Source: a virus | Taxonomy: Duplodnaviria; Caudoviricetes | IMG/VR virus record: IMGVR_UViG_3300038393_002510 | Coordinates: 1-62,811 of that record | Reading direction: 5' to 3' (one strand) | DNA length: 62,811 bases | Part shown: one piece after another, positions 1 through 62,811 of the stretch | Numbering within the stretch: position 1 is the first letter of the stretch | Layout of the letters: each line of letters starts with the position of its first letter | The notes under the pieces: model-generated | Told to the model about the DNA's origin: nothing | What the model saw: only the letters and a program-made list of their open reading frames with translations | Database searches by the model: none | Translations under genes and position numbers: made by a program

Positions 1-1
1 T

Positions 2-382
2 GCGGTTCACCCAGACGTAGCGGTCGGTGTTGGTGAGCTTGGTCTCGGACCCGCCCGGCTTCAGCTTCGGGAAGGCGATGTGCCGTTCCTTCAGGAGCCC
101 CTTGGGGTTGGCCGTGACCAGGACGCCGATGGTCTCGCCGTGCAGCGTCAGCTTCCAGAAGCGCGGCCCGATCGGCAGGTTCTCGGCCTTGTAGTGCAGG
201 TCGTGCAGGAGCTCCCAGTCCGCCTTGGACCCGCGCTCCACGAACATCTCGTCGATGAGCGAAAAACGGGGCGCTGGCTGGGCGCAGCGCTCGATCAGTG
301 TCTCGGGCGCTTGATACGCGCGGACGCTGCCAGGGAGCTCCCCAGCGCAATCCGCGGGCTGTTCCTGCACAGGGGCGCGCAT
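2..382 (-). CDS. Mom-like GNAT-fold acetyltransferase associated with an ABC ATPase (3' end outside window)
   Basis: Hand-translated, not in the ORF track: MRAPVQ...GSKADWELLHDLHYKAENLPIGPRFWKLTLHGETIGVLV.... The W..L..LHY followed by a beta-strand ending in IG resembles ABC-associated/Mom-like GNATs. ATG at 382 overlaps the HAD stop. Confidence 0.6.
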   Translation of the reverse strand, partial: MRAPVQEQPADCAGELPGSVRAYQAPETLIERCAQPAPRFSLIDEMFVERGSKADWELLHDLHYKAENLPIGPRFWKLTLHGETIGVLVTANPKGLLKERHIAFPKLKPGGSETKLTNTDRYVWVNR

Positions 383-843
383 CAGTAATCGCCCTCGCAC
401 ACCTGGAGGCAGCGCACCCCGTTCTCACGAAACATCTTTGTTACGCTCGCCCGGTCCTCGACGGCGAACAGGATCTCGTAGCCGAGGTCACGGATGTGCT
501 CGAGGACCTCCTTCTTGACCACGGTGTCGGGCCGGCGATCGCCCGCGGGCCGCATGAACAGGCCGTTGAAGCGGATGCCGTTCTGGCGGAGCCAGTGGCT
601 CGTGTTCGTGCGGTCGGTCTCCGGCCGCCCAGTGACCATGAACACGGTCGTGACCGCGTGCATGGCGTTGTTGAGGGTCTTGATCTCGTCGTTGACGGTG
701 TCGAGGTGCGACCGGTCGAAGAACGCCTGCCAGGCCGGGCCGACCTCGTGGGACGGCGTGCCGTCGCGCGGGATCAGGTGGACCCGGTGCTCGGCGTTCG
801 CGAGGGTTCCATCTATATCCATCAAGACACAGGTCAGACGCAT
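382..843 (-). CDS. HAD-family phosphatase (T4 PseT/PNKP 3'-phosphatase-like)
   Basis: DIDGTLA, VTGRPE, MRPAGDRRPD..K and VEDR motifs. Confidence 0.9.
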   Translation of the reverse strand: MRLTCVLMDIDGTLANAEHRVHLIPRDGTPSHEVGPAWQAFFDRSHLDTVNDEIKTLNNAMHAVTTVFMVTGRPETDRTNTSHWLRQNGIRFNGLFMRPAGDRRPDTVVKKEVLEHIRDLGYEILFAVEDRASVTKMFRENGVRCLQVCEGDY

Positions 844-941
844 CAGTGCGCTCCCAAGCTCTGCACGACCAGGAGCGCGACGATGATCGCGGCCCCGAGG
901 GCGAGCCCCAGGAGCGCTTCCTTCGGGCTGCGCGGGCTCAT
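843..941 (-). CDS. small membrane peptide (32 aa)
   Basis: MSPRSPKEALLGLALGAAIIVALLVVQSLGAH; start and stop are coupled to neighbouring genes. Confidence 0.5.
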   Translation of the reverse strand: MSPRSPKEALLGLALGAAIIVALLVVQSLGAH

Positions 942-1213
942 AGGGCGTTTCCGGTGCGCGGGGTGGTCCAGCGGGTCACGATCGGGCAGCTCGAGCCGGA
1001 GGCGCCCGTGATGAGCACTCGGCGGATCGGCTCGTCGAGGTCCTCGAAGCGCAGGTCCTCGAGCACGATGGCGCCGATCGACAGCGTCATGATCGCGGAG
1101 CGGGCCGACGCCTTGACCGTGAGCTGGTCGACGCTGGTCTCGACGAAGTGGGTGCCCTGGGCCTGCACGCTGGTGTGCGGCCCGCGCGGGCGGATGAGCA
1201 GGACGCAGGTCAC
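938..1213 (-). CDS. hypothetical protein
   Basis: GTGA overlap with the upstream stop at 1210-1213; fills the operon. Confidence 0.55.
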   Translation of the reverse strand: MTCVLLIRPRGPHTSVQAQGTHFVETSVDQLTVKASARSAIMTLSIGAIVLEDLRFEDLDEPIRRVLITGASGSSCPIVTRWTTPRTGNAL

Positions 1214-1473
1214 GACACGATCTCCCAGTCGGAGGCCAGGAGGTCGGTCTGCGAGCACAGCCACGGCACGACCTGGCCGTCGGCGGTCTTCATGTCGACG
1301 TGGGCGTGGTAGCGGATCTCCGTGCCCTCGGGGTAGATCCCGAGCAGCGGCGGCCGGTTGACCTTGAAGGTCGAGCCGTTGACCAGGAAGAGGAACATCC
1401 CCTTGCCGTTCCAGCCGGCGCGGGCCACGCGCTTGCCGGCCTTCATCGCCTCGACGGCTTCCCCGATGTTCAT
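1210..1473 (-). CDS. tad2: DUF2829 / Tad2-family anti-defence nucleotide sponge
   Basis: GEAVEAMKAGKRVARAGWNGKGMFL...PWLCSQTDLLASDW matches the DUF2829 signature. Confidence 0.85.
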   Translation of the reverse strand: MNIGEAVEAMKAGKRVARAGWNGKGMFLFLVNGSTFKVNRPPLLGIYPEGTEIRYHAHVDMKTADGQVVPWLCSQTDLLASDWEIVS

Positions 1474-2111
1474 GCTGCTGCCTTTTCGATGTCGACCCGC
1501 TCGCGGAAGCGCTTGGTCAGGGTGAGGGAGGGGGCGAGTTCGGCCGTCAGGTCGGTGTGGGTCGTGGCGACCATCAGCGTCCGGCCCTGCCGGCGCGCGA
1601 CCTTCTGGCTATTGAAGGCGACGACCTTCGCCGTGACCCGGTCGAGCACGGCGCCGAACTCGTCGGCGATCCACACGTCGGCCCCGGACTCGAGGACCTT
1701 TGCGAGCTTCAGGCGGTAGCGCTGGCCGTCGGACAGCTCCGACGGCTTGCGGATGTAGATCCAGGCGTCCGAGATGCCGGCGAGCGCCAGGAGGTGCGTC
1801 GCGTCGGTCATGGAGGTGCCGACCTGCTCGATCACCGGGCGGTCATCGAGGACGATCTCGTTGAGGTCGGCGACCTTGAGGCCACCGGCGCGCATCTGGG
1901 CGGCGAGCTCCTTCAGGAGCAGCGACTTGCCCGAGCCCGACTGGCCGGTGATGTAGACGACGTCGCCGGCGGCCACGTCGACCTGGAGCCCGTCGTAGAT
2001 GACGAACTCCTTGTCGGAGAGGCCCAGGCCGAAGCCCTCGGCGACCTCGAGCACGCGCGGGGTGCGCTCCACCGACGAGGTGAAGCTCTTGGAGATGGTG
2101 TAGGTGGTCAC
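1470..2111 (-). CDS. soluble ABC-family ATPase (phage GNAT-associated type)
   Basis: Walker A GQSGSGKS, signature LSDGQRYR, Walker B WIADEF, H-loop TTH; no permease nearby. Confidence 0.9.
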   Translation of the reverse strand: MTTYTISKSFTSSVERTPRVLEVAEGFGLGLSDKEFVIYDGLQVDVAAGDVVYITGQSGSGKSLLLKELAAQMRAGGLKVADLNEIVLDDRPVIEQVGTSMTDATHLLALAGISDAWIYIRKPSELSDGQRYRLKLAKVLESGADVWIADEFGAVLDRVTAKVVAFNSQKVARRQGRTLMVATTHTDLTAELAPSLTLTKRFRERVDIEKAAA

Positions 2112-2596
2112 GCGCCGTCCTCCGGGTCCAGGTCCGGGTCCTCGGCGTCCATGTCGATGTAGACGGGCGCGTCGGTTGCCTCGAAGGCGGCCGCCGTCGG
2201 CGAGCCGATGCGTGAGAGCACCTCGACCTTGCCTTCGCAGAGGTCGGTGAGGTTCCGCTCCAGGACCTTGAGCGAGCCGAGCATCCGGGCGGCGCCGTCG
2301 GCGACCGAGAGCCCGATGGGCAGCGAGACGTGCGCCTCGAAGACCTTGTCGGCCTCGTTCCAGGTGATCGCCGCGATGCCGCGGGTGAGGCCTTCCTCGA
2401 AGTCCTCGACGAGGCCGGTGACGACCTTCAGGCTCTCGGTGTCGACCGTGCCCTCGGGCAGCTCCTCGGTCTCAGCCTCCTCGGGCGGCGGCTCGTAGGG
2501 CGCCCGGGTGAAGATGTGGAACACCTTCGGGGCGTCCGGGTCGGCCGACACCTCGGTGAAATACTTCTTGCGCAGGTCGTTGAGGGCATCGCTCAT
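2108..2596 (-). CDS. acidic hypothetical protein
   Basis: Coupled ORF with normal codon usage. Confidence 0.7.
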   Translation of the reverse strand: MSDALNDLRKKYFTEVSADPDAPKVFHIFTRAPYEPPPEEAETEELPEGTVDTESLKVVTGLVEDFEEGLTRGIAAITWNEADKVFEAHVSLPIGLSVADGAARMLGSLKVLERNLTDLCEGKVEVLSRIGSPTAAAFEATDAPVYIDMDAEDPDLDPEDGA

Positions 2597-2619
2597 GGGT
2601 GTGTCAGTCCTGACTTACC

Positions 2620-3303
2620 TCAGATGCCGAACTCGGTGAGGAAGCCCATGAAGGCCTCCGCGCCCTTCTTGCCGGTCTCGGCCTCGATCCGGGCCATGAA
2701 CGCCTTCACGCGCCGGCCGTCGGCGACCGACAGCTTGGAGAAGCCGAACACCTCGCCGAGCCGGGCCGGCGCGTCGTCCACGGCCGCGGCCTTGGCGGCG
2801 TTCTCGGTCTGCTGCTCCTGGACGGCCTCGCCGATGTCATCGACGAACGCCTCGTCCAGCATCTCGCCCGGGTCCTCGACCATGAAGTCGAGCTCCCGCT
2901 CGTCGAAGCCGAGGCTGCTCATCTCGATGCCGCCATCCTCGGCGAGCGCCGCGAGGCCCTGGCGCAGCAGGTCGGTGTCGACGTCGGTGTTGACCGCCTG
3001 GTTGTCGGAGAGCCGCAGCGCGTCGGCCTCGGCATCGGTGAGCCCCTTGAGCACGACGACCGGCACGGTGAGCATTCCCAGCTCGATCGCCGCCAGACGC
3101 CGGCCGTGGCCGTTGATGATCTCCTTGGTCTCGCCGCGCACGACGATCGGGTTCGTCCAGACGCCCCGGGCGCGGATGACGCCGGCGAGCTTCTTGGTCG
3201 TGGCCGGCGAGTGCTTCTTGGCGTTCTTGGCGTAGGGGACCAGGTCCGCGACCGGCCAGTGCTCCACGACCAGCTTCGAGAGGTCGATCTTAGGCGTCGT
3301 CAC
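2620..3303 (-). CDS. ParB/Srx N-terminal domain protein
   Basis: LVPYAKNAKKH, PIVV, IINGHGRRLAA, LSDN. Confidence 0.9.
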   Translation of the reverse strand: MTTPKIDLSKLVVEHWPVADLVPYAKNAKKHSPATTKKLAGVIRARGVWTNPIVVRGETKEIINGHGRRLAAIELGMLTVPVVVLKGLTDAEADALRLSDNQAVNTDVDTDLLRQGLAALAEDGGIEMSSLGFDERELDFMVEDPGEMLDEAFVDDIGEAVQEQQTENAAKAAAVDDAPARLGEVFGFSKLSVADGRRVKAFMARIEAETGKKGAEAFMGFLTEFGI

Positions 3304-3481
3304 GGGTCCACTCCCTCAGCATGCCGTAGAGGGCCGCCTCGCTGGGCTCCTCGTCGTCGATCTTGGGGTCGAAATTCTCCCCGGCCTTGCAGCCGAGGCA
3401 GGCCCGCACGAGCCGCGTCACGTCGCAGTGAGTGCATTCCCGGCACTCCGGGAAGCGCGGCTCGATGCGGATGCCGGTCAC
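3290..3481 (-). CDS. small Cys-rich protein
   Basis: CRECTHC...CLGC; overlaps both ParB-like genes. Confidence 0.6.
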   Translation of the reverse strand: MTGIRIEPRFPECRECTHCDVTRLVRACLGCKAGENFDPKIDDEEPSEAALYGMLREWTRDDA

Positions 3482-4206
3482 AGCGGCTCTCCGAAGGCAT
3501 CGTCTTCGGGGACGTCACCCTCGGAGCCTTCCTCCTCGGCGCCGGGCACGGGTGGCACGGCGGCGCCGAGGAGGAGGAAGCAGAGCGCGTCGCCCGCGTT
3601 CATCAGGGCGGTGCCGGCGTCAAAACCCTGGCGCTTGGCCGTGCGGGTGATGAGGTCGGTCAGGCGCTCCGCGTCGGCCAGCGGCACCTGAAAGCGCATC
3701 ATGGCGTGCGTCTTCGGGGCGGTGGCGACCGGGGTCTCGTGTTCCGTTGCGGTTTCGGACTCGGTCTCGTCTAAATCCAAGTCCTCCAGCGCTATAGTCG
3801 AAGACGAGAAGATCGACGTGAGCTCCTCGTCCGTGAAAGGCATGGTCTCCTGAAAGCCCTCGACGTCTCCCAGGCTCTTGAGCAGCAGCGCCAGCTCGCT
3901 GGCGTCGTCCTGCCCGTAGCGGGTGTTGTCGATCAGGCCGATCTTCTTGGCCTCGTCCTCGTCGATCGGGCCGAAGTTCAGCACCGGGACCAGGGGAAGA
4001 CCGAGATCGGTCGCGACCTTCCAGCGATGCTCGCCGCCCAGGATCTCCAGGCCGGTGTCGGTCTCGCGCACCAGGATCGGGCGCACGATGCCGCGCTGCC
4101 GGATGGAGGCGGTGAGCTTGGCCTCGTTGTCCGGCGCGACGTGGTTGGAGTTCCACGGGTTCGGCCGGAGCTCGGACGGCGCGATCTGGAGTGACTTGGG
4201 ATGCAT
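3478..4206 (-). CDS. ParB/Srx N-terminal domain protein
   Basis: LRPNPWNSN, PILVRE, ILGGEHRWKVA, DNTRYG. Confidence 0.9.
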   Translation of the reverse strand: MHPKSLQIAPSELRPNPWNSNHVAPDNEAKLTASIRQRGIVRPILVRETDTGLEILGGEHRWKVATDLGLPLVPVLNFGPIDEDEAKKIGLIDNTRYGQDDASELALLLKSLGDVEGFQETMPFTDEELTSIFSSSTIALEDLDLDETESETATEHETPVATAPKTHAMMRFQVPLADAERLTDLITRTAKRQGFDAGTALMNAGDALCFLLLGAAVPPVPGAEEEGSEGDVPEDDAFGEPL

Positions 4207-4270
4207 GGGAGGATGTGGTAAGTCAGCGCTTACTGACTTGTCAACGCCTCACAGGAGGAAAAAATCAGCC

Positions 4271-5962
4271 GTGACTGACCTGGTGCAGATGGCCGTGGGC
4301 GTCGTGAACGCCCAGCTCGTGAACCCGTCGAAGGCGGTGAAGGCGCTCGCCCACAAGACCCTGTCCTACGTGGTCGAGGGCGCCGAGTTCTCGGGCGCCG
4401 GCAACGGCCAGTGGAACGGCCGCTCCTCGTTCTTCTCGAACCTCAAGCACACCTTCCCCGCGGGCTTCGCGCACCTGCTGCACGCGGAGCTGACCCGGGC
4501 CGGCCACAAGGTCCACCTGGTCAAGAAGCCCCTGCCGGAGCCGCTCGGCCCCGAGGACCCACAGGTGGACGCCTTCGGGAACGACAATCCCGACTACGAC
4601 TACCAGATGCGCACGATCCGGCAGCTCCTCCGGCACGGGCGCGGCATCGCGCAGGTGGCCACCGGTGGAGGAAAGTCGAAAATTTCCAAGCTCGCGGTCG
4701 CGCGCATCCGCCGGCCGACCCTGTTCATCACCACCCGCGGCGTGCTCATGCACCAGATGGCCGACGGCTTCCGGGAGGCCGGCTTCAAGGTCGGGCTGAT
4801 CGGCGACGGCGAGTGGAGCCCGGTGCGCGGCGTCAACTGCGCGATGGTGCAGACGCTGGTCGCCCGGCTCGAGGAGACCGACGTCTCCAAGGAGCTCATC
4901 AAGGGCGTCGAGCGGCGCGCGGCCGCCGAGGAGAAGGCCCGGACCCAGCTCAAGGCGCGGATGAAGCGTGACGGCGCCAAGCCCCGGGACATCGCGCTGG
5001 CGCTCGACAAGCTGGAGAGCAACCAGATCGCGGCCCGGCCGAGCGACGAGGAGATGGCGAAGGAGGCGTCCGCCCGCGCGGTCCAGCAGATGACGCTGCG
5101 GGCGCGCACCATCAAGTTCCTGGAGATGATCGAGCTGGTGATCGGCGAGGAGGCGCACGAGGTCGGCGGCACCAGCTACTTCGAGATCATGCGCCACTGC
5201 CGGAACGCCCACTACCGCCTGGCGCTGACCGCGACCCCGTTCATGCGCGCCGACGCCGCCGACAACATGCGCCTGATGGCCGCCTTCGGCCCCATCCTGA
5301 TCCAGGTCACGGAGAAGGAGCTGATCGACAAGGGCATCCTGGCGAAGCCCTACTTCCGGTTCGTCGACACCCCGACGCCGAAGGGCCTGTTCAAGTCGAC
5401 GCCCTACCAGCGCGCCTACACGATGGGCTACGTCAACAACGTCGTGATGCACCAGGCGATCGTGGCCGAGGCCAAGAAGGCGGCCTCGCTCGGTCAGCCG
5501 GTGATGACCCTGATCCAGCGCACCGCCCACGGCGACATCCTGGTCGAGCTGATGCGCAAGGCGGGCCTGCGCGTCGTGTTCCTGAAGGGCGAGGACGACC
5601 AGAAGGCCCGCAAGCGCGCCCTCGACCAGCTCGCTCGGGGCGAGATCGACGTGCTGATCGGCACGACCATCCTCGACGTCGGCGTGGACGTGCCGGCCGT
5701 GGGTCTCGTGCAGCTCGCCGGCGGCGGCAAGGCGGAAGTCGCGCTCCGGCAGCGGATCGGCCGCGGCGCTCGGCGCAAGAAGACCGGGCCGAACATCTTC
5801 TTCGTCTCGGACTACACCACCGGCCCGAACTCGCACCTGCAGGGCCACGCCCGCGAGCGCCGGGCGATCATCGAGGGCACCGACGGCTTCCGGGAGGGCA
5901 TCCTGAAGGCCGGGGCCGACCACCCCTGGCACCTCGTTTCGGCGACGAAGCGCGCAGCCTGA
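4271..5962 (+). CDS. superfamily 2 (UvsW/ResIII-like) helicase
   Basis: YQ Q-motif, ATGGGKS, GEEAHE, LTATP, DVGVDVP, QRIGRGAR. GTG start at 4271 after AGGAGG. Confidence 0.9.
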   Translation: MTDLVQMAVGVVNAQLVNPSKAVKALAHKTLSYVVEGAEFSGAGNGQWNGRSSFFSNLKHTFPAGFAHLLHAELTRAGHKVHLVKKPLPEPLGPEDPQVDAFGNDNPDYDYQMRTIRQLLRHGRGIAQVATGGGKSKISKLAVARIRRPTLFITTRGVLMHQMADGFREAGFKVGLIGDGEWSPVRGVNCAMVQTLVARLEETDVSKELIKGVERRAAAEEKARTQLKARMKRDGAKPRDIALALDKLESNQIAARPSDEEMAKEASARAVQQMTLRARTIKFLEMIELVIGEEAHEVGGTSYFEIMRHCRNAHYRLALTATPFMRADAADNMRLMAAFGPILIQVTEKELIDKGILAKPYFRFVDTPTPKGLFKSTPYQRAYTMGYVNNVVMHQAIVAEAKKAASLGQPVMTLIQRTAHGDILVELMRKAGLRVVFLKGEDDQKARKRALDQLARGEIDVLIGTTILDVGVDVPAVGLVQLAGGGKAEVALRQRIGRGARRKKTGPNIFFVSDYTTGPNSHLQGHARERRAIIEGTDGFREGILKAGADHPWHLVSATKRAA

Positions 5963-5979
5963 TCCCTATAGAGAGCCCC

Positions 5980-6186
5980 ATGAGCCAGAAGCCGCGCCTC
6001 GTCGACCCGGTTCACCTCTTCGATGAGCGTGGGCACGCCCTGTCGTCCTACGACGTCCAGGACGCCCGCATCCGGGCGCTGGAAGCCGAGAACCGGCGGT
6101 TGCGCTCGAACCTCGAGCGGATCAACGCGATCCTGACCAAGAGCAGGGCCGCGAACGCCGAGAAGTCACCGCCCCGTCTGCACTAG
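5980..6186 (+). CDS. small coiled-coil hypothetical protein
   Basis: ORF directly after the helicase. Confidence 0.6.
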   Translation: MSQKPRLVDPVHLFDERGHALSSYDVQDARIRALEAENRRLRSNLERINAILTKSRAANAEKSPPRLH

Positions 6187-6252
6187 CAGCGCGGGGTTTT
6201 CTCGTTTCCCACCAAGGGCTTAGTGTGCCCTGCAACATAAGTCAGCACTGAC

Positions 6253-6843
6253 ATGACACACGACGTCACCATCCCCCGCTACATCGCGCTGTGCGGCAAC
6301 CCGGGCTCGGGCAAGAGCACCGTCCAGCAGATCCTCCGCGACAGCTACGGCGTGCAGCCGGTCGACGACGGCCACGTGATCCGCGCGATCGCCGTCGAGC
6401 ACATGGGCCTCACCTGGGACCAGGTCCGCACCCAGGAGGGCAAGCGCGAGACCGTGCATCTCGCCGGCAAGGACTGGATCGTCCGCGACCTGCTCGGCCA
6501 GATCGGCAACCAGCTCGAGGCGCTGCTCGGCCCACACGCGATGCCGTTCCTGGCTGAGCGCCTGGTCGCCGACAAGCCGGGCTCGTTCTCGTTCGGCTCC
6601 ACGCGCCGCGACCAGGGCGCCTATTTCCGGGAGCGCGGCGGCGTCGTGATCGAGATCGTCAGCCCGAACGCCCCGCCCTCCCCTTACGCGTTCGACCGCT
6701 ACGACCCGAGCGTCGTGGACGTGACGATCCAGAACGATGGCGTGAGTCTGCGTAACCTGGAGCGGGCCGTGTTCGACGCCCTGAAGGAACTCGAGGCGCG
6801 CCGCACCGAGTGGCTCTCGCGCGTGCTGCGGAAGGTCGCGTGA
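6253..6843 (+). CDS. deoxynucleoside monophosphate kinase-like P-loop protein
   Basis: IALCGNPGSGKST, RDLLGQIG, IQNDG. Confidence 0.75.
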   Translation: MTHDVTIPRYIALCGNPGSGKSTVQQILRDSYGVQPVDDGHVIRAIAVEHMGLTWDQVRTQEGKRETVHLAGKDWIVRDLLGQIGNQLEALLGPHAMPFLAERLVADKPGSFSFGSTRRDQGAYFRERGGVVIEIVSPNAPPSPYAFDRYDPSVVDVTIQNDGVSLRNLERAVFDALKELEARRTEWLSRVLRKVA

Positions 6844-6958
6844 TGATGCGCTGGGCGGACTTCTGGCTCCGGGCTGCGATGACCGCCCAGGGCCTCACCA
6901 TCTGCTACTGGACGGCCGTCTCGCGTGAGGCGGCCGCCATGCTCGAGGAGGACGCGCG

Positions 6959-7732
6959 ATGAGCTTCGACCTGTTCGGCAGCCCCGCGAACTGGGTGACG
7001 TCGACCAGCACCGCGATCGCCCCCTACAGCACCGCTCCCATCAAGGGCACCCGGGCGCCGCACGATCACCTCGAGGTCCGCTGCGATCACACCAACCGGC
7101 TGCTCGGCTGGCTGTCGGGCATCAACGCCCGGAAGGTGCCGGCCGACGAGCCGCTCGTGTTCATGGCCGATACCGGCGACCTGGTGATCGAGGACGAGGA
7201 CGGGGTTCACACGCAGGGCCTCGCCACCGAGGTCCGGGTCGCAGGCTTCGAGGCGACCTTCTCGCGCTACCTCGACGTCTCGGAGATCACCAACACGCTG
7301 CACCAGACGGTCCCGGAATACGCCAACCGCACCGTGCTGCCCGACAAGAAGACCTGCCGCTACGACTGGGCCGCGGCCGTGGTCGAGCCGCACGAGCACG
7401 AGGAGCTCTTCGACTTCGACAACTTCATCCCCTACGGGGTCGAGAACAAGGAGCTCGTGGACGCCGAGGCGCGCTTCCACCGGCTCGCCCGGCCCGCGGG
7501 ACTGGGCCCCTCCCCGCTCCTGAAGCCGGCGACCACGGCGCCCGCTGTCTCGACGCTGGGGCTCGCCACCAAGGCCAGCCAGGACCTCACCAAGGCGCTC
7601 ACGGGCGCGAAGGTGCCGGTCTCGGAGCTGGGGAAGACGCTCAACCAGCTCGGGGCGGCTGCCATGAAGGCCGGGACCGAGATGAACCGTGTGATCGAGC
7701 AGCAGCTCGGCAAGGCGATCCAGGGACGCTGA
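6959..7732 (+). CDS. hypothetical protein
   Basis: GAGGAGG RBS; normal codon usage. Confidence 0.7.
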   Translation: MSFDLFGSPANWVTSTSTAIAPYSTAPIKGTRAPHDHLEVRCDHTNRLLGWLSGINARKVPADEPLVFMADTGDLVIEDEDGVHTQGLATEVRVAGFEATFSRYLDVSEITNTLHQTVPEYANRTVLPDKKTCRYDWAAAVVEPHEHEELFDFDNFIPYGVENKELVDAEARFHRLARPAGLGPSPLLKPATTAPAVSTLGLATKASQDLTKALTGAKVPVSELGKTLNQLGAAAMKAGTEMNRVIEQQLGKAIQGR

Positions 7733-7983
7733 GCGAGCCTGAAGGTGACGCCCGCGCCAGCGGGCGGAAGCCGAGCGGGCTCGCGCCCCAAGGGCCAGAG
7801 CGTCGAGATCCTGAGAACCTGAGAACCGAGAGCCAAGGTCCGGGAGCCTGAGATCCGCTCGACCGTCCACCAAGGCTCAGTTCCAACTGAGCGGCTACCG
7901 TCCGCCAAGGGTCGATCTGGGGAGTGCGCGGCAACCCGTGGCATAGCCTCCGAGGGCGTGCGAAATCCCTAGGACTTCGCACT

Positions 7984-8016
7984 GTGTCCGACCCGCTACA
8001 GTGGCAGGTCGGACAC
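7984..8016. terminator. hairpin between convergent genes
   Basis: GTGTCCGACC / GGTCGGACAC 10-bp inverted repeat. Confidence 0.55.
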
Positions 8017-8021
8017 GCCCC

Positions 8022-8138
8022 TCAGTAATCGCAATCTGTGGCGAAGAAGTGACGTATGGCCCGAAGGACACGACGCTTGAAAGTGTAGTGGAGCGCGAAG
8101 GTCTCGGCGTTCATCTCGGCGATATCGGAGAGGGTCAT
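8022..8138 (-). CDS. small hypothetical protein (38 aa)
   Basis: MTLSDIAEMNAETFALHYTFKRR...; shares the leader motif found upstream of the 8948 gene. Confidence 0.45.
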   Translation of the reverse strand: MTLSDIAEMNAETFALHYTFKRRVLRAIRHFFATDCDY

Positions 8139-8251
8139 CTGTCTAACTCGCTTCTGTGTTGCTGACGATTACTTGTCGCACGCCCCCGACAGGGGGTCAA
8201 GTCACCGGTGACTTATCAACAGCGTGCGAGAAAATCGCATTAGCGCGTCGG

Positions 8252-8316
8252 TGAGACGCTTCGCGCGTCTCAGAGCTAGATCTGCTCACTGAGACGCTTC
8301 GCGCGTCTCAGTGAGC
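8252..8316 (-). terminator. two tandem hairpins downstream of the GG/CC-free gene
   Basis: TGAGACGC-TTCGC-GCGTCTCA (8252-8272) and a 14-bp perfect stem GCTCACTGAGACGC/GCGTCTCAGTGAGC (8284-8316); both are GG/CC-free. Confidence 0.7.
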
Positions 8317-8327
8317 TTGCTAGACGC

Positions 8328-8948
8328 TTAGAGCGCGACGCTCAGAGCTTTAGCTAGACGCTTCGTCGTTGCAGCGCTCAGATTGAGCGAATATGCAACT
8401 TCATTGCGTTCATCGCGCGTTTCTTTGAGAACGTCGAACATTTGCAGCGCGTTAATGCTGCTAGAGCTTTGCGTGTCAGCAGTATTCGCTGCAACAGTCT
8501 TAGCATAGCGCACGATATGTTGAGCTTTTGCAGCGTCAGCGCGCAGATCAACACACAGCGACGCTTGTGCATCTTTGTGCGTCATCGTCATGTTAGCTTT
8601 CGTGAGCTTAAGAGCAGTCAAGAAAATGCAGCGCGTGTAATTGTTGAGCGTATCAGCAGCAGCAGCAGAGCGCGCAATGTTAGCGACTTTCTGAGCGCTA
8701 TAGACGTTGAAGCGCTTGTTGCGACGCTCTTGACGATTGATAAAGTTAGCGTCGACGTTTGCGCTGTGCATAACTTTAACGACAGCTTCGTGAGAGAAAT
8801 CAATCGCGAGATTGTCGAGAGTCTTTTGAATGTTCGTGTTCTCAGCGTTGCACTCAATCTCATAAGACTTGCGAGCAGCGATCGACGTCTGAAGAGCGAC
8901 GCTGTAGTTCGCGACAGCTTCGTTCTGAGCGTTGTTGAGCTTCGTCAT
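8328..8948 (-). CDS. GG/CC-free gene; 206-aa putative winged-helix protein lacking Gly, Pro and Trp; paralog of 10253-11194
   Basis: ATG at 8948 (MTKLNNAQ...). Aligns with 10253-11194 (NIQKTL/NIHKTL, VDANFINR/VDPSFINR, FNVYSAQKVA/YNVYAVDKVA, TQSSS/TQASS, TKRL). Confidence 0.85.
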   Translation of the reverse strand: MTKLNNAQNEAVANYSVALQTSIAARKSYEIECNAENTNIQKTLDNLAIDFSHEAVVKVMHSANVDANFINRQERRNKRFNVYSAQKVANIARSAAAADTLNNYTRCIFLTALKLTKANMTMTHKDAQASLCVDLRADAAKAQHIVRYAKTVAANTADTQSSSSINALQMFDVLKETRDERNEVAYSLNLSAATTKRLAKALSVAL

Positions 8949-9249
8949 GACTGTGTCTCTCTGTGTGTGTGTTGCTGACGATTGAGAGAATACAGAGTCG
9001 GCAGATCGGCTCAAGAGCACAAAGCGAGAACAGAGCGAAAAAGTCAGCGGGAGGTGATTATTTTTGATGGGACGCACTTTCTCGTGCGGAGTGCGGAAAT
9101 GCCACTCGACGGGCGAGCGGAACTCCGTGGAGCCAGGATGGATTGTGCGCAATCGAATTGGGCACAACTCGATTGGGGTCAATTCAATTGGGGTCGATCG
9201 AATCACGCCCGATGGGCTCGGGCTCGATCGAGTCGTGCCCGACGCTTCC

Positions 9250-9490
9250 GCCCCATGGCGCCCCATGGGAGCGACCCCATGGCTACCTACCAAGCGGGGC
9301 CCCTAGCCGTTCCTAAAATCCGCAGCCGGAAGAGTCCAGCCCCACGGTGGCCCGAGGCGACCCACGGTGCCCCATGGGATCAGCCCCAGGAAGCCCCAGA
9401 ATTGGCCCAGGAGCGGCTCCATGGGTCTCGGAGCTGTCCATGGTGCTCCGGAGGCTCCCGTGGGCGTCCCTGGCGCTCCCATGGGGTTTG
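9250..9490. repeat. CCATGG/CCRYGG cluster 1
   Basis: CCATGG at 9253, 9263, 9277, 9372, 9419, 9438, 9479. Confidence 0.8.
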
Positions 9491-9503
9491 CCCGACACGA
9501 AGA

Positions 9504-9530
9504 AGGGGCAGCCCGGGATGGACTGCCCCT
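9504..9530 (-). terminator. intrinsic terminator
   Basis: AGGGGCAG/CTGCCCCT stem followed by a pyrimidine tract on the minus strand. Confidence 0.6.
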
Positions 9531-9557
9531 CGCGCTACGCGGGCGCGGTGACTGGGA

Positions 9558-9854
9558 TCAGAACTGCTCCTCGCGGAGCATCTCCTTCTGGAAGCGGGCA
9601 CGGGCGCGGAGGCGGTTGCGCTCGACGCGGGCGGTGCGGTGCGCGTAGCTCGCGGCCCGGGTCGCCTGGCCCATCGTGACGACGTTGCGCTCGGCGTCGA
9701 GGAGCTGGGAGAGGCTCAGGAGGTTCGAGCGGGCCTGGGCGGTGATCTCCCGGGCGTGGGCGCGCTGCATGTCGCGCGTCTCGGTCTGGAGGCTGTCGAG
9801 GTAGTCGGCGCACTCAGCGAAGCGACGGGCGACGGAAGCGATGAACTTGGTCAT
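9558..9854 (-). CDS. hypothetical helical protein
   Basis: Start MTKFIASVARRF at 9854. Confidence 0.7.
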   Translation of the reverse strand: MTKFIASVARRFAECADYLDSLQTETRDMQRAHAREITAQARSNLLSLSQLLDAERNVVTMGQATRAASYAHRTARVERNRLRARARFQKEMLREEQF

Positions 9855-10039
9855 GACTTGCTCTCGACTAGGTGAAGCGCTGCGCTTCGTTGTTGACGAG
9901 ACTGTTCTATCAAGTCGTGACGAGCTTGTGCGCGGAAGACCGAAGGATCTGCTTGGCGCTTTATGGGGCGGATACTTACGGGAGACGCTCTGTGGGAGCG
10001 GGGATCCCGGTATGGGCGGTCCGGGGCGCGGGGTCCGTC

Positions 10040-10200
10040 TCCCATGGGGTTCCATGGTAGGCCGTGGCCTGATGGACCAGGCCTGGCCTAGGCCTCATCC
10101 CATGGCCGGCCGTGGCGTTCGCGTGACCGTGATTCCCACCATGGCCGGCCATGGGAGCCTCTCCGACCGGAACCCCTAGCCGTTCCTGGATCCCATGGTG
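10040..10200. repeat. CCATGG/CCRYGG cluster 2
   Basis: CCATGG at 10042, 10052, 10100, 10139, 10149, 10193; CCGTGG at 10062 and 10110. Confidence 0.8.
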
Positions 10201-10212
10201 GATCCGAGCCAG

Positions 10213-10240
10213 AGAGAAAGGGAGCCTCGCGGGCTCCCCT
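10213..10240 (-). terminator. intrinsic terminator
   Basis: GGGAGCC/GGCTCCC stem followed by TTTCTCT on the minus strand. Confidence 0.65.
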
Positions 10241-10252
10241 CCCCTCTCGGTG

Positions 10253-11194
10253 TTAGGCTGCCTTCTGGAAGAGCACCTCCTCGAGCCGCTTGGTGATCGG
10301 GCTGTCCGTCAGGGTGAAGGTCGGGTTCCGCGAGGAGCCCTCCCGCTTGACGATCCCGAGGGTCTCGAGGGCCTGCATCGTGGAGCTCGCCTGGGTCGGC
10401 GCGGTCGAGGCGCTGACCGTGTGCCGGAGCAGGTGCTTGCGGATCGCGAGGTCGATGTGGTGCTTGTCGGAGGCGCAGGCCTTCGCGACCTCACCGGTGA
10501 AGGGCAGCCCCGCTTTGCGCATCTGGAAGAGCGAGACCATGCAGGCCCGGTTGATCGCGTTGGAGATCACCCCGTCGGCGATCCCCTTCACCGCGTCCGC
10601 GACCTTGTCGACCGCGTAGACGTTGTAGCGGGAGCCGTCGTGGAGCGTGCGGTTGATGAAGGAGGGGTCGACCTGGGCCGCGAGCATCACGCGGGAGGTG
10701 TCCTTCCACATCAGCGCCTTGCGGACCTTGTTGAGGGTCTTGTGGATGTTGTGGTGGCTCCCGTGCTTCTCCGTCTCGAAGGCGGAGCGGGCGTCGATCG
10801 CCGCGGTGATCCGGGCGGTCATGCCCTGGACCGCGATCTCGTCGTGGGCGTTCATCAGCTCCCGGAAGCTGCGCTGGGCGGCGTCCTCCCGCTCGACCGT
10901 CTCCTCGAGGGTCTCGGGGCTCTCGGTGGCCTGGTCCTCGAGGACCGTCTCGGTGGCCTCGTGGGCGAGGACCTCTGCCTCGGCCTCGTCGGACCGGATG
11001 TCCTCGAGGGTGGCGAGGGCGGCGTCCAGGTCCGCATCGTCCGTGAGCGTCTCGGCCGCGAAGGTCTGGGTGAGAGAGGCGGCGCGGTCCTCCCGACGCA
11101 TGTGGTCCGTGTAGTCGGAGATGTGGGCGCCGTAATCGTTGGCGGTCAGGACGGACTGGGCGGCGATCTTCTTGGAAGAGGTCTTGCGGGCCAT
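10253..11194 (-). CDS. acidic N-terminus plus putative winged-helix C-terminus; normally coded paralog of 8328-8948
   Basis: AAGGAG RBS and start MARKTSSKK; C-terminal ~190 aa align to the GG/CC-free protein. Confidence 0.85.
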   Translation of the reverse strand: MARKTSSKKIAAQSVLTANDYGAHISDYTDHMRREDRAASLTQTFAAETLTDDADLDAALATLEDIRSDEAEAEVLAHEATETVLEDQATESPETLEETVEREDAAQRSFRELMNAHDEIAVQGMTARITAAIDARSAFETEKHGSHHNIHKTLNKVRKALMWKDTSRVMLAAQVDPSFINRTLHDGSRYNVYAVDKVADAVKGIADGVISNAINRACMVSLFQMRKAGLPFTGEVAKACASDKHHIDLAIRKHLLRHTVSASTAPTQASSTMQALETLGIVKREGSSRNPTFTLTDSPITKRLEEVLFQKAA

Positions 11195-11309
11195 CTGTCG
11201 AACTCCTTGTTTCGTGAAGCACTGCGCTTCGTTTCGACAAGAATGACTATGATGATCCCACAGACCGGATGCTAATGGCGCGTCGTGGGACTTACGACAC
11301 TGCCTCAAA

Positions 11310-11655
11310 GACCATGGCCTATACGCGCGTGTGCTTTACATATGTCGGAAGAGGCCGTCCCATGGGGTGCCGCGGGCGCCCGTGGTGTTCCGAGGAGATC
11401 CGTGGGATGCCATGGGGCGGAGCCCCGCGGGTGTTCCGGGATATCCAACTCGGAAAAACGCCATCGGCCTGTATGTATATACCTACTATCTCTAATAGGT
11501 TTTAAGAACAGGCCGACGGACTTGGATATCCAACGGTCCGGGACACCCACGGGGCTTCCCATGGGAGAGGTGTAGGGACAGAGGCACCGGAACACCCGCG
11601 GGCGTGCCCCATGGGTTTCCATGGTCCGGGCCGAGAGGGGCCCCTGGCCGTTCCT
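11310..11655. repeat. CCATGG cluster 3 with a large imperfect inverted repeat around an AT-rich core
   Basis: CCATGG at 11312, 11360, 11410, 11559, 11609, 11619; arms ~11410-11472 and 11508-11564. Confidence 0.75.
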
Positions 11656-12297
11656 GATTTCGGGCTTGGAGTGTGACCGCGACCGGTCCGGGTCAAGGAC
11701 TCGCGGAGGCACCGCGTTCTCGCCGGACCGGTCGAAGCGTCAACAACACAGCCGCTCAGAGAGCAGGAGCGCCGCCTACGCGCTCGACTGATGCTGACAG
11801 AGATACCCGGTCCGCGTGTCGCTGTCATGCGGGGCACCGAGGCTGGTTTTCCCGTGGGTGTGGAGAGTGTGGGTCGCGGCCGGCCTGATGCGTTCTTCTG
11901 AGAGGCTCACTCCCCACTGACACACGCTCATGGGGCTCACCTCTCCCCTCCCCTGTCTCTCTAAGGGCTCCCTCTCCCTACGTTCTCTCACCCCTGGAGC
12001 GGTCTCTCATGGGTGTGCGTTCCTAGTGCCTTTCTCGCTAGGGGTGTCGTGTGCGTGAGGTCCCTCCCCTCTCATGGCGCATCGTGCTTCTCGCTCTAGG
12101 GATCGGGGCTCTGTGCGTGCTCTCTCTCGCTATGCTCATGTGAGCGTCCCTGTGTCGGGGGATCGCTTGAGAGCGCTGGTGAGCGTGTTCCTCAGTCTGA
12201 GATGAGCGCGTGCGCGTTCGTTCGCTGGGAGCGTCTCAGCGCGCGTTTCTGACTCTCCCGGGATTTGTCCGTTTGGATGCAAAATCGCGTTTGGGGT

Positions 12298-12346
12298 GGA
12301 CAAACACAGGACATTTACCGGACATCCGCAGGACGTTGACGGGACA
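12298..12346 (+). repeat. GGAC repeats with exact 11-bp period
   Basis: GGAC at 12298, 12309, 12320, 12331, 12342. Confidence 0.7.
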
Positions 12347-12447
12347 AACCGACCGGATCGGGCTCACGTCGTATTGGACCGGAGCAGGACATCCTGTCCG
12401 GCCTACGTCCTGCGTTTGTCCATGGCCTGCAGGCCTGCGGACCAGGC

Positions 12448-12669
12448 CTACGAGGCCTCTTCCTCTTTCAGCTCCAGGGCCCGGATGATGATCTGGTGCT
12501 GGTCCGGGAGGCCCTCGGTGAGCCGGCCGATCGAGTAGGGGCTGGCCGCTTTCTCCTCCGGGGTGTCCAGGAACGTGAGCTGGACCAGAGCCACGCTCAG
12601 CGCGTAGTCGGCCCGGCCGGGTCGTTCCTTGAAGGTCTCCAGGCAGGTGCGGATGTCGTGGGGTTCCAT
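12448..12669 (-). CDS. small hypothetical protein (paralog of 12597-12872)
   Basis: Shared PG.ADYAL and SPY.I..L..G motifs. Confidence 0.7.
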   Translation of the reverse strand: MEPHDIRTCLETFKERPGRADYALSVALVQLTFLDTPEEKAASPYSIGRLTEGLPDQHQIIIRALELKEEEAS

Positions 12670-12872
12670 GCGTCGGTCCTCAGCCTCATGGCGCGCTGGA
12701 TGAGGGCCTCGGCATTGTCGAACCCCTTCACCAGGTTTGGGATCGCGTAGGGGCTCTGGGGCCTCTGGCGAGGGGGCGTGCCAATAAGGGCTCGGAGCGC
12801 GCGACGCAACGCGTAATCCGCCAGGCCGGGGCTGCCGGTGGAGATCATCTCCCGCAGCCGCACCGGGTCCAT
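12597..12872 (-). CDS. small hypothetical protein (paralog of 12448-12669)
   Basis: Shared motifs as above. Confidence 0.7.
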   Translation of the reverse strand: MDPVRLREMISTGSPGLADYALRRALRALIGTPPRQRPQSPYAIPNLVKGFDNAEALIQRAMRLRTDAWNPTTSAPAWRPSRNDPAGPTTR

Positions 12873-12884
12873 GAGCCTTCTCCG

Positions 12885-13301
12885 TCAGTCCAGCAGGTAG
12901 ACGCCGCCGTCATAGACCGGGGTCCGGGCGCGAGGCGTCCCTGAGACGTTGCGGGTCCAGTAGCAGTGCCGCGTCACCTGCCCCTTGTGTCGGAGGCACT
13001 CATATTCCGTGACGCGTTCCGCAACCGTTACCGCGGTGCCCTTGCGTAGCATGATGCAGTGGCGCTCGCGCTCATCGACGATGGGGTCTCCGAACCTCAT
13101 CCACATGCTCTGGATCTGATCCCGCCTGCCGGCCCTGTAGGCGCCGTCCAGCTCGTCGGCGTCCAGGAAGTTCTGACAGGCCGGCTGGTCCTTCTTGAGG
13201 ATGTGCGGGCCCGGGTTGGGCACGGGGAAGGGCTTGGTCTGGGCCCAGGATGGGCTGGGGAGCACCAGGACGGCGATGAGGGAGAGGTGAGCGAGCTTCA
13301 T
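12885..13301 (-). CDS. secreted protein with Sec signal peptide
   Basis: MKLAHLSLIAVLVLPSPSWA leader; four Cys. Confidence 0.7.
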   Translation of the reverse strand: MKLAHLSLIAVLVLPSPSWAQTKPFPVPNPGPHILKKDQPACQNFLDADELDGAYRAGRRDQIQSMWMRFGDPIVDERERHCIMLRKGTAVTVAERVTEYECLRHKGQVTRHCYWTRNVSGTPRARTPVYDGGVYLLD

Positions 13302-13421
13302 GCTCTGCTCATAGCTTGGCTGTGTAGGGGCTTTCTAGCGCCCCTCAGCGCACCAGATGGCCCATGGGTCGCCATGGCCTTCGTGTGGGTCGGGGCTATG
13401 AGCCCCGGGTCTCTAGCTCCC

Positions 13422-13856
13422 TCACTTGAGGCCGAACTGGTTGATGCTCAGGATCTCGCGGTCCTTGAACACGATCTGCATCACCGCGATGCCGTCGCCG
13501 CGCCACTGGTAGGTGGAGTAGCGGGTGCCACCGATGCGGCTGTCCGAGATCAGCTCCCCCTCGCAGTCGTTCATCACCCGTCGGACGTGGCTCTTGAACT
13601 GACCGGCCTTGAGGGCTCGGAACTTCTCGTAGGTGGCCTTGCAGTCCGGCTGGAGGATATCCTCAACCGAGCCGTTGCGTCCCTGCTTGCCATCGAGCGG
13701 GTGCGGCGGCCGCTCGCCCTCATAGGCGGTCTGCTGGGTCTGGATGGCCGGCTGGGCGGTGTCGCTCGTCTTCTGCAAGAGCAGCGGGCCGACGATGATG
13801 GCCGCGACGATACCGGTGGCGGCGATCCAGAAGCCTTTGCTGTTGGGCTGGGTCAC
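13422..13856 (-). CDS. membrane-anchored protein, BLIP/DUF3862-like C-terminus
   Basis: N-terminal TM helix; GELISDS..YQW.G...IVF pattern. Confidence 0.6.
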   Translation of the reverse strand: MTQPNSKGFWIAATGIVAAIIVGPLLLQKTSDTAQPAIQTQQTAYEGERPPHPLDGKQGRNGSVEDILQPDCKATYEKFRALKAGQFKSHVRRVMNDCEGELISDSRIGGTRYSTYQWRGDGIAVMQIVFKDREILSINQFGLK

Positions 13857-14059
13857 GCTGCCACCCTCTGCCGGAGAGCCTGGTTTACGATGGCCGGGAC
13901 GTGCATGCCGATCTGCGCAAGCTGACCGCGGGCGCGCTCGAGGAGCTGGAGCTCGTTCTCGGTCGGCGACCAGGTGCCGTCCCGGGCCTTCATGGCGTAG
14001 AGGTTGAGGGCGACCTCGCTGGCGAAGTCGGCGATCAGGTCAGCGGCGTCGCGGTTCAT
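13853..14059 (-). CDS. hypothetical protein
   Basis: Coupled ORF in an operon of small genes. Confidence 0.65.
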   Translation of the reverse strand: MNRDAADLIADFASEVALNLYAMKARDGTWSPTENELQLLERARGQLAQIGMHVPAIVNQALRQRVAA

Positions 14060-14280
14060 CCCTTCCTCTCCTTCACCTCTGCCTTCAGGAACAGGCCGCG
14101 CACGATGGTCTTCTCGTGGGCGGTCATGGCGTCGTAGCTCGGGCTCACCACGAGCTTGCCGTTGATCGGCAGCTCCCGCTTGCCGTCGAAGAGAGCCCGG
14201 GCGAGCTTCTCGGCGTGGTCGGTGATCATGGTCTTGGCCTTGATGTGGCCGCCCAGGGTGTTCTCGGGGATGGCGCTCAC
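14056..14280 (-). CDS. hypothetical protein
   Basis: Coupled ORF. Confidence 0.65.
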   Translation of the reverse strand: MSAIPENTLGGHIKAKTMITDHAEKLARALFDGKRELPINGKLVVSPSYDAMTAHEKTIVRGLFLKAEVKERKG

Positions 14281-14636
14281 AGGCTTCCCAGCTCCTTCGT
14301 CATGGAGGTGACGAACTTGCTGGCCTTCGCGTCCGCCACTCGCTCCAGGAGCACCTTAGCCAGCGCCTCGGCGTGCTCGGGCGAGAGCACCAGCCGGGTT
14401 GCGAGGCTAATGTCTGGGGCGAGCTGGACGATCTCGATGTCAGGGAAGGAATCATCGGGCCTGTCGTCGCTCGCCCAGAGCACCGCTCGAACCGTCAGCC
14501 CTTCCGGCGCGATCTCCTTGCCCATGAGCACGTCGACCGCGCCCTCACGGATCAGGTTCTCGCAGTAGTCCGCCTGGAGGTCATTGAGGTCCAGGTCGCC
14601 CGAATAGAGGTTGGGCGTCAGTTCCGGCTTCATCAC
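14277..14636 (-). CDS. hypothetical protein
   Basis: Coupled ORF. Confidence 0.65.
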   Translation of the reverse strand: MMKPELTPNLYSGDLDLNDLQADYCENLIREGAVDVLMGKEIAPEGLTVRAVLWASDDRPDDSFPDIEIVQLAPDISLATRLVLSPEHAEALAKVLLERVADAKASKFVTSMTKELGSL

Positions 14637-14896
14637 GCTGCCTCCATCACCCAGCGCTGCACCGGCAGCGGCATCTTCAGGAGCCCCTGGATGTAGGCGT
14701 TGCCCTTCTCCGTGAGCACGAAGCGGTCGTCGCCGAACCGCTCCCGCTCGGGGTCATAATCCATCAGGCCCTCGGTGATGAGCGCCTCGATGAACCCCTC
14801 GTGCGACCGGCTCCGCGGGCACGGATAGGGTTCGGGCGCGAAGTAGTGCCAGAGCAGCAGGTGGAGCTGCCCGGCCGGCATGGTGTTCCCGCTCAT
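14633..14896 (-). CDS. small wHTH-like protein (paralog of 14893-15153)
   Basis: LITEGLM...VLTEKGNAYIQGLL; ATGA overlap at 14893-14896. Confidence 0.7.
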   Translation of the reverse strand: MSGNTMPAGQLHLLLWHYFAPEPYPCPRSRSHEGFIEALITEGLMDYDPERERFGDDRFVLTEKGNAYIQGLLKMPLPVQRWVMEAA

Positions 14897-15153
14897 TTCG
14901 CGACCCTCGAGTCCGACCGGCGCCGAGGCATCGGGGTGGCGAGAAGCCTCTCGACATAGGCCGTGCCGCGCTCGGTCAGCCGGAGATCGTAGTTGCCCTT
15001 GGCCGGGCTCTCGGGGCTGTGTTCCAGCAACCCCTCGCCGATCAGCTCGTCTCGCCATGAGCCCGTGCCTGCCCTGGGTGGCTCCGGCGGCGCTGTAAGG
15101 AAGTGCTGGCGCAGGAGCAGGGCGAGCTTGTCCGCGGACATCTTCTTGCTCAC
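14893..15153 (-). CDS. small wHTH-like protein (paralog of 14633-14896)
   Basis: LIGEGLL...RLTERGTAYVERLL. Confidence 0.7.
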   Translation of the reverse strand: MSKKMSADKLALLLRQHFLTAPPEPPRAGTGSWRDELIGEGLLEHSPESPAKGNYDLRLTERGTAYVERLLATPMPRRRSDSRVAK

Positions 15154-15332
15154 GCTGCCACCTCCACGAGGTTGAGGACCGGGTCGCTCCGCATCAGCGC
15201 CGTGCGCTGGTCCGGGCTCATGAGGTTCCAGGCGGCCCGCAGGAGGTCCTGGAGATCCCCGACCTCGTGGTCGGGGTCTTCGTCGGCGCCGTGCTGCCGC
15301 GCGGCGCCGAGGAAGTCTTCGAGGTTGGTCAT
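15150..15332 (-). CDS. hypothetical protein
   Basis: Start MTNLEDFL; coupled. Confidence 0.65.
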   Translation of the reverse strand: MTNLEDFLGAARQHGADEDPDHEVGDLQDLLRAAWNLMSPDQRTALMRSDPVLNLVEVAA

Positions 15333-15517
15333 CAGAAGTTTCTCTCCCTGTCTACGAACTCTTCCATCGCCTGCCGGCCGCGGGCGATGATCCCTTCCGC
15401 CTTGCACCGGGCGGCGTGCTGGAGATCCTCCAGCTCGCCCTCGTCCTCGGTGTAGGAAGCCGTGTTCATGACGGCGATCAGCGCGTATTCGCGCACGAGG
15501 TCCGCGAGCTGATCCAT
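15332..15517 (-). CDS. hypothetical protein
   Basis: Start MDQLADLV; coupled. Confidence 0.6.
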   Translation of the reverse strand: MDQLADLVREYALIAVMNTASYTEDEGELEDLQHAARCKAEGIIARGRQAMEEFVDRERNF

Positions 15518-15828
15518 CAGCCCGCGATCTCCTCGGCCGCGTTCATGCCGTCGTTCCAGGTCAGCTCGGCGAAGAGGCCGGCCTCGGCCTCGGCGAGCGT
15601 GGGCGAGTGGTCGGTGCCGCCCATGTGCCAGCCCCACTCGAAGCGGCCGTCGATCTCGATGATGGCGACGGCCCACGTCTCATTGTTGCGCGTGAAGGCG
15701 TAGAGGTGCGGCACGGCGCGCGGCGCAGCCTTGGAGCCGACCAGGCCCTCGACCGTCATGTGCGTCAGCGCCTCGAAGTCAGAGGCGTCGAAGTGCTTGG
15801 AGGTGGCGCGGAAGTCTTCGATGTTCAT
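15517..15828 (-). CDS. hypothetical protein, first gene of the operon
   Basis: Start MNIEDFR; leader carries the TGTGTTGCTGACGA motif. Confidence 0.7.
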   Translation of the reverse strand: MNIEDFRATSKHFDASDFEALTHMTVEGLVGSKAAPRAVPHLYAFTRNNETWAVAIIEIDGRFEWGWHMGGTDHSPTLAEAEAGLFAELTWNDGMNAAEEIAG

Positions 15829-16016
15829 GTCGCTCTCGCGTCGCTGTGTTGCTGACGAGATCGACACTATCGACCCCATCAGCGCTTGTGCGCGGCAGCT
15901 TGTGGCATCTGAAATTCACGCTCAGAGCGTCTGTGAGCGTCGGGATCGCGCTCGCGTATGCGAGACAAGTGCGAGCGCATGAACGCGCTCACCGCTCAAT
16001 TCTCGCGATCCCTGCG

Positions 16017-16334
16017 CTATGGGGCGCGCTTGCGTGCGCTCGCGCGCTGCTTCTCAGCCCAGACCAGCAGCTCTGGCAGCGCGCCGACCTTGTGCTTGTG
16101 CAGGAGGATCGTGCTCGCCTCCACGGACAGGCCGATGAGCTCCTCCTCGTCGAGCATCACCATCTCGCCGGTCTCCGGGACGTTGAAGGCGACGCCACCC
16201 TTGATCCGCACCACGTTCCTGAAGGAGTAGGCGCCGTTGCGCGTGATGAGCTTGGCGCTCAGCACCATGCCGTCGTGCTCGGCCGGGTCGACCAGGATCG
16301 CCTGGTTCACGATCTCCTTGGTGATGAGCCTCAC
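16017..16334 (-). CDS. hypothetical protein
   Basis: Coupled ORF. Confidence 0.65.
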   Translation of the reverse strand: MRLITKEIVNQAILVDPAEHDGMVLSAKLITRNGAYSFRNVVRIKGGVAFNVPETGEMVMLDEEELIGLSVEASTILLHKHKVGALPELLVWAEKQRASARKRAP

Positions 16335-16618
16335 CGCCGCGGCCTCCTCTTCTCGCGTTGGGTCCAGTCCTTGCGCGCCACCCAGTGCTTGGCCGGGCGG
16401 ACCGCATCGCGGCGCAGGACCGGCTCGTGCTCTATGCCGAAGCCGGCGCCCATCAGCGTCAGCACCACAGCCGCCCTGCCCCAGCGCCGGCCCGGCACAA
16501 CGTGGCAGTTGATCTCGGCCGAGCGCCGCGTCTGCTGCGCCTGGATCTCGGCGATCTCGGCGGCGCGAACGGAGTCGATGCGCTCGCCCTCGTAGTAGAT
16601 CTCGTGGTCGCCGCTCAT
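16331..16618 (-). CDS. hypothetical protein
   Basis: Start MSGDHEIY; ATGA overlap. Confidence 0.6.
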   Translation of the reverse strand: MSGDHEIYYEGERIDSVRAAEIAEIQAQQTRRSAEINCHVVPGRRWGRAAVVLTLMGAGFGIEHEPVLRRDAVRPAKHWVARKDWTQREKRRPRR

Positions 16619-16821
16619 CGCGACGCCTCGTAAGCCTCGGGGGTCAGCTCGTAGGTCTTCGTGCTCCCGTGCTCGCAAGCGTAGCCGGGCGTGGTCCGTC
16701 CGACGACCGTGCGGTTGCGGGCCTCCCAGATCACCTCGTTGCGCTTGGTGTTGAGCACGATGTCCCGCGGCCCGATGTAGGCGAAGAACCGCTCCTTGCT
16801 GACGGTGACGAAGCGGCTCAT
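16615..16821 (-). CDS. hypothetical protein
   Basis: Coupled ORF. Confidence 0.65.
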   Translation of the reverse strand: MSRFVTVSKERFFAYIGPRDIVLNTKRNEVIWEARNRTVVGRTTPGYACEHGSTKTYELTPEAYEASR

Positions 16822-17168
16822 TGGACCGGCTCCGTGACGTGCCGGCAGATCAGCGGCTCACCGCGGTGCCGGGGCCAGTCGTTGATGAGGTGCGCGCAGC
16901 GGGTGCAGTAGTAGGCCCGCGTGCCGTCGTTCCACCAGTTCCGGCCCTTGATCGGCTCTTGGCAGGCCGTGCGGTTGCAGTTGCCGTCGAACCGGCCCTT
17001 CAGGGCGGCCTTCTCCTCGGCCGCGCGCCGGGTGGCCGCGGTCATCTCCTCCGGCAGGCCCCGCGGGCGCGGGAACAGGTCCGAGCGGCGGACCTGGTGC
17101 TTGATGATGCGAGACGGCTTGGTCGCCTCCCGCTCCTGGTATCGACGGACCTGGCGCGAGGTCATCAC
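16818..17168 (-). CDS. Cys-rich (Zn-finger-like) phage protein
   Basis: CNRTAC...YYCTRCA. Confidence 0.7.
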   Translation of the reverse strand: MMTSRQVRRYQEREATKPSRIIKHQVRRSDLFPRPRGLPEEMTAATRRAAEEKAALKGRFDGNCNRTACQEPIKGRNWWNDGTRAYYCTRCAHLINDWPRHRGEPLICRHVTEPVQ

Positions 17169-17416
17169 AGGCGCCCTGTGATGACGGCCGGGATCAGGAT
17201 CCGGAACTCGCCCGGAGTCATCGGGTCCTTGGCCTCGAAGTGCTCGTCGCCGATCTTCACGAAGGCGCGGTAGGTGTCCCGCTCCTCGTTCACCTGCTTG
17301 CAGACGCGGCCCGAGACGGCCTCGCCGGCCAGGAACCCGAGCCGGGTCTGCATCGCCGGCGGCACGGCGTTGAGGGCCTCGTCGTAGGCCTCGGCGGTGA
17401 TGGGCTTCCAGTTCAT
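17165..17416 (-). CDS. DUF1419-like small protein
   Basis: ITAEAYDEALNAVPP...FLAGE pattern. Confidence 0.55.
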   Translation of the reverse strand: MNWKPITAEAYDEALNAVPPAMQTRLGFLAGEAVSGRVCKQVNEERDTYRAFVKIGDEHFEAKDPMTPGEFRILIPAVITGRL

Positions 17417-17428
17417 CGGGGCTCCTCC

Positions 17429-17818
17429 TCAGTTGCGGGGCAGGTTGCGGAAGTCGTCCTGGGTGAGCGCGTGCTCGGCCTTCAGGGCGTGGATGACGCC
17501 GTCGAGGATCCAGATGTCCCGGCCGCCGATCTCGGGGTCGAGGCTCTCACCGGGCGCCGCGAAGCGGGTCCAGGCACCGTTGCGGCGCTCCCAGCCGGCC
17601 TCGATCGCAGCCACGTCGTCGTGATGGTCGTCGAGTTCGTCCACCGCGTCCTGGAGCTCGCGCACAGCCGCGGCCAGGTCGCCGCTCTCCCAGTTCGAGA
17701 GCACCATGCGGGCGGCGAGGTAGAGGGCCTGGTTCTTGGCCTCCAGGTCGTCGCCGCGCTCCTTCGAGAGCACGAAATCCACGTCCTGCTTCTGGCTCGG
17801 GCTGATCGCGGTCTGCAT
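17429..17818 (-). CDS. hypothetical protein
   Basis: GAGGAG RBS before MQTAIS. Confidence 0.7.
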   Translation of the reverse strand: MQTAISPSQKQDVDFVLSKERGDDLEAKNQALYLAARMVLSNWESGDLAAAVRELQDAVDELDDHHDDVAAIEAGWERRNGAWTRFAAPGESLDPEIGGRDIWILDGVIHALKAEHALTQDDFRNLPRN

Positions 17819-17867
17819 CGAAATCTCCTCTTCCAAGTCAGTGCTGACTGACAATTATTGTTTTAGA

Positions 17868-18146
17868 TCAAGCGCTTAGGGCTGTCGGTAGGGACAGTGA
17901 GGCGCGTGCGAGGGCGTCGCTGTAGCGGTTCAACCGCTGCACCCGGCGGCCGATCTCCTCCTCCATCCAGTCGTCGTAGAGGTGGGTGAGGTGATCGCAG
18001 ACGCTCTTGGCGATGCTGCTGTAGGTCATGGGCTGCCAGCCCGGGCCGGCGCAGCCGATGCACTCCAACTTGCCGCTCGGCTTCATGGGCGCGAGCAGCT
18101 CGGCGTGTTCGTGGCAGCCGCAGGCGCCGCAGGGGATCGTCGCCAT
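17868..18146 (-). CDS. Cys-containing hypothetical protein
   Basis: CGAC...CIGC. Confidence 0.65.
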   Translation of the reverse strand: MATIPCGACGCHEHAELLAPMKPSGKLECIGCAGPGWQPMTYSSIAKSVCDHLTHLYDDWMEEEIGRRVQRLNRYSDALARASLSLPTALSA

Positions 18147-18820
18147 CAGGCCGCTTCCTCCTCGTCGGCCTCGGCCGGAGGCGTGGTCGACAGCTCAGCG
18201 AGGTAGCGGGTCGCCTCCTCCTGCATGTGCCTCGGCAGGGCCTCGTGCAGCTTGGTGCGGATCGCGTTGAGGATCTCCCAGACCAGGCCCACGTCCGTGT
18301 GCTGGGCGCGCTCGCAGGAGACGGCGAACTCGTCGATGGTCTCGATCACGTCGGCGCAGGTGTCGCGCGCCTTGAGCAGGTCCGGGACGGTCACGCCCTC
18401 GAAGCCATGCTCCTCACTGAAGGCGCACTCGTCGCCCTCGTGGTTGATGACGTCGGTGACGTAGGGGTAGGCCTCGTCCCGGAAGTGCTGGCCGCTGCCG
18501 TCGGCCTTGCCGTCCACCACCAACTCGCGGGCGACGCCGGCCGCCTGGTCAGCGTCGGTCGCCTCCACGAATGCCTCGAAGCGGGCGTAGGCGTTGTCCT
18601 CGATCAGGACCACGCGGAACGGGGTGACGACCTCGAACTTGTCGACGCCGATGATGAGGAAGAGGCCGCGGCCGTTGTCCCACTTCACGCCGATCTGGCG
18701 CGTTTTCTCGTGGACGGAGGTGACAGTGCCCAGCGTGCCCGGCTCGATGGGGTTCGGGTCATGCGGCATCTCGATCAGGCGGATCCGCGTGCCGACCTCG
18801 GGGAGAGCTTGGTGTGTCAT
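18146..18820 (-). CDS. DUF4314-domain protein
   Basis: GTRIRLIEM.DP.PIEPGTLGTV..V....I.VKWDNG..L.LI.GVDKF. Confidence 0.8.
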   Translation of the reverse strand: MTHQALPEVGTRIRLIEMPHDPNPIEPGTLGTVTSVHEKTRQIGVKWDNGRGLFLIIGVDKFEVVTPFRVVLIEDNAYARFEAFVEATDADQAAGVARELVVDGKADGSGQHFRDEAYPYVTDVINHEGDECAFSEEHGFEGVTVPDLLKARDTCADVIETIDEFAVSCERAQHTDVGLVWEILNAIRTKLHEALPRHMQEEATRYLAELSTTPPAEADEEEAA

Positions 18821-18941
18821 CGCTGACTGACGTCCTGTGTGCGTGTTGTCGATAGCGACAACGTAGCAGCGCAGCGCGAACGTGTCGGTTGGCGTCGTGC
18901 GGCAAGTCAGTGGTGACTGATGGTAGCCGTGGAGTCAAGGC

Positions 18942-19238
18942 TCACGGATCGAGCCGGATCATGGGCGCGAACCATGGCTCCCGATGGCGCCAGCCGTTCT
19001 TCCGCACCCAGCGCACCCAGCCGGCCGGGTCCGGGTAGACGGTGTGCCCTCCCCTTCTCCCGCAGCCCGTGCAGCGCAGGCGGTGGCCGCAGGCGTCCAT
19101 GTCGAGATGGTCGGGCAGCGCCAGGTCCGCGGCACGGACCTCGGTCTCGTGCTTGCAGATCGGGCAGCGCACGGAAAGGGCGAGACCCGCCTCGCGGACC
19201 TCGCCCAGTAGGATCGGAGGAACAGGATCACGGCCCAT
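18942..19238 (-). CDS. small Zn-ribbon protein
   Basis: CPICKH...LRCTGCG. Confidence 0.65.
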   Translation of the reverse strand: MGRDPVPPILLGEVREAGLALSVRCPICKHETEVRAADLALPDHLDMDACGHRLRCTGCGRRGGHTVYPDPAGWVRWVRKNGWRHREPWFAPMIRLDP

Positions 19239-19273
19239 CCGATCAAGCTAGAGCCGAACGGATGGGGAACAAG

Positions 19274-19801
19274 TCAGGCGGCGAGCGCCATGGCCTCCAC
19301 CTCGCACAGCACCTCGGGCCAGAGGCTCGGGTGCCGATCGGCCGTGCCGTTGAGGATGGTGATCGCGGACTCGACGTGCTCACGCATCAGGCCCGTGGCG
19401 AAGCGCGGCTTCACGAAGAACGGCCGCTGCTCGGGGAGCATGTCGCAGTCGTCGTCCAGGATGCAGTAGCGGGGCGTCCTTGGGTGACGGCCGAGCCACT
19501 CACGGATCTGGCAGCCGCGCCGGGCCCGCGGGTGCTCGTTCGGCACCCAGTCTCGCGTGGTGCGCCAGTCCTCGTGAAACTGCCCCGCGAAGCCGCCGGC
19601 GATCAATCGCTCGCGCAGGCCGTCGTCGCTGCGCCAGGTCGAGGAGACGACCACCCGGCAGACCGTGGACAGACACAGCAGGTTGAGGAGCTGCATCTTC
19701 CACTCGGGGATGTAGCGCGGGTCGCGGGAGCCCCAGAGCTCCTCGCCGGACAGGATCACCCCGTCGATGTCGAGAAACAGGACGGGGTGGTCTGGCCTCA
19801 T
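19274..19801 (-). CDS. HAD-domain protein (Swiss Army Knife RNA-repair type)
   Basis: LFLDIDGV, VVSSTWR, YCILDD. Confidence 0.85.
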   Translation of the reverse strand: MRPDHPVLFLDIDGVILSGEELWGSRDPRYIPEWKMQLLNLLCLSTVCRVVVSSTWRSDDGLRERLIAGGFAGQFHEDWRTTRDWVPNEHPRARRGCQIREWLGRHPRTPRYCILDDDCDMLPEQRPFFVKPRFATGLMREHVESAITILNGTADRHPSLWPEVLCEVEAMALAA

Positions 19802-20037
19802 GCCTCGCGCCTCTCGATGACGGCCTGCACGTTCTCCGGGCGGGCAGCGAGGATCGCCGCCTTGCACGCCTTCATCATCAAGCCCTGCTCGGCCCGGCTG
19901 TAGGTCTCCCAGGCCAGGACGGGGCACTCCTTGTTCGGGTGGAGCCGCACCCAGGCCCGGCGCCATTCGGCGAGCCAGGACTGGGTAGCGATCTCCAGCG
20001 CCGTCAGGGAGAGAGCGGACGCCGGAGACGGCGCCAT
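19798..20037 (-). CDS. hypothetical protein
   Basis: Coupled ORF. Confidence 0.6.
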   Translation of the reverse strand: MAPSPASALSLTALEIATQSWLAEWRRAWVRLHPNKECPVLAWETYSRAEQGLMMKACKAAILAARPENVQAVIERREA

Positions 20038-20579
20038 CAGGCGGCGCGCCCGATCGTCGCCGGGCCGCGCGAGACGCGACCCTGCAGGCCGATGCGGATC
20101 AGCGCCTCGGCGTGAGCCTCGGCCAGGTAGCCCGGCAGCACGACCGTGAGCCGCGCCTCGCCGAGCTGGGCGGTGAGGTGGTCGATCACGTCGTCGAGGA
20201 GCTTGGTCTGCTTCGCGTAGGCGTCAGCGATGCGGCCCTGCTCGACCGAGTCCACCTTGTAGGCGGCGAGCTCCGTCTCCAGGTCGTCGCGCTCCTGGCG
20301 CAGCTCGTCGACCATCTCGGAGAGGACGTTGCGCTCGCCGGCCAGGGCGAGGATGTTGACGCCGTGCTCCTGGCCGAACCGGCGCCAGCCGTCGCGGATC
20401 CGCTCGATGTAGGCGAGCGCATCGACCGTGCGGCCGTCGATGAAGTTCTCGGCCCGGATGGCGTAGGCCCGCGCCTCCTTGTCGGCGTTCCGGATGATCG
20501 AGCGGCTGTAGAGGACCGCAGCGCCGATGGTGGCACCGCTGAAGACGGCGGCGAAGATCGAGGAGGTAATCGGGTCCAT
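20037..20579 (-). CDS. N-terminal TM plus coiled-coil protein
   Basis: Hydrophobic N-terminus; GGAG RBS; preceded by promoter and operator motifs. Confidence 0.7.
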   Translation of the reverse strand: MDPITSSIFAAVFSGATIGAAVLYSRSIIRNADKEARAYAIRAENFIDGRTVDALAYIERIRDGWRRFGQEHGVNILALAGERNVLSEMVDELRQERDDLETELAAYKVDSVEQGRIADAYAKQTKLLDDVIDHLTAQLGEARLTVVLPGYLAEAHAEALIRIGLQGRVSRGPATIGRAA

Positions 20580-20642
20580 GTGGCTTCTCTCCGTGGTGTG
20601 AGTAAGTGCTGACTGACTATAGCGAGGGCGCTTCGGGGTTTC

Positions 20643-21560
20643 TCAGAGCATGTGCGGGATGAGCGCGAGCCCGCACACGATGGCGATGAGGAAGCTGGCG
20701 ACGGCGTAGCCGACACGCAGCCTCCCGGCCGGCGACAGCCCGTAGGGGAGCTTGATGGCCTCGGGCAGCGGCGTCGGGGTGAACCGCTCGCCGAGCTTGA
20801 GGTGCTGGCTCGCGGTCGCGGCGACCTGGATGAGGGTCGGCTTGTTGCCGAGCGCGACGCCGAAGCCCCAGAACTGGCCCGGGTCGAGGTCGCGCAGACC
20901 AAGCGCCTCGTCGCTCTTGAGCGGGAAGCCGAGGTTGTTGGCCGCGGCGTTGCGATCGAGGACCTGCCCGACCCGGCCGACGAGCCAGGTGTTGCACTCG
21001 CCGGTGGCGTCCTTGGTGATCTTGGCGAGCCGCTGGGTGCAGAGGATGCCGGTGAAGCCGCGCTTCCGGCCCTGGCTCATCAGCGTGCAGATGGCGCGGC
21101 GCGAGCTGCCGGCCGGCCCCGATTGCGGGGCGTAGCGGTGCGCCTCGTCGAGCACGACAAAGGCCGGCTGCCAGAGAGCGCGCGGCACGGTCATCATGGC
21201 GTTGAGGAACGAGGCGATGAACTCGCGCTGCTGGTCGAGGTGCTCGGTATCGTCAAACTGGATGATGACCGAGGTCTTGGTCTTCAGGATCCAATCCACG
21301 AGCGTCTTGGCGGATCGCGGCCGGAGCATGTCGGCGTAGGGGCCGCCCACGATCACGTAGGGGTGGAGCTGGCGCAGAGTGTGGAACTCCTGCTCCGGGT
21401 CGATGATGATCTGGACGCCCTTGCCCCAGAGCTGCTCCAGGACCTTGCGCACCGTGTGGGTCTTGCCCGAGCCGGTGTTGCCGATGATCGCGAGGTGGGT
21501 GCCGAGCAGCTTGTCGCTGTCGAGCACCACATCCTGTCCCGCCTCGTCGTGCCCGATCAT
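20643..21560 (-). CDS. short HerA/FtsK-like (DUF87) ATPase with C-terminal TM helix
   Basis: HLAIIGNTGSGKT, IDPEQEF, LDEAHRYAP, GRKRG, TQR. Confidence 0.85.
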   Translation of the reverse strand: MIGHDEAGQDVVLDSDKLLGTHLAIIGNTGSGKTHTVRKVLEQLWGKGVQIIIDPEQEFHTLRQLHPYVIVGGPYADMLRPRSAKTLVDWILKTKTSVIIQFDDTEHLDQQREFIASFLNAMMTVPRALWQPAFVVLDEAHRYAPQSGPAGSSRRAICTLMSQGRKRGFTGILCTQRLAKITKDATGECNTWLVGRVGQVLDRNAAANNLGFPLKSDEALGLRDLDPGQFWGFGVALGNKPTLIQVAATASQHLKLGERFTPTPLPEAIKLPYGLSPAGRLRVGYAVASFLIAIVCGLALIPHML

Positions 21561-21641
21561 GCCAACTTGCTCACTTGCTGCTTTCGATAGCGAGACAATG
21601 CGCGAACCAAAGCAGGCAAGCTACTGGCACGTATAGGCTTT

Positions 21642-21830
21642 TCAGTCCTCGCTCTCGCAGAACTGGATCGAGAAGGGCGTCTCCACGCCCTCCTTCACGG
21701 CCTTCTGGACGGCGTCGTCCATGCGCGGGACGGGCCCCTGCCACCGGCCGCCCTTCTTCGGGAGCCGGAAACGCACCGACCCGGTCTTGGGGTCGGCGAG
21801 CCGGATCTTGAGGACCGGCCGCTCGCTCAC
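21642..21830 (-). CDS. hypothetical protein
   Basis: GTGA overlap; VSERPVLKIRL... Confidence 0.55.
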   Translation of the reverse strand: MSERPVLKIRLADPKTGSVRFRLPKKGGRWQGPVPRMDDAVQKAVKEGVETPFSIQFCESED

Positions 21831-22237
21831 GCGGCCTCGTCCAGCAGATCCTCGCTGCACACGCCGTCGGCGAGCTTGCGCTCCAGCCGCGCCTTGAAGT
21901 GGTCGACGGACTTGGACAGCACCCGGTCGATCTCGGCGCTCTCGCAGTGGTCCGCGGAGATCCCGGCCGTGTCGCACAGAGCGAGCACCGAGATGCCGAC
22001 GCCGCCGACCTCCTGGCCGATCTCACCGGGTGGGTTGGCGTAGACCTTGTCCACGAGGCCGGCGATCTTCGCCTTGGGGTAGCCGCAGGCCTGGGCGAGC
22101 TCCAGGGCCTCCTCCAGGACCCGCTCGGCCCGGAAGCGCAGGTTGAGGGTGCGGGCGCCAAACACCCGGGTGATCCAGTCCTTGACGGTGGCCTGGCGCT
22201 TGTCCCGCGTGAAGCGGGTCTGAGACGGAACGGACAC
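21827..22237 (-). CDS. MazG-like nucleotide pyrophosphohydrolase
   Basis: RVLEEALELAQA...QEVGGV. Confidence 0.6.
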   Translation of the reverse strand: MSVPSQTRFTRDKRQATVKDWITRVFGARTLNLRFRAERVLEEALELAQACGYPKAKIAGLVDKVYANPPGEIGQEVGGVGISVLALCDTAGISADHCESAEIDRVLSKSVDHFKARLERKLADGVCSEDLLDEAA

Positions 22238-22310
22238 GGTTCTCTCCCGATAAGTCAGTGGTTACTGATGCGGATTGGCAGCAGGGCGCGCGACAGCGCC
22301 CTCCCCTCCC

Positions 22311-22583
22311 CTAGTTCAAGCTGCCCAGGTCGATGCCCTCGCCGACGACGGCCGGGTCGCTCGCCATGCGCTCCAGGATCGCCATCACCTCGGGGAACTT
22401 GAGCGCGACGGCCAGCGCCATGAGCTTCTTGCCCTGCGCGATCTGGGCCGGAGTCAGGTCGCCTTCGATGCCGGTCGAGAACACCTTAAAGTTGCCATCG
22501 GCCTTGAGAATGATGCCGGCGTCGCCGTCCTCGATCGGGGCCGATACGACGTTCTCCAGGGTCAAAAGAGAGTTTGCCTTCAC
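22311..22583 (-). CDS. hypothetical protein
   Basis: AAGGA RBS; preceded by a GCTATAG -10 element. Confidence 0.65.
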   Translation of the reverse strand: MKANSLLTLENVVSAPIEDGDAGIILKADGNFKVFSTGIEGDLTPAQIAQGKKLMALAVALKFPEVMAILERMASDPAVVGEGIDLGSLN

Positions 22584-22696
22584 GCTGAGATCCTTACGTT
22601 GTGGAGTGCTGTGGATGAGGTGCGCTGTGCGCGCTTCGCATCGCTTCTATAGCGCGAGCGCGCTTGATTTTCGCAGGGTTCTGTAGGAACTAATTG

Positions 22697-22879
22697 CTAT
22701 GAGAACAGAACGGGAACAAGCGATGCCGAGTCGGGGTATCCCAGAAGGTCAGAAGCCCCGGAGGGTGTCCGGGGCTTCCGCTGATAGACCTTCTTGCTCG
22801 CGACGATCCGACGGCGCAGGCCGGGGTCGGCCAGAGCTTTCGCGTAAGGGTTCCGCTTGGGTGGGGAAGTTGATTTCAC
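22697..22879 (-). CDS. ArfA-like (alternative ribosome rescue factor) small protein
   Basis: KRNPYAKALADPGLRRRIVASKKVYQRK resembles the ArfA core; GTG at 22879 with GAGG RBS; in-CDS hairpin at 22752-22778. Confidence 0.6.
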   Translation of the reverse strand: MKSTSPPKRNPYAKALADPGLRRRIVASKKVYQRKPRTPSGASDLLGYPDSASLVPVLFS

Positions 22880-23130
22880 GATTCGCCTCGCTTTCTGAAT
22901 ACATGTTGAACGTAACACGCTCAAGTTGGCGCGTATCGCGCGAAAAGCGCCTCCACTATCTTGCCATACGTTTCTTGCATGGCGTCACTGCCGACGGCGT
23001 GAAGGCCCCTTCCACTTTTTCCGTGACCGATTTATGGACACAGTCCAACCCGGGGAATGAGGTGGAGCGTCGGGGCATACCCGCCCCTCGCCAACCCGGC
23101 GCACACACTTCTGAGGGGGCTAAATCCACG

Positions 23131-23691
23131 ATGACCGAGGTTGCGAGCTACCGTTTCCACGCGATGACGGAAGAGCTGGCCGCTCGTATCGAGGGCACAC
23201 TGCATGATTTCGCCCGTGAACACGGGCGGGTCTACAACGCCATGGATATGCACCAATCGCATCTGTCCGTGAAAGATCTTGCCGAGCAAGCGGTTATGTT
23301 CGGCATGAACGTGTGGGCGCACAGCCCCGAAGACCACCAAGGCAACCTACCTGGGAACGTTGTCCCTCTCACCAGGCGCAAGCCTGCGGGTGGGCCGCGC
23401 ATGCTGCGGACCGCTCTCCAGACCATCACTGCCGTGATCGCAACGACCGTGGTGGCTGCGGCCACGACCGAGGCTGTGAGCCTGCCCGGCCTCCACTACG
23501 TCACCCACTTCATCTACGCCAAGCACGCGCCACCGCTGGTTGAGCGCACCGTTGAGGACCATGGCCAACTGAGGCGGGTCGTTTTCCAGCGCATCCCGGG
23601 CGAGCCGTTCGAGGTCGTCCACGTCATCAGCTCCCGGCCGGTGGACGACCCCATGATCGCCACCGCCCCGGACCACGAGCAGGAGGGCTGA
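23131..23691 (+). CDS. hypothetical membrane-associated protein
   Basis: GAGGGG RBS before ATG 23131; central hydrophobic segment. Confidence 0.6.
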   Translation: MTEVASYRFHAMTEELAARIEGTLHDFAREHGRVYNAMDMHQSHLSVKDLAEQAVMFGMNVWAHSPEDHQGNLPGNVVPLTRRKPAGGPRMLRTALQTITAVIATTVVAAATTEAVSLPGLHYVTHFIYAKHAPPLVERTVEDHGQLRRVVFQRIPGEPFEVVHVISSRPVDDPMIATAPDHEQEG

Positions 23692-23692
23692 G

Positions 23693-24013
23693 CTACCAGC
23701 TCCCCCAGGCGTAAGCGTCCTCCTCGACCCGCTCCAGCGCCAGCTCGGGCAGGATCTCCGGGGCCTCGTCGGGCTCCTGTGCCGCATTGGCGATTTCGAG
23801 CAGCCGGGCCACGTAGCCCGGCAGGGCTTTGCGGGCGCGCCGATACTGCGGCGGCGTCATCCGGTCCTGATACCTGGGCAGCTTGGCGTAGATGTCCGCG
23901 AGGAACGCGGCATCCGGTCCGTCGAAGCCCGCGGGTGCGAGCGCCTTGATGGCCCGCTTCACCGCCGCGTCGGAGCGCTGGATCAGCGCCAGGATCGTCT
24001 CTTGCGTGTGCAT
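23693..24013 (-). CDS. hypothetical protein ending in WGSW
   Basis: GGAG RBS; normal codon usage. Confidence 0.7.
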   Translation of the reverse strand: MHTQETILALIQRSDAAVKRAIKALAPAGFDGPDAAFLADIYAKLPRYQDRMTPPQYRRARKALPGYVARLLEIANAAQEPDEAPEILPELALERVEEDAYAWGSW

Positions 24014-24025
24014 CGGGCGCTGCTC

Positions 24026-24242
24026 CTAGCCGGCGAGCTGGACGGTGACGACGGCGTCGAGGTCGACGAAGGCCAGCTCGTCGTTCGTGCCGATCACCAG
24101 GACCGCCCCGGCCGGACCCTCGATGACGCGGTGAGCACCGGCGTAGGTGCGGTTCTGGGTCTGGACGCTGATCTCGAAACCCTCGCCCTGCCGGAATTTC
24201 TCGATCTCGCCGAGGATGGTGTTGAACTTCCCCAGGTGCATG
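24026..24242 (-). CDS. small hypothetical protein
   Basis: AGGAG RBS before MHLGKF. Confidence 0.65.
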
Positions 24243-24356
24243 ACGTTGTTAGCTCCTGTCTGTTTCGACATTCAGAAGCTACGACAACCATTGCGCTGTG
24301 TCGGGTGGCATCTAATGGCATGTGCTATACTTCCACGATCACAAGGAGATCGTGTC

Positions 24357-24710
24357 ATGTATGAATACCGTGCCACTCTGAAGAAGGTCGTCGATGGCGA
24401 TACCGTGGATGTGGAGCTCTCGCTGGGCTTCGACATCTACCAGAGCCATCGCCTGCGGCTCTACGGGGTCAACACCCCGGAGCTTCACGACAGGGACGCG
24501 ACCATCCGCGCGAAGGCGCTGGAGGCCAAGCAGTTCCTCATCGACACGCTGCCGACCGCGGCCGGCGCCATCACCGTGCGGTCGCACAAGGACGCGGGCG
24601 ACAAGTATGGCCGCTACCTCGCTGAGCTGTTCCTGCCGGAGCAGGAGGTCAGCGTGAACCAGCAGCTTGTCGCCCGCGGGTTGGCCGTCCCCTTTATGAC
24701 GGACGGCTGA
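24357..24710 (+). CDS. thermonuclease (SNase family)
   Basis: KVVDGDTVDV, RLYGVNTPE, DKYGRYLA, VNQQLV..GLA. Confidence 0.92.
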   Translation: MYEYRATLKKVVDGDTVDVELSLGFDIYQSHRLRLYGVNTPELHDRDATIRAKALEAKQFLIDTLPTAAGAITVRSHKDAGDKYGRYLAELFLPEQEVSVNQQLVARGLAVPFMTDG

Positions 24711-24716
24711 GTTCGA

Positions 24717-25097
24717 TCAGACGGCCGGGGCGCCCGGGACCGCGAACACGGGCGCCACGTAGGGCACGTTCACGTAGACCGCGGTGTAGAGCGTGCGCGG
24801 GTCGATCGCAGCAGCGGCCTTACCCTTCGGGGCGCGGGCCTCGAGGGCGTCGACCAGGTTCCGGACGTCGTAGGCCTTGCCCAGCGCCGAGACGTGGGGC
24901 TGACCCATGCCGAGGAACTGGCCGAGCGGGCCGATCGCCACGTTGACGACGGTGCCCTCGACCTCGCCGTCGGTCGTGGTGATCTTGACGGCCTCGCCGT
25001 TGCGGTAGGTGGCGTAGGCGTCAGCGCCGAGGAACAGCTCGAAGAAGCCAGCGCCGGTCTGGACCAGGGCCTTGGGCGCGTTGACGGTGATGTCCAT
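24717..25097 (-). CDS. hypothetical protein
   Basis: Normal codon usage. Confidence 0.7.
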   Translation of the reverse strand: MDITVNAPKALVQTGAGFFELFLGADAYATYRNGEAVKITTTDGEVEGTVVNVAIGPLGQFLGMGQPHVSALGKAYDVRNLVDALEARAPKGKAAAAIDPRTLYTAVYVNVPYVAPVFAVPGAPAV

Positions 25098-25111
25098 GTC
25101 GTTCTCTGCTC

Positions 25112-25561
25112 TCAGTTTGAGGCCACCCGCATCACGCGGCGGCCATACTCGGTGCAGGACGGCCGAGCGCCAATCCCGCGGTTATACAGGGAGACCCCGG
25201 AGCACCCGGCCCCTCCCCGATTGATGGCCGCGCGCAGGTAGCGCATTGCGGCTGAGATGTTCTGGCGGCAGTCGAAGACGTTGCGCACGCCCATCGCCCG
25301 CGCCGTGGAGCGGATGAGCTGCCCTGCCCCGGCCGCACTCGAATGCGGGTTCCGGGCGTGGCAGTCGCCGCCGCTCTCGACCTTGATGATCGCGTGACCG
25401 ATCCGCACCGGCACGCCGGCCGCGCGGGCTTCCTGGGTCACGATGGACCAGACGTTGCCGCTGGCCCGGTGATGACGATGATGGCGATGCCGGGCTTCGG
25501 CCTCCCCGGTCGTGGCGATGGTCGTCAGTGCGACCAGGGCCGCAATCGTTGTGAGGCGCAT
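25112..25561 (-). CDS. secreted lytic transglycosylase (SLT domain)
   Basis: Signal peptide; VESGG, GAGQL, YN.G motifs. Confidence 0.85.
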   Translation of the reverse strand: MRLTTIAALVALTTIATTGEAEARHRHHRHHRASGNVWSIVTQEARAAGVPVRIGHAIIKVESGGDCHARNPHSSAAGAGQLIRSTARAMGVRNVFDCRQNISAAMRYLRAAINRGGAGCSGVSLYNRGIGARPSCTEYGRRVMRVASN

Positions 25562-25819
25562 CCGCCCTCTCCTTCTCTCGCTCGCTGAGTAAGTCAGCGC
25601 TGACTGATTATAGCGAAGCGCGCTCGGGTTTGACGAAGCGCCCTGCCTGATCGTCAGAAGGTGGCTGGGATCGCGTGCGCGCGTCGCTGAGACGCTTCAG
25701 CTTGCGCGCGCTGTCTGCGTCGCTCGCGCGCGTGCCGAGTCTGTGTGAGCGTCTGAGCGCATTCTAGCAGCGCGGCACTCGATCGCGCGAGCGTGCGCTG
25801 TCTGCAAGCGTTCATGCGG

Positions 25820-26020
25820 GCCTGTGGGCAGGCGGGCAGACCGGCATGCAGATAATTTCGGCGTCGCGGCTTGGCGGTTACAGACAGGTAACGATGGCTG
25901 TGCTGAAACCGAGGCAGGCGAGTCGGCTCGTGGGATTGTGGGCAGGCCCGCAGATCCACAGGCCCGCAGATCCGCAGGCGGGCGAACGGACACGAAGGCG
26001 AGACGACAGGCAGGAGTGCA
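25820..26020 (+). repeat. TGTGGGCAGGC-type repeats upstream of parA (operator/centromere)
   Basis: Copies at 25823 and 25937 plus CCGCAG repeats. Confidence 0.6.
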
Positions 26021-26023
26021 GAC

Positions 26024-26686
26024 GTGCGGACAATAGCTGTCATCAGTCAGAAAGGTGGCGTCGGGAAATCGACTGTCGCTGTGCATCTCGCGGTGGCCGG
26101 CGCGCAGGCGGGGTTCCGCACGGCGCTTGTCGACCTCGACCCGCAGGCAACGGCTAGGAAGTGGGGTGACAAGCGCGAGGCTGCCGAGCCGGAGGTGATT
26201 GGCGACCACGCCGAGCGGCTGCCGCAGCTCGCCGAGGCGGCGCGCGAGAACGGCGCAGACCTTCTCATCATCGACACGGCGCCGAACGCGGACCGCGCCT
26301 CGCTGGCAGCGGCTCGGACGGCCGATCTCATCCTGATCCCCTGCCGGCCGGCAGCCTTCGACCTTGAGGCAATCGAGGCAACCCGGGATCTCGCGACCAT
26401 CGCCAAAAAGCCGGCTTGGGTTGTGCTGTCGTCGGCGCCGGCCCGCAGCGCCATCGTGGAAGAGGCTCGGCGTGGGCTCGAGGCGCAGGGCGCCAAGGTC
26501 GCGCCGCAGGTGATCCATCAGCGCGTCGCCTACAGCTATGCGGTGATCGACGGACGGTCCGCCTCTGAGTATGAGCCAGAGGGCAAGGCCGCAGAGGAAG
26601 TCGCGGCCCTGTTCGCGTGGGCTAGTGGCGAAGTGGGCCTGCGGGCAGGCGGACAAGACGGCAAGAAGACGAGGGGGCAAGCATGA
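26024..26686 (+). CDS. parA: ParA (type Ib) partition ATPase
   Basis: KGGVGKST, DLDPQA, IIDTAP. Confidence 0.93.
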   Translation: MRTIAVISQKGGVGKSTVAVHLAVAGAQAGFRTALVDLDPQATARKWGDKREAAEPEVIGDHAERLPQLAEAARENGADLLIIDTAPNADRASLAAARTADLILIPCRPAAFDLEAIEATRDLATIAKKPAWVVLSSAPARSAIVEEARRGLEAQGAKVAPQVIHQRVAYSYAVIDGRSASEYEPEGKAAEEVAALFAWASGEVGLRAGGQDGKKTRGQA

Positions 26687-27036
26687 CGAAGCGGCCGAGC
26701 CTGTTCATGGCGAAGACGGCGCCAGAGGCGCCAGCGGCGCCCGACACCGAAACGGCAGCGTCACCGGAGCCGGCCGCGCCGCCCGCCCCTACCAAGCCGA
26801 AGGTGGTCGCGCCGCGTGCCCCCGCCGAGCCGAAGGCGGCCGATCCGGCAGTGCGGGCTGCTTACCCGAAGGCCTCGACCCGCGAGGGTAAGCGCGTGGT
26901 GACAGCCTACGTCTCGCCCGAGGCGTTCCGGCAGCTCAAGCGGATCGCGGCCGACGAGGATGCCCAGGTGCAGGATCTGCTGACCGAAGGGCTCAACGCC
27001 GTGTTCGCTGCGCGCGGCCTGTCACGGATCGCGTGA
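26683..27036 (+). CDS. ribbon-helix-helix centromere-binding partner (ParG-like)
   Basis: Flexible Pro/Ala-rich N-terminus, then TREGKRVVTAYVSPEAFRQLK...QDLLTEGLN. Confidence 0.85.
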   Translation: MTKRPSLFMAKTAPEAPAAPDTETAASPEPAAPPAPTKPKVVAPRAPAEPKAADPAVRAAYPKASTREGKRVVTAYVSPEAFRQLKRIAADEDAQVQDLLTEGLNAVFAARGLSRIA

Positions 27037-27059
27037 GGGCCGGTCCGCTTGCCCTCATG

Positions 27060-28080
27060 CGGCGCTGTCTGCTTGTGGGCAAGCACACGATCCCGCTGTG
27101 CGGCCCGCATGCGGTCCTGCCGTGCTGTCGGCCTGTGGGCAAGCGGCTCTGTCCGCATGCCATCCTGCCGCGCAGACTGCTTGCGGGCCGGTTGCGCTGC
27201 GGGATGGTGGCCTTGCCGTGATGCCCGCCTGTAGGCATGCCGTGATGTGGGCGTGCCGCTGACCTAACCTGCCGGCTTGTGGTCAAGCCGTGTCGCCCGC
27301 TTTTGGGCAAGCCGTGTCGCCCACCTGTGGGTGAACACACAATCCTGCTCGTCGATCTGCCCCACGTCCGGCTTGTGGGCAGGCCGGCAATCCCGCTCGC
27401 CTTCCTGCCGCGCTGCATGCCCGTGGGCGAGCAGGCAATCCTGCCGCGCTGTCTGCTTGCCGCCGTGCCCCGCTGTGTGCTTGCGGCTTTGCGGCGCTGT
27501 GTGCTTGTGGGCAGGACGTGATGAGGGCGAGTGGTCAGGCCGTGTCGCCGGCTTGCGGGCGAACACACAACCCTTCACCTCAATCTGGCGTCAAGTCCGC
27601 CTGTAGGCAGGTGGGCAATCCGGCTGGCCCTCAAACGGCCGTGCCCGGCTGTGGGCAGGCGGACATTCCTGCTCGCATCTGTTGCCGTCGTGCCGTGCTG
27701 TCTGCGTGTGGGCAGGACGGCAGGCCGGCTCGCGAGTGTTGCCGTCCTGCGGCGCTGACTGCCTGTGGGCAAGCACACGATCCTGCTCGCCGTCTTCGTG
27801 TGGTGCGGGCTTGTGGGCAAGGCTACACGCCTGCTGTCCGGTCCTGTCGCCTTGTCGGCTTGTGGGCAAGCGGACAGGCCTGCTCAGCGGCCTTGCCGTC
27901 CTGCGGCGCTGTCCACTTGTGGGCAGGCCTGAGATCCTGCTTTCCCACTTCGTCGCCCTGCGGCGTAGCCCGCGTGTGGGCAGGAACACAATCCGGCTCG
28001 CCGTCAGGACGCGGAGCCCAATTGCGGGCGAGCGCACAGTCCGGCTTGCCGTCCTGGCGTGCTGCCGGCTTGTGGGCACG
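27060..28080 (+). repeat. ~1-kb parS-like array of degenerate TGTGGGC direct repeats
   Basis: About 20 copies, mostly 48 or 57 bp apart (e.g. 27554, 27602, 27650, 27707, 27764, 27812, 27861, 27918, 27975, 28023, 28071). Confidence 0.85.
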
Positions 28081-28083
28081 CCC

Positions 28084-28848
28084 TCAGTTCGCGGGGTCGA
28101 ACAGCCGATCCATGCGCTCGGCGACAATGCGCATCAGATCGCGGTAGCGGGCCTGGCAGTGCGCGGGTGTCAGCTCGAAGGCTGGCGTCTTGCCGGCCTC
28201 GAGGTCCTGGTGCTCACGCACGATCCGGGCGAGGGCGCCGATGACGCCGAGTTCACCCTCGTCGCACCAGGTGCGCGGCCCGGACAGATACTCGAAACGG
28301 CCCTCGTCCATGAAGGCCGGCCAGTCGGTCTGCCGGGAGGAGGTGAAGGCCCGGGTCCAGACCTCGCCGCCGTAGAGCGGCTCGTAGCTGACGAGCCAGG
28401 CGTCCGGGTCCTCGGTGTGCCGGGAGACGAGCACCACCCGGTAGACGGCGCCCTTCTTGTGGCGCCAGATCGAGCCGCGACCGGGCAGGTCAGCAGGCTT
28501 GGGCGAGAGCCCGGATGCGGTCAGCCCCGGATGGTGAGCCCGACCATTGTTCCCGCGTCGGGCATGCTCGCCGCCGTCTATCACCGGCGGCAGCCCGAGC
28601 TCCCGGGCGAGGGAGACCAGATCCTTCAGGCGGCCAGTCTTGGTCTTGCGGCGCAGGTTGAAACGGTGGGTCTCGACCGTGCGCACGCTGAGCGCGAGAC
28701 GCCGGGCGACCTCCTTGTTGCTGAACCCGGAGCTGAGGAAGCGCAGCACCTCGGCCTCGCGCGGCGTGATCCTGGTCTCACCGTCGATCGTATCCTCGAC
28801 GGTGATGCGGTTGTCTGGGGGCGTGATGAGGGCGTGGCCGGATGCCAT
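28084..28848 (-). CDS. LuxR-type HTH fused to a DUF1653-like domain
   Basis: TPREAEVL...GFSNKEVA..L.LSVRTVETHR and WRHKKGAVYRV...HTED...VSYEPLYG..VWTR. Confidence 0.8.
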   Translation of the reverse strand: MASGHALITPPDNRITVEDTIDGETRITPREAEVLRFLSSGFSNKEVARRLALSVRTVETHRFNLRRKTKTGRLKDLVSLARELGLPPVIDGGEHARRGNNGRAHHPGLTASGLSPKPADLPGRGSIWRHKKGAVYRVVLVSRHTEDPDAWLVSYEPLYGGEVWTRAFTSSRQTDWPAFMDEGRFEYLSGPRTWCDEGELGVIGALARIVREHQDLEAGKTPAFELTPAHCQARYRDLMRIVAERMDRLFDPAN

Positions 28849-28859
28849 GTGCGAAACTC

Positions 28860-29075
28860 CTATGCTCGGTTGCGATCAGTGGTCGGGAGCTTCGGCAGTG
28901 GGCCACCCGTCCGGATGGCCTCGCCGAGCAGGCTCATGTCGGCCGTGAACCGCTCCAGGGAGCGGCGGTGGTTCTCACGCTGCTCGGGCGTCAGCTCCTC
29001 GTAGGGCGGGAGCTTCGCGTCCGGGTAGGAGGCGCGGATGCCCTCGTAATCGGCTCGCAGGTGCGGGTCGGTCAT
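28860..29075 (-). CDS. hypothetical protein
   Basis: Start MTDPHLR; AGGA RBS. Confidence 0.6.
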   Translation of the reverse strand: MTDPHLRADYEGIRASYPDAKLPPYEELTPEQRENHRRSLERFTADMSLLGEAIRTGGPLPKLPTTDRNRA

Positions 29076-29101
29076 GTGCGAAAATCCTATGCTCGGATTG
29101 G

Positions 29102-29416
29102 CTAGTGGGCGCTCTCGCGCAGCGGGGTGGCGCAGAAGAAGTCCCGGAGGACCTTCAGCTCGTTGAGGTCCTCGACGGCGTTCCAGTGCTCGTGGCCGCG
29201 CTTGCCGTGCCGGCGCCCGAAGGTGCGCTTGACCTTCTCCTCGGCGGCCGGGATCAGGTCGGTGTCGAGGTAGGCGAGGCAGCGCGTGCGGTGCGCCTCG
29301 TCCGCCGGCCGGCCGTCGCCGACCGGGAAGCCGTAGAAGCAGGCGCCCGGATCGCCGGAGCTGATGTAGCTGCCCCACTGAGAGGCGATGGAGTAGGCGG
29401 CCGACGGCGCCAGCAT
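29102..29416 (-). CDS. hypothetical protein
   Basis: Start MLAPSAAY; GGGAG RBS. Confidence 0.65.
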   Translation of the reverse strand: MLAPSAAYSIASQWGSYISSGDPGACFYGFPVGDGRPADEAHRTRCLAYLDTDLIPAAEEKVKRTFGRRHGKRGHEHWNAVEDLNELKVLRDFFCATPLRESAH

Positions 29417-29486
29417 GGTTGGATGCTCCCTTCTCGAATGACAGTTGCGAGGGTGGGCGAGGGCGCTTGACCCTCGCCCGTGCCGA

Positions 29487-30326
29487 TCAGGCGGCGAGCT
29501 TCGGATCCTCGCCGGCCAGGGTCTCCTCGACCGCTGCCGGGGCGTCGAACCCGCGCAGCGCCTCGACGAGCAGGCTGTCGGGGTTGAGGGTGAGCTGATT
29601 GCCCGACCGGCTCGCGATCTTGAGCGCGGGGAACAGCGCCATGATCTGACCGACCTGGCTGCGCGCCGTGCCCTCGGAGTAGGTCTTCGAGCCGTTCTTG
29701 AGGCTCGTGCCCTTGAGGGCGGCAACCAGGTCGAGCGAGGTGATCTGCCCGCCCTTGGCCTCCAGCGCCCGGAAGCAGTCCATGATGTAGGTGGACGGCG
29801 CCTTGCCCTGGTGGATCGAGACCAGCAGGTTCTCGAACTTCTCCTGGACCTTCTTCTGCGCCGGGCAGGCGCGGATCACCGCGGCCTTGTTCGCCTCCAG
29901 GTCGTCCGGGATCTCGGCGGTGAGCACGAAGGCGTCGGCCGGCAGGCTGTCGATGCTGATCCGGGCGGCGCGCGGCTTGCTCGCCTTGGGTGCGCGGGCG
30001 GCCTTCGCGGGCGCGGCCGGCTCGGGCTGGGCGTCGAGGTCGGTCTCGTCGGCCTCCTGGGAGGCGTAGAGCTCCTCGCGGGCCTCCTGGAGCTCCATCT
30101 CCGCTTCGATGGCGTCAGCGGTCTCGTCGTCGAGCACGGTGTCCTCCGCGGCCGCGAGCTCCACCGGCGTCTCCTCGGTCTCGGGCTCCTCGATCACGTC
30201 GGCCGGCAGCTCCTCGCTGACCGCTTGGACCGTGACGACCTCGTCATCCGGGATGTCGAGATCGCCGAGCAGAGCGTCCAGCTCCAGATCTTCGGCAACA
30301 TTCATGGTGGCGTTCGCGTCGGTCAT
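29487..30326 (-). CDS. acidic N-terminus plus wHTH-like C-terminus protein
   Basis: Very acidic first ~110 aa; YSEGTARSQ...LTL C-terminus. Confidence 0.8.
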   Translation of the reverse strand: MTDANATMNVAEDLELDALLGDLDIPDDEVVTVQAVSEELPADVIEEPETEETPVELAAAEDTVLDDETADAIEAEMELQEAREELYASQEADETDLDAQPEPAAPAKAARAPKASKPRAARISIDSLPADAFVLTAEIPDDLEANKAAVIRACPAQKKVQEKFENLLVSIHQGKAPSTYIMDCFRALEAKGGQITSLDLVAALKGTSLKNGSKTYSEGTARSQVGQIMALFPALKIASRSGNQLTLNPDSLLVEALRGFDAPAAVEETLAGEDPKLAA

Positions 30327-30533
30327 CTGTGGTTCTCCGTGCTATGTGTTGCTGTCGTTGCTCTCTTGCTTTCGACAGCTTAGTTATAGCTGTGAGAACT
30401 CGGCGATGCGGCTGGAACGACTAGGAACGTAGTGGGAGCTTGCATGCTCGCCAGAAAGCCTGCATGCCTCACGTCGGGCATGCAGGCTCGCGGTAAGGTC
30501 CGCAGGCGGGATTGTTTGCCTGCCCACAAGCGG

Positions 30534-30794
30534 TCAATGGACGCCGGTCGGGAACCAACGCTGCTGCCGGCCCTCGCGGACGAAGTGGATCTGGCCGTTG
30601 GCCCGGAGCTTCTGGATCAGCCGGTCGGCGAGCCGGTGCGGGACGTTGCGGTCCGGATCGGTGATGCCCTCGACCAGGAGCAGCGAGGTCGCCTTGACCT
30701 CGATGGCGCCGGCCGTGGGGCCGGAGCCGTTGACGATGTAGGCCGTCAGCGCCTTCACGACGCTCTCGGGGATCTCGGTGCCCTGGACGATCAT
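30534..30794 (-). CDS. small wHTH-like protein
   Basis: RLADRLIQKLR..G.I. Confidence 0.65.
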   Translation of the reverse strand: MIVQGTEIPESVVKALTAYIVNGSGPTAGAIEVKATSLLLVEGITDPDRNVPHRLADRLIQKLRANGQIHFVREGRQQRWFPTGVH

Positions 30795-30831
30795 GCTCGG
30801 ATGTTCCCTTGAAGATGGACGAATGCGCGGC

Positions 30832-31020
30832 TCAGCGGCCGGCGGCTTCGACAGCGCTGACGAGGAGGCTGACCACGAGCTCCTGAGCGCAGGCCTCGGC
30901 GAACATCATCGCGAGGCAGATGCACACGAAGCAGCCGAGCAGCTCACAGGCACGCGCGGCCTTGATCGCGGCGAACAGGCAGGCCCAGCCGAGGAAGCCC
31001 CAGAACAGGCCGAGGATCAC
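30832..31020 (-). CDS. small hydrophobic protein
   Basis: Two hydrophobic segments; coupled start. Confidence 0.5.
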   Translation of the reverse strand: MILGLFWGFLGWACLFAAIKAARACELLGCFVCICLAMMFAEACAQELVVSLLVSAVEAAGR

Positions 31021-31171
31021 AGCGTCACCCCGAGGGCCAGGAGGACGCCGGCGGTCAGGAAGAGGGCGCCGACGACCGCGTTGATGATGGCCGTCACGCG
31101 GGTGCCGTCGCGCCAGTCGAAGATCCCGGTGACGCCGAACAGCACGGCGAGGATGAGACAGGCGAGCCAGG

Positions 31172-31504
31172 TCACGCGACCACCCGGAGGTAGGAGGGGA
31201 GGGCGCGCTTCGCCTTCGAGGGCGGGGCGCAGCGGACCATGCCGGGCGGCACCTGCCCGGCCATGCGGTTCTCGGGGCAGAACGGGTGAGGGGAGGCGGC
31301 CGTGGGGAACGCCGTGAAGACCGGCGTCATGTCACGCGACAGCTTCGTCATGCCGATCCGCACCAAGCCCCACTGCCGGCGCGCGCCCATCAGGGCGTAG
31401 TGGACGGCCGTCGGGTCGTCGTTGTGCATGGCGGCGATCGAGGGCTTGGGCTCCTCGCGGGCCTCGAACTCCGCGAGCGTCTGATTGTCGTTGACCCCGA
31501 TCAT
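31172..31504 (-). CDS. hypothetical protein
   Basis: Normal codon usage. Confidence 0.6.
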   Translation of the reverse strand: MIGVNDNQTLAEFEAREEPKPSIAAMHNDDPTAVHYALMGARRQWGLVRIGMTKLSRDMTPVFTAFPTAASPHPFCPENRMAGQVPPGMVRCAPPSKAKRALPSYLRVVA

Positions 31505-31509
31505 TACTG

Positions 31510-31797
31510 TTAACTCACCACTGACTTACTGCGGGAGACAGACTTCGGGCGTAGTAGGCCCAGAACTCCGAACACGATGAGGTGGACACGGACCAGGACG
31601 AACAGGCCGAGGCCGATCACGAGGTAGGCGAGGGCGATGCCGATCGTCAGCAACGGCCAGCCGATGAGGCTGAGGAGCGACCCGGGCGCCCGGAACACGC
31701 CGCGCTCGAACGCGAGGAAGAGCGAATTGGCGTAGCTGGGGTTCCGACCTGCTTCGACGTCCAAGAGGTCGTTGAGAGGGTTGGGTTTAGGCAGCAA
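31510..31797 (-). CDS. membrane protein
   Basis: Long hydrophobic stretch; AGGAG RBS. Confidence 0.55.
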   Translation of the reverse strand: MLPKPNPLNDLLDVEAGRNPSYANSLFLAFERGVFRAPGSLLSLIGWPLLTIGIALAYLVIGLGLFVLVRVHLIVFGVLGLLRPKSVSRSKSVVS

Positions 31798-32368
31798 GAG
31801 CGATCTCCTGGTTGGGGAAGAGGATGGCCTGATCGAAGTCGCGAAAGGCGCGCCAACGCCGGGCGTTGAAGAAGGCCCGCATCATCACGTCCACGTCATA
31901 CTCAGCGCGGTGCGCCTGGCTCGGGTCGTAGGGGATGTCGAGCGCCGCGCAGAAGCCGCCGAGGTTCGGCACCGCGCCGTTGGGCGTTGCGAACCGACCG
32001 TGCAGCATGGTGTCGAGGATCGGCCTCGTCAGCGCCGGCAGCCGCACGCGGGCCAGCTCGTAGTTCATGAACGGCACGTCGAAGCCCTCGCCGTTGTGGG
32101 CGACGGTCAGCGCCGCGGCCTCGAGGCGCTTGTGGACTTCCGGTGCGACCTCGGGCCAGGTCGGGCAGCCGACGATGTCGTTGGGGCCGATGCCGTGGAT
32201 GCGCTGCACGTCGGCCGGGATCGAGCGCTGCGGGTCGATCTTGGTCACGTAGGTGTCGACCAGCGTCTCGGTGTCGAGGTCGTAGGTGAGGATCGCGACT
32301 TCGACGAAGCGGTGATCCCCGGGCTGCAAGCCCGTCGTCTCGGTGTCCCAACCGGCTACCAGCGTCAT
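31787..32368 (-). CDS. DEDDh 3'-5' exonuclease (DnaQ/epsilon-like)
   Basis: WDTETTGL, IHGI, AHNG..FD, HRAEYD. Confidence 0.92.
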   Translation of the reverse strand: MTLVAGWDTETTGLQPGDHRFVEVAILTYDLDTETLVDTYVTKIDPQRSIPADVQRIHGIGPNDIVGCPTWPEVAPEVHKRLEAAALTVAHNGEGFDVPFMNYELARVRLPALTRPILDTMLHGRFATPNGAVPNLGGFCAALDIPYDPSQAHRAEYDVDVMMRAFFNARRWRAFRDFDQAILFPNQEIALAA

Positions 32369-32736
32369 TGCGGGGCGTGCTCCTTCAGCTCTTGGCGCGC
32401 CCGGTAGATCAGGGCGCTGATGTCGGGGTCCACGAGGCCCTGGGTCGTGTCGAACAAGGCGTCGATCACGAGCCACAGCTCCCGGTCAGTTATGATGTTG
32501 GCGTCGCGCTTGGCGTTCGCCTCCTGGATGGCCTGGAGCGCCTTCCGGGTGATCTCTTCCTTCATGGTCGCCCATTCGCTTACGGGCGCCGCCGAACTTT
32601 TGGGCTTGGGCGGCTGCTCGAATTTCCGGGCCATCACGCGCAGCAGCGCCGCGGCTCTGGCCCCGCGGGGATAGGCGTCGAGCGCGTGCGCGCCGGCCCG
32701 GGCCGCCCTCGCGTAGTTCTGTCGGTTGGTCCGCAA
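32365..32736 (-). CDS. hypothetical protein (start uncertain)
   Basis: Follows the promoter at 32769-32791. Confidence 0.55.
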   Translation of the reverse strand: MRTNRQNYARAARAGAHALDAYPRGARAAALLRVMARKFEQPPKPKSSAAPVSEWATMKEEITRKALQAIQEANAKRDANIITDRELWLVIDALFDTTQGLVDPDISALIYRARQELKEHAPQ

Positions 32737-32817
32737 GCTGTGTGCTCTCTCGCGTTGAGTCGCGTCACTTATAGCGACGCGACTGCGGGTTGTCTAAGTC
32801 AGCGCTGACTTACCGTG

Positions 32818-34515
32818 TCAGCCCTTGAGATTGCCCAGGGCGATGTGGCGCGCGAGGCTCTTGCGGCACATGCCCAGCGCCTTGTCGATCTGCCGGAGCG
32901 TGGCGCCCGCGCTGAGCATCTCCTGCGCCTTGTCGAGCTTGGCGCGATACTCGGGCGTGATCGTCTGGACCGGAGCCTCGGCGCGGCGCCCTTCCTTGAT
33001 CCGCGGGGCCGTCTTGACGTTCTGCGCCTGGGCGCTCGCCGACGGCTGCATCGGGACAGGGGAGGGCGGCGCCGGGCTCTGGGCGGGGATGTCCTCGGCC
33101 TTGGTGACGATCGCCTTGACCAGGGTGTTGTTGACCCCGAGCGAGCCGAACTGGACCGACTTCACCCGCACGCGGCTGGCGCGGCCGTCGTTCGAGACCC
33201 GCTCCACCGAATAGTCGCCGTCGGGGAGCTTGCTCGAACCCACGATCCGCACGATGTCGCCGGGCTTGGCGAGCTGCCAGGGCTCGGTGCCGGTCGGCTC
33301 GGTCTGCTGCGGGGCAGGGGAGGGGGCTGCCGTCACCGTCAGGCGATCAATCGAAACCCAGGCGCCGCTCACCAGCGCGGTGCCGCCGTCGACCGCAGCG
33401 ACCGGGACCGCCTTGCCCATGCCGTCGATCTTCACGAGCGCGTCCTTCACCAGGCCCGGCGCCACCTGCGGCTCATTCCCGGCCTGCACGTCGGTGACGG
33501 CCTGCTTGGCGTTGCGGATCGCCTTCTTGATCGTCTTCGGGTCGACCGCCTTGGGCTTCGACTTGATGACGCGCGCCTTGTTGCGCGGGGCCGTCACCTC
33601 GACCTTCTCCAGCACCTTGACCGTGTGCTCGCCCTGCCTGCCGACGAGGACCTCTTCGATCACGCCGATGTGCTGGCCGGCGATGACCTCGGCGACGACG
33701 CCCTTGGCGCCCTTCGCGGTGAGCGCCGAGCGCTTGGCCGAGACCGCCTCGTGCGAGCCCTGATCGAGCGCTGCCACGATGTGATAGGCGAGCACGCGCA
33801 TCTTGGACGACTCGTGGTGCGGGACCGCAACGACGTCCTCGGGCCGGACCTTCACGAGCAGGATGCGGTTGCCATACTGGCCGTAGGAGGCCGCGCAGAC
33901 GTGCAGGCCGGTGCCGCAGCTATCGCGGGTGTCGAGGTAGTCCTTCTTGTCCATGTAGACGCGCGAGCCGATCCGCTGGCGCACCTTCTTGGTGTGGTGA
34001 TCGACGTAGTAGCCCTCGTCGCTCGCGGCATCGAGGAACTTGTAGAGGACGAGACAGCCGTCGTCGGCGAGCGGCAGATCGACCTTCTCCATGAAGCGCA
34101 GCACCTCCTGGGCGGTGTCCTTGTGCTGCACCTTGGCGAAGCGCTCCAGGAACGCCGCGAGGCCGGGCGAGCCCTCGTAGGCCGCGCGCTCGATGTGCTC
34201 GGTGAGGGTCTGGGCGTTCTCCAGCTTGTCGCCGGCGGCCGTGGTCAGCGCGATCTTGGACACGCCGTCCTCGACCTTCTCCTCGACCTTCATGGCGCCG
34301 CCGGTCGCCTCCTGAATGATCTTCGCGAGGCTGAACTCCTCGAGGTCCACCTCGATGGGCTCGCCACCCGCGCTCGCCAGCGGCAGCAGCACCGCCTTGA
34401 GCAGATCGCCGGTGCGCCAGGAGTCCTGGCCGTAGACCGCGCTCTGCCCGGTCGGGAAGAAGAGGGTGATGCCGTTCTTCGACGCGATGGCGCCGGATAC
34501 CTTCGTGAGTGCCAT
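32818..34515 (-). CDS. rIIB: rIIB-like protein with C-terminal HTH
   Basis: LPLADDGCLVLYK, SCGTGLHV, LVKVRPEDVVAVP, KMRV..Y; directly follows rIIA. Confidence 0.85.
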   Translation of the reverse strand: MALTKVSGAIASKNGITLFFPTGQSAVYGQDSWRTGDLLKAVLLPLASAGGEPIEVDLEEFSLAKIIQEATGGAMKVEEKVEDGVSKIALTTAAGDKLENAQTLTEHIERAAYEGSPGLAAFLERFAKVQHKDTAQEVLRFMEKVDLPLADDGCLVLYKFLDAASDEGYYVDHHTKKVRQRIGSRVYMDKKDYLDTRDSCGTGLHVCAASYGQYGNRILLVKVRPEDVVAVPHHESSKMRVLAYHIVAALDQGSHEAVSAKRSALTAKGAKGVVAEVIAGQHIGVIEEVLVGRQGEHTVKVLEKVEVTAPRNKARVIKSKPKAVDPKTIKKAIRNAKQAVTDVQAGNEPQVAPGLVKDALVKIDGMGKAVPVAAVDGGTALVSGAWVSIDRLTVTAAPSPAPQQTEPTGTEPWQLAKPGDIVRIVGSSKLPDGDYSVERVSNDGRASRVRVKSVQFGSLGVNNTLVKAIVTKAEDIPAQSPAPPSPVPMQPSASAQAQNVKTAPRIKEGRRAEAPVQTITPEYRAKLDKAQEMLSAGATLRQIDKALGMCRKSLARHIALGNLKG

Positions 34516-36920
34516 TACCGTGAGGTCTCCTTGCTGCGGGCAGCGTGGCGCTTCGCCAGCTCCTCGGTGAGGTGGATGAAGTCGTCGAGCTGGTCGCCCG
34601 CGAGCCCGGACGGGTTCACGTTGAGGTTCGCCAGCAGTTCGAGGTGGTCGGTGCGCAACCACCAGCGCTCGGAGCCGAAGGTCCGGGCTTCGAGAGGCAT
34701 CGCGAGTTCGCGGTATTCCTCATAGTAGCGCTGGATGAGCGCCTGCTCGTCCGCGTCCATGTGCTGCCCGCGGACGTGCCGCTGATGGAAGACGAGCCGG
34801 GCCAGCATCCAGAGTTCGTAGGCCTGGTCGCGGTCGGCGCTCTGCTTGTAGGGCTCGCGCACGGCCGCGTGAGCGATCCGCCGGCTGGTCCGCATCATCT
34901 TGGATGAGAAGCCGGTCCTGCGCCCGTCGTCGCTGCCGTCGAGCGCCCGGACAGCCATCCGGGCGTAGAAGGCCTCGTAGGGCTTCGGCCGCTTGGTGCG
35001 CGCCCGCAGCTTCTCCAGGATGATCTCCTCGATCCGCCGGACGCCCTGCGCCTCATACCACTCGAAGCGCTCGCGCTTCGTCGCCACCGCGACCCGGCCG
35101 ATGAGCTTGCGCGCCAGGTTCGCGCGCAGCGCCTCGTGCATCGTGTCGTGGATCACCAGCGCCGGCTGGCTGTCGTTCGTCGTGCCCCTGGCCGTGAACA
35201 CGGCGTCCGGTGTGAAGAACTTCTGGGAGCGGTTGAGCGTCCGGACGTCGTGGCACGGCCCGTCCGCCGGGATGAAGCGGCGCGGCGTGTGGCCGGAGAT
35301 CCCGAACAGCAGTGGGAACTCAGGGGTCTCGGGGCCGTAGAAGCGCGGCGCCTCCTTCTTCTCCCGCTTGACCTTGGGCGGCGCTGCGACCTCGTCGACC
35401 TTCACCTTGTAGTGCGCGGCCCGCGCCTTCAGCGCGTCGATCTCGGCCGGCGGCAGCCGGGCCGTGGAGATCGCGAAGCCGTCGTTCATGTTGTCGGAGA
35501 TGAGCTTCTGGGTCGGCGCCAGGGTGATGCGCGGCTCGAAAAGCCGATGGTGGTAGAAGGGGTAGGCGTCGGGCGACTTGATGCCCTTCAGCCGCGCGCT
35601 GCTGTGGTCTCGGGTGAGCAGCAGGCCGGCGAGCGGGCCGGCCACACGGACGATGCGCTTGCGCAGGCGGAAGTAGCGCTCGGCGATCAGGTCGTTGGTG
35701 AGCGCGTCGCCACCGCGAACGCTGTAGGAGTATGAGTTGCACTGCGGGAGCAGGTTCTTGAGCGAGCGCCGGCTGTCCGAGAAGCGCTGGACCGCCTTGA
35801 GGACGAAGTCGCGCCGGGAATACTGCCCCTCGCGCACCCAGAACCGGGCCCGGTCCATCGCGATGGCGTCGGGGCCGACGAAGTCCTGACCGCTGGTCCA
35901 GACCAGGTTGCGCTTGTCGCGGTGCAGGTGCAGCGTGTCGCGGGTGAGCTTGTCCATCAGCTCGCCCAGCGCGATGTCGCGCTTGCCAGGCATCGCCGCC
36001 TCAATCTCGCGGATCGCGTTGTCGAGGAGCTTGCCGATCACCTCGACCGTGATCTCGTCGTAGGACAGGCTCTCGCGGCTCGGCGTCACGCCGATGGTCG
36101 AGGGCTGCGCGTAGAAGACGATGGGCGCCGAGCCCCGGCCGACGAGTTCCTTGATGCGCTCCATCCTGAGGTGGAGGCTCGGGTTGCTGTCGATCGGGTA
36201 GATGACGTTGGCGTAGAGGAGCCTCAGCCGGTTGGAGCTCTGGTTGGCAATGCTCCCGAAGACGCCGTAGCCGACCTCCTTGAGCCCCGTGAAGTCCGGG
36301 GCCTCCAGCGTCGCGCCGTTGAGGCGCACGTTCATGCCGCCCTCGCGCACGATCTCCTTGATGCAGCGCTCGATCTTGGAGTGCATGCCGGGCGCGAGCG
36401 GGATCGAGACCTTCAAGCCCCGGGCGTCCGTCGGCACCTTCATCATGCGCTTGGCGGACGGGCAGTCGTCCTCTTCCGGGTCGCTCGCGACCATCGCGTA
36501 GAGCGACTTGGTGCCGGCGTGGTTGCTCTCGACCGTGAAGTGATCGGTGATCGAGAAGGGCGCCTTGCACCCTAAGCCGAAGCCGCCGGTGACGCGCTTG
36601 TCCTTGGCCTTCTGAGAGCCGAACAGCGTGCAGTAGATCTCCACGATCTTCTCGTGGGGAATGCCGTTGCCGGAGTCGGCGACGATCATCTCGTCTTCGG
36701 TCAGCGTGACATCGACCGGCTCGTCGGGGAGCCCGGCCTCGATGTTGGCGTCGACCGCGTTGCAGATGACCTCGCGGACGGTGGCGCGCTCTTTGTCCCG
36801 ATAGAGCGTATCGGACATGATCTTGAACGCAGCCGCGGACGCCGCGACTTGGAATTTTGCAGCTTTCTCGCCGCCGATGGCGACAAAGCTGTCGCTCTCG
36901 TTGATGTGGGTTACTTGCAT
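34515..36920 (-). CDS. rIIA: rIIA-like protein with GHKL/HATPase N-terminus
   Basis: LY....VRE.ICNAVDA, D.GNGI, GGFGLGCKAPFS, TPSRESLSY. Confidence 0.88.
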   Translation of the reverse strand: MQVTHINESDSFVAIGGEKAAKFQVAASAAAFKIMSDTLYRDKERATVREVICNAVDANIEAGLPDEPVDVTLTEDEMIVADSGNGIPHEKIVEIYCTLFGSQKAKDKRVTGGFGLGCKAPFSITDHFTVESNHAGTKSLYAMVASDPEEDDCPSAKRMMKVPTDARGLKVSIPLAPGMHSKIERCIKEIVREGGMNVRLNGATLEAPDFTGLKEVGYGVFGSIANQSSNRLRLLYANVIYPIDSNPSLHLRMERIKELVGRGSAPIVFYAQPSTIGVTPSRESLSYDEITVEVIGKLLDNAIREIEAAMPGKRDIALGELMDKLTRDTLHLHRDKRNLVWTSGQDFVGPDAIAMDRARFWVREGQYSRRDFVLKAVQRFSDSRRSLKNLLPQCNSYSYSVRGGDALTNDLIAERYFRLRKRIVRVAGPLAGLLLTRDHSSARLKGIKSPDAYPFYHHRLFEPRITLAPTQKLISDNMNDGFAISTARLPPAEIDALKARAAHYKVKVDEVAAPPKVKREKKEAPRFYGPETPEFPLLFGISGHTPRRFIPADGPCHDVRTLNRSQKFFTPDAVFTARGTTNDSQPALVIHDTMHEALRANLARKLIGRVAVATKRERFEWYEAQGVRRIEEIILEKLRARTKRPKPYEAFYARMAVRALDGSDDGRRTGFSSKMMRTSRRIAHAAVREPYKQSADRDQAYELWMLARLVFHQRHVRGQHMDADEQALIQRYYEEYRELAMPLEARTFGSERWWLRTDHLELLANLNVNPSGLAGDQLDDFIHLTEELAKRHAARSKETSR

Positions 36921-37003
36921 TCGTCCTGCTCTGTGTGCGTTTGCGTTCGCAATACTGTTTATAGTCTTGCGAACGCGGGTTGTCTCAGTCAGCGCTGACT
37001 TAT

Positions 37004-37606
37004 TTAATGGAGGCTCGAGGACGCCCGCTCCTGGGCGTTCTTCTCCAGCCAGTTGACGATGACCTCGCAAGCGCCCTCGACCCGGGTCTGAAGGTCCGTG
37101 GCCGTGATCCGCACCATCGTCGGGCCGCGGAGCATCTGGGCGGCGCCTTCCATCAGCCAGTGGGTGTGCCACTGGTAGGCGGCGTTGGCCGGCGCCTTGC
37201 CGTCGGCGACCTGGTAGCTCCCGAGCGGGACCGGGATGAAGATGATGGCGAAGGTCTGGTTGGCGAGCGTCAGCGCCTTCTCGCAGTAGAGCCGGATCCG
37301 CTCACCCTGCTCGGGCGTGGTCGCGTGCATGCCGACCTCGGCCATCATGTAGCCGACGAGGTCGATGGGCGTGCGGTCGACGAGGCTCTGCCGGGGCAGG
37401 GCGTCCATGATCTCGGCGTAGCGCTTCAGATAGAACTCCTGCGCCTCGATCCGCTGCTCGATCGGCAGGTTGCCGATGTTCTCGAAGCCGCCCTCGGCCA
37501 TGATCTCGGCGGTCTTCATCTCGTGGTAGTTGAAGCCGAGGTTCTCGGCGCAGAGGCGCGCGAGGGTGCTCTTCCCGGTCCTGGATGCTCCTGTGAAGCC
37601 GATCAC
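37004..37606 (-). CDS. P-loop nucleotide kinase (AAA_28/dTMP kinase-like)
   Basis: IGFTGASRTGKSTLA, VDRTPID. Confidence 0.8.
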   Translation of the reverse strand: MIGFTGASRTGKSTLARLCAENLGFNYHEMKTAEIMAEGGFENIGNLPIEQRIEAQEFYLKRYAEIMDALPRQSLVDRTPIDLVGYMMAEVGMHATTPEQGERIRLYCEKALTLANQTFAIIFIPVPLGSYQVADGKAPANAAYQWHTHWLMEGAAQMLRGPTMVRITATDLQTRVEGACEVIVNWLEKNAQERASSSLH

Positions 37607-37860
37607 GGTGTGTCCTCGATAAGCCGGTAGCGCGTGGCGAAGCGCGAGACCCGGATGAAGCGGTTGCTGGGGCGGAAGGTCTTGGAGGAGGCGGGGCGCG
37701 TCGAGACGCGGGCGATCTGCGTCTCGACGGTGCGGACCATCCCGAGCACGGTCTGGGTCTCGGGTCGGCTCTCGATCCGGTCGACCCGCACGTAGCGGGC
37801 CTCGCCGTTCGGGAGCCGCCCGTAGGCGCACCAGATCTGCCCGGGGCGGACCTCGGTCAC
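37603..37860 (-). CDS. hypothetical protein
   Basis: VRPGQIW start; coupled. Confidence 0.65.
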   Translation of the reverse strand: MTEVRPGQIWCAYGRLPNGEARYVRVDRIESRPETQTVLGMVRTVETQIARVSTRPASSKTFRPSNRFIRVSRFATRYRLIEDTP

Positions 37861-38510
37861 GCCGGCACCGGCTGGGGCTCGGCGTCGAGCCAGCGCACCG
37901 GCTGCGGCTCCTCGCTGATGCGCCGGTCGAAGGCGTCCTGGGCGAGCGCCCGGAGGCCGATCTTCGCGTTGAGGTCCATCGGACGGCCCGACGGGAGAAG
38001 GATCTCCTTGTCCAGCACCGACGGGATAAGGGACGGGCGGGCAGGGGAGGTGGCTGCGACGCCCGTGGAGCCGAAGCCACCCGTTCCGCGGCCGGTCTCG
38101 CCCAGATCGTCGACCTCCTCGAAGTCGGCCTGGAACACCGGCACGATCACGCCCTGCGCGATCCGGTCGCCGGCGTTGACCACGAACTGCTGGTGCGTGG
38201 TGTTGTGCAGGATCACGCCGACGCCACCGCGGTAGTCACCGTCGATCACGCCCGGGCCGTTGTGGACGGTGATGCCGGACTTGGCCGACAGACCGGAGCG
38301 CGGGCAGATGAGCAGCGTCATGTTCGAGGGCAGGGCCATAGCGATGCCGGTCGGGATCGTGGCGCGCTCGCCCGGTGCGATGAGCGTGAAGGGCGACTTG
38401 CCGAGGTCGGCGTAGAGATCCATGCCGGCCGCATCCGAGGTGCCGTAGGTGGGCAGGATCGCGGTCGCGGTGAGGCGCTTGATCCGAAGGGCGATGCGAT
38501 TGAAGTTCAC
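37857..38510 (-). CDS. dut: trimeric dUTPase with C-terminal extension
   Basis: AGMDL, PRSGL, GVIDGDYRG, RIAQ, RGTGGFGSTG. Confidence 0.95.
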   Translation of the reverse strand: MNFNRIALRIKRLTATAILPTYGTSDAAGMDLYADLGKSPFTLIAPGERATIPTGIAMALPSNMTLLICPRSGLSAKSGITVHNGPGVIDGDYRGGVGVILHNTTHQQFVVNAGDRIAQGVIVPVFQADFEEVDDLGETGRGTGGFGSTGVAATSPARPSLIPSVLDKEILLPSGRPMDLNAKIGLRALAQDAFDRRISEEPQPVRWLDAEPQPVPA

Positions 38511-38791
38511 GCGGGGAGCTCCGGGTTCTGGGCCAGCACCTCGGCGGCCTCGGTTTCAGCGACGTCGAGCAGGAAGGACCCGGCCTCCTCGAGGGCCTTC
38601 TCGCGGCTCTCGTAGGGGCCGTGGAGCGTCACGGTCTCTCCGAGACCGGGCTGCGGGTCCGGGAAGGTGAAGTAGAAGCCGGGCCAGATGCCCAGCGGGT
38701 CGTTGGCACCGATCTCGGCGATGCCGACCGTGACGCTCGCGAATGTCTCGCCGTCTTCGTCCTTGAAATCGACCGTTCCGGTCTCGCTCAT
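38507..38791 (-). CDS. acidic hypothetical protein
   Basis: GAGG RBS; HGPY motif. Confidence 0.65.
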   Translation of the reverse strand: MSETGTVDFKDEDGETFASVTVGIAEIGANDPLGIWPGFYFTFPDPQPGLGETVTLHGPYESREKALEEAGSFLLDVAETEAAEVLAQNPELPA

Positions 38792-38856
38792 TGTCGCCTC
38801 TGTGAGTAAGCGCTGACTTATCTAAGGGGCCGCTGGTTGTCCAGCGGCCGGGCGGA

Positions 38857-39774
38857 TCAGGCGGCCTCGGCCGGGGTGACGTTCGGATCGGGCTGCGGAC
38901 CCGTCTCCTGCGGGAACAGCGCCTTGCCGCTGTAGGGCTCGTCGAAGACCGCCTCGTTCTGGAGCAGCTTGCGGTGCTGGACCCAGCCGCGGAAGTTGCC
39001 GTGCAGGTGGGCGTTCTTCCAGGGCTGCTTCACCGAGGACGTGGCGATGTCCGGCGTGGCCTGGTGCTCGGCCGGGCTGGCGTGGACCGGCTGCGAGACC
39101 ACGAGGCGCTCGAAGCGGGCCTTCTCGGCGTCGTAGTCGGCGTTGCCGTCAAAGGGCTCGATGGTGAGCCGGGCGCAGCGGGCGGTGGAGAGCACGAGCT
39201 GCTCGGGGATCGGGAGCGTCGCCCGTTCCTCGTCCGAGACGAAGGGCATGTGCCACTGGCCGGGCTGGAGAGCGCGCGGGGTGGACTCGGCGAGCGCGAT
39301 CCGGATTTCCTTGGCGAGCGCCCGGATCTCGGGCTGGGCGCCGCTGTCGTCGCGCAGCGCCATGAAGTTCGTCCAGTCGGTCGAGGTCACGAGGACGTCG
39401 ATCTTGCCGAACCATTCGAGCGGCCGGTTGGCCCACTGCTTGTGCAGGCCGGCGAGGTGCAGCACCCGGACGCCGAGCTTGGTCAAGTTCGCCATGCCGA
39501 GCCAGGTGCCCCGGGCGAGCAGGTAGCGCCAGCCGGTGAGTTCGGCGCCGGCCGACATGCCCGACTTGTTCGCGCCGTAGAACAGTGGCTCCACGATCGG
39601 CTCAGCCAGGAGGCGCTTGGTCGGCACCGCGCGCGAGGATCGCCCGTTCCGGGAGAAGACGCGGTGCGTCATGAAGTCGGCGTGGACGAAGCGCGGGTTG
39701 GAGAACAGGACGCTGGTGAGGCGCTCGCCCTGCGGGCTGACGCTGTCCTCGATGATCTTGACTGTGGGGCGCAT
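38857..39774 (-). CDS. thyX: phage ThyX-like flavin-dependent thymidylate synthase
   Basis: THRVFSRN..SSRAVP, HKQ.ANR.LE, AQPEI, HASPAEHQA. Confidence 0.8.
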   Translation of the reverse strand: MRPTVKIIEDSVSPQGERLTSVLFSNPRFVHADFMTHRVFSRNGRSSRAVPTKRLLAEPIVEPLFYGANKSGMSAGAELTGWRYLLARGTWLGMANLTKLGVRVLHLAGLHKQWANRPLEWFGKIDVLVTSTDWTNFMALRDDSGAQPEIRALAKEIRIALAESTPRALQPGQWHMPFVSDEERATLPIPEQLVLSTARCARLTIEPFDGNADYDAEKARFERLVVSQPVHASPAEHQATPDIATSSVKQPWKNAHLHGNFRGWVQHRKLLQNEAVFDEPYSGKALFPQETGPQPDPNVTPAEAA

Positions 39775-40220
39775 GGGCTTCTCGAAAAAGGAGGGGTCGA
39801 GGGGCGAACCAGGACCCCTCCGGGTGTTTCTCTTATCAGTCAGTGCTGACTGACTTTCTCGTTATAGCGCGCGACGCTCGGGTTTTCGCGTGGGTTGCAC
39901 CGGTATCTCGTCGAACGGATAGGCGTGACCACGCCGAGGGGTGCTGAGGCGTTCAGAAGGCAGAGTTACCAATTTCGAATTAGGCTGAGCGCATAAACGG
40001 AGCATATTGGTATGTTAAGCGTCCCTCGATCGGGATAATATACAGAATTTGACTAAGACGCTTGATTTTTATCCTCACCTTCATGACCATGGAAGGGTGA
40101 GAGCTCGCAGCCGCGACTGAGTCGCCCGTAGCCGCAGCTACTCTTCAATGGGCTCAATCTTGGAGTAGCCCAACGAGAACGATCCTGGTCATCGCTTTCC
40201 AATTAGAAGAGGGACAGAAA

Positions 40221-40805
40221 ATGCGTGCCTATGCCTCTATTTCGCTTCTTGTAGTTATGTGGGCATTTCCAGCTCTGGCGGATTCACGACAATGCACTGT
40301 AGCCAAAGACAAAGGTAATGCTGCGGCATCAGAATATTATGACCCTCGCATAAAACAAGTTGATGATGCAATCCGGGATATAAAGGATAAGGGCGGCAAT
40401 CCAGATGATATCGCCATCAGGGTGGGCGACAAGTTTCTTACATTCCCCGAGATACGCGCCAAACTAGCCAAGGATAAACAGATTGCGCTCGCGGCAGTGA
40501 CTACGCAGATAGATGAGTGCGAAAAAGGGATGAAACCTTATCAAGATTTAGTGAACGAATATGCAAACTTAGCTACAGGTGGAGTATTAAAAATGCTGCC
40601 GGGGAAGATGGGGTTCATCGACGTCTCTGATATCCTTGCTGGTTATCCACTCGGTGGGCCTGATGCCTTCGTGCCAAAGGCCCGCGAGCAGATCCTAAAA
40701 GCTTTAGGAATGGGAGGGAAAAATAACACTGCTGGAAAAATTTTTAGAGATCCGATCAAAGAGGGTATCATTCGACCGATACAATGTATTTTCGGTTGTA
40801 AATAA
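40221..40805 (+). CDS. low-GC accessory (moron) secreted protein
   Basis: Signal peptide ending ALA; AT-rich codons; own AT-rich upstream region; opposite strand to its neighbours. Confidence 0.8.
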   Translation: MRAYASISLLVVMWAFPALADSRQCTVAKDKGNAAASEYYDPRIKQVDDAIRDIKDKGGNPDDIAIRVGDKFLTFPEIRAKLAKDKQIALAAVTTQIDECEKGMKPYQDLVNEYANLATGGVLKMLPGKMGFIDVSDILAGYPLGGPDAFVPKAREQILKALGMGGKNNTAGKIFRDPIKEGIIRPIQCIFGCK

Positions 40806-40809
40806 ATGA

Positions 40810-40840
40810 GAAAACCCCGCAAGCGGAGCTCGCGGGGCTC
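40810..40840. terminator. hairpin between the moron and RNR
   Basis: CCCCGC...GCGGGG stem. Confidence 0.5.
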
Positions 40841-41034
40841 TCGATGTCGGGTGTCTTCCCAGCACCATCAGGCGTTTAGGCGACCGATATCTTCACACCG
40901 CGCGTGGCGATGATCTCGGCGAGCCGGTCGATGTCGACCGGGATCCCCGATGCTGGCGTTGAACGTGGCCAGCTGGATGAAGGGGCGCACCCACCAGCGA
41001 AGGTGGATGCGGACCCGGACGTGCTGCGTCGCCA

Positions 41035-43548
41035 CTACGCAGCCTTCTCTTCATTGAAGTCCACGGGGCAGCCGCCGGTCCCGCAGTCTACGTGCTCGAA
41101 GCCGATCTCCTCCTTCACGTCGCCGTTGTCGTTCGCGATCGCCGCGGCGATCTGCTCGAACTCCAGCTTCGTGACGGGCTGCTCCGGCTGGTATTCGTAA
41201 GCGGTGGTGTCAGCCTGCGGCATCACCGAGCAGCAGCGGATCGAGAACTGGCCCTCGATCAGCGTCTCCAGGAAGTCATCGTAGCTGACAACCTTCGGGT
41301 CATACTTGAGAGTATAGGACACCTGGTTGCCGGACTCGGCCAGCGGGGTGACGCCGTCCTCCTCGACACCGCGGATCCAATACTTCTCTAAGAGACGCAA
41401 AAACTGATACTGCTCTTCGGGCGTCGCCTCGGCCGCCGTGACGACCCACTGCCCGTCACCCAGCTCGCAGATCGCGGGCTTGGTCGGGAAGCCGACGATG
41501 GTGGTCCCGGAGTAGCTCTTGAGCCGCTTCACCGGGTAGCCCTTCTCCTCGTAGACCTTCACCAGCGGGTCATCGTTGCGGAACTGCACCCAGCGCAGGA
41601 ACTCGCGCATGGACGGCAGATGCGCGCCCTCGGTGAGGCCGAACAGCTTCGAGGTGGTGCCGGCCGGCTTGAACGTCGTGTCCGTGTGGGGAACGGTCAG
41701 GCCCAGCATCTCCGAGAACCGGCGCGCTTCGTCGACCACGGCCCGCTTGAACCGGCTCACCGTCAGCCACATCGCCATCGACTTCGCCTCGTCGATGATG
41801 TCGTGCCAGGTGAAGCCGAAGCGGCTGTAGGCCCACTCGTGGAAGCCGGTCATGCCCACGCCGATGCGGTTGGTGCGCTTCACCTCACGGCTGTAGAGGC
41901 TGTCCATCGTGTTCGTGCGGATCAGCGCCCGGGTCGCGGTGCGGAAGGCGTCCTCGGCGTCGTCGTCGTTCTGGGCGTGGAACGGCACCACGTCGGCGAT
42001 GACACAGTAGGCCCCGAGCATGAGGAGGCAGATCTCCCCGCACGGGTTGGTAATCATCGGCCAGCCGAGTTCGGCGCAGGCGTGAACCAGGGCCTTCATC
42101 AGCGGCAGGGTCTCGGCGTCGAGCTTGAACTTGGCGCTCTCGGCGATCAGGCCGTCGAGGTAGCTGTCCAGGCCTTCCGGCTTGTGGGTCAGCTTGTCCT
42201 GGTTGATGAAGCCCGGCTCACCCGTGCCGTCGTGGTAGGCGGCGTGGGCAGCAGCCCGCAGAACCCGATACGCATGGGCCTCGTCGTCGGTGATCTCGCC
42301 GAGCTGCTCCAGGATCTCGAGCCGCATCTTGAGCTGCTCGCCGTCCTCGTGAGAGGCGCAGAGCGGGTGCAGCTTCTTCACCGCCTTGCGGAACTCCTTG
42401 TCGATGGTGACGGAGTTGTTCGAGGACCACAGGAAGCCGCCGCGCTTCACCGAGATGAAGTCCAGGACCGTGCGGTCCTTCCAGAACTTCGTCGCCATGC
42501 GGGCCGCGCGGCGCGCACCGCCCACGAGCACGCACTCGGCCGCATAGTGATCGGCGTAGAGGGCAGCGCGCCACGGGGCCATGCCGGCGTCACGGATCGC
42601 GGCGATCGACTTGATCGCGCCCATCAGCGGACCCGGACCCGAGGCCGGCCGACCCTGCATGCCGGCAATCGGCGCGCCGTTCGGGCGGACGTCCGTGAAG
42701 TCGAGGATCAGGACCTCCTCGCGACGGCCCTCGAACGCGAAGCGCTCGATGATCTCGACCGCCTTGGCCCAGCCCTCGCGGGAGTCCGGCACCTTGAACG
42801 TCGTGATCTTGCGGTCGGCGTAGAGGTGGCGCGCGTCGCGCTCCGTCAGGTAGCCCTGGATCTTGCCCGAGGCGACGTCCTGGTGGTTCCAGCCGATCAC
42901 CGGCACCACGATGGGCATCTGGTTGAGGTCGGCCTGGATCATGGCGTCCGAGTAGTCGCGGCCGACGCCGGAGCCGTTGAGCAGTAGATAGAACAATAGG
43001 AACGTGGTCGCGCTAGTCGAGCAGTTTGTAAAAACTTCCATATTACGCTGCGACTGCGTGGTGTCGCCGTGCTGAAGGTGCCGGCCCGACATCAGGATCG
43101 AGGCCTGACGCAGGTGGTGATGCATGGCCGAGAACTCGTCCACGAGCACCTTGTTGGTGCCGGCGTCGAACATCGCGTCCACGCCGCTCATGCCGGCCGG
43201 GTGCAGCCGCGGGTCGAGCGAGGCGTTGCCCATCGCGACCCGGTAGGCGACGTCGGCCCATTCCTCGGTCTGGATCGTGTAGGGCGGGATGAACCAGCCG
43301 GAGACGGTCTCGCCGTCGCCCTTGTCGACGAAGTAGTCGGCGACGCCGTAGCCCTGGCTCTTGGCGTAGGCCTTCACCTGGCTGTCGAGCGAGGAGCTGT
43401 CGTCGCGGGGGATCTTGAAGGTCACGACCGCGTCGGCCGTGTAGGGCTTCTGGATCTTGCGGTTGATCGTGCGATCAGCCACGGCCTGACCCATGCCGGG
43501 GAAGTAGGAGCGAGCCGGCGTCAGCGACTCGGGGAAAAGGCCTGCCAT
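41035..43548 (-). CDS. nrdJ: class II (B12-dependent) ribonucleotide reductase
   Basis: FTNC, GGARRAARM, TNPCGEI, KPAGTTS, C-terminal CGTGGCP. Confidence 0.9.
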   Translation of the reverse strand: MAGLFPESLTPARSYFPGMGQAVADRTINRKIQKPYTADAVVTFKIPRDDSSSLDSQVKAYAKSQGYGVADYFVDKGDGETVSGWFIPPYTIQTEEWADVAYRVAMGNASLDPRLHPAGMSGVDAMFDAGTNKVLVDEFSAMHHHLRQASILMSGRHLQHGDTTQSQRNMEVFTNCSTSATTFLLFYLLLNGSGVGRDYSDAMIQADLNQMPIVVPVIGWNHQDVASGKIQGYLTERDARHLYADRKITTFKVPDSREGWAKAVEIIERFAFEGRREEVLILDFTDVRPNGAPIAGMQGRPASGPGPLMGAIKSIAAIRDAGMAPWRAALYADHYAAECVLVGGARRAARMATKFWKDRTVLDFISVKRGGFLWSSNNSVTIDKEFRKAVKKLHPLCASHEDGEQLKMRLEILEQLGEITDDEAHAYRVLRAAAHAAYHDGTGEPGFINQDKLTHKPEGLDSYLDGLIAESAKFKLDAETLPLMKALVHACAELGWPMITNPCGEICLLMLGAYCVIADVVPFHAQNDDDAEDAFRTATRALIRTNTMDSLYSREVKRTNRIGVGMTGFHEWAYSRFGFTWHDIIDEAKSMAMWLTVSRFKRAVVDEARRFSEMLGLTVPHTDTTFKPAGTTSKLFGLTEGAHLPSMREFLRWVQFRNDDPLVKVYEEKGYPVKRLKSYSGTTIVGFPTKPAICELGDGQWVVTAAEATPEEQYQFLRLLEKYWIRGVEEDGVTPLAESGNQVSYTLKYDPKVVSYDDFLETLIEGQFSIRCCSVMPQADTTAYEYQPEQPVTKLEFEQIAAAIANDNGDVKEEIGFEHVDCGTGGCPVDFNEEKAA

Positions 43549-43627
43549 TTTCGTATCGTCTCGGTTGAGGGGTTGGAGATTGTAGGGAAGTCAGCGCTGA
43601 CTTATCAGACTGGACAAGCGGCCGCGC

Positions 43628-44188
43628 TTATGCAGCCCGGCGCATCAGCGACAGGGACCGGCGAAATTCGTCCGTGAGCACCCCGGCTTCGGCGACCGCG
43701 ATGGCGTCGGCGAGGTGCTCGTTCTTGGCGACGAGCGGCCCATCGGCCTTTCCGCGCGCCCGCAGCCAGCCCGGGTGCGGATACTTCGCAGTCGCCCACT
43801 CGATCATCTCGGCCTTCGTGGCCGTCTTGCCGAGTCCGGTCGCCGCCTTGGTCTCAAGCGGCATCACCTGCACGATGGGCGTGGGGCTGCCGCCGAGGAT
43901 CCCGACGATGATGCCGAACGCCCGGGCCGACTTCGCGTCCTGGGCACCGGACGGCACCTCCGAGAACACGACCTGCGCGCCCGCTGCCGCCTTGTGGAAG
44001 GCGTTGTAGAGCTTGGTCGCCCGCGACAGGTCGTCGGACGTGACCCGGGCGCGCTTCTCCTTGGTCTTCTCGGTCTCGGTGAGGATCAGCTCCTCGAGCT
44101 CCAACTCCAGGGTGTCGGTGTCGAGCAGCATGCGGGCCATGCCCCATGCGGTGAAACTCGGGTCGCAGGACAGGATCGGGATCTTCAT
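43628..44188 (-). CDS. RuvC-like Holliday junction resolvase
   Basis: ILSCDPSFTAWG, FSEVP, NEHLADAIA. Confidence 0.8.
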   Translation of the reverse strand: MKIPILSCDPSFTAWGMARMLLDTDTLELELEELILTETEKTKEKRARVTSDDLSRATKLYNAFHKAAAGAQVVFSEVPSGAQDAKSARAFGIIVGILGGSPTPIVQVMPLETKAATGLGKTATKAEMIEWATAKYPHPGWLRARGKADGPLVAKNEHLADAIAVAEAGVLTDEFRRSLSLMRRAA

Positions 44189-44240
44189 GGTCACACCCCG
44201 GGTGGGGCCTCCGTTGCTGAGGTGGAAAAGGGGCTGAGGC

Positions 44241-44879
44241 TCACCAGGAGCCCCAGAGTGGGTTCTCGGCCGCGGCGCGGGCATCCTCCAGCTCGCGCGC
44301 CTTGCGCCGAGCCGCGAGCTCCCGCGCTCTGATCTCGGCGACCACGCTTCCGAACTTCGCCTCGACCAGGTCCCGGCGCTCGCGCACCTTCGTCTCGTAT
44401 TCGACGATGGCGAGGGCGTTGCCGGTGGCCGTCTCCAGCCACTGCTTGCCCTCATCGAGCGGCGTCGGGTTGAACACCTGCCGGCCCTTGAGCGGCGCGG
44501 CGTTGCCGAACACCAGGTGCCGGTGCGCGGTGACGATGGAGTCGTCGAGGGTGACGTTGCCGCCTTGCGTGAAGCCCGGCATCACCAGCGCCGGCCGGGG
44601 CAGCGTCACCCGACCGACATCGTGGCTCGTCACGAAGTCGACCGAGATGATGCGCTCGTGCGTGACGGAGCGAGTGGACGCCGGCACGCTGCCGAAGCCG
44701 GGTTGGAACACCTCTTCGGTGGCCGTCTCGATCTTCGCCTCGAACCAGAGCCCATTCAGCTTGAACAGGCGCCGGGTTTGGGGTGGCTGGCCCCGCTTGC
44801 GCAGCGGGGAGCCGTAGTAGACGCACTCGCCCTCAAGGGCGACGAGGAGCTCGTCACAGAGCTTCACCAGGTGCCCCAT
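44241..44879 (-). CDS. hypothetical protein ending in NPLWGSW
   Basis: Normal codon usage. Confidence 0.7.
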   Translation of the reverse strand: MGHLVKLCDELLVALEGECVYYGSPLRKRGQPPQTRRLFKLNGLWFEAKIETATEEVFQPGFGSVPASTRSVTHERIISVDFVTSHDVGRVTLPRPALVMPGFTQGGNVTLDDSIVTAHRHLVFGNAAPLKGRQVFNPTPLDEGKQWLETATGNALAIVEYETKVRERRDLVEAKFGSVVAEIRARELAARRKARELEDARAAAENPLWGSW

Positions 44880-45388
44880 TCGTCGTTGTCGGCGTAGGCG
44901 AGCTGCGCCTCACGCTCGGCCTTGGCCGCGCGCTTCGCCTTCAGATCCTCGAGGAGGTCCGCGGTGCTCACCTTGAACTTGGCGATCGCCGAGTTGAGCG
45001 AGATCCCGGACGGGATGAACGGCGCGTCCAGGTCCTCGATCTCAGCCTCGGCCTGGAGCTTGAACAGGTAGGCGCCGAGGCTGTCGACCAGGTGCTTTTC
45101 GAGCTCCAGGAACTGCGTGACCTTGTTGCTCTCCAGCTCCAGGGCCTCGTAGTCGACTGTGTCCATCGGCGAGAGCTTCAGGATCAACGGCTGCCGGTTG
45201 CCGATCCGGGCGCCCGACAGGATCAGCTCCTCGTTGCCGCGCATCTTGATCGTCTTGAAGGGCGGCGAGCGGTCCGGGTAGACGGCCGTGAGGCTCATCG
45301 GGGCCGGCATCTGGATGATCCGGCCGTCGCAGGCGTCTACGATCGCCTTGAGCAGGTGGCCGTCTGTGGTCTCGGGTTCCTGGGTCAT
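44864..45388 (-). CDS. hypothetical protein ending in DEWGTW
   Basis: GGAG RBS; follows operator and promoter. Confidence 0.75.
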   Translation of the reverse strand: MTQEPETTDGHLLKAIVDACDGRIIQMPAPMSLTAVYPDRSPPFKTIKMRGNEELILSGARIGNRQPLILKLSPMDTVDYEALELESNKVTQFLELEKHLVDSLGAYLFKLQAEAEIEDLDAPFIPSGISLNSAIAKFKVSTADLLEDLKAKRAAKAEREAQLAYADNDEWGTW

Positions 45389-45413
45389 CTCCAGCCTGTG
45401 AGTAAGCGCTGAC

Positions 45414-45632
45414 TTATTGTGTATAGCGAACGAAGCTCGGTCTTTCGCACCGCTTGATGTCGGCCATCGTGTTCTGGAGCGTGCGATGATCGGACGGGGT
45501 CGCGGCCGAGATCACCACGGCGCCGGTCGCCGCGTAGAGCCACTTGAAGTGGCCCTTCTTGGTGCGCTCGACGACCCAGCCCTCCTTGCACTTCTTCCGC
45601 ACGAAGGCCTTCATGTCTCCCTTGAGGCTCAT
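45414..45632 (-). CDS. HicA-like small protein
   Basis: GWVVERTKKGHFKW...TPSD.R. Confidence 0.6.
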   Translation of the reverse strand: MSLKGDMKAFVRKKCKEGWVVERTKKGHFKWLYAATGAVVISAATPSDHRTLQNTMADIKRCERPSFVRYTQ

Positions 45633-45904
45633 GACACGCGCACCCCGAGCGCCTGGAGCTTGTGGGTGAGGTCGGCGATCTGCACCTCGAGGTGGCGCTC
45701 CAGAGCCTCGGCCATGTCGTTGAGGAAGCCGCCGCGCGGACCCTGGCTCATGACGATATCGCCGCCTTCGCCCTTGAACTTCAGCTCGGCGTATTTGAGG
45801 TTCCTGCGGTTCGCCCGCAGAGCTTCCAACTTGTCCCGCAAGGACTTGCGGTGCTTGGTGTGCTCCCGGATATCCTCGATCTGATTTTCTGTTAAGTCGA
45901 TCAC
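45629..45904 (-). CDS. hypothetical coiled-coil protein
   Basis: Coupled ORF. Confidence 0.65.
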   Translation of the reverse strand: MIDLTENQIEDIREHTKHRKSLRDKLEALRANRRNLKYAELKFKGEGGDIVMSQGPRGGFLNDMAEALERHLEVQIADLTHKLQALGVRVS

Positions 45905-47841
45905 GCGAAAATCTCCTCAATAGTGGACGCGCCGCGTCCGGTCTTGGTCACTTTCATCACCTGGGGAACCCAATCCTTCAGATCACTATGCGAGATGATG
46001 AAGACGGTCCCGCGCTCGCGGGCCTTCTCCTGAAGGATCATGGTGAGCCGCTCGATGCCGGCCGGATCGAGGGCGTTGTCGATCTCGTCGCCGACGAACA
46101 GCGGGATCGGCTTCGAGGCGCGCGAGGCCACGAGGTCCTGGAGCGCGAGCGCTGCCGCGATGCGGACCTTGCGCTGCTCGCCGCCGGAGATCGCCGCGAA
46201 CTTGGAGCCGCCGAGCGCGTGCTCGACCTCGATGGCGAACTTCTCCTTCAGCTCACCGGCCTTGTTGCGGGTGAGCGTCGACCAGGTGGCCCGGATGTTC
46301 CCGTCCGAGAGGGTGCCGAGATACTTCGCCGTCTGGGCGTTGAGGTAGGGCGTCACCTCGTCGAGCATCTCCGCGCGGGCGCCAGCCGGCGCGAACACCT
46401 TGCAGACCTCCTCGGCGATCTCGAACTCGGTCTGCGCCGCCTCCAGCGCGGCCTGGGCCGCCTTGAGCAGGTCCTCCTTCTCGACCACCGACGCCTCGTG
46501 GCGCGCCTTGACGGCCGCGTAGGGGTTCTCCTTGGCCTGGAGCGCCTTGATCCGGTCGGCCTCGCGCCGCGTCTCGGCGGCCCGGGCTTCGATCCGGTCG
46601 GACTCGCGATCGTATGCCGCCAGAGATGCGCGTAATTGAGCGCTGAGCGCGTTCGTCGCGCTCGCGTCAGTCATGCTCGCGCGATGCGCTTCCAACGCTG
46701 TGCGCGCGTCTGTGAGCTTCGCAGAAGCGCTCATGTGATCGCGCTTCACGTCGCGCAGCGTCAGCAGCTCAGCACGCAGATCGGCCGCGGCCTTCTCCTT
46801 GGCCGGCGCGATGTCGGCGGCGGTGTAGGGCTTGGCGCAGGTGCCGCACGGACAGCCGACCTGGTGATCCATGTCGTCGTGGGTCGCCTTGAGGCGGCGC
46901 GCCCGGGCGCTGATCGTCTCGATGGAGTGATGGTGCGCGTCCACGAGGCGCTGGGCCTGGGCGACCTCCTGCACCAGCCGGCGCTCCTCGGCCTGCTCGC
47001 CCGCGAGACCGTTGAGCCGCGCGAAGGCGTCGGCGAGCTGGGCGTCCAGGGCGTTCCGGTCGGTCTTGGCGAGTTCGGCACGGGCCGCCTTCACCTCGGC
47101 GACCATCGCGCGGACGTTCGCGGTGAGCTGGTCGACTTCGAGCTTCCGCCCGGTCTCCCACTCGCTCATGTCGAGCTTGGCGTCCTCGACCTGGTTGCGC
47201 GCGGCGTCGAGCCAGCTCTGGGCGTTGGCGACACCCTGGTTGGTCGCTGCCACGAGGGCCTTCGCCTCGTTGCACTGCTGGAGCGCGACCTTGTGGCCCT
47301 TCTCCAGGACCGTCGTGCCGGCGGCCTCCTCGACGATCACCTTGAGGTTCTTGTCGGTCATGCCGGGCAGGTCCGGCATCTGGTCCTGACCCGCGAGGAC
47401 GGCCGAGACGAACACCTCCCGGCTCGCGCCGAGGATCTCGTTCACGAGGGCCTGCGTGAGCTTGTCGGTGCCCTTGGTCAGGTCGTGGGTGTCGCCGGCG
47501 GCGTCGAGCAGCAGGACGCGCAGGGCGTTCTTGCCGGTCTTGTGCTTCCGATGCCGGGCGATGGTGTAGACCAGGTCGCCGTCCTGGATCCGCGCGGCGA
47601 CGCGCGTGCCCTTCTTCGCCACCCAGTTGATAACGTCGTCGCCGCTGATGCCGCGGCTCGTCTCGCCGAACAGGCACCAGAACAGCCCGTCGGCGAAGGA
47701 GCTCTTGCCGGCGCCGTTACTGTCGGCCGACGTGTCGCATTCGTTGACGCCCTGGACCAGCACGAGCCCGCGGTCAGACATGCCGACCTTGGCGCTCGCG
47801 ATGGTGAGGAAGTTCTCGATCTCGAGGTCGAGGATCTTCAC
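45901..47841 (-). CDS. SbcC/Rad50-like SMC ATPase (gp46-like)
   Basis: NGAGKSS, zinc hook CGTC, SGGEQRK, VGDE, ISH; GTG start at 47841. Confidence 0.92.
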   Translation of the reverse strand: MKILDLEIENFLTIASAKVGMSDRGLVLVQGVNECDTSADSNGAGKSSFADGLFWCLFGETSRGISGDDVINWVAKKGTRVAARIQDGDLVYTIARHRKHKTGKNALRVLLLDAAGDTHDLTKGTDKLTQALVNEILGASREVFVSAVLAGQDQMPDLPGMTDKNLKVIVEEAAGTTVLEKGHKVALQQCNEAKALVAATNQGVANAQSWLDAARNQVEDAKLDMSEWETGRKLEVDQLTANVRAMVAEVKAARAELAKTDRNALDAQLADAFARLNGLAGEQAEERRLVQEVAQAQRLVDAHHHSIETISARARRLKATHDDMDHQVGCPCGTCAKPYTAADIAPAKEKAAADLRAELLTLRDVKRDHMSASAKLTDARTALEAHRASMTDASATNALSAQLRASLAAYDRESDRIEARAAETRREADRIKALQAKENPYAAVKARHEASVVEKEDLLKAAQAALEAAQTEFEIAEEVCKVFAPAGARAEMLDEVTPYLNAQTAKYLGTLSDGNIRATWSTLTRNKAGELKEKFAIEVEHALGGSKFAAISGGEQRKVRIAAALALQDLVASRASKPIPLFVGDEIDNALDPAGIERLTMILQEKARERGTVFIISHSDLKDWVPQVMKVTKTGRGASTIEEIFA

Positions 47842-48008
47842 CGCTTGGTTTCCTTCTCGCAGGCGTCCTCCAGCTCCCACTCCGGGATCTGGTCGAGGAT
47901 GTCGCACATGGACGAGACCAGGCGCTCCTGGTCGGCGATCTGGTGCTGACGCTCAGCCGGGTCGGGCGACCAGCCCGGCCCGATGGTGCGGATGGTCTCG
48001 CCGATCAC
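47838..48008 (-). CDS. small hypothetical protein
   Basis: GTGA overlaps at both ends; 56 aa. Confidence 0.5.
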   Translation of the reverse strand: MIGETIRTIGPGWSPDPAERQHQIADQERLVSSMCDILDQIPEWELEDACEKETKR

Positions 48009-48373
48009 GCCGCCTGCTCCTTCTCGACCATGCGGTTGATGATGCCGGCGTAGGAGCCGGTGAATGCGGCATCGTCGTCCTCGGCGACCGCAGCGGCCGG
48101 GCCGGACAGGGCGGCCTTCGTGGTGCGCTTGCCGTCGCGCTTGACCTTGCCGGTCTTCAGAGCCTCGCGCTCGTAGCCGCTGCCGCCGCCGAACTCTTGC
48201 TCGACCGAGATGATTTGGTTGCCGAGCACCTTGCGGTAGTTCGCGACCGTCGATGCGGGCAGTCCGCCGATGGTCTCGGTGATCTCCGTCGTGACCTCAC
48301 GGATCGGCGCACCGTGCAAATAGTCAGTGGTGACTTGCTTCCGGACGTAGGTGATCTTGTAAAGTTGGCTCAC
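48005..48373 (-). CDS. hypothetical protein
   Basis: Normal codon usage; own GG/CC-poor leader. Confidence 0.65.
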   Translation of the reverse strand: MSQLYKITYVRKQVTTDYLHGAPIREVTTEITETIGGLPASTVANYRKVLGNQIISVEQEFGGGSGYEREALKTGKVKRDGKRTTKAALSGPAAAVAEDDDAAFTGSYAGIINRMVEKEQAA

Positions 48374-48437
48374 GTTGCGCTCGCTGTTGCTGATGACTGT
48401 GAGAGTGTAGCGAGCCGGTGTCGGCTCGCATGTGGCT

Positions 48438-49508
48438 TCACTCGGTAGCTGCGCGGACGGCGCTGATGATCGAGGCGGCCCGGGCCTTTACGGCGTCTTT
48501 GTGGGGTGAGCCCTGGCGCTCGACGTAGTCGGCGACCGACGCCTCGAGGCTCTTGGCCTTCACCGAGGCCGTGGTGCCGGTGCGGGCGCTCATGGTCTCG
48601 CGCTCGACGTTCATCACCACGCCCTTCGCCCCGAGCTTCACCAGCTCGTCGCGGAAGGCCGCTTCCTCGGCGTCGGTGAACTTGAGGCCGCGGACTCTCG
48701 CGTAGTTGCCGTCCACGATGTCGGCGATCAGATCCGGGTCAGTCTCGTCGGAGATCTCGACGAAGGACGGCGCGTGGCTCGCTCGGTAGACCACCTCGTT
48801 GTCGTGGACGATCAGGAAGCCGGCCCGGGTGCCGATGTCGCTGGCCGTCTGGTGCGTCGTGGCGCCGATCGACCACACCTTGCCATCCTCGAACGAGCAA
48901 TGGTGATGATAATGACCTGCGAACGTTCGCTTGAAGCCCAGGCTCGCGAGATAGGCCGGCGTCAGCCCATGCGCCGGCATACCCGATAGCACGCCGTCGA
49001 TGCCCGCGTGCATGATGAGGTCGGTCTGACCCAGGACGCCGCGGCGCACGGCCTCCTCGGCGAGCGCTTCGAGCACCGCCTTGAGGTCGTCGAGCTTCGG
49101 GATCCACGGCACCATCGCCAGCGGCAGGCTGTCGAGGAGCTTCGGCTGGGTGACGATGCCGAAGCCCTGCGTGCCCTTGAGCGACTGAAAGGCGTTTCCG
49201 AGCTCCGTGGTCTCATTCGACTTGAGGTCGTGGTTGCCCGGGATCGCGACGATCCGGTAGCCATCCCAGGTGAGGCCTTTGATGGTCTCGATCACCGGGT
49301 TGAACACCTCGGGGTCGATCGAGCCTCTCGTATGAAAAAGGTCGCCGGCGAAGGCGAGCGTGTCGCCGCCGGCAGCGCGCACCTCGGCCGCTGCCCGGTT
49401 GATCTCGTCCACGATGATCTGGAGCCGCGAGTTGCGGCCGCAGGGGAGGCGGGTCGAGAAGGCGCTCCACGCATGCGCGTGGATGTCGGAGAGGAGCCCG
49501 TAGGTCAT
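48438..49508 (-). CDS. SbcD/Mre11-like metallophosphoesterase nuclease (gp47-like)
   Basis: SDIH, AGDLFH, PGNHD, AGHYH. Confidence 0.92.
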   Translation of the reverse strand: MTYGLLSDIHAHAWSAFSTRLPCGRNSRLQIIVDEINRAAAEVRAAGGDTLAFAGDLFHTRGSIDPEVFNPVIETIKGLTWDGYRIVAIPGNHDLKSNETTELGNAFQSLKGTQGFGIVTQPKLLDSLPLAMVPWIPKLDDLKAVLEALAEEAVRRGVLGQTDLIMHAGIDGVLSGMPAHGLTPAYLASLGFKRTFAGHYHHHCSFEDGKVWSIGATTHQTASDIGTRAGFLIVHDNEVVYRASHAPSFVEISDETDPDLIADIVDGNYARVRGLKFTDAEEAAFRDELVKLGAKGVVMNVERETMSARTGTTASVKAKSLEASVADYVERQGSPHKDAVKARAASIISAVRAATE

Positions 49509-50407
49509 CAGGCCAGGTAGCCCGAGAGGTCGACGCCCTGCACCTTCGGGCCGACCTTGTTGTTGAGGTAGAGACCGCCCTTCCGGTAGCGCTCGAAGGT
49601 CGCGACCGTCTTATTCATCAGCTCCAGGGTGCGGCTGTTTCCGCTCTTGCCGCGCACCGTGCGGGTGATGAGGTCGTGGAGCGCCTGGACGCCGTCGCAG
49701 TGCGTGGACGTCTTCTGGCCGGCGTTCGCGTTATAGGCGCCCAGGAACTTGAGCGCGTCGGCCTTGTCCTTGCGCAGGATGATGACCGCGCCGGCGATTA
49801 CGCCGACCGGGAACAGCCGGGCGTTCGGGTCCAACTCGTCGAGGGCGACCAGCTCATCCCGGAAGGTCTCCAGGTTCCGGTAGATGTCGGCGACTTCCGG
49901 GCCGAGCAGGCGCGAGGCCATGCGCAGGGCGGCGGCGAACTTGTAGCGGCGCAGGTGGCTGCTCTTGAACTCCACCGCGGCCTGGCGAGCCGCGCCGGAC
50001 AGCTTGTCGGCCGTCGTCTCGACAGCGGAGGCGTTGTCGAAGTGGGTGTAGAGCTCCAGGAGGTCGGCGAAGGTGTCGACCATGTAGATGTGGGCGGCGA
50101 CGTTCTTGGGCGCCTTCAGCTCACCCTTGCCCCACAGGAACGCCCGGGTGTGGCCGTCGAGCTTATACTGCCGGCCCATGTAGCTCGCGACGTGGACGAC
50201 GGCGTGCGTCGGCGAGGGCTGCGCCAGGTGCTTCTTCTTCGCCATCTCGGCGTGCCGCGCGGTGTCGCGCTGCCGGGGATGATCCTCCAGCATCATGAAC
50301 TCGGCGATCGACATCGAGGTGTGCGTGCGCTTCACGCGGTCGACGAGGTCCGGATCCTTCGGGGCAGGGCGCGCGGCGACGGAGGCGGTGGCGATTGCGA
50401 CTTGCAT
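49508..50407 (-). CDS. hypothetical protein, possibly a divergent ParB/DGQHR-like domain
   Basis: HPRQR...LDGHTR...FDN. Confidence 0.6.
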   Translation of the reverse strand: MQVAIATASVAARPAPKDPDLVDRVKRTHTSMSIAEFMMLEDHPRQRDTARHAEMAKKKHLAQPSPTHAVVHVASYMGRQYKLDGHTRAFLWGKGELKAPKNVAAHIYMVDTFADLLELYTHFDNASAVETTADKLSGAARQAAVEFKSSHLRRYKFAAALRMASRLLGPEVADIYRNLETFRDELVALDELDPNARLFPVGVIAGAVIILRKDKADALKFLGAYNANAGQKTSTHCDGVQALHDLITRTVRGKSGNSRTLELMNKTVATFERYRKGGLYLNNKVGPKVQGVDLSGYLA

Positions 50408-50489
50408 GTCTCTCTCTGTGCGTGGTGTCAGTCAGTGCTGACTGACTCGTTATAGCGAGCGCGCGTCGGGTTTTGCGCGGGTTCGTGCG

Positions 50490-50912
50490 TCAGCGCTTCG
50501 GCATCTTGATGGCGGCGCGTCGATACGCGAACAGATGCCGCGGCAGGAAGCGCTGGAGCGCGCCGCCGCGGCCGGTGTAGTTCCGGTAGGGCGCCTTATC
50601 GCGGTCGAAGTAGTTCTCAAGGCGCGTGAGGTAGAGGTCGCCGGTCTCCTCCTCGCGCATGCCGACGAAGTCGATCTTGCGGGCGCGGAGCTTCAGCAGC
50701 GTGGCGTCGTCGATCGCCAAGGCCGCCTTCTTGAGGCGCACGGCGTCGGAGACGCAGGTCTCGCCGCCCCGGAACCACTCCTCCCGGAAGCGGTGCGCGA
50801 GGTAGACCTTCCGGCCATCGGGCACCTGGTAGATGTAGCCGTAGAGCCGGTTGCCGTTCTTGACGGCCTCAAGCCGCCTGGGATCGGGGGAAAGAGAGGA
50901 TCGTCGCTTCAC
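50490..50912 (-). CDS. hypothetical basic protein (start uncertain)
   Basis: Normal codon usage. Confidence 0.65.
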   Translation of the reverse strand: MKRRSSLSPDPRRLEAVKNGNRLYGYIYQVPDGRKVYLAHRFREEWFRGGETCVSDAVRLKKAALAIDDATLLKLRARKIDFVGMREEETGDLYLTRLENYFDRDKAPYRNYTGRGGALQRFLPRHLFAYRRAAIKMPKR

Positions 50913-51339
50913 GGAGAGTCCAAATGCCTTGCGCGCCCCGGACCGGCACTGGCTCGGCGAGTGGCTGGGGATCGCGGCAGCGCCAGGCGTAGCGGCCCGG
51001 CTTCCACCACCCGTAGGCCTGCTCCTCCTCCGTCACGTCCTCGATGTCCTCCTCGGTGATCTGATCGCACGAGTGCAGCAGCACGGTGCCGAGGAGGAAG
51101 CCGTTGGGCAGCTCCTCGATCTGACGCGGGAGGTTCGTCTCGAAGTAGTAGCGGGCGAAGACCGGGTCCTTCATCGCCTCGCGCTGCTCGTGCTTGATCG
51201 TCTTGGTCGACGCGATGCCGATCCGGGTGCCGATCAAGCTCTTGGGCGCGGGGAAACCCCTCGTCTCGATGAGCTTGTGTCCGTGCGCCAGGAGCGACGC
51301 ATACGGATTCCAGATGGAGATGACCTTTAACGCTGACAC
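50869..51339 (-). CDS. ASCH-domain protein
   Basis: ISIWNPYASLLAHGHKLIETR, GRYAW, RGAQGIW. Confidence 0.85.
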   Translation of the reverse strand: MSALKVISIWNPYASLLAHGHKLIETRGFPAPKSLIGTRIGIASTKTIKHEQREAMKDPVFARYYFETNLPRQIEELPNGFLLGTVLLHSCDQITEEDIEDVTEEEQAYGWWKPGRYAWRCRDPQPLAEPVPVRGAQGIWTLREATILSFPRSQAA

Positions 51340-51408
51340 GACCGGGGTTCCCTCTGCTTAGAGAGACATAGCCCGTTCTTGCCCGCGTTGCAGCATCGGT
51401 TAAGGGAT

Positions 51409-51440
51409 ACGGCGCCGAACCTGTCAGATCCGGCGCCGTG
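51409..51440 (-). terminator. hairpin downstream of recA
   Basis: ACGGCGCCG / CGGCGCCGT. Confidence 0.55.
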
Positions 51441-51447
51441 AGAGTGC

Positions 51448-52548
51448 TTAAGCGGCGATCGGGGCGGCGTCGGTCTCGCCGGTCAGGTCCTCCTCACCGA
51501 CCACCGGCGGCTCGTAGGCCTTGGGCAGCAGCGCGTGCAGCTCGTTGAGGGCGTTCCCCGCCTCGATCTTGCGGGCGAGCTGCTCCTTGGCGATCTGCTT
51601 GCCGTCCCAGACCACGAAGCCCGGCCGACCCTCGGGCAGCAGCTTCTCCTTGACCAGGAACTCGATCAGGGACCGCTCGACGTCGAACTTGCCGAAGCCG
51701 TCGGGCTGGAAGATGAAGCGCCAGGAGGCGCGCAGGAACGGCCGGGCGACCTTGTTCTTGGCGACTACGCCCGAGACCTCGACACCCAGGACCTCGGCGT
51801 CCTCGCCCTTGCCCTTCTGGATCTTCGACGCCGCCCCGAGCATGAGCTTCTGGGTGTCGTAGAAGTAGGGCGCCTCGCCGCCCGGGGTCTTGCGCGGGTC
51901 GCCATACATGACGCCGATCTTCATGCGGATCTGGTTCGTGAAGATCGCCGAGATCCCCAGCTCCTCGATGTAGAGGTTGAAGGCCGGGAGGTGAGCCGAC
52001 GTGGCGCGGGCGAGCGCCGTGTTGTCGTTCATGTTCCGGTCCGTCATGTCCTTGTCCTTGCCCGTCTTCATGTCGATCAGGGCGGACTGCGGGACCATCG
52101 AGGCGAGGCTGTCGAACACGAAGCAGATGGGCGCCTCCTTGGCGATCAGCTTCTTGGTGCGGATCAGCTCACCCGCGCGGACGGCCAGCGTGAGGCTGTC
52201 CTCGAAGGTGCGCGGCTTCTTGTAGAGGAAGCGGCCGGGCGTGGTGTCGAGACCGATGCGCTGCGCCAGAGCGCCCGAGAACGAGCGCTCGTGGTCGAAG
52301 AAGCCGGCGATGCCGCCCTGCCGCTGGGCGTCGATCATGGCGCGCGTGGCGATCGCCGTCTTGCCCGAGGTCGAGGGGCCGGCGATCTCGACCTGGCGCC
52401 CGACCGCGATGCCGCCGTCCCAGCGCGAGGACAGGGCGTAGTTGAGCGGCGCGTAGCCGGTGTCGAGGAAGTTCTTGACGGTCGCCTCGTCGTCGTTGCC
52501 GCCGATCAGGCTGTCGAGGGCCTTCGCGATGTCTGCTGCCGATGCCAT
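51448..52548 (-). CDS. recA: RecA/UvsX-like recombinase
   Basis: GPSTSGKT, DHE, FDSLASM, NQIRMKIGVMYGDP..TPGG, KNKVARPF. Confidence 0.93.
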   Translation of the reverse strand: MASAADIAKALDSLIGGNDDEATVKNFLDTGYAPLNYALSSRWDGGIAVGRQVEIAGPSTSGKTAIATRAMIDAQRQGGIAGFFDHERSFSGALAQRIGLDTTPGRFLYKKPRTFEDSLTLAVRAGELIRTKKLIAKEAPICFVFDSLASMVPQSALIDMKTGKDKDMTDRNMNDNTALARATSAHLPAFNLYIEELGISAIFTNQIRMKIGVMYGDPRKTPGGEAPYFYDTQKLMLGAASKIQKGKGEDAEVLGVEVSGVVAKNKVARPFLRASWRFIFQPDGFGKFDVERSLIEFLVKEKLLPEGRPGFVVWDGKQIAKEQLARKIEAGNALNELHALLPKAYEPPVVGEEDLTGETDAAPIAA

Positions 52549-52555
52549 GTGTGCT

Positions 52556-53035
52556 TCACTCCGTCTCGATGTCAGGGTCGGTCTCGTCTTCGTCGAGGAA
52601 CGCGGGCTCCTCGTCGTCCGTCGGGGCGGGTAGGCCCCGGTCGTCTCCGGGCACCCGCGAGCGGGCGGCGTCCCGGGCGTCCTTGCAGAAGCGGCCGCCG
52701 AGCTCCTGGACGCTCGGGGTCCGCGGGCCGGCAGGCGCCGGGCTCACGGTGATCGTCGCGCCGGGGATCAGCCGCGCCGGGGCCGTGGCGACCTGCATGG
52801 CCGGGATCGCCGGCAGCTCCCGGTCGAGCGAGAAGCCTGACAGACTGGTGCTCGTGAGCGCGGCGAACGCGCGGGTCTGCGCGGCGCTGGCCGTCAGGGC
52901 GAGGTAGCCGAAGGCCTTCTGGACCTCCTCGGGCTTCAGGTTCTTGCCCTCGCTCTCGACGGTCTTCACCAGCCGGGCGATCGCCTGCGCGGCGCGCTCG
53001 ACGGCGACCTCGATCTTCTGCTGCGCGGTGCTCAT
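52556..53035 (-). CDS. hypothetical protein
   Basis: Coupled ORF with GAGG RBS. Confidence 0.7.
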   Translation of the reverse strand: MSTAQQKIEVAVERAAQAIARLVKTVESEGKNLKPEEVQKAFGYLALTASAAQTRAFAALTSTSLSGFSLDRELPAIPAMQVATAPARLIPGATITVSPAPAGPRTPSVQELGGRFCKDARDAARSRVPGDDRGLPAPTDDEEPAFLDEDETDPDIETE

Positions 53036-54063
53036 GCGGTCTTCCTCGTGTCAGTGCTGACTGAACTCAGCGCGGCGAACGGTTCGAGCCAGCCGTCCAC
53101 GTCGCTGAGGATCTGGTTGAACAGGAGCGCCTCGCACTGCTCGCGCACGGCGTCCGGGTTGAACTCGGGCTTGTGAACCTTGGGCCGCACCGGGGCCGGG
53201 ATGTCGTGGTGCATCAGGTCCATAATCCGCAGGTTGCGGTAGAAGATCTCCCGCTTCTCCTTTTCGGAGCAGAAGTCGGCGAGCTTCTTGGGCACCTTGA
53301 CCTGGTGGATCTCGACCGCCTCGAAGAAGCCGCGCACGGTGCCGAACTGGCGCACCAGGTCGAACGCGCCCTTCTCGCCGATGCCGCCCACGCCCGGGAT
53401 CTCGTCGGACAGGTCGCCCATGAGCGCCTTGACTTCGAGGTAGGCGGCCGGGCTCGGGCAGCCGCGCCAGCCCAGATCCTCGACGAGCTTGGTGCCGTCG
53501 GCCTGGATCGTGGTCTTCTGCTTCATGTAGCCCACCATCTCCGAGAAGTTGGTGTGCGTGATCCGCTTCTTGCGGATCGGGCAGTGCCAGGCGACGCCGG
53601 GCCGGACGAGCTGGAGCCAGTCCTTGTCGCCGGAGATCATCAGGATCTTGGCGCCCTTCTCCAGGTCGGGCGCGTAGCGCTTGACCAGCATGCCGGCGAG
53701 GTCGTCGGCCTCGAGGTTCGCCGCGATGAGCTGGGGCACGCCGCAGGCCTTCATGAACCGCGAGACCAGCGGGCGCTGCGAGCGCCACGAGGCGCGGATG
53801 GCGAGCTGCTTCTCGTCGTTCTTGGTCTGGGCCTTGGCGTCGCGCGAGCCCTTGTAGCCCTCGATCTCCTTCTTCCTCCAGCTATCACCGTCCCACAAAA
53901 TCATGGGCCTCAACTGGGGATAGGTGGCGACCATCATGCGGATCGAGCGGACGACGCCGAGCACGCCCTGGGTCTGCTGCTCGCCGACGGTGAGAGGCTT
54001 CGTGCTGGTCGCCGCGAAACCCAGGTTATTCACGTCGATGAGGAGGTGGCCGCGGTGCTTCAT
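53032..54063 (-). CDS. 5'-3' exonuclease / T4 RNase H-like flap endonuclease
   Basis: LIDVNN, WDG, YKG.R, EADD, SGDKDWLQL, GD.SD.IPGVGGIGEK. Confidence 0.93.
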   Translation of the reverse strand: MKHRGHLLIDVNNLGFAATSTKPLTVGEQQTQGVLGVVRSIRMMVATYPQLRPMILWDGDSWRKKEIEGYKGSRDAKAQTKNDEKQLAIRASWRSQRPLVSRFMKACGVPQLIAANLEADDLAGMLVKRYAPDLEKGAKILMISGDKDWLQLVRPGVAWHCPIRKKRITHTNFSEMVGYMKQKTTIQADGTKLVEDLGWRGCPSPAAYLEVKALMGDLSDEIPGVGGIGEKGAFDLVRQFGTVRGFFEAVEIHQVKVPKKLADFCSEKEKREIFYRNLRIMDLMHHDIPAPVRPKVHKPEFNPDAVREQCEALLFNQILSDVDGWLEPFAALSSVSTDTRKTA

Positions 54064-54395
54064 GCCGGCAGCTCCCACAGGAGTTCGGCCTTGACGACGT
54101 TGAGGTCGAAATCGTCCTCGTCGCCGAGCGGGTTCATCTCGATCCGGTAGACGCTCGGGCCGGCGGTCTCCGGCACCCATTCGAGATCGTCGCCGTTGTC
54201 GGACGTCAGGCCGCCGTTGATGAAGATGTCCTTGGTGCGGCAGTCGTCGGACTGCTTGAGCACATGCGCCTCGCAGTCGCCGCGCTCACCGAAGAAGCTG
54301 ATGGCGACGATGGCCCAGAAGTCCTCGCCGGGCTCGCCTTCGAGCTCAGCCTGCTCCTTGGTGTGGACGTGCGGCGGTGTGGTGAGAAATGACAT
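54060..54395 (-). CDS. acidic hypothetical protein
   Basis: ATGA overlap. Confidence 0.65.
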   Translation of the reverse strand: MSFLTTPPHVHTKEQAELEGEPGEDFWAIVAISFFGERGDCEAHVLKQSDDCRTKDIFINGGLTSDNGDDLEWVPETAGPSVYRIEMNPLGDEDDFDLNVVKAELLWELPA

Positions 54396-54415
54396 GGGAG
54401 CCTCGCTGACAGGGG

Positions 54416-54476
54416 AAAGGGCGCCAGCCCGTGAGACTGGCGCCCTGTGAGAGGGAAGGGCGCGTGCGCCCTCCCT
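54416..54476 (-). terminator. tandem hairpins downstream of the SSB gene
   Basis: AGGGCGCCAG/CTGGCGCCCT and AGGGCGC/GCGCCCT. Confidence 0.6.
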
Positions 54477-54484
54477 AGCGAGGC

Positions 54485-55399
54485 TCAGACGCCGTCCAGA
54501 TCGTCGAGCAGGCTGTCCAGCTCGTCGTCCTTGACGTCGGCACCGAACTCGCTGCCGGCGGCAGCCTTCGGGGCCGGGGTCCCCTCGACCACCTCGGCAT
54601 CCTCCACGACCGCGGCCGGACGGGCAGCGGGGCGGGCAGCCTTCGGGGCCGGGGTCGGGGCCGGCTCGGGCTCCTCCTCGGCGACCGTCGAGGTCAGCAG
54701 ACCAGCGGCGCGCGCGGGCGGGGCGATGGCGAGCGTAATGCCGGTCGCCTGACCGATCGCGTTGAGCGCCTTGTTCTCCTCGCCGCGGAAGTATTCCTTC
54801 TCGACGGCCTCCAGGAGGTTGATCTCCTTGGCCTTCGCGATCTGGTCCTTCGTGAGCGGGGTGGACTTGAGCGCCGGGATCGGCTCGTAACGGGTGTCGA
54901 GGCCCTTGCCGGACCGGGTGATGACGAAGTCGATGCCCTCGGTCGGGGACAGCGGGTCGACCTCGGTGCCGTATTCCTCGATCATCGACACGATGGTGCC
55001 GAAGGTCGAGGGCGTCAGCTCGAGGATCTGCGGATCCGGGGACGCATCGGCGCCGTCACGGATGATCGCCTTCACCAGGACCGACTTCTTGGTCTTCCAC
55101 TCCTTGACGAGGTTCACGGTCTCGTCGTCGGTCGCGGCCTTCATCGCCTTCTCGATCGCGGCGCAGATCGGGCAGGGCTCGTCCTTCACGAGGTCGTGGC
55201 AGCCCACGACCGCGACGGGCTTGCCGCCGATCTCGGTCTTGATCCAGTGAACGCCGAGGTCCTGCCAGAACTTCTCCTCGGTGGCGATGATGCGGATGCG
55301 GGTCTTGCCCTCCTTCAGCTTCACGAACTTGGAGTTCGAGCGGCTGTAGCGGTTCTTGGCGCCCTTCACGAGAGCCATCATTGCGGGGCTGAGTGCCAT
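54485..55399 (-). CDS. gp32-like single-stranded DNA-binding protein
   Basis: H..., C.......CPIC zinc site, G.DF.I.RSG.G..TRY, acidic tail DDELDSLLDDL. Confidence 0.8.
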   Translation of the reverse strand: MALSPAMMALVKGAKNRYSRSNSKFVKLKEGKTRIRIIATEEKFWQDLGVHWIKTEIGGKPVAVVGCHDLVKDEPCPICAAIEKAMKAATDDETVNLVKEWKTKKSVLVKAIIRDGADASPDPQILELTPSTFGTIVSMIEEYGTEVDPLSPTEGIDFVITRSGKGLDTRYEPIPALKSTPLTKDQIAKAKEINLLEAVEKEYFRGEENKALNAIGQATGITLAIAPPARAAGLLTSTVAEEEPEPAPTPAPKAARPAARPAAVVEDAEVVEGTPAPKAAAGSEFGADVKDDELDSLLDDLDGV

Positions 55400-55669
55400 T
55401 TGTGCTTCTGCTTTCGGTTTGGCGATTTGCGCTGAGCGCTGCTGCCGGTGCTTGGTTGCTTGCTAAGACTTTCGTCTTTTGCTGCTCTATTATAGCGCAC
55501 ACTCGTCGGAGTTTGCGCTAATCCTCGCAGTCCCGGATGGGAACTGCGCGAATGGGGAGCCCCTAGAAGGGGCGGTGCCGGCGCACCGGGACGGGTGGGC
55601 GCGGCTTGCGGATCTGGGCGCGGGTCCAGAACACGGCGCCGAGGACCAGGAGGGCGATGCCGACGACCA

Positions 55670-56257
55670 TCATTCGGCCTCTGCCATCGACCGGGCTGCA
55701 CGGGCGCCCACGCGCTCGGCGGCCGACTTCTGATTGTCCTGGAGCTCGCGCTTCACCGACAGGGACAGCTCGCCCTTCCGCTCCTCGCGGGAGATGGCGC
55801 CGGCCTGCACCAGCATGTCGCGCCGGTGCTTGAAGGCCTCGAGGGTCGTGTTGGCGACCTTCTCGACCTGCTTGGCCTCGTTGAGGGCGCGCTTGTAGGC
55901 GACCACCTGCGGGTGCCGGGCGATCTTCCGCTCGACGATGCCTTCCGTGATCTTCTCGTTGAGGATCGCCATCGCCTCGCGGATCTCGCGATCGACGCGG
56001 GCCTCGGTGTTCTCGATGAGGATCTTGATGTTGTCGACCTGGCGCGAGGCCTTGGCCGCCAGCACGCCGAAGTGGGCGAACAGCGACGCCTGCTCGGCCA
56101 TCGCGGTCGAGAGGTCGTTCAGCGAGTAGGAGAGCTTGGTCTTGAGGTCCTCCTCCTTGAGGTAGTCGACCACGCGGACCTGGCGGACCTGCACCGGCTT
56201 CGGAGCGGGCAGGGCGGGCGCGGGCGGCGCCTCCTGGGTCTGGGCTTCGTCGCTCAT
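55670..56257 (-). CDS. UvsY-like helical recombination mediator
   Basis: All-helical; EQASLFAHFG...EAFKHRRDML; sits next to the SSB gene. Confidence 0.6.
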   Translation of the reverse strand: MSDEAQTQEAPPAPALPAPKPVQVRQVRVVDYLKEEDLKTKLSYSLNDLSTAMAEQASLFAHFGVLAAKASRQVDNIKILIENTEARVDREIREAMAILNEKITEGIVERKIARHPQVVAYKRALNEAKQVEKVANTTLEAFKHRRDMLVQAGAISREERKGELSLSVKRELQDNQKSAAERVGARAARSMAEAE

Positions 56258-56262
56258 GGCGC

Positions 56263-56541
56263 TCAGACCCGCGGCGGCCATGACCAGGTGCCCGGCTGAT
56301 CCGGGCCACCCTCACGCACGCTCATCTCCGGCACGAATGCCCGTCCGGGCGCGAAGACGTGGAGCGAGAGCAGATCGGAGCCGTCGCTGCCCTCGAACAC
56401 GCCCGAGACCAGGGCCGCGAACGGCTGCGGGATCTTCGCGGCCTCGCTGGGCAGCGGGTGGTAGTGGACGATGCGACCGATGCCGGGGCGCACCTTCAGG
56501 GGCGGCGCGAGGCGGCCCTCGATAGAGGTGGGTGGGTTCAC
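56263..56541 (-). CDS. hypothetical phage protein
   Basis: PGIGRIVHY...AALV...LHVF...GTWSWPPRV; GAGG RBS. Confidence 0.75.
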   Translation of the reverse strand: MNPPTSIEGRLAPPLKVRPGIGRIVHYHPLPSEAAKIPQPFAALVSGVFEGSDGSDLLSLHVFAPGRAFVPEMSVREGGPDQPGTWSWPPRV

Positions 56542-56633
56542 TCGTGCCTCACGTAAGTAAGTGCTGACTGATCTCTTATAGCGAGCGCATGTCGGGTTTT
56601 GTGAGGGACCGGCCGGGAATTTCGCATTCCCGG

Positions 56634-56642
56634 TTATCCACA
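56634..56642 (+). promoter_or_regulatory. perfect DnaA box
   Basis: TTATCCACA. Confidence 0.5.
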
Positions 56643-56709
56643 TGCCACGCTGGACGGCTGAGCTTGACAACGGCGCGTGTTTACAATGCGGGTTGTAAGG
56701 CTATCTTAC

Positions 56710-57020
56710 GAGGTGGAGACCCGCGGTGGCCCCCGCGGATCTCCTTGGTTGGTAGCCTGGCAGCTACGTGTTACGCGAGCCCGAGCGTGATGGTCACAGA
56801 CCACTCACCGCTCGGGTTTCTCGTAACGGTGATCCTCACGAGGGGGATCATCAGCACATTGCTCACCTCCTTCCCGTCTGCCTACTCACGCGACGGCGAT
56901 CGGCTAGGTCGCCGTAAGCCCCACGAGCCATGGGGCCGTCGTGACGGGAAGGTTGCCTCCAACGCGCTCAAGGTAGCACAAGCCCGAGCGCTGTCACCGA
57001 CAGGCCCGGGCTTGTCCCCC
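56710..57020 (+). ncRNA. candidate highly structured non-coding RNA (strand tentative)
   Basis: At least 7 stem-loops tile the interval; possible promoter TTTACA-N16-TATCTT at 56680-56707. Confidence 0.5.
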
Positions 57021-57085
57021 ACATCCACAGCTATGTGCCCTGGCGCCCGGGTTGTCCCCGATATGCACCACGACGCCGGTTGACG

Positions 57086-57433
57086 TCAGGCCGGGAGTTT
57101 CGCCCGCGGCGCCGCCTCGGCCATGGCCCAGATCTCGCGGTCCAGATGGCCGAACACCACGCGCCGGGGACGAGCACCGGCAGGCAAACGCAAGAACCCG
57201 ACGTGCCGGATCGTCACGAAGTTGAAGCCCTTCCTCCGAAACCGACGCAGGATGTCGGCGAGCTGCTCGCAGACCTGACGGCGGCGCCAATTCGATCCGA
57301 ACACCGTGTCGAAATCCTCGAAGAGGATCTTCTCCCCGACCTGGACGGCGTAGAGCATCTCCAGCAGGAGGCGACGGTCGAGACCACCCATCGTGTCAGC
57401 CTCGACGATCCCCACCGGCCGGTCATCACTCAT
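57086..57433 (-). CDS. OmpR/Trans_reg_C-like winged-helix protein
   Basis: ILRRFRRKG..FVTIRHVGF. Confidence 0.6.
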   Translation of the reverse strand: MSDDRPVGIVEADTMGGLDRRLLLEMLYAVQVGEKILFEDFDTVFGSNWRRRQVCEQLADILRRFRRKGFNFVTIRHVGFLRLPAGARPRRVVFGHLDREIWAMAEAAPRAKLPA

Positions 57434-57450
57434 CGCCACACTCCCGACAC

Positions 57451-60400
57451 TCACTCCGTCAGCGACGCCGCGACCTCGAACACCTCGTTGAGCTTCGCCT
57501 GCTTGGACGCCTCGTGGAAGATCTCGCCTGGGGCGAAGCCGATCACGAGGTTGGCGTCGAGCTCCTTGTGGTAGACCACCTCGCCCGCGACCTCGGACGC
57601 CTTGCCCTTGAAGTCGGGGATGAACTGGCGAACCGTGGTCGAGCCGAGCAGCACGATCACCGGCGGCTTGAGGATCTCGATCTCGCGCTGGAGATATGGT
57701 GCGTAGGTCGCGATCTCGGACGCCGAGACCTGCTTGCCGGCCTTGGGCCGCTTGATGAGCGCGGTCCAGTAGGCGTCGGCCCGCGAGAGGTCGTTGGCGT
57801 CGAGCGCCTCCTGGACCCACTCGCTGACGCAGTAGCTGCCGCGGTTGTCGTAGCTCATGCGCCCGGACGCATCCTCACCCTTCGAGGGCGCGTCGAGGAT
57901 CACCATGAAGCGCATGTTCTTGCCGGTGGTCATCTTCACCGGCATGCCGTCCTCGGCGCAGCCGTCCGAGTAGTCGGCGAACACCTCCAGGATCTTGATC
58001 CGGCTGTCCCGGTCCTTGTGCATCTCCCGGTTGATCGGAACGTGCGCCGTGATGAGGCCCGGGATCAGCTCGCGCTGGTCCTTGATCCGGTCGGGGTGCC
58101 GGCGATGGAGCTGACCCGGCTCGATGTCGGCGAAGGCACCGACCAGGTCGAGGAGCCCGACGTGCTTGACGTTGCAGCGGCGCCGCTCGACCCGCTCGGA
58201 CAGGTTGGCCTTGGACGTGAACGGCCCCTGCCCGTCGTTCCGCGCCTTCAGGATCGCCTCCGTGGTCAGCGCCGAGATACCCTTGATCCGGTTGAAGGGC
58301 ATGCAGAGGCGCGTGTCGGTCACGATCTCGAACTGGCCCGTGGAGTGGTTGATGTCGGGCAGATCAACCTCGATGCCGAGCCGCTCGGCGTCCTTCATCA
58401 GGCCCGGCAGCTTGTCCTGGGGCATCAGCGACAGGGCGGCTGCGAAGAACTCCACCGGGTAATGGGTCTTGAGATACATCGCCTGATAAGAAATCAAGGT
58501 GTATTCTACGGAGTGACTCTTGTTGAACCCGTATCCAGCGAAGCCTTCGATCTTGTCGAACAACTGTCCGGCCCATTCCGGCGTGCATTCGACTGTCTTG
58601 ATGCAGCCGTTTACGAACTTGCCGCGCTCCTTTGCCATTTCCTCGGGGAGCTTCTTGCCCATGATCTTGCGGAGCTTGTCGGCGTCCGCGCCCGAGTAGC
58701 CGGCGATAACCTGGGAGGCCTTCATGACCTGCTCCTGGTAGACGAACACGCCGTAGGTGGGCGCCAGGACCGGCTCCAGGAGCGGGTGGTCGTAGTCCAC
58801 GCTCTCGTGGCCCTGCTTCCGCTTCCAGTAGCTGTCCATCATGCCCGACTCCATCGGGCCTGGCCGGTAGAGCGCGGTCGCGGCCGTGATGTCGTCGAAG
58901 GTAATCGTGCCGTCGCGCCCGAGCTCCTTAAGAAGTCGGCGCATACCGCCGCCCTCGAACTGAAATATTCCGGTCGAGATCGCGCGGGCGAAGTTGTCGA
59001 GCACCTTCGGCTCATCGAGCGGGATCCGCAGCAGGTCGACCTTCTTGCCGCGCCGCTTGCGGATGTAGTCGAGGGTGAGCGCGATCAGGTCGAGGGTGTT
59101 GAGGCCCAGGATGTCCATCTTCACGAGGCCCTGGTCCTCGACGATGCGCTTGTCCCAGCACACCACCGGCAGATCCGGCACCGGCTCCTCGCCTTCCTTG
59201 GGCTTGGCCGGGGCCTTGCGCCGCTCGATCACCGCGCGCTCGACCAGGTCGACGCCGCCCACGACGACGCCGGCGGCGTGCTGCGAGAGGTTGCGGAGCG
59301 TGCCTTCCAGCTTCTCGGCCGTGTCCCAGATCTCCGGGTTCGCGCTCTTGAAGGCGGCGATCTCGGAGACCTCCTCGGCCGCGACCGTCAGCTTGACCGG
59401 CTGGCCGTGCTTCTTCGGCACGAACTTCGAGCAGCGGTAGAGCTCCTCGTTGAGCCCGAACACGCGCGACACGTCGCGGATCGCCGATGAGGCGCCCAGA
59501 CGCCCGTAGTTCGAGACGCCGGCCACGCGCGCCGTCCCATACTTGCGGATGAGATACTGGAACACCTCGTGCCGGCGCTCGGACATGAAGTCGAGGTCGG
59601 CGTCGGGAAGGTCGATACGCTCGGGGTTGATGAAGCGCTCGAACAGAAGACCGAAGCGGATCGGGTCGCAGTCGGTGATCCCCATCAGGTAAGCGACGAG
59701 TGAGCCACCCACGGAGCCGCGGCCCGGGCCGACCAGGATGCCCTGGCTCTTGGCCCACACGACCACGTCCTGCACGAGGAGGAAGTAGCCCGAGAAGTTG
59801 AGGTTCTTGAGCACGGACAGCTCGTAGCGCAGCCGCGGCTCGTAGACCGCCTTCAGCTCGTCCATGTCGGGCCGGTGCCCGAACACCTCCGCCGTGAAGC
59901 GCTCCTTCCAGCCGACCTTGCAGGCGGCCACCACAGCCGCGAACTCGTTGGGCGCCATGACCGGCAGCGAGGGCGCCGACTTCACCCAGGCGAACGTGAC
60001 CATGTCGACGAGGCGCGCGGTGTTCTTGAGGCCTTCCGAGAAGCGGCCCTTGGTCGGCACGCCCCGGTATTCCTCGAGCCGCTTGGCCGCGGCCTTCACG
60101 TCGCGCACCAGCTCGGGCAGGGTCTTCGGGTGCAGGTCGCGCACCGCGTTGAACCACGCCCAGGGCTCGGTGAGCTTCACGTTGCGGGTGACGGCGTTCA
60201 TGATGTCGGCCGCGTCCGCGGAGCCTTCCTCGTAGAGGGCAGGGGCCGCGACCAGCGTCGGCAGGCCGAGCTCCTCGGCGAGCGCCAGCGCCTTGACGTT
60301 CTGCGTGTCCCAGTAGGGCGTGTCGACCGGCACCAGCGTGCAGAACGTATTAGACGCGCTCAGAGCGTCGGAAATCTTGCGTAGTATCTGAGACGCTGAC

Positions 60401-60855
60401 TTGTGCGAAACGACGCTGTGCGCGTCGCTTGTCGCAATCGCGACGTCTGCCGCAGTGACGTTCGCAAGCTCTGCATAGAGATCATCGAACGCGAGCTTGG
60501 GGACGTTGTAGAAACGGTCCTCGGAGTTGGCGAGCGAGAGCAGCCGGTAGAGCGCCATGAGCCCGGTCTGCGACAGCACATACCAGGTCACGAAGAACTC
60601 CGGCGGCGCCTTCTTGCTCTCCTTGGTCTTGCGCCAGGTGACGTCGTCCACGAGCCGTAAGCGGCAGCCGATGACCGGCTTGATGCCGGCCTTCTGCGCC
60701 TTCTGGGTCAGCTCGATCAACGCGGTGCACGACATCGTGTCGGTGATGCCGACCGCCTTCGCGCCGGCCCCGGCCGCGCGGTCGACGAGCTTGTCGATGG
60801 CGAGGATCGACTCGCCGATGCTGAAGTTCGACCGTGCGGCCAGGATCGCGTGCAT
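57451..60855 (-). CDS. dnaE: DNA polymerase III alpha with C-terminal uracil-DNA-glycosylase-like domain
   Basis: PHP N-terminus, GPGRGSVGGS, PDADLD, KMDILGL, GIFQFE, GYGFNKSH; C-terminal ILDAP..GED..G, ALIKR, EIEILKPPVIVLLG. Confidence 0.95.
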   Translation of the reverse strand: MHAILAARSNFSIGESILAIDKLVDRAAGAGAKAVGITDTMSCTALIELTQKAQKAGIKPVIGCRLRLVDDVTWRKTKESKKAPPEFFVTWYVLSQTGLMALYRLLSLANSEDRFYNVPKLAFDDLYAELANVTAADVAIATSDAHSVVSHKSASQILRKISDALSASNTFCTLVPVDTPYWDTQNVKALALAEELGLPTLVAAPALYEEGSADAADIMNAVTRNVKLTEPWAWFNAVRDLHPKTLPELVRDVKAAAKRLEEYRGVPTKGRFSEGLKNTARLVDMVTFAWVKSAPSLPVMAPNEFAAVVAACKVGWKERFTAEVFGHRPDMDELKAVYEPRLRYELSVLKNLNFSGYFLLVQDVVVWAKSQGILVGPGRGSVGGSLVAYLMGITDCDPIRFGLLFERFINPERIDLPDADLDFMSERRHEVFQYLIRKYGTARVAGVSNYGRLGASSAIRDVSRVFGLNEELYRCSKFVPKKHGQPVKLTVAAEEVSEIAAFKSANPEIWDTAEKLEGTLRNLSQHAAGVVVGGVDLVERAVIERRKAPAKPKEGEEPVPDLPVVCWDKRIVEDQGLVKMDILGLNTLDLIALTLDYIRKRRGKKVDLLRIPLDEPKVLDNFARAISTGIFQFEGGGMRRLLKELGRDGTITFDDITAATALYRPGPMESGMMDSYWKRKQGHESVDYDHPLLEPVLAPTYGVFVYQEQVMKASQVIAGYSGADADKLRKIMGKKLPEEMAKERGKFVNGCIKTVECTPEWAGQLFDKIEGFAGYGFNKSHSVEYTLISYQAMYLKTHYPVEFFAAALSLMPQDKLPGLMKDAERLGIEVDLPDINHSTGQFEIVTDTRLCMPFNRIKGISALTTEAILKARNDGQGPFTSKANLSERVERRRCNVKHVGLLDLVGAFADIEPGQLHRRHPDRIKDQRELIPGLITAHVPINREMHKDRDSRIKILEVFADYSDGCAEDGMPVKMTTGKNMRFMVILDAPSKGEDASGRMSYDNRGSYCVSEWVQEALDANDLSRADAYWTALIKRPKAGKQVSASEIATYAPYLQREIEILKPPVIVLLGSTTVRQFIPDFKGKASEVAGEVVYHKELDANLVIGFAPGEIFHEASKQAKLNEVFEVAASLTE

Positions 60856-60863
60856 GTTGAGGA

Positions 60864-61169
60864 TCAGCCTTCCAGGGCGCGCCAGTTGATGATGCGGACG
60901 TTCTTGAGCTGCTTCTGCTCGGTGATGACCTGCTCGACCTTCAGCAGGGCATCGAGGGTGCGCAGGTCGGCGAGACCGTCGACCCACATGCGGTCATGGC
61001 GATCGAAGCCGTCGGCGTCCTCGTGGACGAAGGCCACGAACGTGCGCCGGGGCGGGGTTTCGATGGGCTGGCCCGGCTGCACCGGCTCCAGGGTCTCGGC
61101 TTCGGCGCGCGCCTTGGCGGCGTCGAGGCGCTGCTGACGCCGGTTCGTCTTCGGGGTCTCGTCGGTCAT
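60864..61169 (-). CDS. hypothetical protein
   Basis: GAGG RBS; start MTDETPK. Confidence 0.65.
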   Translation of the reverse strand: MTDETPKTNRRQQRLDAAKARAEAETLEPVQPGQPIETPPRRTFVAFVHEDADGFDRHDRMWVDGLADLRTLDALLKVEQVITEQKQLKNVRIINWRALEG

Positions 61170-61699
61170 AGGGTCCTCAGTGTGAGGCGGCCGTTGCTCT
61201 CGGCTGCGGCTCCAAGCGCGGTGAGCGCCTGGAACGCCTGGGTCGCGTGGGCGGCCGCCGTGCCCTCGCTCCATCCCAGCTTCCTCACGAACGCCGTCTT
61301 GAGCGTCGTCCGGTCGATGCCCGCCCGCATGTGCAGGAGCAGGTGACAGGTGACGCGCAGGAACGCCGGGCTCGTGGTGAAAGGGTTCTCGCCGCGCGCG
61401 AGCGCGGCCGTGACGGAGATGCCGGCGCGCTCGATGCGGGCCAGCAGCTCCTCGACCTTCTTCGGCAGGCCCTCGGTGAGCACGCCCGTGGCGTGAACCT
61501 CTGCCGGGGGCTTGGGCTGACGCACGACCTTGGCTCGGGGCTTGGCGACGATGCCGAGCTCCGCGCGACGCCGGGCGAGCTGCTCGGCGCCGATACGCGC
61601 GCACTCCTCGGAGAACGGGCACGAGATGCACTCGGCCGCGTCCTCTCGGTGGGAGAGAGCGTAGCCGAAACAGCCGGGGCGCAAGGCAGAAGTCAGCAC
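61166..61699 (-). CDS. Cys-motif N-terminus plus wHTH-like C-terminus protein
   Basis: PGCFG...CISC....C and WSEGTA..H...LTL. Confidence 0.75.
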   Translation of the reverse strand: MLTSALRPGCFGYALSHREDAAECISCPFSEECARIGAEQLARRRAELGIVAKPRAKVVRQPKPPAEVHATGVLTEGLPKKVEELLARIERAGISVTAALARGENPFTTSPAFLRVTCHLLLHMRAGIDRTTLKTAFVRKLGWSEGTAAAHATQAFQALTALGAAAESNGRLTLRTL

Positions 61700-61711
61700 T
61701 TACTTATTTCC

Positions 61712-62344
61712 TTAGCTGATGGCGAACCGCGCGAGGTGCTTCACCTCGCGGTAGATCTTGTTCCGCTCCACGCGGTCGGCGCCCATGAGGTCGAGGACCA
61801 GGGAGCCGGTGATGTGGCCCGGGACGCCCGCGCGGATGCCCCGCGAATTGGCGAACTCGGCCCGGGCCTGGATCGCCGTCATCTCCTCGTAGAGGGCCAG
61901 CGGCGGGTTCGCGAGCAGCTCCACGAACTGACGCGCCTGGGGTGAGAGCAGACTGAGGTTGCGCTCGAACTCCTGGGTGTCGCCGAGCAGCTCGTCCTGG
62001 AGCGGGCCGTGGTCCGGGATCGCCTCGTGCAGGTCCGAGCCCTCGTCGCCGCGCTCCTCGTCGAGATCGAGGGCCGCGGCGTGGCCGATCTGCCGGTCGA
62101 TCCAGTCGTTGATGTGGTTGCGCATGCCGAGCTGCAGGTAGGCGCCGAAGGGCACGCCCTTGCTGGCGTCGAACCGCTCCCGGGCGATCACCCAGGCGAG
62201 CGACAGCTCCGAGACCACGTCCGAGAGCATCACCGAGCGGGCGCCTGCCGCGTGCGCCCGCTTGAGGTAGCGGAACGCTGAGCGCTCCACGACGTGTCGC
62301 CAGTCCTTCCACTGGATCGGGTGGGTGTCGCGCATGGCGCTCAC
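61712..62344 (-). CDS. phage sigma70-family (sigma-like) factor
   Basis: Region 2-like DVVSEL..AW..ARERFDASKGVPFGAYL...MRNHI, then LDLDE and LSPQARQ. Confidence 0.7.
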   Translation of the reverse strand: MSAMRDTHPIQWKDWRHVVERSAFRYLKRAHAAGARSVMLSDVVSELSLAWVIARERFDASKGVPFGAYLQLGMRNHINDWIDRQIGHAAALDLDEERGDEGSDLHEAIPDHGPLQDELLGDTQEFERNLSLLSPQARQFVELLANPPLALYEEMTAIQARAEFANSRGIRAGVPGHITGSLVLDLMGADRVERNKIYREVKHLARFAIS

Positions 62345-62811
62345 CCGAAGTAGCGCTGGGCGAGCTGCGAGGCGGCCTCGCGGTCGACCCGGCTCATGCG
62401 GTTCATGAAGCCCTGCTTGAGCCCGGCCGTGTAGTCGGCGCCCTTCATGACGCCGAGCCGCCCGGCGGTGATGAGCTCGCGCGGCGAGATCGTCATGCCC
62501 ATCCGGCCGCCCTTGAAGGCCTCGCGGATGTCGTTGGCGAACTGGACGAGCTTCTTGGCGTCGTCCTTCTTGAGACCCGCCTGGCTGGCGATGACCGCGG
62601 TCTCGAGCTCCGGCTCCATGTAGGGGACCTCCTCGACGATGTGCATGCGCGAGTAGTTCGCGGCGTTCTGGATCTGGGTGCCCTGGTAGAGGCCCGTCTC
62701 GTCGCCGCCGCCGTTGGTGTTGCCGGTCGCCACGAAGCGGAAGTTCTTGTGCGGGCGGATCACCCGCATGTCCGGCGGCGCGTCCTTGATGAACAGCGGC
62801 TTGCCCTCGAG
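62341..62811 (-). CDS. CobS/MoxR-type AAA+ ATPase (5' end outside window)
   Basis: LEGKPL...HKNFRFVATGNT.G.GD.TGLYQGT, ISPRELI. Confidence 0.88.
   Translation of the reverse strand, partial: LEGKPLFIKDAPPDMRVIRPHKNFRFVATGNTNGGGDETGLYQGTQIQNAANYSRMHIVEEVPYMEPELETAVIASQAGLKKDDAKKLVQFANDIREAFKGGRMGMTISPRELITAGRLGVMKGADYTAGLKQGFMNRMSRVDREAASQLAQRYFG

Follow-up and report, generated by a model that had tools for sequence, protein, structure and literature searches.

A divergent ArfA-superfamily peptide in a soil phage, probably made from non-stop mRNA through a hairpin in its reading frame

The locus and its hairpin

The window, by which we mean the whole stretch of DNA analysed (62.8 kb), is a record of an uncultured virus with a CheckV completeness estimate of 56%, and the sequencing runs that contain it are labelled soil metagenome, none of those listed being recorded as RNA. 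Its GC content is ~67%, and the genes supported by third-position GC (GC3) lie nearly all on the minus strand. PHROG matches identified rIIA-like, rIIB-like, UvsX-like and SbcCD-like proteins and a ribonucleotide reductase. The phage polymerase is of the DnaE type and is closest to those of the Rhizobium phages B1VFA, RHph_Y2_11 and RHEph10 (58-60% amino acid identity), which makes an alphaproteobacterial host likely.

The ORF studied here occupies part of a 547-nt stretch (22584-23130) between a minus-strand gene at 22311-22583 and a plus-strand gene at 23131-23691. The features of the locus are as follows.

22311..22583, minus strand: gene of 90 aa without assigned function, GC3 0.90, downstream of the ArfA-like ORF
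22697..22879, minus strand: ArfA-like ORF, 60 codons plus TAG stop (22697-22699), GTG start
22700..22747, minus strand: tail codons 45-60 (LLGYPDSASLVPVLFS), a hydrophobic terminus, unconserved across the family
22743..22750, minus strand: 3' arm of an optional lower stem (GACCUUCU), from the MFE fold
22750..22780, minus strand: in-frame stem-loop of 13 bp (11 perfect) with a 5-nt loop, codons 34-44, proposed mRNA 3'-end formation site
22769..22858, minus strand: conserved basic core, residues 8-37 (KRNPYAKALADPGLRRRIVASKKVYQRKPR), aligned with E. coli ArfA residues ~12-44
22787..22794, minus strand: 5' arm of the optional 8-bp lower stem (AGAAGGUC), from the MFE fold, pairing with 22743-22750; uncertain
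22886..22889, minus strand: putative Shine-Dalgarno-like GAGG, read from the sequence, 6 nt upstream of the GTG start

The gene at 22311-22583 has no Pfam or PHROG match, and a 91-aa homologue of its product is encoded directly downstream of the ArfA-like ORF in L016, a contig of a related phage. A sigma-70 promoter scan of 22200-23300 returned 0 sites, Rfam at gathering thresholds found 0 families across the window, and the phage records contained no blastn match to 20000-26000.

Translated, the ORF gives MKSTSPPKRNPYAKALADPGLRRRIVASKKVYQRKPRTPSGASDLLGYPDSASLVPVLFS, a peptide of 60 aa containing KRNPYAKALADPGLRRRIVASKKVYQRK, the string quoted in a preliminary description of this DNA. Residues 1-37 are very basic (12 Lys plus Arg, pI 11.7). 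The same description had pointed to a hydrophobic tail, and indeed GRAVY is 0.82 over residues 44-60 and 1.95 over the last eight; tail codons 45-60 are predicted to lie outside the active product. Third-position GC is ~0.70 over 22710-22889, compared with at least 0.82 in the genes picked by GC3. The 547-nt stretch as a whole shows weak codon-position GC periodicity and is otherwise without coding periodicity.

We found the perfect 11-bp stem that had been described within the ORF, GAAGCCCCGGA/TCCGGGGCTTC, at 22752-22778, closed by a 5-nt loop. One G-U and one C-G pair lengthen it to 13 bp (22750-22780), and the stop codon of the ORF lies 50 nt 3' of the hairpin. At -26.1 kcal/mol, the fold of its 36-nt block compares with a mean of -9.4 (sd 3.9) over 20,926 minus-strand blocks and ranks joint fifth to sixth in strength in the 62.8 kb. 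For the 111-nt hairpin region, z is -3.9 relative to 200 shuffles, none of which (0/200) was as stable. In the MFE fold the lower stem would lengthen the helix to ~20 bp with a 7-nt bulge, but its pairing (22787-22794 with 22743-22750) is not kept in L016, the closest relative, and we therefore treat it as uncertain. A helix of RNase III size would need this lower stem.

No T-tract follows the hairpin (the tail reads ACCTTCTGGG), and a terminator scan of 22200-23300 did not call it; thus, classical intrinsic termination at 22750-22780 is doubtful. Many strong hairpins in this phage likewise have no T-tract. The other nine of the ten strongest minus-strand hairpins all fall outside GC3-supported genes: five lie across a stop codon or at most 200 nt after one, and four are in gene-free stretches. 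By this distribution, hairpins of such strength look like 3'-end signals in this phage. The hairpin at 22750-22780 is the exception among the ten, being placed within an open frame, 50 nt ahead of the stop. Candidate routes to a 3' end are hairpin-only termination, seemingly common at the gene ends of this phage, and endonuclease processing. We also considered, and rejected, a role as terminator of the plus-strand gene: GC3 shows no plus-strand gene reading into the hairpin, and the 330-aa plus-strand ORF at 22699-23691 is coding, by GC3, only from 23131.

Relationship of the peptide to ArfA and DUF7230

Searches with the single peptide found little. Neither Pfam ArfA (PF03889; gathering threshold 25.5 bits) nor Pfam DUF7230 (PF23876; 27 bits) matched the peptide or the window, six-frame translated for ArfA, even at E<=10. 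An NCBIfam scan of the 60-aa peptide and a phmmer search with it against the PDB returned nothing, a word-indexed search of 5.8 billion proteins produced one candidate, none scored, and hence no relative, and a PHROG scan gave only a weak match to an unnamed family (phrog_20887, E 3.5e-4).

Profiles of the wider family gave a different result. We assembled an alignment, A5, of 22 members including the phage peptide, all lacking the GKG insert of ArfA, and built a leave-one-out profile from the other 21 with the phage peptide excluded. Against 1,233 six-frame segments of the window, this profile matched the ORF at 22697-22879 alone (55.9 bits, E 1.9e-16), the next-best frame reaching 5.7 bits. 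Searched against 177,635 distinct PDB sequences, the A5 profile placed E. coli ArfA chains in the top six positions (E 9e-6 to 4.5e-5). The HMM-type comparison with ArfA that had been suggested as a check, run here as hhalign of the A5 family profile against E. coli K-12 ArfA, gave a probability of 93.7% (E 1.8e-7, 43 columns) and paired residues 4-46 of the phage peptide with ArfA 8-53. The preliminary description's ArfA-like factor is thus borne out as homology at the level of profiles, and the E. coli core that it quoted agrees with the translation of E. coli K-12 arfA.

The same members tie ArfA to DUF7230. Scanned singly at E<=1, 11 of the 22 A5 members matched DUF7230 and nine of the 22 matched ArfA, a split by which PF03889 and PF23876 form a continuum. 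An eight-member profile retrieved 112 proteins, of which, by our own count, 55 are labelled PF23876 and nine PF03889. Of 1.84 billion cluster representatives, the family accounts for 1,564 at E<=1e-3, 61 of them reaching E<=1e-10. Two IMG/VR peptides of 42 aa, P0002 and P0003, are 58% identical to the phage peptide over 33 aa, carry a KGKGSY-x-RK string, score 42.9 and 42.7 bits with Pfam ArfA and match E. coli ArfA chains in the PDB at 4.5e-5; p003 of Acinetobacter phage Acj61 scores 47.3 bits with DUF7230. We conclude from these profile comparisons that the 60-aa peptide is a genuine, divergent member of the ArfA superfamily missed by the curated models, and that its subfamily is one without the three-residue GKG insert that overlaps Pfam DUF7230.

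Four columns of the 22-member alignment are invariant (A13, K29, Y32 and R34 in the phage peptide), and three more are at least 90% conserved (N10, L16 and K35). The phage peptide and E. coli ArfA share the core order N-x-x-x-x-x-L, P-x-[FL]-R-x-R-[VI], KK, Y-x-R-K. Kept from ArfA are the helix region, Pro19 and, at the place of F25, L21; the basic residues K29, K30, R34, K35 and R37 are also kept, together with Y32. The segment of ArfA that contacts RF2 (F25, Q27-E30) aligns with L21 and R23-R24-I25-V26, the putative RF2-contacting residues of the phage peptide; the last of these columns is Val in 19 of the 22 members. Complex prediction for residues 1-45 (with A5) and E. coli RF2 gave no answer (score 0.00), E. 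coli RF2 being a stand-in and the contact normally being made on the ribosome.

Other ArfA features have changed. The GKG of the ArfA string KKGKGSY, part of the KKGKGSY-x-RK loop with which ArfA fills the mRNA channel, is deleted, leaving that loop three residues shorter. ArfA A18, on which the activation of RF2 depends in E. coli (PMC8012679), aligns with K14 in a column that is Lys or Arg in most members. The KH motif of ArfA (K44-H45) aligns with R37-T38 and is therefore missing; the relatives P0044, P0049, L047 and L049 have RH or KH at this place.

Hairpin-before-stop layout across the family

Relatives were recovered by tblastn and by pattern scans for small ORFs with the same core. They come from the Agrobacterium and Rhizobium phages OLIVR5, IC12, LG08 and IG49, Ochrobactrum phage ORM_20, the Sinorhizobium phages phiM12, phiN3, phiM7 and phiM19, the T4-like Acinetobacter phages Acj61, Ac42 and ZZ1, and 35 IMG/VR contigs. 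In Caulobacter phage Cr30 and Roseobacter phage CRP-212 the copy is of the canonical type and ends at a plain stop. A tblastn search of phages with the canonical short relative P0065 gave no match, a result that query length and low-complexity filtering probably explain.

Across 53 loci examined in all, we scored hairpins at 45 (the phage ORF and 44 others) as the most stable 36-nt fold starting at most 30 nt after the conserved Tyr codon, taking all equivalent blocks of the same ~3-kb locus as the reference. At 11 of the 45, the hairpin is very stable, with dG36 <= -18 kcal/mol and a rank in the lowest 1-2% of locus blocks, and it lies wholly before the stop and starts 6-15 nt after the Tyr codon; these are the phage ORF, L016, L017/19/20/27/28/29, L013 and phiN3/phiM12. 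Six loci (L037, L021/22, OLIVR5/IC12 and Acj61) have a moderate hairpin, which ends before the stop in five and in Acj61 (L003) overlaps the stop codon. The remaining 28 have no notable hairpin and place their stop 4-10 residues past the core; hairpin regulation is therefore not universal in the family.

The hairpins themselves are diverse. We count at least five different stem sequences, and the stems of the phage ORF and of the L017 group differ by three C-G to G-C flips with the GGAAG/CTTCY base kept. A T-tract follows the stem, still inside the ORF, in phiM12/phiN3, L013 and a Hyphomonadaceae MAG (L049); the last combines an 11-bp in-ORF stem with a KHKH string and a hydrophobic tail. An alphaproteobacterial MAG, L045, has a 10-bp stem inside its ORF. 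In every design seen, the hairpin comes ahead of any stop codon. MAFFT/RNAalifold analysis of seven hairpin regions gave an uninformative five-pair consensus, with the 3' arms mis-registered and stem and loop lengths differing between sequences. Per-sequence folds anchored on the Tyr codon cover 15 of 19 loci, and L049, L047, L046 and L003 come from other scans only.

Two comparisons locate the end of what is conserved. Between the phage ORF and the syntenic L016, the N-terminal coding part is 41% identical in nucleotides and the tail 44%, compared with 80% for the stretch running from the Tyr codon through the hairpin; the stems differ by a C-to-U change that keeps a G-U pair and by a 3-nt insertion that lengthens the stem. 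In this alignment the hairpin, not the tail, is the island of nucleotide conservation between the two syntenic phages. Among the six loci of the L017 lineage, identity is 84-98% for the core and 100% for the hairpin; from 3 nt past the stem, it is 17-33% in 12 of 15 pairs. The lineage occurs in four unrelated downstream contexts with stops scattered from +66 to +243. Homology breaks off at the hairpin, and it is thus there, not at a stop codon, that the conserved cassette ends. Tails do not align across the 22-member family. The preliminary description had proposed that the phage keeps both the factor and its regulatory logic, and the recurrence of a hairpin before the stop in several designs supports this by comparison.

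Proposed working and likeness to known systems

The arfA stem-loop of E. coli causes termination or RNase III cleavage, and truncated ArfA is active (review PMC8012679, section 7). In both E. coli arfA and B. subtilis brfA, an in-ORF stem-loop has this effect, tmRNA tags the non-stop product unless trans-translation is saturated, and the active form is the truncated peptide, which lodges in the vacant mRNA channel and brings in RF2 (PMC8012679).

By analogy, we propose that the phage ORF encodes a divergent, phage-borne rescue factor of the ArfA superfamily made from non-stop mRNA by way of the in-ORF hairpin, and we put the probability of this reading at roughly 0.7. The hairpin, starting inside the conserved Arg-Lys codons, would end the mRNA before the stop, whether through termination that depends on it or through cleavage by an endonuclease such as RNase III, and the gene would be translated from the resulting non-stop mRNA. 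As long as tmRNA-SmpB has spare capacity, the nascent peptide would be tagged and destroyed; once trans-translation is saturated, as might happen during mass mRNA decay in infection, a product of ~38-45 aa would escape. On ribosomes that have stalled on a truncated mRNA, its basic C-terminal part would move into the vacant mRNA channel, and its middle segment LRRRIV (aligned with ArfA F25-E30) would recruit a class I release factor, which by analogy would be RF2. The release factor would then free peptide and ribosome, so that a self-limiting factor keeps ribosomes available to the phage. We infer all of these steps, and the non-stop working in particular from the E. coli and B. subtilis precedents.

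The predicted length fits what is known of ArfA. E. coli ArfA is inactive when cut back to residue 40, just one past Tyr39, and its ordered part on the ribosome comprises 46-48 residues (PMC8012679). Natural stop-terminated members of the present family end 6-9 residues past the Tyr. Taken together, these observations make a phage product ending 6-13 residues past Tyr32 plausible.

We weighed this reading against three others. The ORF could instead yield a full 60-aa ArfA-superfamily protein from stop-containing mRNA, with the hairpin serving as an intercistronic stabiliser, attenuator or processing site of a leftward operon and its position in the ORF having no regulatory meaning. A stem without a T-tract, as in many other strong hairpins of this phage, fits that account, as does the ordinary stop that suffices in 28 of 45 members, and the syntenic downstream gene at 22311-22583 may need read-through transcription. 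We nevertheless consider it unlikely: a stop precedes the hairpin in none of the designs, nucleotide conservation is centred on the hairpin rather than on the unconserved tails, homology in the L017 lineage ends at the hairpin while the stops range from +66 to +243, and four lineages place full terminators with T-tracts inside the ORF.

Less probable still is an ArfA-like occupation of the vacant A site and mRNA channel that serves takeover instead of rescue, the peptide either blocking tmRNA-SmpB so that phage products escape tagging or using another release factor or none. The unconserved A18 and KH motif and the shortened GKG loop would agree with this, and ArfA/RF2 pairs are species-specific (PMC8012679). 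A 2024 survey with nucleotide profiles found arfA in 0 of 2,376 alphaproteobacterial genomes (PMC11633108), so that host RF2 may be unadapted to ArfA. Yet the segment aligned with the RF2 contact, RxR[VI]V, is the best-conserved part of the family (with the Val in 19 of 22 members), and chromosomal members in alphaproteobacterial MAGs share the non-stop layout, as fits backup rescue. That the ORF is no gene but a frame left open by chance between divergent genes, beside an unrelated RNA element, we regard as very improbable. Weak GC3, the lack of a curated family match and the absence of coding periodicity elsewhere in 22584-23130 would suit it; the 55.9-bit leave-one-out match, unique in the window, already contradicts it, and so do the 1,564 cluster representatives of the family (E<=1e-3), the synteny in L016 and the GAGG at a proper distance from the GTG. 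A rescue factor made from non-stop mRNA is thus the reading that we prefer.

To our knowledge, descriptions of ArfA as a backup rescue factor confine it to gamma- and some betaproteobacteria. In the open-access literature we found neither a published non-stop hairpin in a phage arfA nor a link between DUF7230 and ArfA, and the term DUF7230 was absent from the articles searched. Phage ArfA has already been annotated in print, as annotation-level mentions in the available portions of two accounts: g10 of Citromicrobium phage vB_CbaS-RXM (PMC8953757) and gp30 of pelagiphage HTVC027P (PMC12753301). Judged by sequence comparison, what is apparently new is that a DUF7230-like subfamily is tied to ArfA, that this subfamily occurs in phages and MAGs of alphaproteobacteria, and that the non-stop architecture is retained in it.

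Profile evidence thereby connects to ArfA a large family that in part is a Pfam domain of unknown function, with a range that takes in phages of Rhizobium-, Agrobacterium-, Sinorhizobium-, Ochrobactrum-, Caulobacter-, Citromicrobium- and Acinetobacter-type hosts as well as alphaproteobacterial MAGs. Many members appear to keep the oddest trait of ArfA, a gene built for translation from stop-less mRNA, and the family points to small genes that published phage genomes leave unannotated or annotate wrongly. If our reading is correct, phages carry their own rescue factor gated by host tmRNA, and the range of ArfA-type rescue is widened. S. meliloti with phiM12 and Citromicrobium with RXM offer tractable systems.

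A broader view, which we put forward tentatively and at clearly less than even odds, is that ArfA-like peptides, both GKG-less DUF7230-type and canonical, are a widespread phage tool. They would supply release factor-dependent rescue to hosts regarded as lacking ArfA, notably alphaproteobacteria (Rhizobiales, Caulobacterales, Sphingomonadales and SAR11), with synthesis wired to host tmRNA capacity through non-stop mRNA. In this way the phage would detect and offset the stalling that results from its own destruction of host mRNA or from RNA-cleaving abortive-infection defences, and DUF7230 would be the missing ArfA of alphaproteobacteria and Acinetobacter phages.

Of the known systems, E. coli arfA shares with the phage ORF a stem-loop inside the frame ahead of the stop and a hydrophobic tail that is poorly conserved in E. 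coli ArfA (PMC8012679) and unconserved here. In E. coli, where ArfA is chromosomal and not phage-borne, the hairpin spans +31 to +92 from the Tyr39 codon with the stop at +102; it starts 31 nt after the Tyr codon, compared with 6 nt in the phage ORF, and the truncated product extends ~16 residues past the Tyr, compared with a predicted ~6-13. B. subtilis BrfA is a small RF2-dependent rescue factor, the role proposed for the phage peptide, and a rho-independent terminator before the stop of the brfA ORF places it under trans-translation control (PMC8012679). Apart from the KH motif, BrfA and ArfA have no outstanding sequence similarity (PMC8012679). DUF7230 resembles the phage peptide in length, GKG-less core and basic character; Pfam assigns it no function, and the present comparisons tie the family to ArfA.

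Among annotated phage proteins, RXM g10 comes from a phage with an alphaproteobacterial host and has an 11-bp in-ORF stem at +9 to +37, with its stop at +87, the same distance as in the phage ORF. HTVC027P gp30, likewise annotated as ArfA, is from another phage of alphaproteobacteria. Unlike the phage peptide, both contain the canonical G-x-G-S insert and match Pfam ArfA, and the available portions of the RXM (PMC8953757) and HTVC027P (PMC12753301) accounts make no mention of a hairpin or of non-stop regulation. The nearest counterparts in cultured phages are phiM12 gp232 (AB690_gp232) and phiN3 gp277, GKG-less members annotated as hypothetical, whose peptides share only ~30-36% identity with the phage peptide. 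Each carries within its ORF a GC-rich hairpin of 10-11 bp followed by a T6 tract, and the stop codon comes 60 nt past the Tyr codon. This is the clear intrinsic-terminator form, with the T-tract that is missing from the phage ORF, in a tractable host.

Genes overlapping and downstream of the ArfA-like gene

A long ORF on the opposite strand overlaps the ArfA-like gene, and an ATPase gene lies downstream of it in the window.

22699-23691, plus strand: 330-aa ORF overlapping the ArfA-like gene
20643-21560, minus strand: HerA/FtsK-like P-loop ATPase, 305 aa (Pfam DUF87, 7.4e-15; PHROG 'terminase large subunit', 3.7e-23)

Most of the 330-aa ORF is spurious, a by-product of high GC. Judged by codon-position GC, coding support begins only at an ATG at 23131, leaving a plus-strand gene of 186 aa that has no Pfam or PHROG match. 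This gene and the ArfA-like gene are divergently transcribed. The ATPase gene has the same orientation as the ArfA-like gene and lies three genes downstream of it, counting genes supported by third-codon-position GC (GC3).

tRNA call, low-GC islands and hairpins

A tRNA was called by ARAGORN inside the rIIB-like ORF (32818-34662).

33335-33428, minus strand: tRNA-Arg (anticodon GCG), 94 nt

Because Rfam, at gathering thresholds, returned no RNA family anywhere in the window, we consider this call to be probably false.

Two stretches of the window, 8001-10000 (GC 0.586) and 40001-42000 (GC 0.574), form low-GC islands, compared with about 0.67 elsewhere. When 36-nt minus-strand blocks were ranked by fold energy, the two strongest hairpins, at 8281-8316 and 40807-40842, fell within or adjoining these islands, the latter hairpin carrying a T-tract. 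No GC3-supported gene was found in 7733-10252.

ArfA-like genes in other genomes

In the published genomes of the Agrobacterium, Rhizobium and Ochrobactrum phages OLIVR5, IC12 and ORM_20, ArfA-like ORFs have been left without annotation (coordinates within each examined locus).

L001, 1498-1644: ArfA-like ORF of OLIVR5, unannotated
L007, 1498-1644: ArfA-like ORF of IC12, unannotated
L002, 1495-1692: ArfA-like ORF of ORM_20, unannotated

The place of the ORF is occupied in OLIVR5 by two hypothetical CDSs on the opposite strand, gp165c and gp166c, and in IC12 by a 32-aa CDS in a different frame; in ORM_20, a gene annotated as an 'Rz-like spanin' is convergent with it. In a Pelagibacteraceae MAG (locus L048, about 1620-1690), sequence that by eye resembles the end of a tRNA gene comes no more than a few dozen bases after the ArfA-like ORF.

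In the T4-like Acinetobacter phages Acj61 (L003), Ac42 (L008) and ZZ1 (L011), the gene for DUF7230 (Pfam PF23876, a family that overlaps the GKG-less subfamily of the window peptide) is flanked by a glutathionylspermidine synthase gene and rIIA, and it occupies the same position, at the left genome end, in all three. In the Sinorhizobium phages phiN3 (L009) and phiM12 (L010), at locus 2500-3100, a RelA/SpoT-family gene lies two genes downstream of the ArfA-like gene, separated from it by a DNA methyltransferase gene; the proximity of the two thus places two translation-stress functions side by side.

Follow-up and report, generated by a model that had tools for sequence, protein, structure and literature searches.

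Why would a gene that is full of GG and CC dinucleotides lose nearly all of them over some 160 bases? The question is raised by a locus in a 62,811-base stretch of viral DNA (here called the window), for which a preliminary description had pointed to about 160 bp with a single CC at position 46692, a switch to rare codons and an encoded stretch free of glycine, proline and tryptophan. The features discussed below are collected in Table 1.

Table 1. Positions of the tracts, genes and motifs in the window.
Feature	Position	Strand	Remarks
GG/CC-purged tract D	46621..46782	.	a single GG/CC over 162 bp; within the SbcC-like gene (codons 354-407)
SbcC/Rad50-like ATPase gene	45901..47841	-	646 codons + stop; PHROG_77, E 3.5e-113; start placed by comparison with orthologs of 646 aa
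Zinc-hook codons (CPCGTC, residues 330-335)	46837..46854	-	from the translation; tract D starts ~20 codons downstream
SbcD-like nuclease gene	48438..49610	-	adjoins sbcC; stop-to-stop frame; PHROG_100, E 2.3e-57
Tract A	8251..9000	.	750 bp, zero GG/CC, GC 0.51
Gene A	8328..8948	-	206 aa, lacks Gly, Pro and Trp; winged helix over residues ~90-205 of a model with pLDDT 92
Two copies of 22-nt hairpin TGAGACGCTTCGCGCGTCTCAG	8252..8311	-	downstream of gene A; repeat search
Leader motif TCGTCAGCAACACA	8968..8981	-	precedes the gene A ATG by 19 nt; exact copies also at 8155-8168 and 15845-15858
Tract B	15806..16009	.	GG/CC-poor, intergenic; holds the leader motif; upstream of gene starting at 15828
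Tract C	25642..25833	.	GG/CC-poor, intergenic; TGCTAGAAT (extended -10-like) on the minus strand
Tract E	60333..60500	.	GG/CC-poor, in the DnaE-type polymerase gene; 5 GG/CC vs 20.3 expected
DNA polymerase III alpha (DnaE-type) gene	57451..60993	-	stop-to-stop frame; PHROG_405, E 9e-294; tblastn to phage DnaE genes

A depleted tract in an SbcC-like gene

The gene that carries the tract encodes an SbcC/Rad50-type SMC-like ATPase: its translation has the N-terminal Walker A and C-terminal signature/Walker B halves and a coiled coil with a CxxC hook (motifs GAGKS, CPCGTC, SGGE and DEID), and its neighbor encodes an SbcD-like partner. The hook cysteines C332 and C335 are invariant in all seven aligned orthologs, and the ortholog in a related genome, G003, matches Pfam AAA_23/SMC_N.

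Within this gene, tract D contains no GG at all, and its only CC lies at 46692-46693. Over the entire window there are 11,380 GG/CC, and the median count in 160 bases is 30. The tract encodes the peptide DLRAELLTLRDVKRDHMSASAKLTDARTALEAHRASMTDASATNALSAQLRASL, from which glycine, proline and tryptophan are all absent, and the loss of these residues removes the in-frame codons GGN, CCN and TGG. This would favor the view that the tract has no function and arose by chance, as a by-product of amino-acid or codon usage, or as a recent recombination tract. We took the peptide as given and resampled synonymous codons for the same 54 positions according to the window's own codon usage. Even so, the expected number of GG/CC is 26.0 (standard deviation 4.0); the minimum in 200,000 resamples was 11, and none had one or fewer. 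The depletion thus lies beyond the codon-shuffled range, within which the preliminary description would have taken its reading as refuted.

The codons in use are rare ones. In 14 other genes, GCT makes up 7% of the codons for its amino acid, TCT 3.7%, ACA 3.0%, CGT 4.9%, TTA 0.8%, TTG 2.3%, ACT 3.5% and GCA 5.7%, and GC3 is 0.70 in tract D as compared with 0.94 in the remainder of the gene. What had been described from the sequence (the near-total depletion, the switch in codons and the missing residues) is therefore borne out, and the data support tract D as a nucleotide-level feature under selection that is laid over a tolerant segment of coiled coil.

Conservation among orthologs

We scored an ortholog as purged if at most 1 in 2,000 resamples had as few GG/CC as observed. 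By this measure the aligned 54 codons are purged in 24 of the 83 sbcC orthologs, including those of Pseudomonas phage nickie and RHEph10, so that the island sought in other phages is indeed kept, and at the same codons. The nickie protein is about 40% identical to that of the window (39.4% by tblastn, 42% in the alignment), and the tract keeps its codon position between orthologs whose divergence exceeds one substitution per site, which contradicts a recent recombination tract, the other origin that the preliminary description had allowed for. When 75 distinct orthologs were placed in a tree, 20 of the 21 purged rows fell in one half (37 rows) and the remaining one in the SSU5-like half (38 rows).

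Non-purged orthologs are also low in glycine, proline and tryptophan at the aligned codons, with 0 to 5 of these residues, and those with none (V1VFA-S, L091 and L083) nevertheless hold 15 to 17 GG/CC. Together with the resampling and the conservation across diverged orthologs, this leaves the absence of any function with almost no chance of being the right explanation.

The sequence of the tract is not itself conserved. At identical amino acids in three orthologs, the same codon is used in proportions of 0.83, 0.68 and 0.63 inside the tract, as compared with 0.78-0.80, 0.69-0.76 and 0.64-0.70, respectively, outside it. Synonymous sites therefore drift equally fast inside and outside, and what is conserved is the absence of GG/CC and not a sequence, a promoter or an RNA fold. 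In other words, the constraint is compositional: the GG/CC step is absent on both strands.

Related tracts in the window and in other phages

A dinucleotide scan, as the preliminary description had proposed, found giant gaps only in GG/CC among the 10 strand-symmetric dinucleotide classes; of the seven genomes scanned, six have them and SSU5 does not. The longest GG/CC gaps are 750 bp in the window, 1137 bp in nickie, 1531 bp in G003, 1279 bp in V1VFA-S and 549 bp in RHEph10, where 51-73 bp would be expected; that of G002 is smaller (197 bp vs 58 expected). In SSU5 the longest gap, 154 bp vs 84 expected, lies in an AT-rich stretch and is not established as a true tract. The purge covers both strands and both coding and non-coding DNA (the nickie tract includes about 450 bp of the latter), and all 16 NGGN contexts are depleted (280 sites in 15.6 kb of tracts). 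In the rest of each genome GG/CC occurs about every 5-8 bases, the frequency in tract-bearing genomes being 0.13-0.18 per base. We know of no mechanism that explains such GG/CC-free stretches in these phages.

The tracts are confined to early and replication regions, and blocks of structural genes are never affected; outside the early/replication half of the genome the class is not seen, and its carriers all belong to a lineage of SSU5-related phages and phage-plasmids whose hosts are Methylobacterium, Rhizobium and Pseudomonas. Tract E, for which none of 20,000 resamples was as low as the observed count, has a counterpart at the same place in the dnaE genes of G002, G003 and nickie. In the genomes examined, secondary tracts occur only together with a large tract and a gene for a winged-helix-like protein such as that of tract A. 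The complete relative G005 has neither a large tract (longest gap 65 bp) nor one in sbcC, and no tract is present in SSU5; V1VFA-S and G006 lack the sbcC tract but still have the large one.

Tract A, the most extreme case of the class, probably corresponds to a single early transcription unit. It begins some 20 bp before the inferred transcription start, for which the putative promoter is TTGAGC-N16-TATTCT, and stops where the second of two terminator-like hairpins ends. The leader motif TCGTCAGCAACACA has three exact copies in the window, and six matches with at most two mismatches vs 0.36 expected. The leader of gene A has no Shine-Dalgarno GG, in place of which stands GAGAG, and the same replacement is seen in other genes in or beside tracts. 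Of the 51 members of the gene A family returned by our search, with the window's own protein counted, 34 have no glycine, proline or tryptophan. The preliminary description had tied tract D to gene A; the two do belong to the same class of tract and co-occur in the phage lineage, and the tie reaches that far.

The gene A product was compared with sequence and structure collections. No PHROG matched, Pfam gave only sub-threshold matches, and the Atlas clusters are all labeled 'hypothetical'. Residues ~90-205 of the model align to MarR, ArsR, PadR, Fur and the globular domain of linker histone with Z of 7-8 over 72-95 residues, values in the range of common arrangements for the aligner used. A Foldseek search against the PDB returned nothing at E <= 0.001, and a search against BFVD returned two uncharacterised viral proteins. 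In one lineage the DNA of gene A has regained GG/CC (66 in 606 bp) while the gene remains intact and keeps the invariant motif TQSSSS, and a non-purged paralog of the gene exists. A scan of genome contigs found one locus, in Faunimonas pinastri; an earlier scan had given none.

Proposed avoidance of the GG/CC step and its alternatives

The reading we favor, tentatively and with somewhat less than even confidence, is that tract D is a duplex-level avoidance window, invisible to a putative factor that reads GG/CC steps. This trans-acting factor would have every GG/CC as its target and could modify, nick or coat the DNA there or block its transcription, and the phage would keep a few stretches hidden from it. 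Tract D sits in the coiled coil, some 20 codons past the zinc hook, where the protein tolerates the loss of glycine, proline and tryptophan and the use of rare codons. The 160-bp blind spot might give a protein or polymerase access to the DNA, or it might be an escape from a block. We infer both that a GG/CC-reading factor exists and that its target is duplex DNA and not RNA. The scheme as a whole is possible but doubtful: the phages would carry or face a factor acting on practically every duplex GG/CC step, exemption would be by sequence and not by chemistry, and next to one GG/CC-free early operon the windows of ~160 bp at fixed codons of dnaE and sbcC would be access points. The putative activity would be two-base-specific and could serve host takeover or protection of the genome. 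An early operon without any GG/CC would, as a consequence, encode proteins without glycine, proline and tryptophan.

The search for a reader covered G003, a complete relative, whose 88 ORFs, compared with Pfam at E <= 1e-4, include no methyltransferase, TGT/DpdA, glycosyltransferase, suitable nuclease or RNase; roughly half of them had no match of any kind. A presence/absence comparison of gene content likewise gave no modification or nuclease candidate, and a 'DNA methyltransferase' label in nickie corresponds here to a protein with ParB_N only. Of the cis-acting window of unmodified DNA that the preliminary description envisaged, the selected nucleotide feature on a tolerant coiled coil stands, but the Pfam hits of G003 include no base-modifying family to go with it. 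A literature search on GG-free or GG-devoid DNA returned nothing relevant, and none of the papers listed for phage nickie deals with its composition.

Several candidate signals were discarded. The motif CTGAGACGCTT has 21 matches vs 22.6 expected; the palindromes CGCTCWGAGCG and GCTCTSAGAGC are neither specific to tracts nor universal; k-mer enrichment gave mostly artefacts, with a modest excess of AGCGTC and CACAG and no common motif; and GGGAAG, noticed by eye at several nickie tract starts, is not general in other genomes. A repeat search within the five tracts found only short low-complexity repeats in D and E. A sequence-specific binding site (operator, iteron or parS) was rejected for tract D on the ground that its synonymous sites are no more conserved than the flanks in three of three orthologs, and a structured RNA or known RNA family was rejected for want of an unusually stable fold and of any Rfam match in the whole window at gathering thresholds.

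Some observations count against the duplex-level reading. Most purged orthologs keep a central GG, in TTGGAA or, in RHEph10-like genes, in GGGAC. No GG/CC reader appears among the G003 Pfam hits or in the gene-content comparison. Tract D is dispensable in some lineages (V1VFA-S and G006), and gene A is relaxed in one. The 160-bp blind spot, any use of which is conjectural, lies in a gene otherwise full of GG/CC.

Avoidance might instead operate on RNA, which we regard as unlikely. The reader would act on transcripts, as a GG-cutting endoribonuclease comparable to T4 RegB, the anti-Shine-Dalgarno of the ribosome or another GG-binding factor; the mRNA of gene A would be fully immune, and the sbcC and dnaE tracts would be short RNA segments, sense or antisense, which persist or remain unbound. 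The 750-bp span of tract A, one transcription unit with 0 GG/CC from about -20 of its inferred promoter to its two terminator hairpins, fits a motif-less transcript, and so does GAGAG in place of a GG-containing Shine-Dalgarno. However, the sbcC mRNA is not motif-free: like that of dnaE it is full of GG/CC outside the tract, so the tract confers no immunity on it. Slightly relaxed copies of gene A (L136, L139, L140 and L145) regain CC but barely GG on the mRNA strand, at GG:CC of 1:17, and the module in G002 has 3:19. These ratios are near the 17:49 of a fully relaxed homolog, so that codon opportunity explains most of the strand bias; by a rough hand binomial p is ~0.03 for the four genes, and the G002 module is not significant. 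Tracts of the same genome share words of 14-23 nt, some on opposite strands, such as 20/21 between D and B in the window and 17/18 between the nickie dnaE tract and its tract 662-830, overlaps that are noted here and not counted as evidence. On the other side, CC is as thoroughly purged as GG in most tracts, which a single RNA reader does not explain, and the Pfam search of the G003 ORFs found no RNase family. Nor is tract D bounded like a transcript: a scan of 46300-47100, limited to sigma-70 where promoters are concerned, gave no promoter-like and no terminator-like site, and folding is ordinary (z of -1.2 sense and -0.8 antisense).

It is also conceivable, though quite improbable, that the tracts attract a protein rather than escape one. 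A protein that binds or polymerises only on GG/CC-less DNA would cover them as roadblocks or marks, and the candidate would be the winged-helix protein encoded in the large tract, whose own gene would be autoregulated. In a genome of 57-68% GC a long GG/CC-free stretch is an almost unique address, the gene A model is confident and resembles winged-helix DNA binders, and secondary tracts keep company with such a gene. Against this, the structural scores fall among common arrangements, and a fold is not a function; the large-tract genes of nickie (gp019) and RHEph10 (gp097) show no similarity to family A by BLASTP or hhalign; gene A stays intact in the lineage that regained GG/CC; V1VFA-S and G006 have gene A and no sbcC tract; and there is the non-purged paralog. 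Escape from CRISPR acquisition and targeting by PAM-free stretches is a very improbable explanation. Both type I-F systems (CC) and NGG-type Cas9 systems have GG/CC as their PAM. Read on duplex DNA, the purged step is exactly the I-F PAM, and Pseudomonas aeruginosa phages targeted by I-F are reported to have fewer CC, especially near protospacers, in a 2025 study (PMC12174588). In a sample of 301 genomes from the order to which the host Faunimonas pinastri belongs, however, the I-F marker Csy3 (PF09615) exceeded the cut-off in only 4. Moreover, with GG/CC every few bases elsewhere in each phage genome, the phage stays fully targetable, and a local purge would bring no obvious protection.

If duplex avoidance is the right reading, selection against one dinucleotide shapes whole genes, as in the gene A family, as well as fixed spots in essential genes, and persists beyond a divergence of one substitution per site. 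It would imply a trans-acting reader of two-base specificity, to our knowledge without precedent in bacteria or their phages, and long GG/CC-free gaps would be a genomic signature for the targets of that reader and for early "immune" phage genes. Even with a known reader, the absence of a dinucleotide on the kilobase scale would be a striking case of motif avoidance. Cultivable members of the group make the question directly testable; among them are Pseudomonas phage nickie and two phages of Rhizobium, RHEph10 and V1VFA-S.

The tracts resemble known cases of motif avoidance in phages, such as that of restriction sites or of the I-F PAM CC (PMC12174588), in that a short motif is lost by nucleotide selection at a cost in codons. 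Those known cases are genome-wide and partial, whereas the tracts are local, nearly total and at conserved codons, with GG/CC normal elsewhere. The first-step-transfer DNA of phage T5 has no EcoRI sites, and in T7 the early region and gene 0.3 offer a parallel; there too a region needed before protection is kept free of targets, and tract A is likewise an early unit. T5 and T7, however, involve a 6-bp motif and a known reader, the host restriction enzyme, and not a 2-bp motif with tracts inside replication and repair genes. Messenger RNAs without a cleavage motif escape mRNA interferases, those lacking ACA in the case of MazF and those lacking GCU in the case of MqsR, and RegB of T4 cuts GGAG. 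The likeness is a whole transcript without the motif and, in tract A, the replaced Shine-Dalgarno GG; unlike in those systems, GG and CC are both absent here, non-coding DNA is included and the sbcC mRNA retains the motif. The chlorella virus pair Nt.CviPII/M.CviPII (CCD) and T4 Alc with hmC are viral factors that, through signals of one to three bases, affect almost the whole of the host DNA but spare that of the virus. In those systems the virus is exempted by base modification of its whole genome, whereas here, if the analogy holds, the exemption would be by avoidance in a few tracts, and no homolog was detected. Finally, cis-acting sites do occur within coding regions, as with the lambda origin in gene O and the pac sites in P22 gene 3 and SPP1 gene 1, where, as in tract D, a DNA element lies over a tolerant protein segment. 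Those elements are specific sequences (iterons and pac boxes), whereas in tract D only the composition is kept while the synonymous sites drift.

Depletion of GG/CC within the SbcC-like gene

The GG/CC-poor tract of the SbcC-like gene occupies codons 354-407, beginning about 20 codons past the CPCGTC zinc hook, and contains a single CC (at 46692) and no GG. The preliminary description, which drew attention to this tract, had named a codon-shuffled control as a way to judge the depletion. We redrew the codons of these 54 residues among their synonyms, using the codon usage of the window. The expected number of GG/CC was 26.0 +/- 4.0, the lowest resample contained 11, and none of the 200,000 samples reached the observed value of 1. 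The codons singled out in the same description are indeed rare: in 14 other genes, GCT, TCT, ACA, CGT and TTA account for 7%, 3.7%, 3%, 4.9% and 0.8% of their amino acids, respectively. GC3 is 0.70 within the tract versus 0.94 outside. Positions of the features discussed here are collected in the table.

Features of the window, with positions and strands
Feature	Position	Strand	Remarks
ParB_N-only proteins	2620-3315; 3478-4248	-	adjoin a ResIII/DEAD helicase
Leader motif TCGTCAGCAACACA	8155-8168; 8968-8981; 15845-15858	-	14 nt, exact; 16-19 nt 5' of three ATG codons
Large tract	8251-9000		750 bp, no GG/CC
Gene A	8948 to 8328	-	206 codons; product without Gly, Pro, Trp; within the large tract
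Further GG/CC-poor stretches	15806-16009; 25642-25833; 60333-60500		first two intergenic, third within dnaE
tRNA-Arg call (ARAGORN)	33335-33428	-	anticodon GCG, 94 nt
194-aa ORF	40221-40805	+	opposite-strand
SbcC-like gene	45901-47841	-	646 codons, as in orthologs
sbcC tract	46621-46782		

Codon comparisons restricted to identical amino acids indicate that composition is what has been kept. The same codon was used at 38/46 positions in the tract and 102/128 in the other coiled coil for one ortholog (L056), at 26/38 and 60/87 for a second (L058), and at 17/27 and 37/58 for a third (L059). Because these fractions are equal inside and outside, synonymous drift has gone on at the usual rate while the tract stayed free of GG/CC, which counts against a specific binding motif, promoter or RNA structure. 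Rfam gave no match in the window, a scan of the tract region found no sigma-70 promoter or terminator sites, the predicted RNA fold was unremarkable (z-scores -1.2 and -0.8), and k-mer and palindrome searches of the tracts found nothing in common. The invariant ATGAC(T/A)GA in the sbcC tract is explained by the protein, as it encodes Met-Thr-Asp (M390, T391, D392), invariant in 7/7 sequences. Within the tracts, depletion extends to every one of the 16 NGGN contexts (280 sites in 15.6 kb; context ratios 0.43-2.2 relative to the rest). Most purged sbcC orthologs keep a central GG, as TTGGAA or, in RHEph10-like genes, as GGGAC.

Persistence of the tract and its place in a genome-wide class

Several orthologs keep the island, a point that the preliminary description had proposed to check: it lies at the same place in nickie, a Pseudomonas phage, and in the four IMG/VR orthologs most similar to the window (tblastn identity 57-82%), is weaker in RHEph10, and is absent from V1VFA-S. 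We compared the aligned 54 codons of 83 sequences (the window included, some near-duplicates) with 2,000 synonymous resamples under each gene's own usage. At most one resample was as low as observed for 24 of the 83, and at most six for 27; SSU5-like genes and V1VFA-S have ordinary GG/CC there. On a midpoint-rooted FastTree phylogeny of 75 distinct SbcC proteins, 20 of the 21 purged rows (z <= -3.2) fall within one 37-row half (nickie, RHEph10-like and Methylobacterium-type), and the remaining one belongs to the 38-row SSU5-like half. The 10-row subclade around V1VFA-S contains no strongly purged row, with two (L082 and L068) weakly depleted. Given the midpoint root, both ancestry with loss and several gains are possible; under either scenario, the tract has persisted across branch lengths of more than one change per site.

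The sbcC tract is one of a class. The stretch within dnaE has 5 GG/CC versus 20.3 expected, with 0/20,000 resamples this low, and recurs at the same position in G002, G003 (a complete 117.7-kb relative) and nickie. When the longest gap was computed in seven genomes for each of the ten strand-symmetric dinucleotide classes, giant gaps were seen for GG/CC only: 750 bp versus 51 bp expected in the window, 1137 versus 73 in nickie, 1531 versus 59 in G003, 1279 versus 70 in V1VFA-S, 549 versus 70 in RHEph10, and 197 versus 58 in G002, where the gap is smaller because the module is partly relaxed. The 154-bp gap of SSU5 (84 bp expected) sits in an AT-rich stretch that lacks the appearance of a genuine tract. 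In complete genomes, every tract lies within the early/replication part, and the structural-gene blocks have none. G005, a complete 112.8-kb genome, lacks a family A gene, any large tract (longest gap 65) and the sbcC tract; in another relative, G006, gene A lies in a tract of 693 bp, and the sbcC tract is missing.

Secondary tracts in the nickie record lie at 54425, 65517, 75151, 85526 and 97915, a spacing of about 10-12 kb along the replication module that is less regular in other genomes. Near-identical words of 20-23 nt are common to tracts of one genome, counted as raw identities: 46634-46654 in the sbcC tract matches 15981-16001 in an intergenic tract of the window at 20/21 on the opposite strand, and G003 95887-95906 matches 56407-56426 (sbcC versus intergenic tract) at 20/20 on the same strand.

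The large tract and the possible role of GG/CC avoidance

Besides gene A, the large tract contains two terminator-like hairpins and the leader of gene A, which has no SD. A search returned 51 family A sequences (41-100% identity, the window's own protein included), of which 34 lack Gly, Pro and Trp; Trp is absent from all 51, and none has more than 3 Gly or 3 Pro. Among 13 IMG/VR loci, the gene has 0-6 GG/CC at ten and 15 at one, with 66 in the fully relaxed G004 lineage and 54 in a distant paralog-like copy. The AlphaFold model, a confident one (44 sequences; pLDDT 92, pTM 0.88), matches winged-helix DNA-binding domains over residues ~90-205 (Z 7-8), and Foldseek against the PDB gave weak rows only, likewise of winged-helix kind; as a fold-level lead, the C-terminal half may be a winged helix. 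The TCGTCAGCAACACA leader is followed by GAGAG, has no GG-type Shine-Dalgarno, and occurs twice in the G003 tract, where three GG/CC-free ORFs lie downstream of sigma-70-like promoters and a shared leader, TTGTCAGCA(A/C)CACAGAGAG. They appear to form a class of early leaders without an SD. No similarity to family A could be detected for the genes that occupy the large tracts in nickie and RHEph10, so the absence of GG/CC is a property of the locus and not of one protein family, unless similarity lies beyond detection. At G002 94901-97305, the large tract is partly relaxed; the regained sites are nearly all CACC(G/A) when read on the mRNA strand (19 CC versus 3 GG) and are spaced ~80-160 bp apart.

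We regard it as demonstrated that the sbcC tract is depleted, that the depletion is old and compositional in nature, and that the tract belongs to a genome-wide class. Selection on the tract as a nucleotide-level element is nearly certain, and we give almost no credence to the tract having no function. GG and CC alike have been purged from coding as well as non-coding DNA, as expected from a reader of the duplex GG/CC step. We tentatively infer a duplex-level avoidance window for such a postulated activity, which is close to the earlier proposal of a window of unmodified DNA, although the modification component of that proposal would be conjectural. Avoidance at the RNA level is unlikely. In the window, the large tract does match a single transcription unit in extent. 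Copies of gene A that are slightly relaxed recover CC ahead of GG on the mRNA strand (GG:CC 1:17 at four loci, 3:19 in the G002 module), but the fully relaxed copy has a ratio of 17:49. A protein without Gly, Pro and Trp offers more in-frame CC than GG opportunities, so the asymmetry is marginal, and its binomial estimate rough. Residual sites in the sbcC tract of 24 orthologs number 74 GG versus 46 CC, and the central site, which is conserved, contributes much of the GG count.

It seems to us distinctly improbable that the tract serves as a positive platform on which a protein acts, for example the winged-helix protein encoded in the large tract. CC is also the PAM of type I-F CRISPR, and the tracts might reflect PAM avoidance. 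One paper reports that P. aeruginosa phages which I-F targets are mildly depleted in CC (PMC12174588). GG/CC occurs every ~5-8 bases elsewhere in the genome, so that a local purge would give no protection, and the I-F marker was found in 4/301 genomes sampled from the order of one host; we consider this explanation very improbable. The remaining probability goes to explanations other than these. Among Pfam matches (E <= 1e-4) of the 88 G003 ORFs, about half of which had no match, we found no methyltransferase, TGT/DpdA or glycosyltransferase family and no suitable nuclease or RNase. When the presence or absence of 165 G003 ORFs was tabulated over eight genomes, the ORFs that stood out were limited to RepC, a lysozyme and small ORFs of unknown function.

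Gene content and lineage of the element

The window, a virus record of IMG/VR (62,811 bases, ~67% GC, CheckV completeness estimate 56%), carries nearly all its genes on the minus strand. PHROG searches identified a replication/recombination module with a helicase, two ParB-like proteins, rIIA, rIIB, ribonucleotide reductase, SbcD, SbcC, a UvsX/RecA-like recombinase, an exonuclease, a gp32-like SSB and a DnaE-type polymerase. By tblastn, the closest named phages are Rhizobium phages RHEph10, V1VFA-S and B1VFA and Pseudomonas phage nickie, with SSU5-like phage-plasmids more distant; homologs of one window protein are assigned by their sources to Methylorubrum extorquens and Methylobacterium assemblies, and G003 encodes RepC, ParA and two ParB_N proteins. 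On these grounds we regard the element as a phage-plasmid belonging to this lineage.

The nickie counterpart of one ParB_N-only protein is labelled 'DNA methyltransferase', although no methyltransferase domain was seen. The 194-aa ORF is flanked by the genes for thymidylate synthase and ribonucleotide reductase, where GC is 50%; it has an N-terminus resembling a signal peptide (MRAYASISLLVVMWAFPALA) and may be an acquired moron gene. The tRNA-Arg call lies within the rIIB-like frame and probably reflects either a miscall or an unusual insertion. The G003 dnaE ortholog (L031 5775-9179) carries a UDG-superfamily domain C-terminal on its DnaE-type polymerase (Pfam PF03167, E 3.5e-9).

Follow-up and report, generated by a model that had tools for sequence, protein, structure and literature searches.

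A conserved GG/CC-exclusion island within the dnaE gene of a phage-plasmid-like siphovirus: a possible site-avoidance footprint

Several described systems offer points of comparison for phage DNA from which a short word has been removed. In phage T5, the first-step-transfer region is without EcoRI sites, which are present in the remaining genome; this local site avoidance, explained by a time window of partial genome exposure, concerns one terminal region and a 6-bp site, whereas the islands reported here are internal to dnaE and sbcC and distant from any known end. At the RNA level, ACA-less messages escape the MazF RNase and T4 RegB cuts at GGAG; as would be the case for the GG-free leaders described below, a transcript without the nuclease's short word survives, whereas in the dnaE island GG and CC are both excluded, the surrounding message is unprotected, and no RNase of this kind was found. 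Some origins lie within replication genes, among them the lambda ori in gene O and oriV in repC of repABC plasmids; these too are compositionally odd patches of 100-200 bp, and relatives of the phage studied here encode RepC and ParA. Such origins, however, are A+T-rich with iterons, whereas the dnaE island is 58% G+C, contains no repeats or conserved motif, and has exchanged GG/CC for CG/GC, a swap that is no aid to melting. Genome-wide depletion of the I-F PAM has been reported for Pseudomonas aeruginosa phages (PMC12174588), and motif depletion for phages of hosts with CRISPR (PMC4246573). As in restriction-site and PAM avoidance, the word avoided in the islands is under-represented for composition and codon usage, with selection on both synonymous and non-synonymous sites. 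In the known cases, as far as the accessible parts of these reports describe them, an identified host system recognises the avoided site, and depletion is incomplete but spread over the entire genome. The depletion seen here is not genome-wide; it concerns a bare dinucleotide with no known reader, is about tenfold to total, and is restricted to ~170-bp patches and 0.75-2 kb cassettes whose positions in homologous genes are conserved. Vertebrate ultra-conserved non-coding elements show GpC excess and depletion of the same GG/CC pair (PMC9690913), likewise unexplained in the accessible part of that report, which describes ultra-conserved sequence with mild depletion, whereas the islands combine drifting sequence with almost total depletion. 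For local GG/CC-free islands in phages, no precedent was found in the literature covered, which consisted mostly of journals outside subscription and of main texts without supplements.

The window, i.e. the whole 62.8-kb stretch of DNA analyzed, comes from a phage-plasmid-like siphovirus, and the island of interest is located as follows.

57451..60987, minus strand: dnaE open reading frame, DNA polymerase III alpha with a C-terminal UDG-like domain
60334..60499, minus strand: GG/CC-exclusion island in dnaE, 166 bp, codons 119-173 from the ATG at 60855

The ATG at 60855 is the likely start of dnaE, judging from the same start (MHAILAAR) in relatives. The protein matches PHROG 405 (E = 9e-294), and the Pfam PHP, DNA_pol3_alpha, finger, and HHH domains were found in order. 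The gene is 3.4 kb, and its mRNA outside the island is full of GG. Numbered from this ATG, the PHP match covers residues 8-134 and the polymerase core begins at residue 312; the island, assigned to the PHP domain in the initial annotation, overlaps the end of that match (residues 119-173) and extends past it into the stretch ahead of the core. It aligns residue for residue with the island-free DnaE of Rhizobium phages and is ordinary homologous coding sequence with no insertion.

The encoded peptide, KLAFDDLYAELANVTAADVAIATSDAHSVVSHKSASQILRKISDALSASNTFCT, is rich in Ser and Ala and, at 56 codons, is the longest run of DnaE without Gly, Pro, or Trp, the next longest being 25 residues. Within its 166 bp the island holds 2 GG/CC; stretches of this length average 29.9 (sd 7.1) across the window. 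On the plus strand, GG/CC occur at 60333, 60370, 60450, and 60499 and nowhere else between these positions, so that the single GG (60370) and single CC (60450) noticed in the initial annotation are confirmed, as are its rare codons (ATA, CTA, TCT, AAT, and ACT) and the absence of Gly, Pro, and Trp. The GC content falls from about 0.70 to 0.57-0.60, and GC3 is 0.68 within the island versus 0.94 elsewhere in dnaE. CG (odds 1.82) and GC (1.59) are raised and the rest are ordinary, only GG and CC being depleted. Regions with 5 or fewer GG/CC per 166 bp are limited to 8194-9069, 46595-46797, and 60318-60516 in the window. Order-3 Markov simulations of the window gave islands in 0 of 30 runs, against 4 islands in the real sequence, and no other dinucleotide class forms more than one island. 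In the dnaE island, GG and CC are excluded with equal strictness on both strands, with 18 GG and 11 CC on the sense strand of 11 distinct sequences summed. Exclusion is not absolute, since a junction GG (GCG|GCA, at plus-strand 60450) is retained in 10 of the 11 distinct clade members, and in YGGT contexts the depletion is ~2.5-fold weaker than in most others.

The other features of this class in the window are listed below.

45901..47907, minus strand: SbcC/Rad50-like gene holding the sister island
46620..46783, minus strand: sister island in sbcC, beginning ~15 codons past the zinc-hook CxxC
8250..9000, minus strand: GG/CC-free zone of 750 bp with 0 GG or CC, spanning the P0002 leader, gene, and 3' hairpins
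8331..8948, minus strand: P0002 gene, 206 aa, no Gly, Pro, or Trp, C-terminal winged helix, no known family
8253..8309, minus strand: two copies of the hairpin GAGACGC-TTCGC-GCGTCTC directly 3' of the P0002 gene
25661..25825, unstranded: intergenic GG/CC-poor island upstream of an SLT-domain gene, 8 seen versus 31.7 expected
15810..15992, unstranded: GG/CC-poor stretch over the leader of the gene starting at 15828, with CTCAGAGCGTC at 15921

The sbcC island occupies the same aligned place in all four phages compared (the window phage, its relatives G001 and G002, and Pseudomonas phage nickie). Starting ~50 nt ahead of the P0002 start codon and reaching the base of the last 3' hairpin, the 750-bp zone is about one transcription unit; its boundary coincides with the base of the outer hairpin, and in nickie the exclusion zone ends 19 nt past a terminator-like hairpin. 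Of 46 P0002 homologues, 33 are without any Gly, Pro, or Trp. The cassettes of relatives are similarly depleted, with 3 GG/CC seen versus 75.7 expected in B1VFA, 6 versus 105 in RHEph10, 3 versus 100 in nickie, and 25 versus 224 in G002. P0002 and its neighbours gave no matches in PHROGs, PADLOC, NCBIfam, or PDB sequences, only a sub-threshold DUF6387 match in Pfam (E = 0.0077) and unnamed clusters in the ESM Atlas, and Foldseek of the cassette proteins against the PDB returned nothing at E <= 0.001.

Depletion of the dnaE segment is a property of a lineage. Among 78 DnaE relatives compared over their N-terminal sequences, 15 are strongly depleted in the homologous segment, with 1-6 GG/CC versus 17-30 expected from the remainder of each sequence. 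These 15 form one cluster in a DnaE tree (a quick IQ-TREE version), so that a single change of state is needed, the SH-aLRT value being 59 for the branch uniting all 15 and 87 for that uniting 14 of them. The initial annotation would have been contradicted by a lack of conservation in relatives; instead, depletion is kept while the island peptides diverge to about 50% identity in the aligned N-terminal DnaE stretch, and the island borders stay fixed at about alignment columns 138-205 in 15 of 15 clade members. The clade of phage nickie has an offset, overlapping dnaE island, with window minima of 2-8 in 11 rows. On the other hand, in B1VFA and RHEph10 a GG/CC-free P0002-type gene is retained without an island in dnaE or sbcC. 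The Rhizobium phages are without in-gene islands, and the sister sequences L070, L072, and L074 are island-free as well. Over whole genomes, GG/CC odds range from 0.76 to 0.88 across all nine records, depletion being confined to the islands. GG/CC-poor stretches in relatives measure 150-260 bp, compared with 166 bp in dnaE and 164 bp in sbcC, and stretches of this similar length are a real, non-random class. Together, these data show that the islands are a lineage-conserved set in the early/replication half of the genome, comprising dnaE, sbcC, the P0002 cassette, and some leaders. Contigs at 85-99% likeness occur in four sequencing runs, which are silent on transcripts, ends, and strands at the island.

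The depletion exceeds what the peptide imposes. With the same peptide and the codon usage of the gene, 21.9±3.1 GG/CC are expected in the dnaE island and 4 are seen, the minimum in 20,000 resampling trials being 10, and amino-acid make-up is no explanation for the depletion. At codon junctions, GG/CC number 1 versus 10.1±2.4 in the dnaE island, 1 versus 12.6±2.6 in the sbcC island, and 0 versus 29.4±4.1 in the P0002 gene; resampling and junction avoidance together argue for selection rather than peptide make-up. Each rare codon in the dnaE island avoids a GG/CC that the preferred codon would make, and Ala is encoded by GCG (8), GCA (2), GCT (1), and never GCC. Gly and Pro residues of DnaE in Rhizobium phages are replaced in the island by Ala, Thr-Ser, Lys, or Thr, changes that transitions do not explain; with the choice of Ala codons, this indicates selection rather than C-to-T mutation. 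Our analysis thus shows that purifying selection keeps the dnaE island free of the GG·CC step on both strands, with its primary sequence otherwise free to drift, and the constraint is a compositional rule (no GG·CC step) and not a motif. Selection reaches this state by three routes, namely leaving Gly, Pro, and Trp out of the peptide, choosing the G+C-richest synonymous codons without GG/CC, and shunning G|G and C|C at codon junctions.

Our preferred reading, to which we give a tentative probability of about 0.35, is that the islands are a site-avoidance footprint and that selection keeps a GG/CC-reading factor off ~170 bp in dnaE. Such a reader could cut, modify, or coat its substrate, of which duplex DNA would be the simplest because both strands are cleared equally, and the patch would stay intact, unmodified, or accessible while the remaining GG/CC-rich genome is acted on. 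The patches may be placed where the proteins tolerate a segment free of Gly, Pro, and Trp, namely the variable PHP insert of DnaE and, in SbcC, the coiled coil past the zinc hook. No gene for a GG/CC-reading nuclease, methyltransferase, or base modification was recognised among 108 ORFs of the complete relative G002 that were compared with Pfam or in the window (PHROGs), and none of 141 G002 ORFs matches nickie while being absent from B1VFA and RHEph10 (tblastn E <= 1e-4). The benefit of a 166-bp spared patch within a 3.4-kb gene is left unexplained by the avoidance reading. A broader proposal, which we consider rather unlikely in its full form, is that of a two-class genome, in which almost all DNA or RNA in the infected cell is acted on by an unknown reader of the GG·CC step, encoded by the phage or common among hosts, to which the islands are invisible. 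One island would then be a complete immediate-early cassette encoding a protein family without Gly, Pro, or Trp, and the ~170-bp patches might give replication or recombination a protected entry point or a primer or, alternatively, survive as RNA or DNA fragments. This would make the islands a novel type of cis-signal, characterised by a missing dinucleotide, and would point to a nuclease or modifier with two-base specificity.

If site avoidance is the correct reading, the islands would be a cis-feature defined solely by what is missing, conserved among phages of both alpha- and gammaproteobacteria, and the constraint would determine which amino acids are open to a protein family and to segments of two essential replication/repair proteins. 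It would imply an unrecognised GG/CC-reading activity, candidates for which include a defence, a base modification, a DNA coat, and a nuclease or RNase of host takeover, and would provide a simple genomic signature for finding its targets and escapees; a reader with two-base specificity would be of interest to enzyme hunters. For annotation, rare-codon, low-GC patches inside G+C-rich phage genes are not necessarily foreign DNA.

The same footprint could arise at the level of RNA, if phage RNAs without GG (here also without CC) escape an RNA-reading factor such as an endoribonuclease, an RNA-modifying toxin, a GGA-binding regulator, or anti-Shine-Dalgarno pairing, the dnaE segment surviving as, or pairing with, an RNA of ~170 nt. 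For the island as a whole this seems to us a minority prospect, although some stretches are cleared of GG on the sense strand only, as in the following example.

9751..9934, minus strand: sense-strand-only GG-free stretch over the leader and first codons of the gene starting at 9854, with 0 CC and 11 GG on the plus strand

Such stretches, in which CC is normal, are leaders and small early genes adjoining the cassettes and occur at 9751-9934 and 50357-50537 in the window, at 97575-98975 in G002, and at 82266-82385, 102938-103057, and 105455-105624 in nickie. They suggest that some of the phenomenon, at least, involves a reader of RNA, in line with the match of the 750-bp zone to one transcription unit, the end of the nickie zone near a terminator-like hairpin, cassette leaders without a GG-type Shine-Dalgarno sequence, and the RNA-repair enzymes encoded by these phages (polynucleotide kinase in the window and RtcB ligase in G002). 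The dnaE island, however, excludes CC as strictly as GG, and the GG-full remainder of its mRNA would leave the message unprotected. Nor did the searches reveal a promoter, terminator, or structure conserved for an RNA of its own: a scan limited to consensus sigma-70 promoters and intrinsic terminators gave no sites in 59900-60950 or 46200-47200, Rfam had no matches in the window, an antisense-strand TAGTAT in the island is not kept in relatives, and predicted folding was no better than that of dinucleotide shuffles on either strand (z = -0.50 and -0.22). Selection for unstructured RNA was ruled out separately, the islands being more stable than mononucleotide shuffles (z = -2.1 for dnaE and -3.2 for sbcC). 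As for an overlapping gene, all five alternative frames contain stops in the window's own copy, and none stays open throughout the 11 distinct sequences, the most favourable (antisense) being open in 3 of 11.

A sequence-specific role, in which the islands are dispersed binding platforms for P0002 or its 351-aa paralogue (10253-11308), with dnaE and sbcC blocked or marked in the plasmid state or replication started there, is in our view quite improbable. It draws on the P0002 model, whose C-terminal winged helix is confident (pLDDT 90.6) and best matches MarR, PadR, and histone H1 at Z scores of 7.0-7.9, values below 8 that may reflect a common fold only, and on the fact that the largest island is P0002's own gene. 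The recurring words on which the initial annotation based a defined dispersed element are present (GAGACGC at 8253, 8291, 25689, and 60390; CTCAGAGC at 8269, 8341, 15921, and 60359), the hairpins at 8253..8309 being the source of the recurring TGAGACGCT word. K-mer sharing among the islands of the window is ~2x that of dinucleotide-preserving shuffles (P = 0.014-0.07), and GACGCT/AGCGTC occurs 18 times versus 5.3 expected. Sharing between these islands and those of nickie, however, is not above shuffles (P = 0.11-0.29). Likewise, among k-mers enriched over first- and second-order Markov expectation (GACGCT only in the window; AGCGCT, CTACAG, and ACTAGT in nickie, where they are parts of local hairpins), none is common to both phages, so the proposed shared motif is not supported, and shared 9-11-mers fit a restricted vocabulary, CTCAGAGCGTC-type words being expected of G+C-rich sequence without GG/CC. 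Synonymous sites, which the initial annotation had proposed to compare, are no more conserved inside than outside the island, with identical-codon fractions of 0.32-0.88 in the island and 0.48-0.80 in the flanks (10 pairs) and no consistent excess. Moreover, B1VFA and RHEph10 keep the P0002-type gene without the dnaE or sbcC island, and a platform would need neither zero GG/CC over 0.75-2 kb nor a protein free of Gly, Pro, and Trp. What stands of the dispersed element is therefore the class of similar length, without a shared-motif repeat or an insertion. A dispersed repeat or mobile element (REP/MITE-like) was rejected, given no sharing beyond composition and the residue-for-residue alignment.

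CRISPR PAM avoidance, with the islands as PAM-free zones holding no protospacers for type I-F (CC) or some Cas9 (NGG) systems, we regard as very unlikely. GG/CC is the best-known dinucleotide read on duplex DNA, and the phage reports cited above describe PAM or motif depletion, but the depletion here is local, the remaining genome stands at the usual GG/CC odds of 0.82, and cutting elsewhere would still be lethal to the phage. Of 301 genomes sampled from the order of one host genome, only 4 had Cas7f (PF09615), YGGT tolerance is no PAM property, and the accessible text of the P. aeruginosa report (PMC12174588) does not contain the words "island," "early," or "local."

A mutational or mosaic origin through CC-specific deamination, biased gene conversion, or a GG/CC-poor donor fragment is highly improbable: the GC drop and the Ser/Ala-rich peptide would suit it, but the codons are the G+C-richest allowed (GCG, ACG, AGC, and GTC) and not C-to-T products, the Gly/Pro replacements require transversions, and the borders are fixed throughout the clade despite diverging sequence and full-length homology. 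Least credible of all is a by-product of a Gly/Pro/Trp-free linker, a rare-codon translational pause, or chance, for although the homologous segment of B1VFA is also the poorest in its dnaE (13 GG/CC versus a mean of 20.7, z = -2.4), which points to a naturally Gly/Pro-low region, and GC3 does fall, neither the resampling result, nor the junction avoidance, nor the choice of every rare codon is accounted for in this way. Cumulative GC skew tracks gene orientation and leaves the islands unmarked.

Only GG and CC are missing from the following stretch of dnaE (the dnaE island), CG and GC being raised and the other dinucleotides ordinary.

60334-60499, minus strand: dnaE island, within dnaE, residues 119-173

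GG or CC occurs at 60333, 60370, 60450 and 60499 with none in between, giving 2 in the island against a mean of 29.9 (sd 7.1) per 166-bp window, and the initial annotation was correct in its coordinates and counts, in what it said of the codons and in the words it quoted. Order-3 Markov simulations of the window yielded islands in 0 of 30 runs versus four in the real sequence by the same criterion, and dinucleotide classes other than GG/CC formed at most one island each. Numbered, like the island residues, from the ATG at 60855, the Pfam PHP match spans DnaE residues 8-134; the longest run free of Gly, Pro and Trp (56 residues, the second longest being 25) lies at the island. Peptide make-up does not suffice as the cause: with the peptide fixed and synonymous codons redrawn at the frequencies of the gene itself, 21.9±3.1 GG/CC were obtained (minimum 10 in 20,000) versus 4 seen, and the codon junctions hold 1 versus 10.1±2.4 with codon order shuffled. 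The peptide aligns over its full length with Rhizobium-phage DnaE, which is island-free; its Gly and Pro give way to Ala, Thr-Ser, Lys and Thr in the island. The Ala codons (GCG 8, GCA 2, GCT 1, GCC 0) are the G+C-richest permitted without GG/CC, which favours selection and disfavours C-to-T hypermutation. The island is recoded coding sequence and no insert. Stop codons occur inside it in 5/5 alternative frames, so that it bounds the long spurious ORFs to which this G+C-rich sequence is prone; 59875-60384 (+) ends inside and 60403-60660 (+) starts inside.

The window is the complete 62.8-kb record of this sequence, of record type virus. Its nearest named DnaE proteins are those of the Rhizobium siphophages B1VFA and RHEph10 (~59% identity), followed by Pseudomonas phage nickie and Stenotrophomonas phage ANB28 (~42%) and the phage-plasmid SSU5 (36%), and DnaE residues 1-352 are 81-90% identical in four IMG/VR relatives, one of which, G002, is a complete 117.5-kb record encoding RepC and ParA. 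The island persists in relatives: it stays poor in GG/CC when aligned as DNA with these four, even at the places of strong divergence in L008. When the aligned island segment was compared with the rest of each sequence in 78 DnaE N-termini (77 from IMG/VR plus the window), depletion was strong in 15 (1-6 GG/CC versus 17-30 expected), partial in 13 and absent in 50, including 37/37 rows of the Rhizobium-phage clade. A quick maximum-likelihood tree groups the strong rows in one cluster, requiring a single state change, with weak branch support (SH-aLRT 59; 87 for 14 of the rows); the cluster's sisters, L070, L072 and L074, are all island-free. All 15 have their poorest 150-nt window ending within alignment columns 190-205, and 14 have it beginning within columns 138-144 (at 116 in L073). 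The nickie clade has its own dnaE island, ~25 codons further downstream, with minima of 2-8 in 11 rows, 8 of them at columns 170-231. Island peptide identity falls to ~50% within the strong clade, and the proposed check on synonymous sites showed no excess conservation, identical codons at identical residues amounting to 0.32-0.88 in the island versus 0.48-0.80 in the flanks. The junction GG at 60450 on the plus strand (GCG|GCA) is retained in 10 of 11 distinct sequences. By these comparisons the rule is conserved and the sequence is not.

Such islands recur across the phage set, the largest in the window being the whole cassette of P0002, a 206-aa protein encoded at 8331-8948 (-). This cassette contains no GG/CC across 750 bp (8250-9000), a stretch that opens ~50 nt ahead of the start codon and closes at the base of two GAGACGC-TTCGC-GCGTCTC hairpins; its codon junctions contain 0 versus 29.4±4.1 expected.

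GG/CC islands per record (150-bp window, observed/expected ≤ 0.2) and exclusion zones, with GG/CC seen/expected
This window: 4 islands
G002: 6 islands; three-gene zone, 2.1 kb, 25/224
G001 (phage record): 3 islands
B1VFA: 1 island; zone 874 bp, 3/75.7
RHEph10: 4 islands; zone 1063 bp, 6/105
nickie: 9 islands; zone 1227 bp, 3/100
ANB28: 1 island
JGB6: 3 islands
SSU5: 1 island (marginal)

Another island, in sbcC (46620-46783, minus strand), starts ~15 codons past the zinc hook; G001, G002 and nickie each have it at the matching position of the alignment. No island falls in the virion-structure module of G002 or nickie, both mapped as complete genomes. Further nickie islands of 150-215 bp lie in short genes and unannotated intergenic stretches; GGGA(A/T) Shine-Dalgarno-like words border several of them, and island spacing is roughly 10-12 kb between 54 and 98 kb.

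L010 (nickie) 25198-25411, 35529-35696 and 47916-48067: further islands
L038 (nickie) 740-918 and 10040-10192: further islands

Sense-strand GG is absent and CC normal over leaders and small early genes at 9751-9934 and 50357-50537 of the window and 97575-98975 of G002; these stretches are a strand-specific cousin of the islands and point tentatively to constraint at the RNA level.

P0002 and its homologues P0003-P0052 are ~200-aa proteins whose hosts, per the sources, are Methylobacterium, Methylorubrum and Faunimonas (the Methylorubrum name is on one G002 protein, the other two on other homologues). Because its genes exclude GG/CC, the family is almost without Gly (0.1%), Pro (0.1%) and Trp (0), all three being absent in 33 of the 46 proteins aligned (from 51, P0002 plus 50 homologues, after dropping five near-duplicates of a 68%-identity group). 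The structure, predicted with confidence (pLDDT 90.6), has a C-terminal winged helix; its best matches, at Z 7.0-7.9, are to the folds of MarR, PadR and histone H1 and may reflect a common fold and nothing more; no library searched gave the family a name. A paralogue at 10253-11308 has normal composition. A 38-codon ORF of normal composition at 8025-8138 (-), beginning MTLSDIAEMNAETF, opens with the same residues as a GG/CC-free G002 gene; the exclusion zone thus spans one gene in the window and three in G002.

L014 (G002 stretch) 189-884, minus strand: 231-aa GG/CC-free gene
25586-25597 and 8200-8211 (window), 948-959 (L014): operator-like palindromes

The palindromes, GTCAGCGCTGAC and GTCACCGGTGAC, are perfect, carry AA...TTAT flanks and adjoin GG/CC-poor regions. 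The conserved leader word TCGTCAGCAACACA (coding, minus strand; TGCTGACGA on the plus strand), at 8160-8168, 8973-8981 and 15850-15858, sits ~20-30 nt ahead of the start codons at 8138, 8948 and 15828 (all minus strand), none of which has a GG-type Shine-Dalgarno sequence; their leaders are CA/GAGAG-rich, as in nickie (L038 about 3990-4067).

A sub-motif shared among islands had also been proposed. The dnaE island shares 9-11-mers with the window's other islands at ~2x the level of dinucleotide-preserving shuffles (P = 0.014-0.04; 8-mers P = 0.07), whereas sharing between the window's islands and those of nickie is not above shuffles (P = 0.11-0.29) and no enriched word common to the phages was found, which leaves the motif part of that interpretation weak. 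In the cassette, TGAGACGCT is an arm of the 3' hairpins. AAGTCAG occurs 7 times in G002 islands versus 0.5 expected.

Near-zero tolerance, single-dinucleotide specificity and strand symmetry give the islands the look of site avoidance, in which some factor reading GG/CC would have to be excluded from these stretches; we hold this reading tentatively, at a probability of about 0.35, with duplex DNA as the simplest substrate because one specificity would then cover GG and CC alike. No candidate reader gene was recognised in the window by PHROGs, among G002 ORFs or by gene-content contrast. An RNA-level reader of GG would suit the sense-strand-only GG-free stretches adjoining cassettes, the match of exclusion zones to transcription units and the RNA-repair genes (polynucleotide kinase in the window, RtcB in G002), but it explains neither CC exclusion nor the importance of 166 nt within a GG-rich message, and is doubtful. 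Still less probable is a platform for the winged-helix protein, a reading in line with the annotation's idea, since island sequence is not conserved and some phages carry the cassette without in-gene islands. PAM avoidance is unlikely because the depletion is local and Cas7f rare (4 of 301 sampled genomes of one host genome's order); every NGGN context is depleted at least fourfold, YGGT being tolerated most. Rejected for the dnaE island were structured RNA (folding against dinucleotide shuffles; Rfam), selection for weak folding (mononucleotide shuffles fold less well than it does), a sigma-70 promoter or intrinsic terminator (scans), an overlapping gene (alternative frames not kept open) and an import or deamination patch (full-length peptide homology and codon choice).

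Restriction sites and PAMs are already known to be avoided partially and genome-wide (PMC4246573, PMC12174588). Our search of a literature collection with few subscription journals returned no report of local near-total dinucleotide exclusion that reaches into protein sequence and is kept at homologous gene positions. We file the islands as a variant form of motif avoidance; if the GG/CC reader proves of a new kind, they would constitute a cis-signal of a new type.

By PHROGs, the replication and nucleotide-metabolism module of the window comprises polynucleotide kinase, ParB-like protein, helicase, RIIA, dUTPase, thymidylate synthase, ribonucleotide reductase, SbcCD, UvsX/RecA-like recombinase, exonuclease, SSB and DnaE. 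Contigs of X19, a freshwater metatranscriptome, cover a dnaE relative differing at ~11% of positions (window 56000-62811), though contigs alone do not show RNA. The longest dnaE ORF, 57451-60987 (-), begins 44 codons upstream of the relatives' start and encodes a C-terminal uracil-DNA-glycosylase-like domain (Pfam UDG, residues 980-1085).
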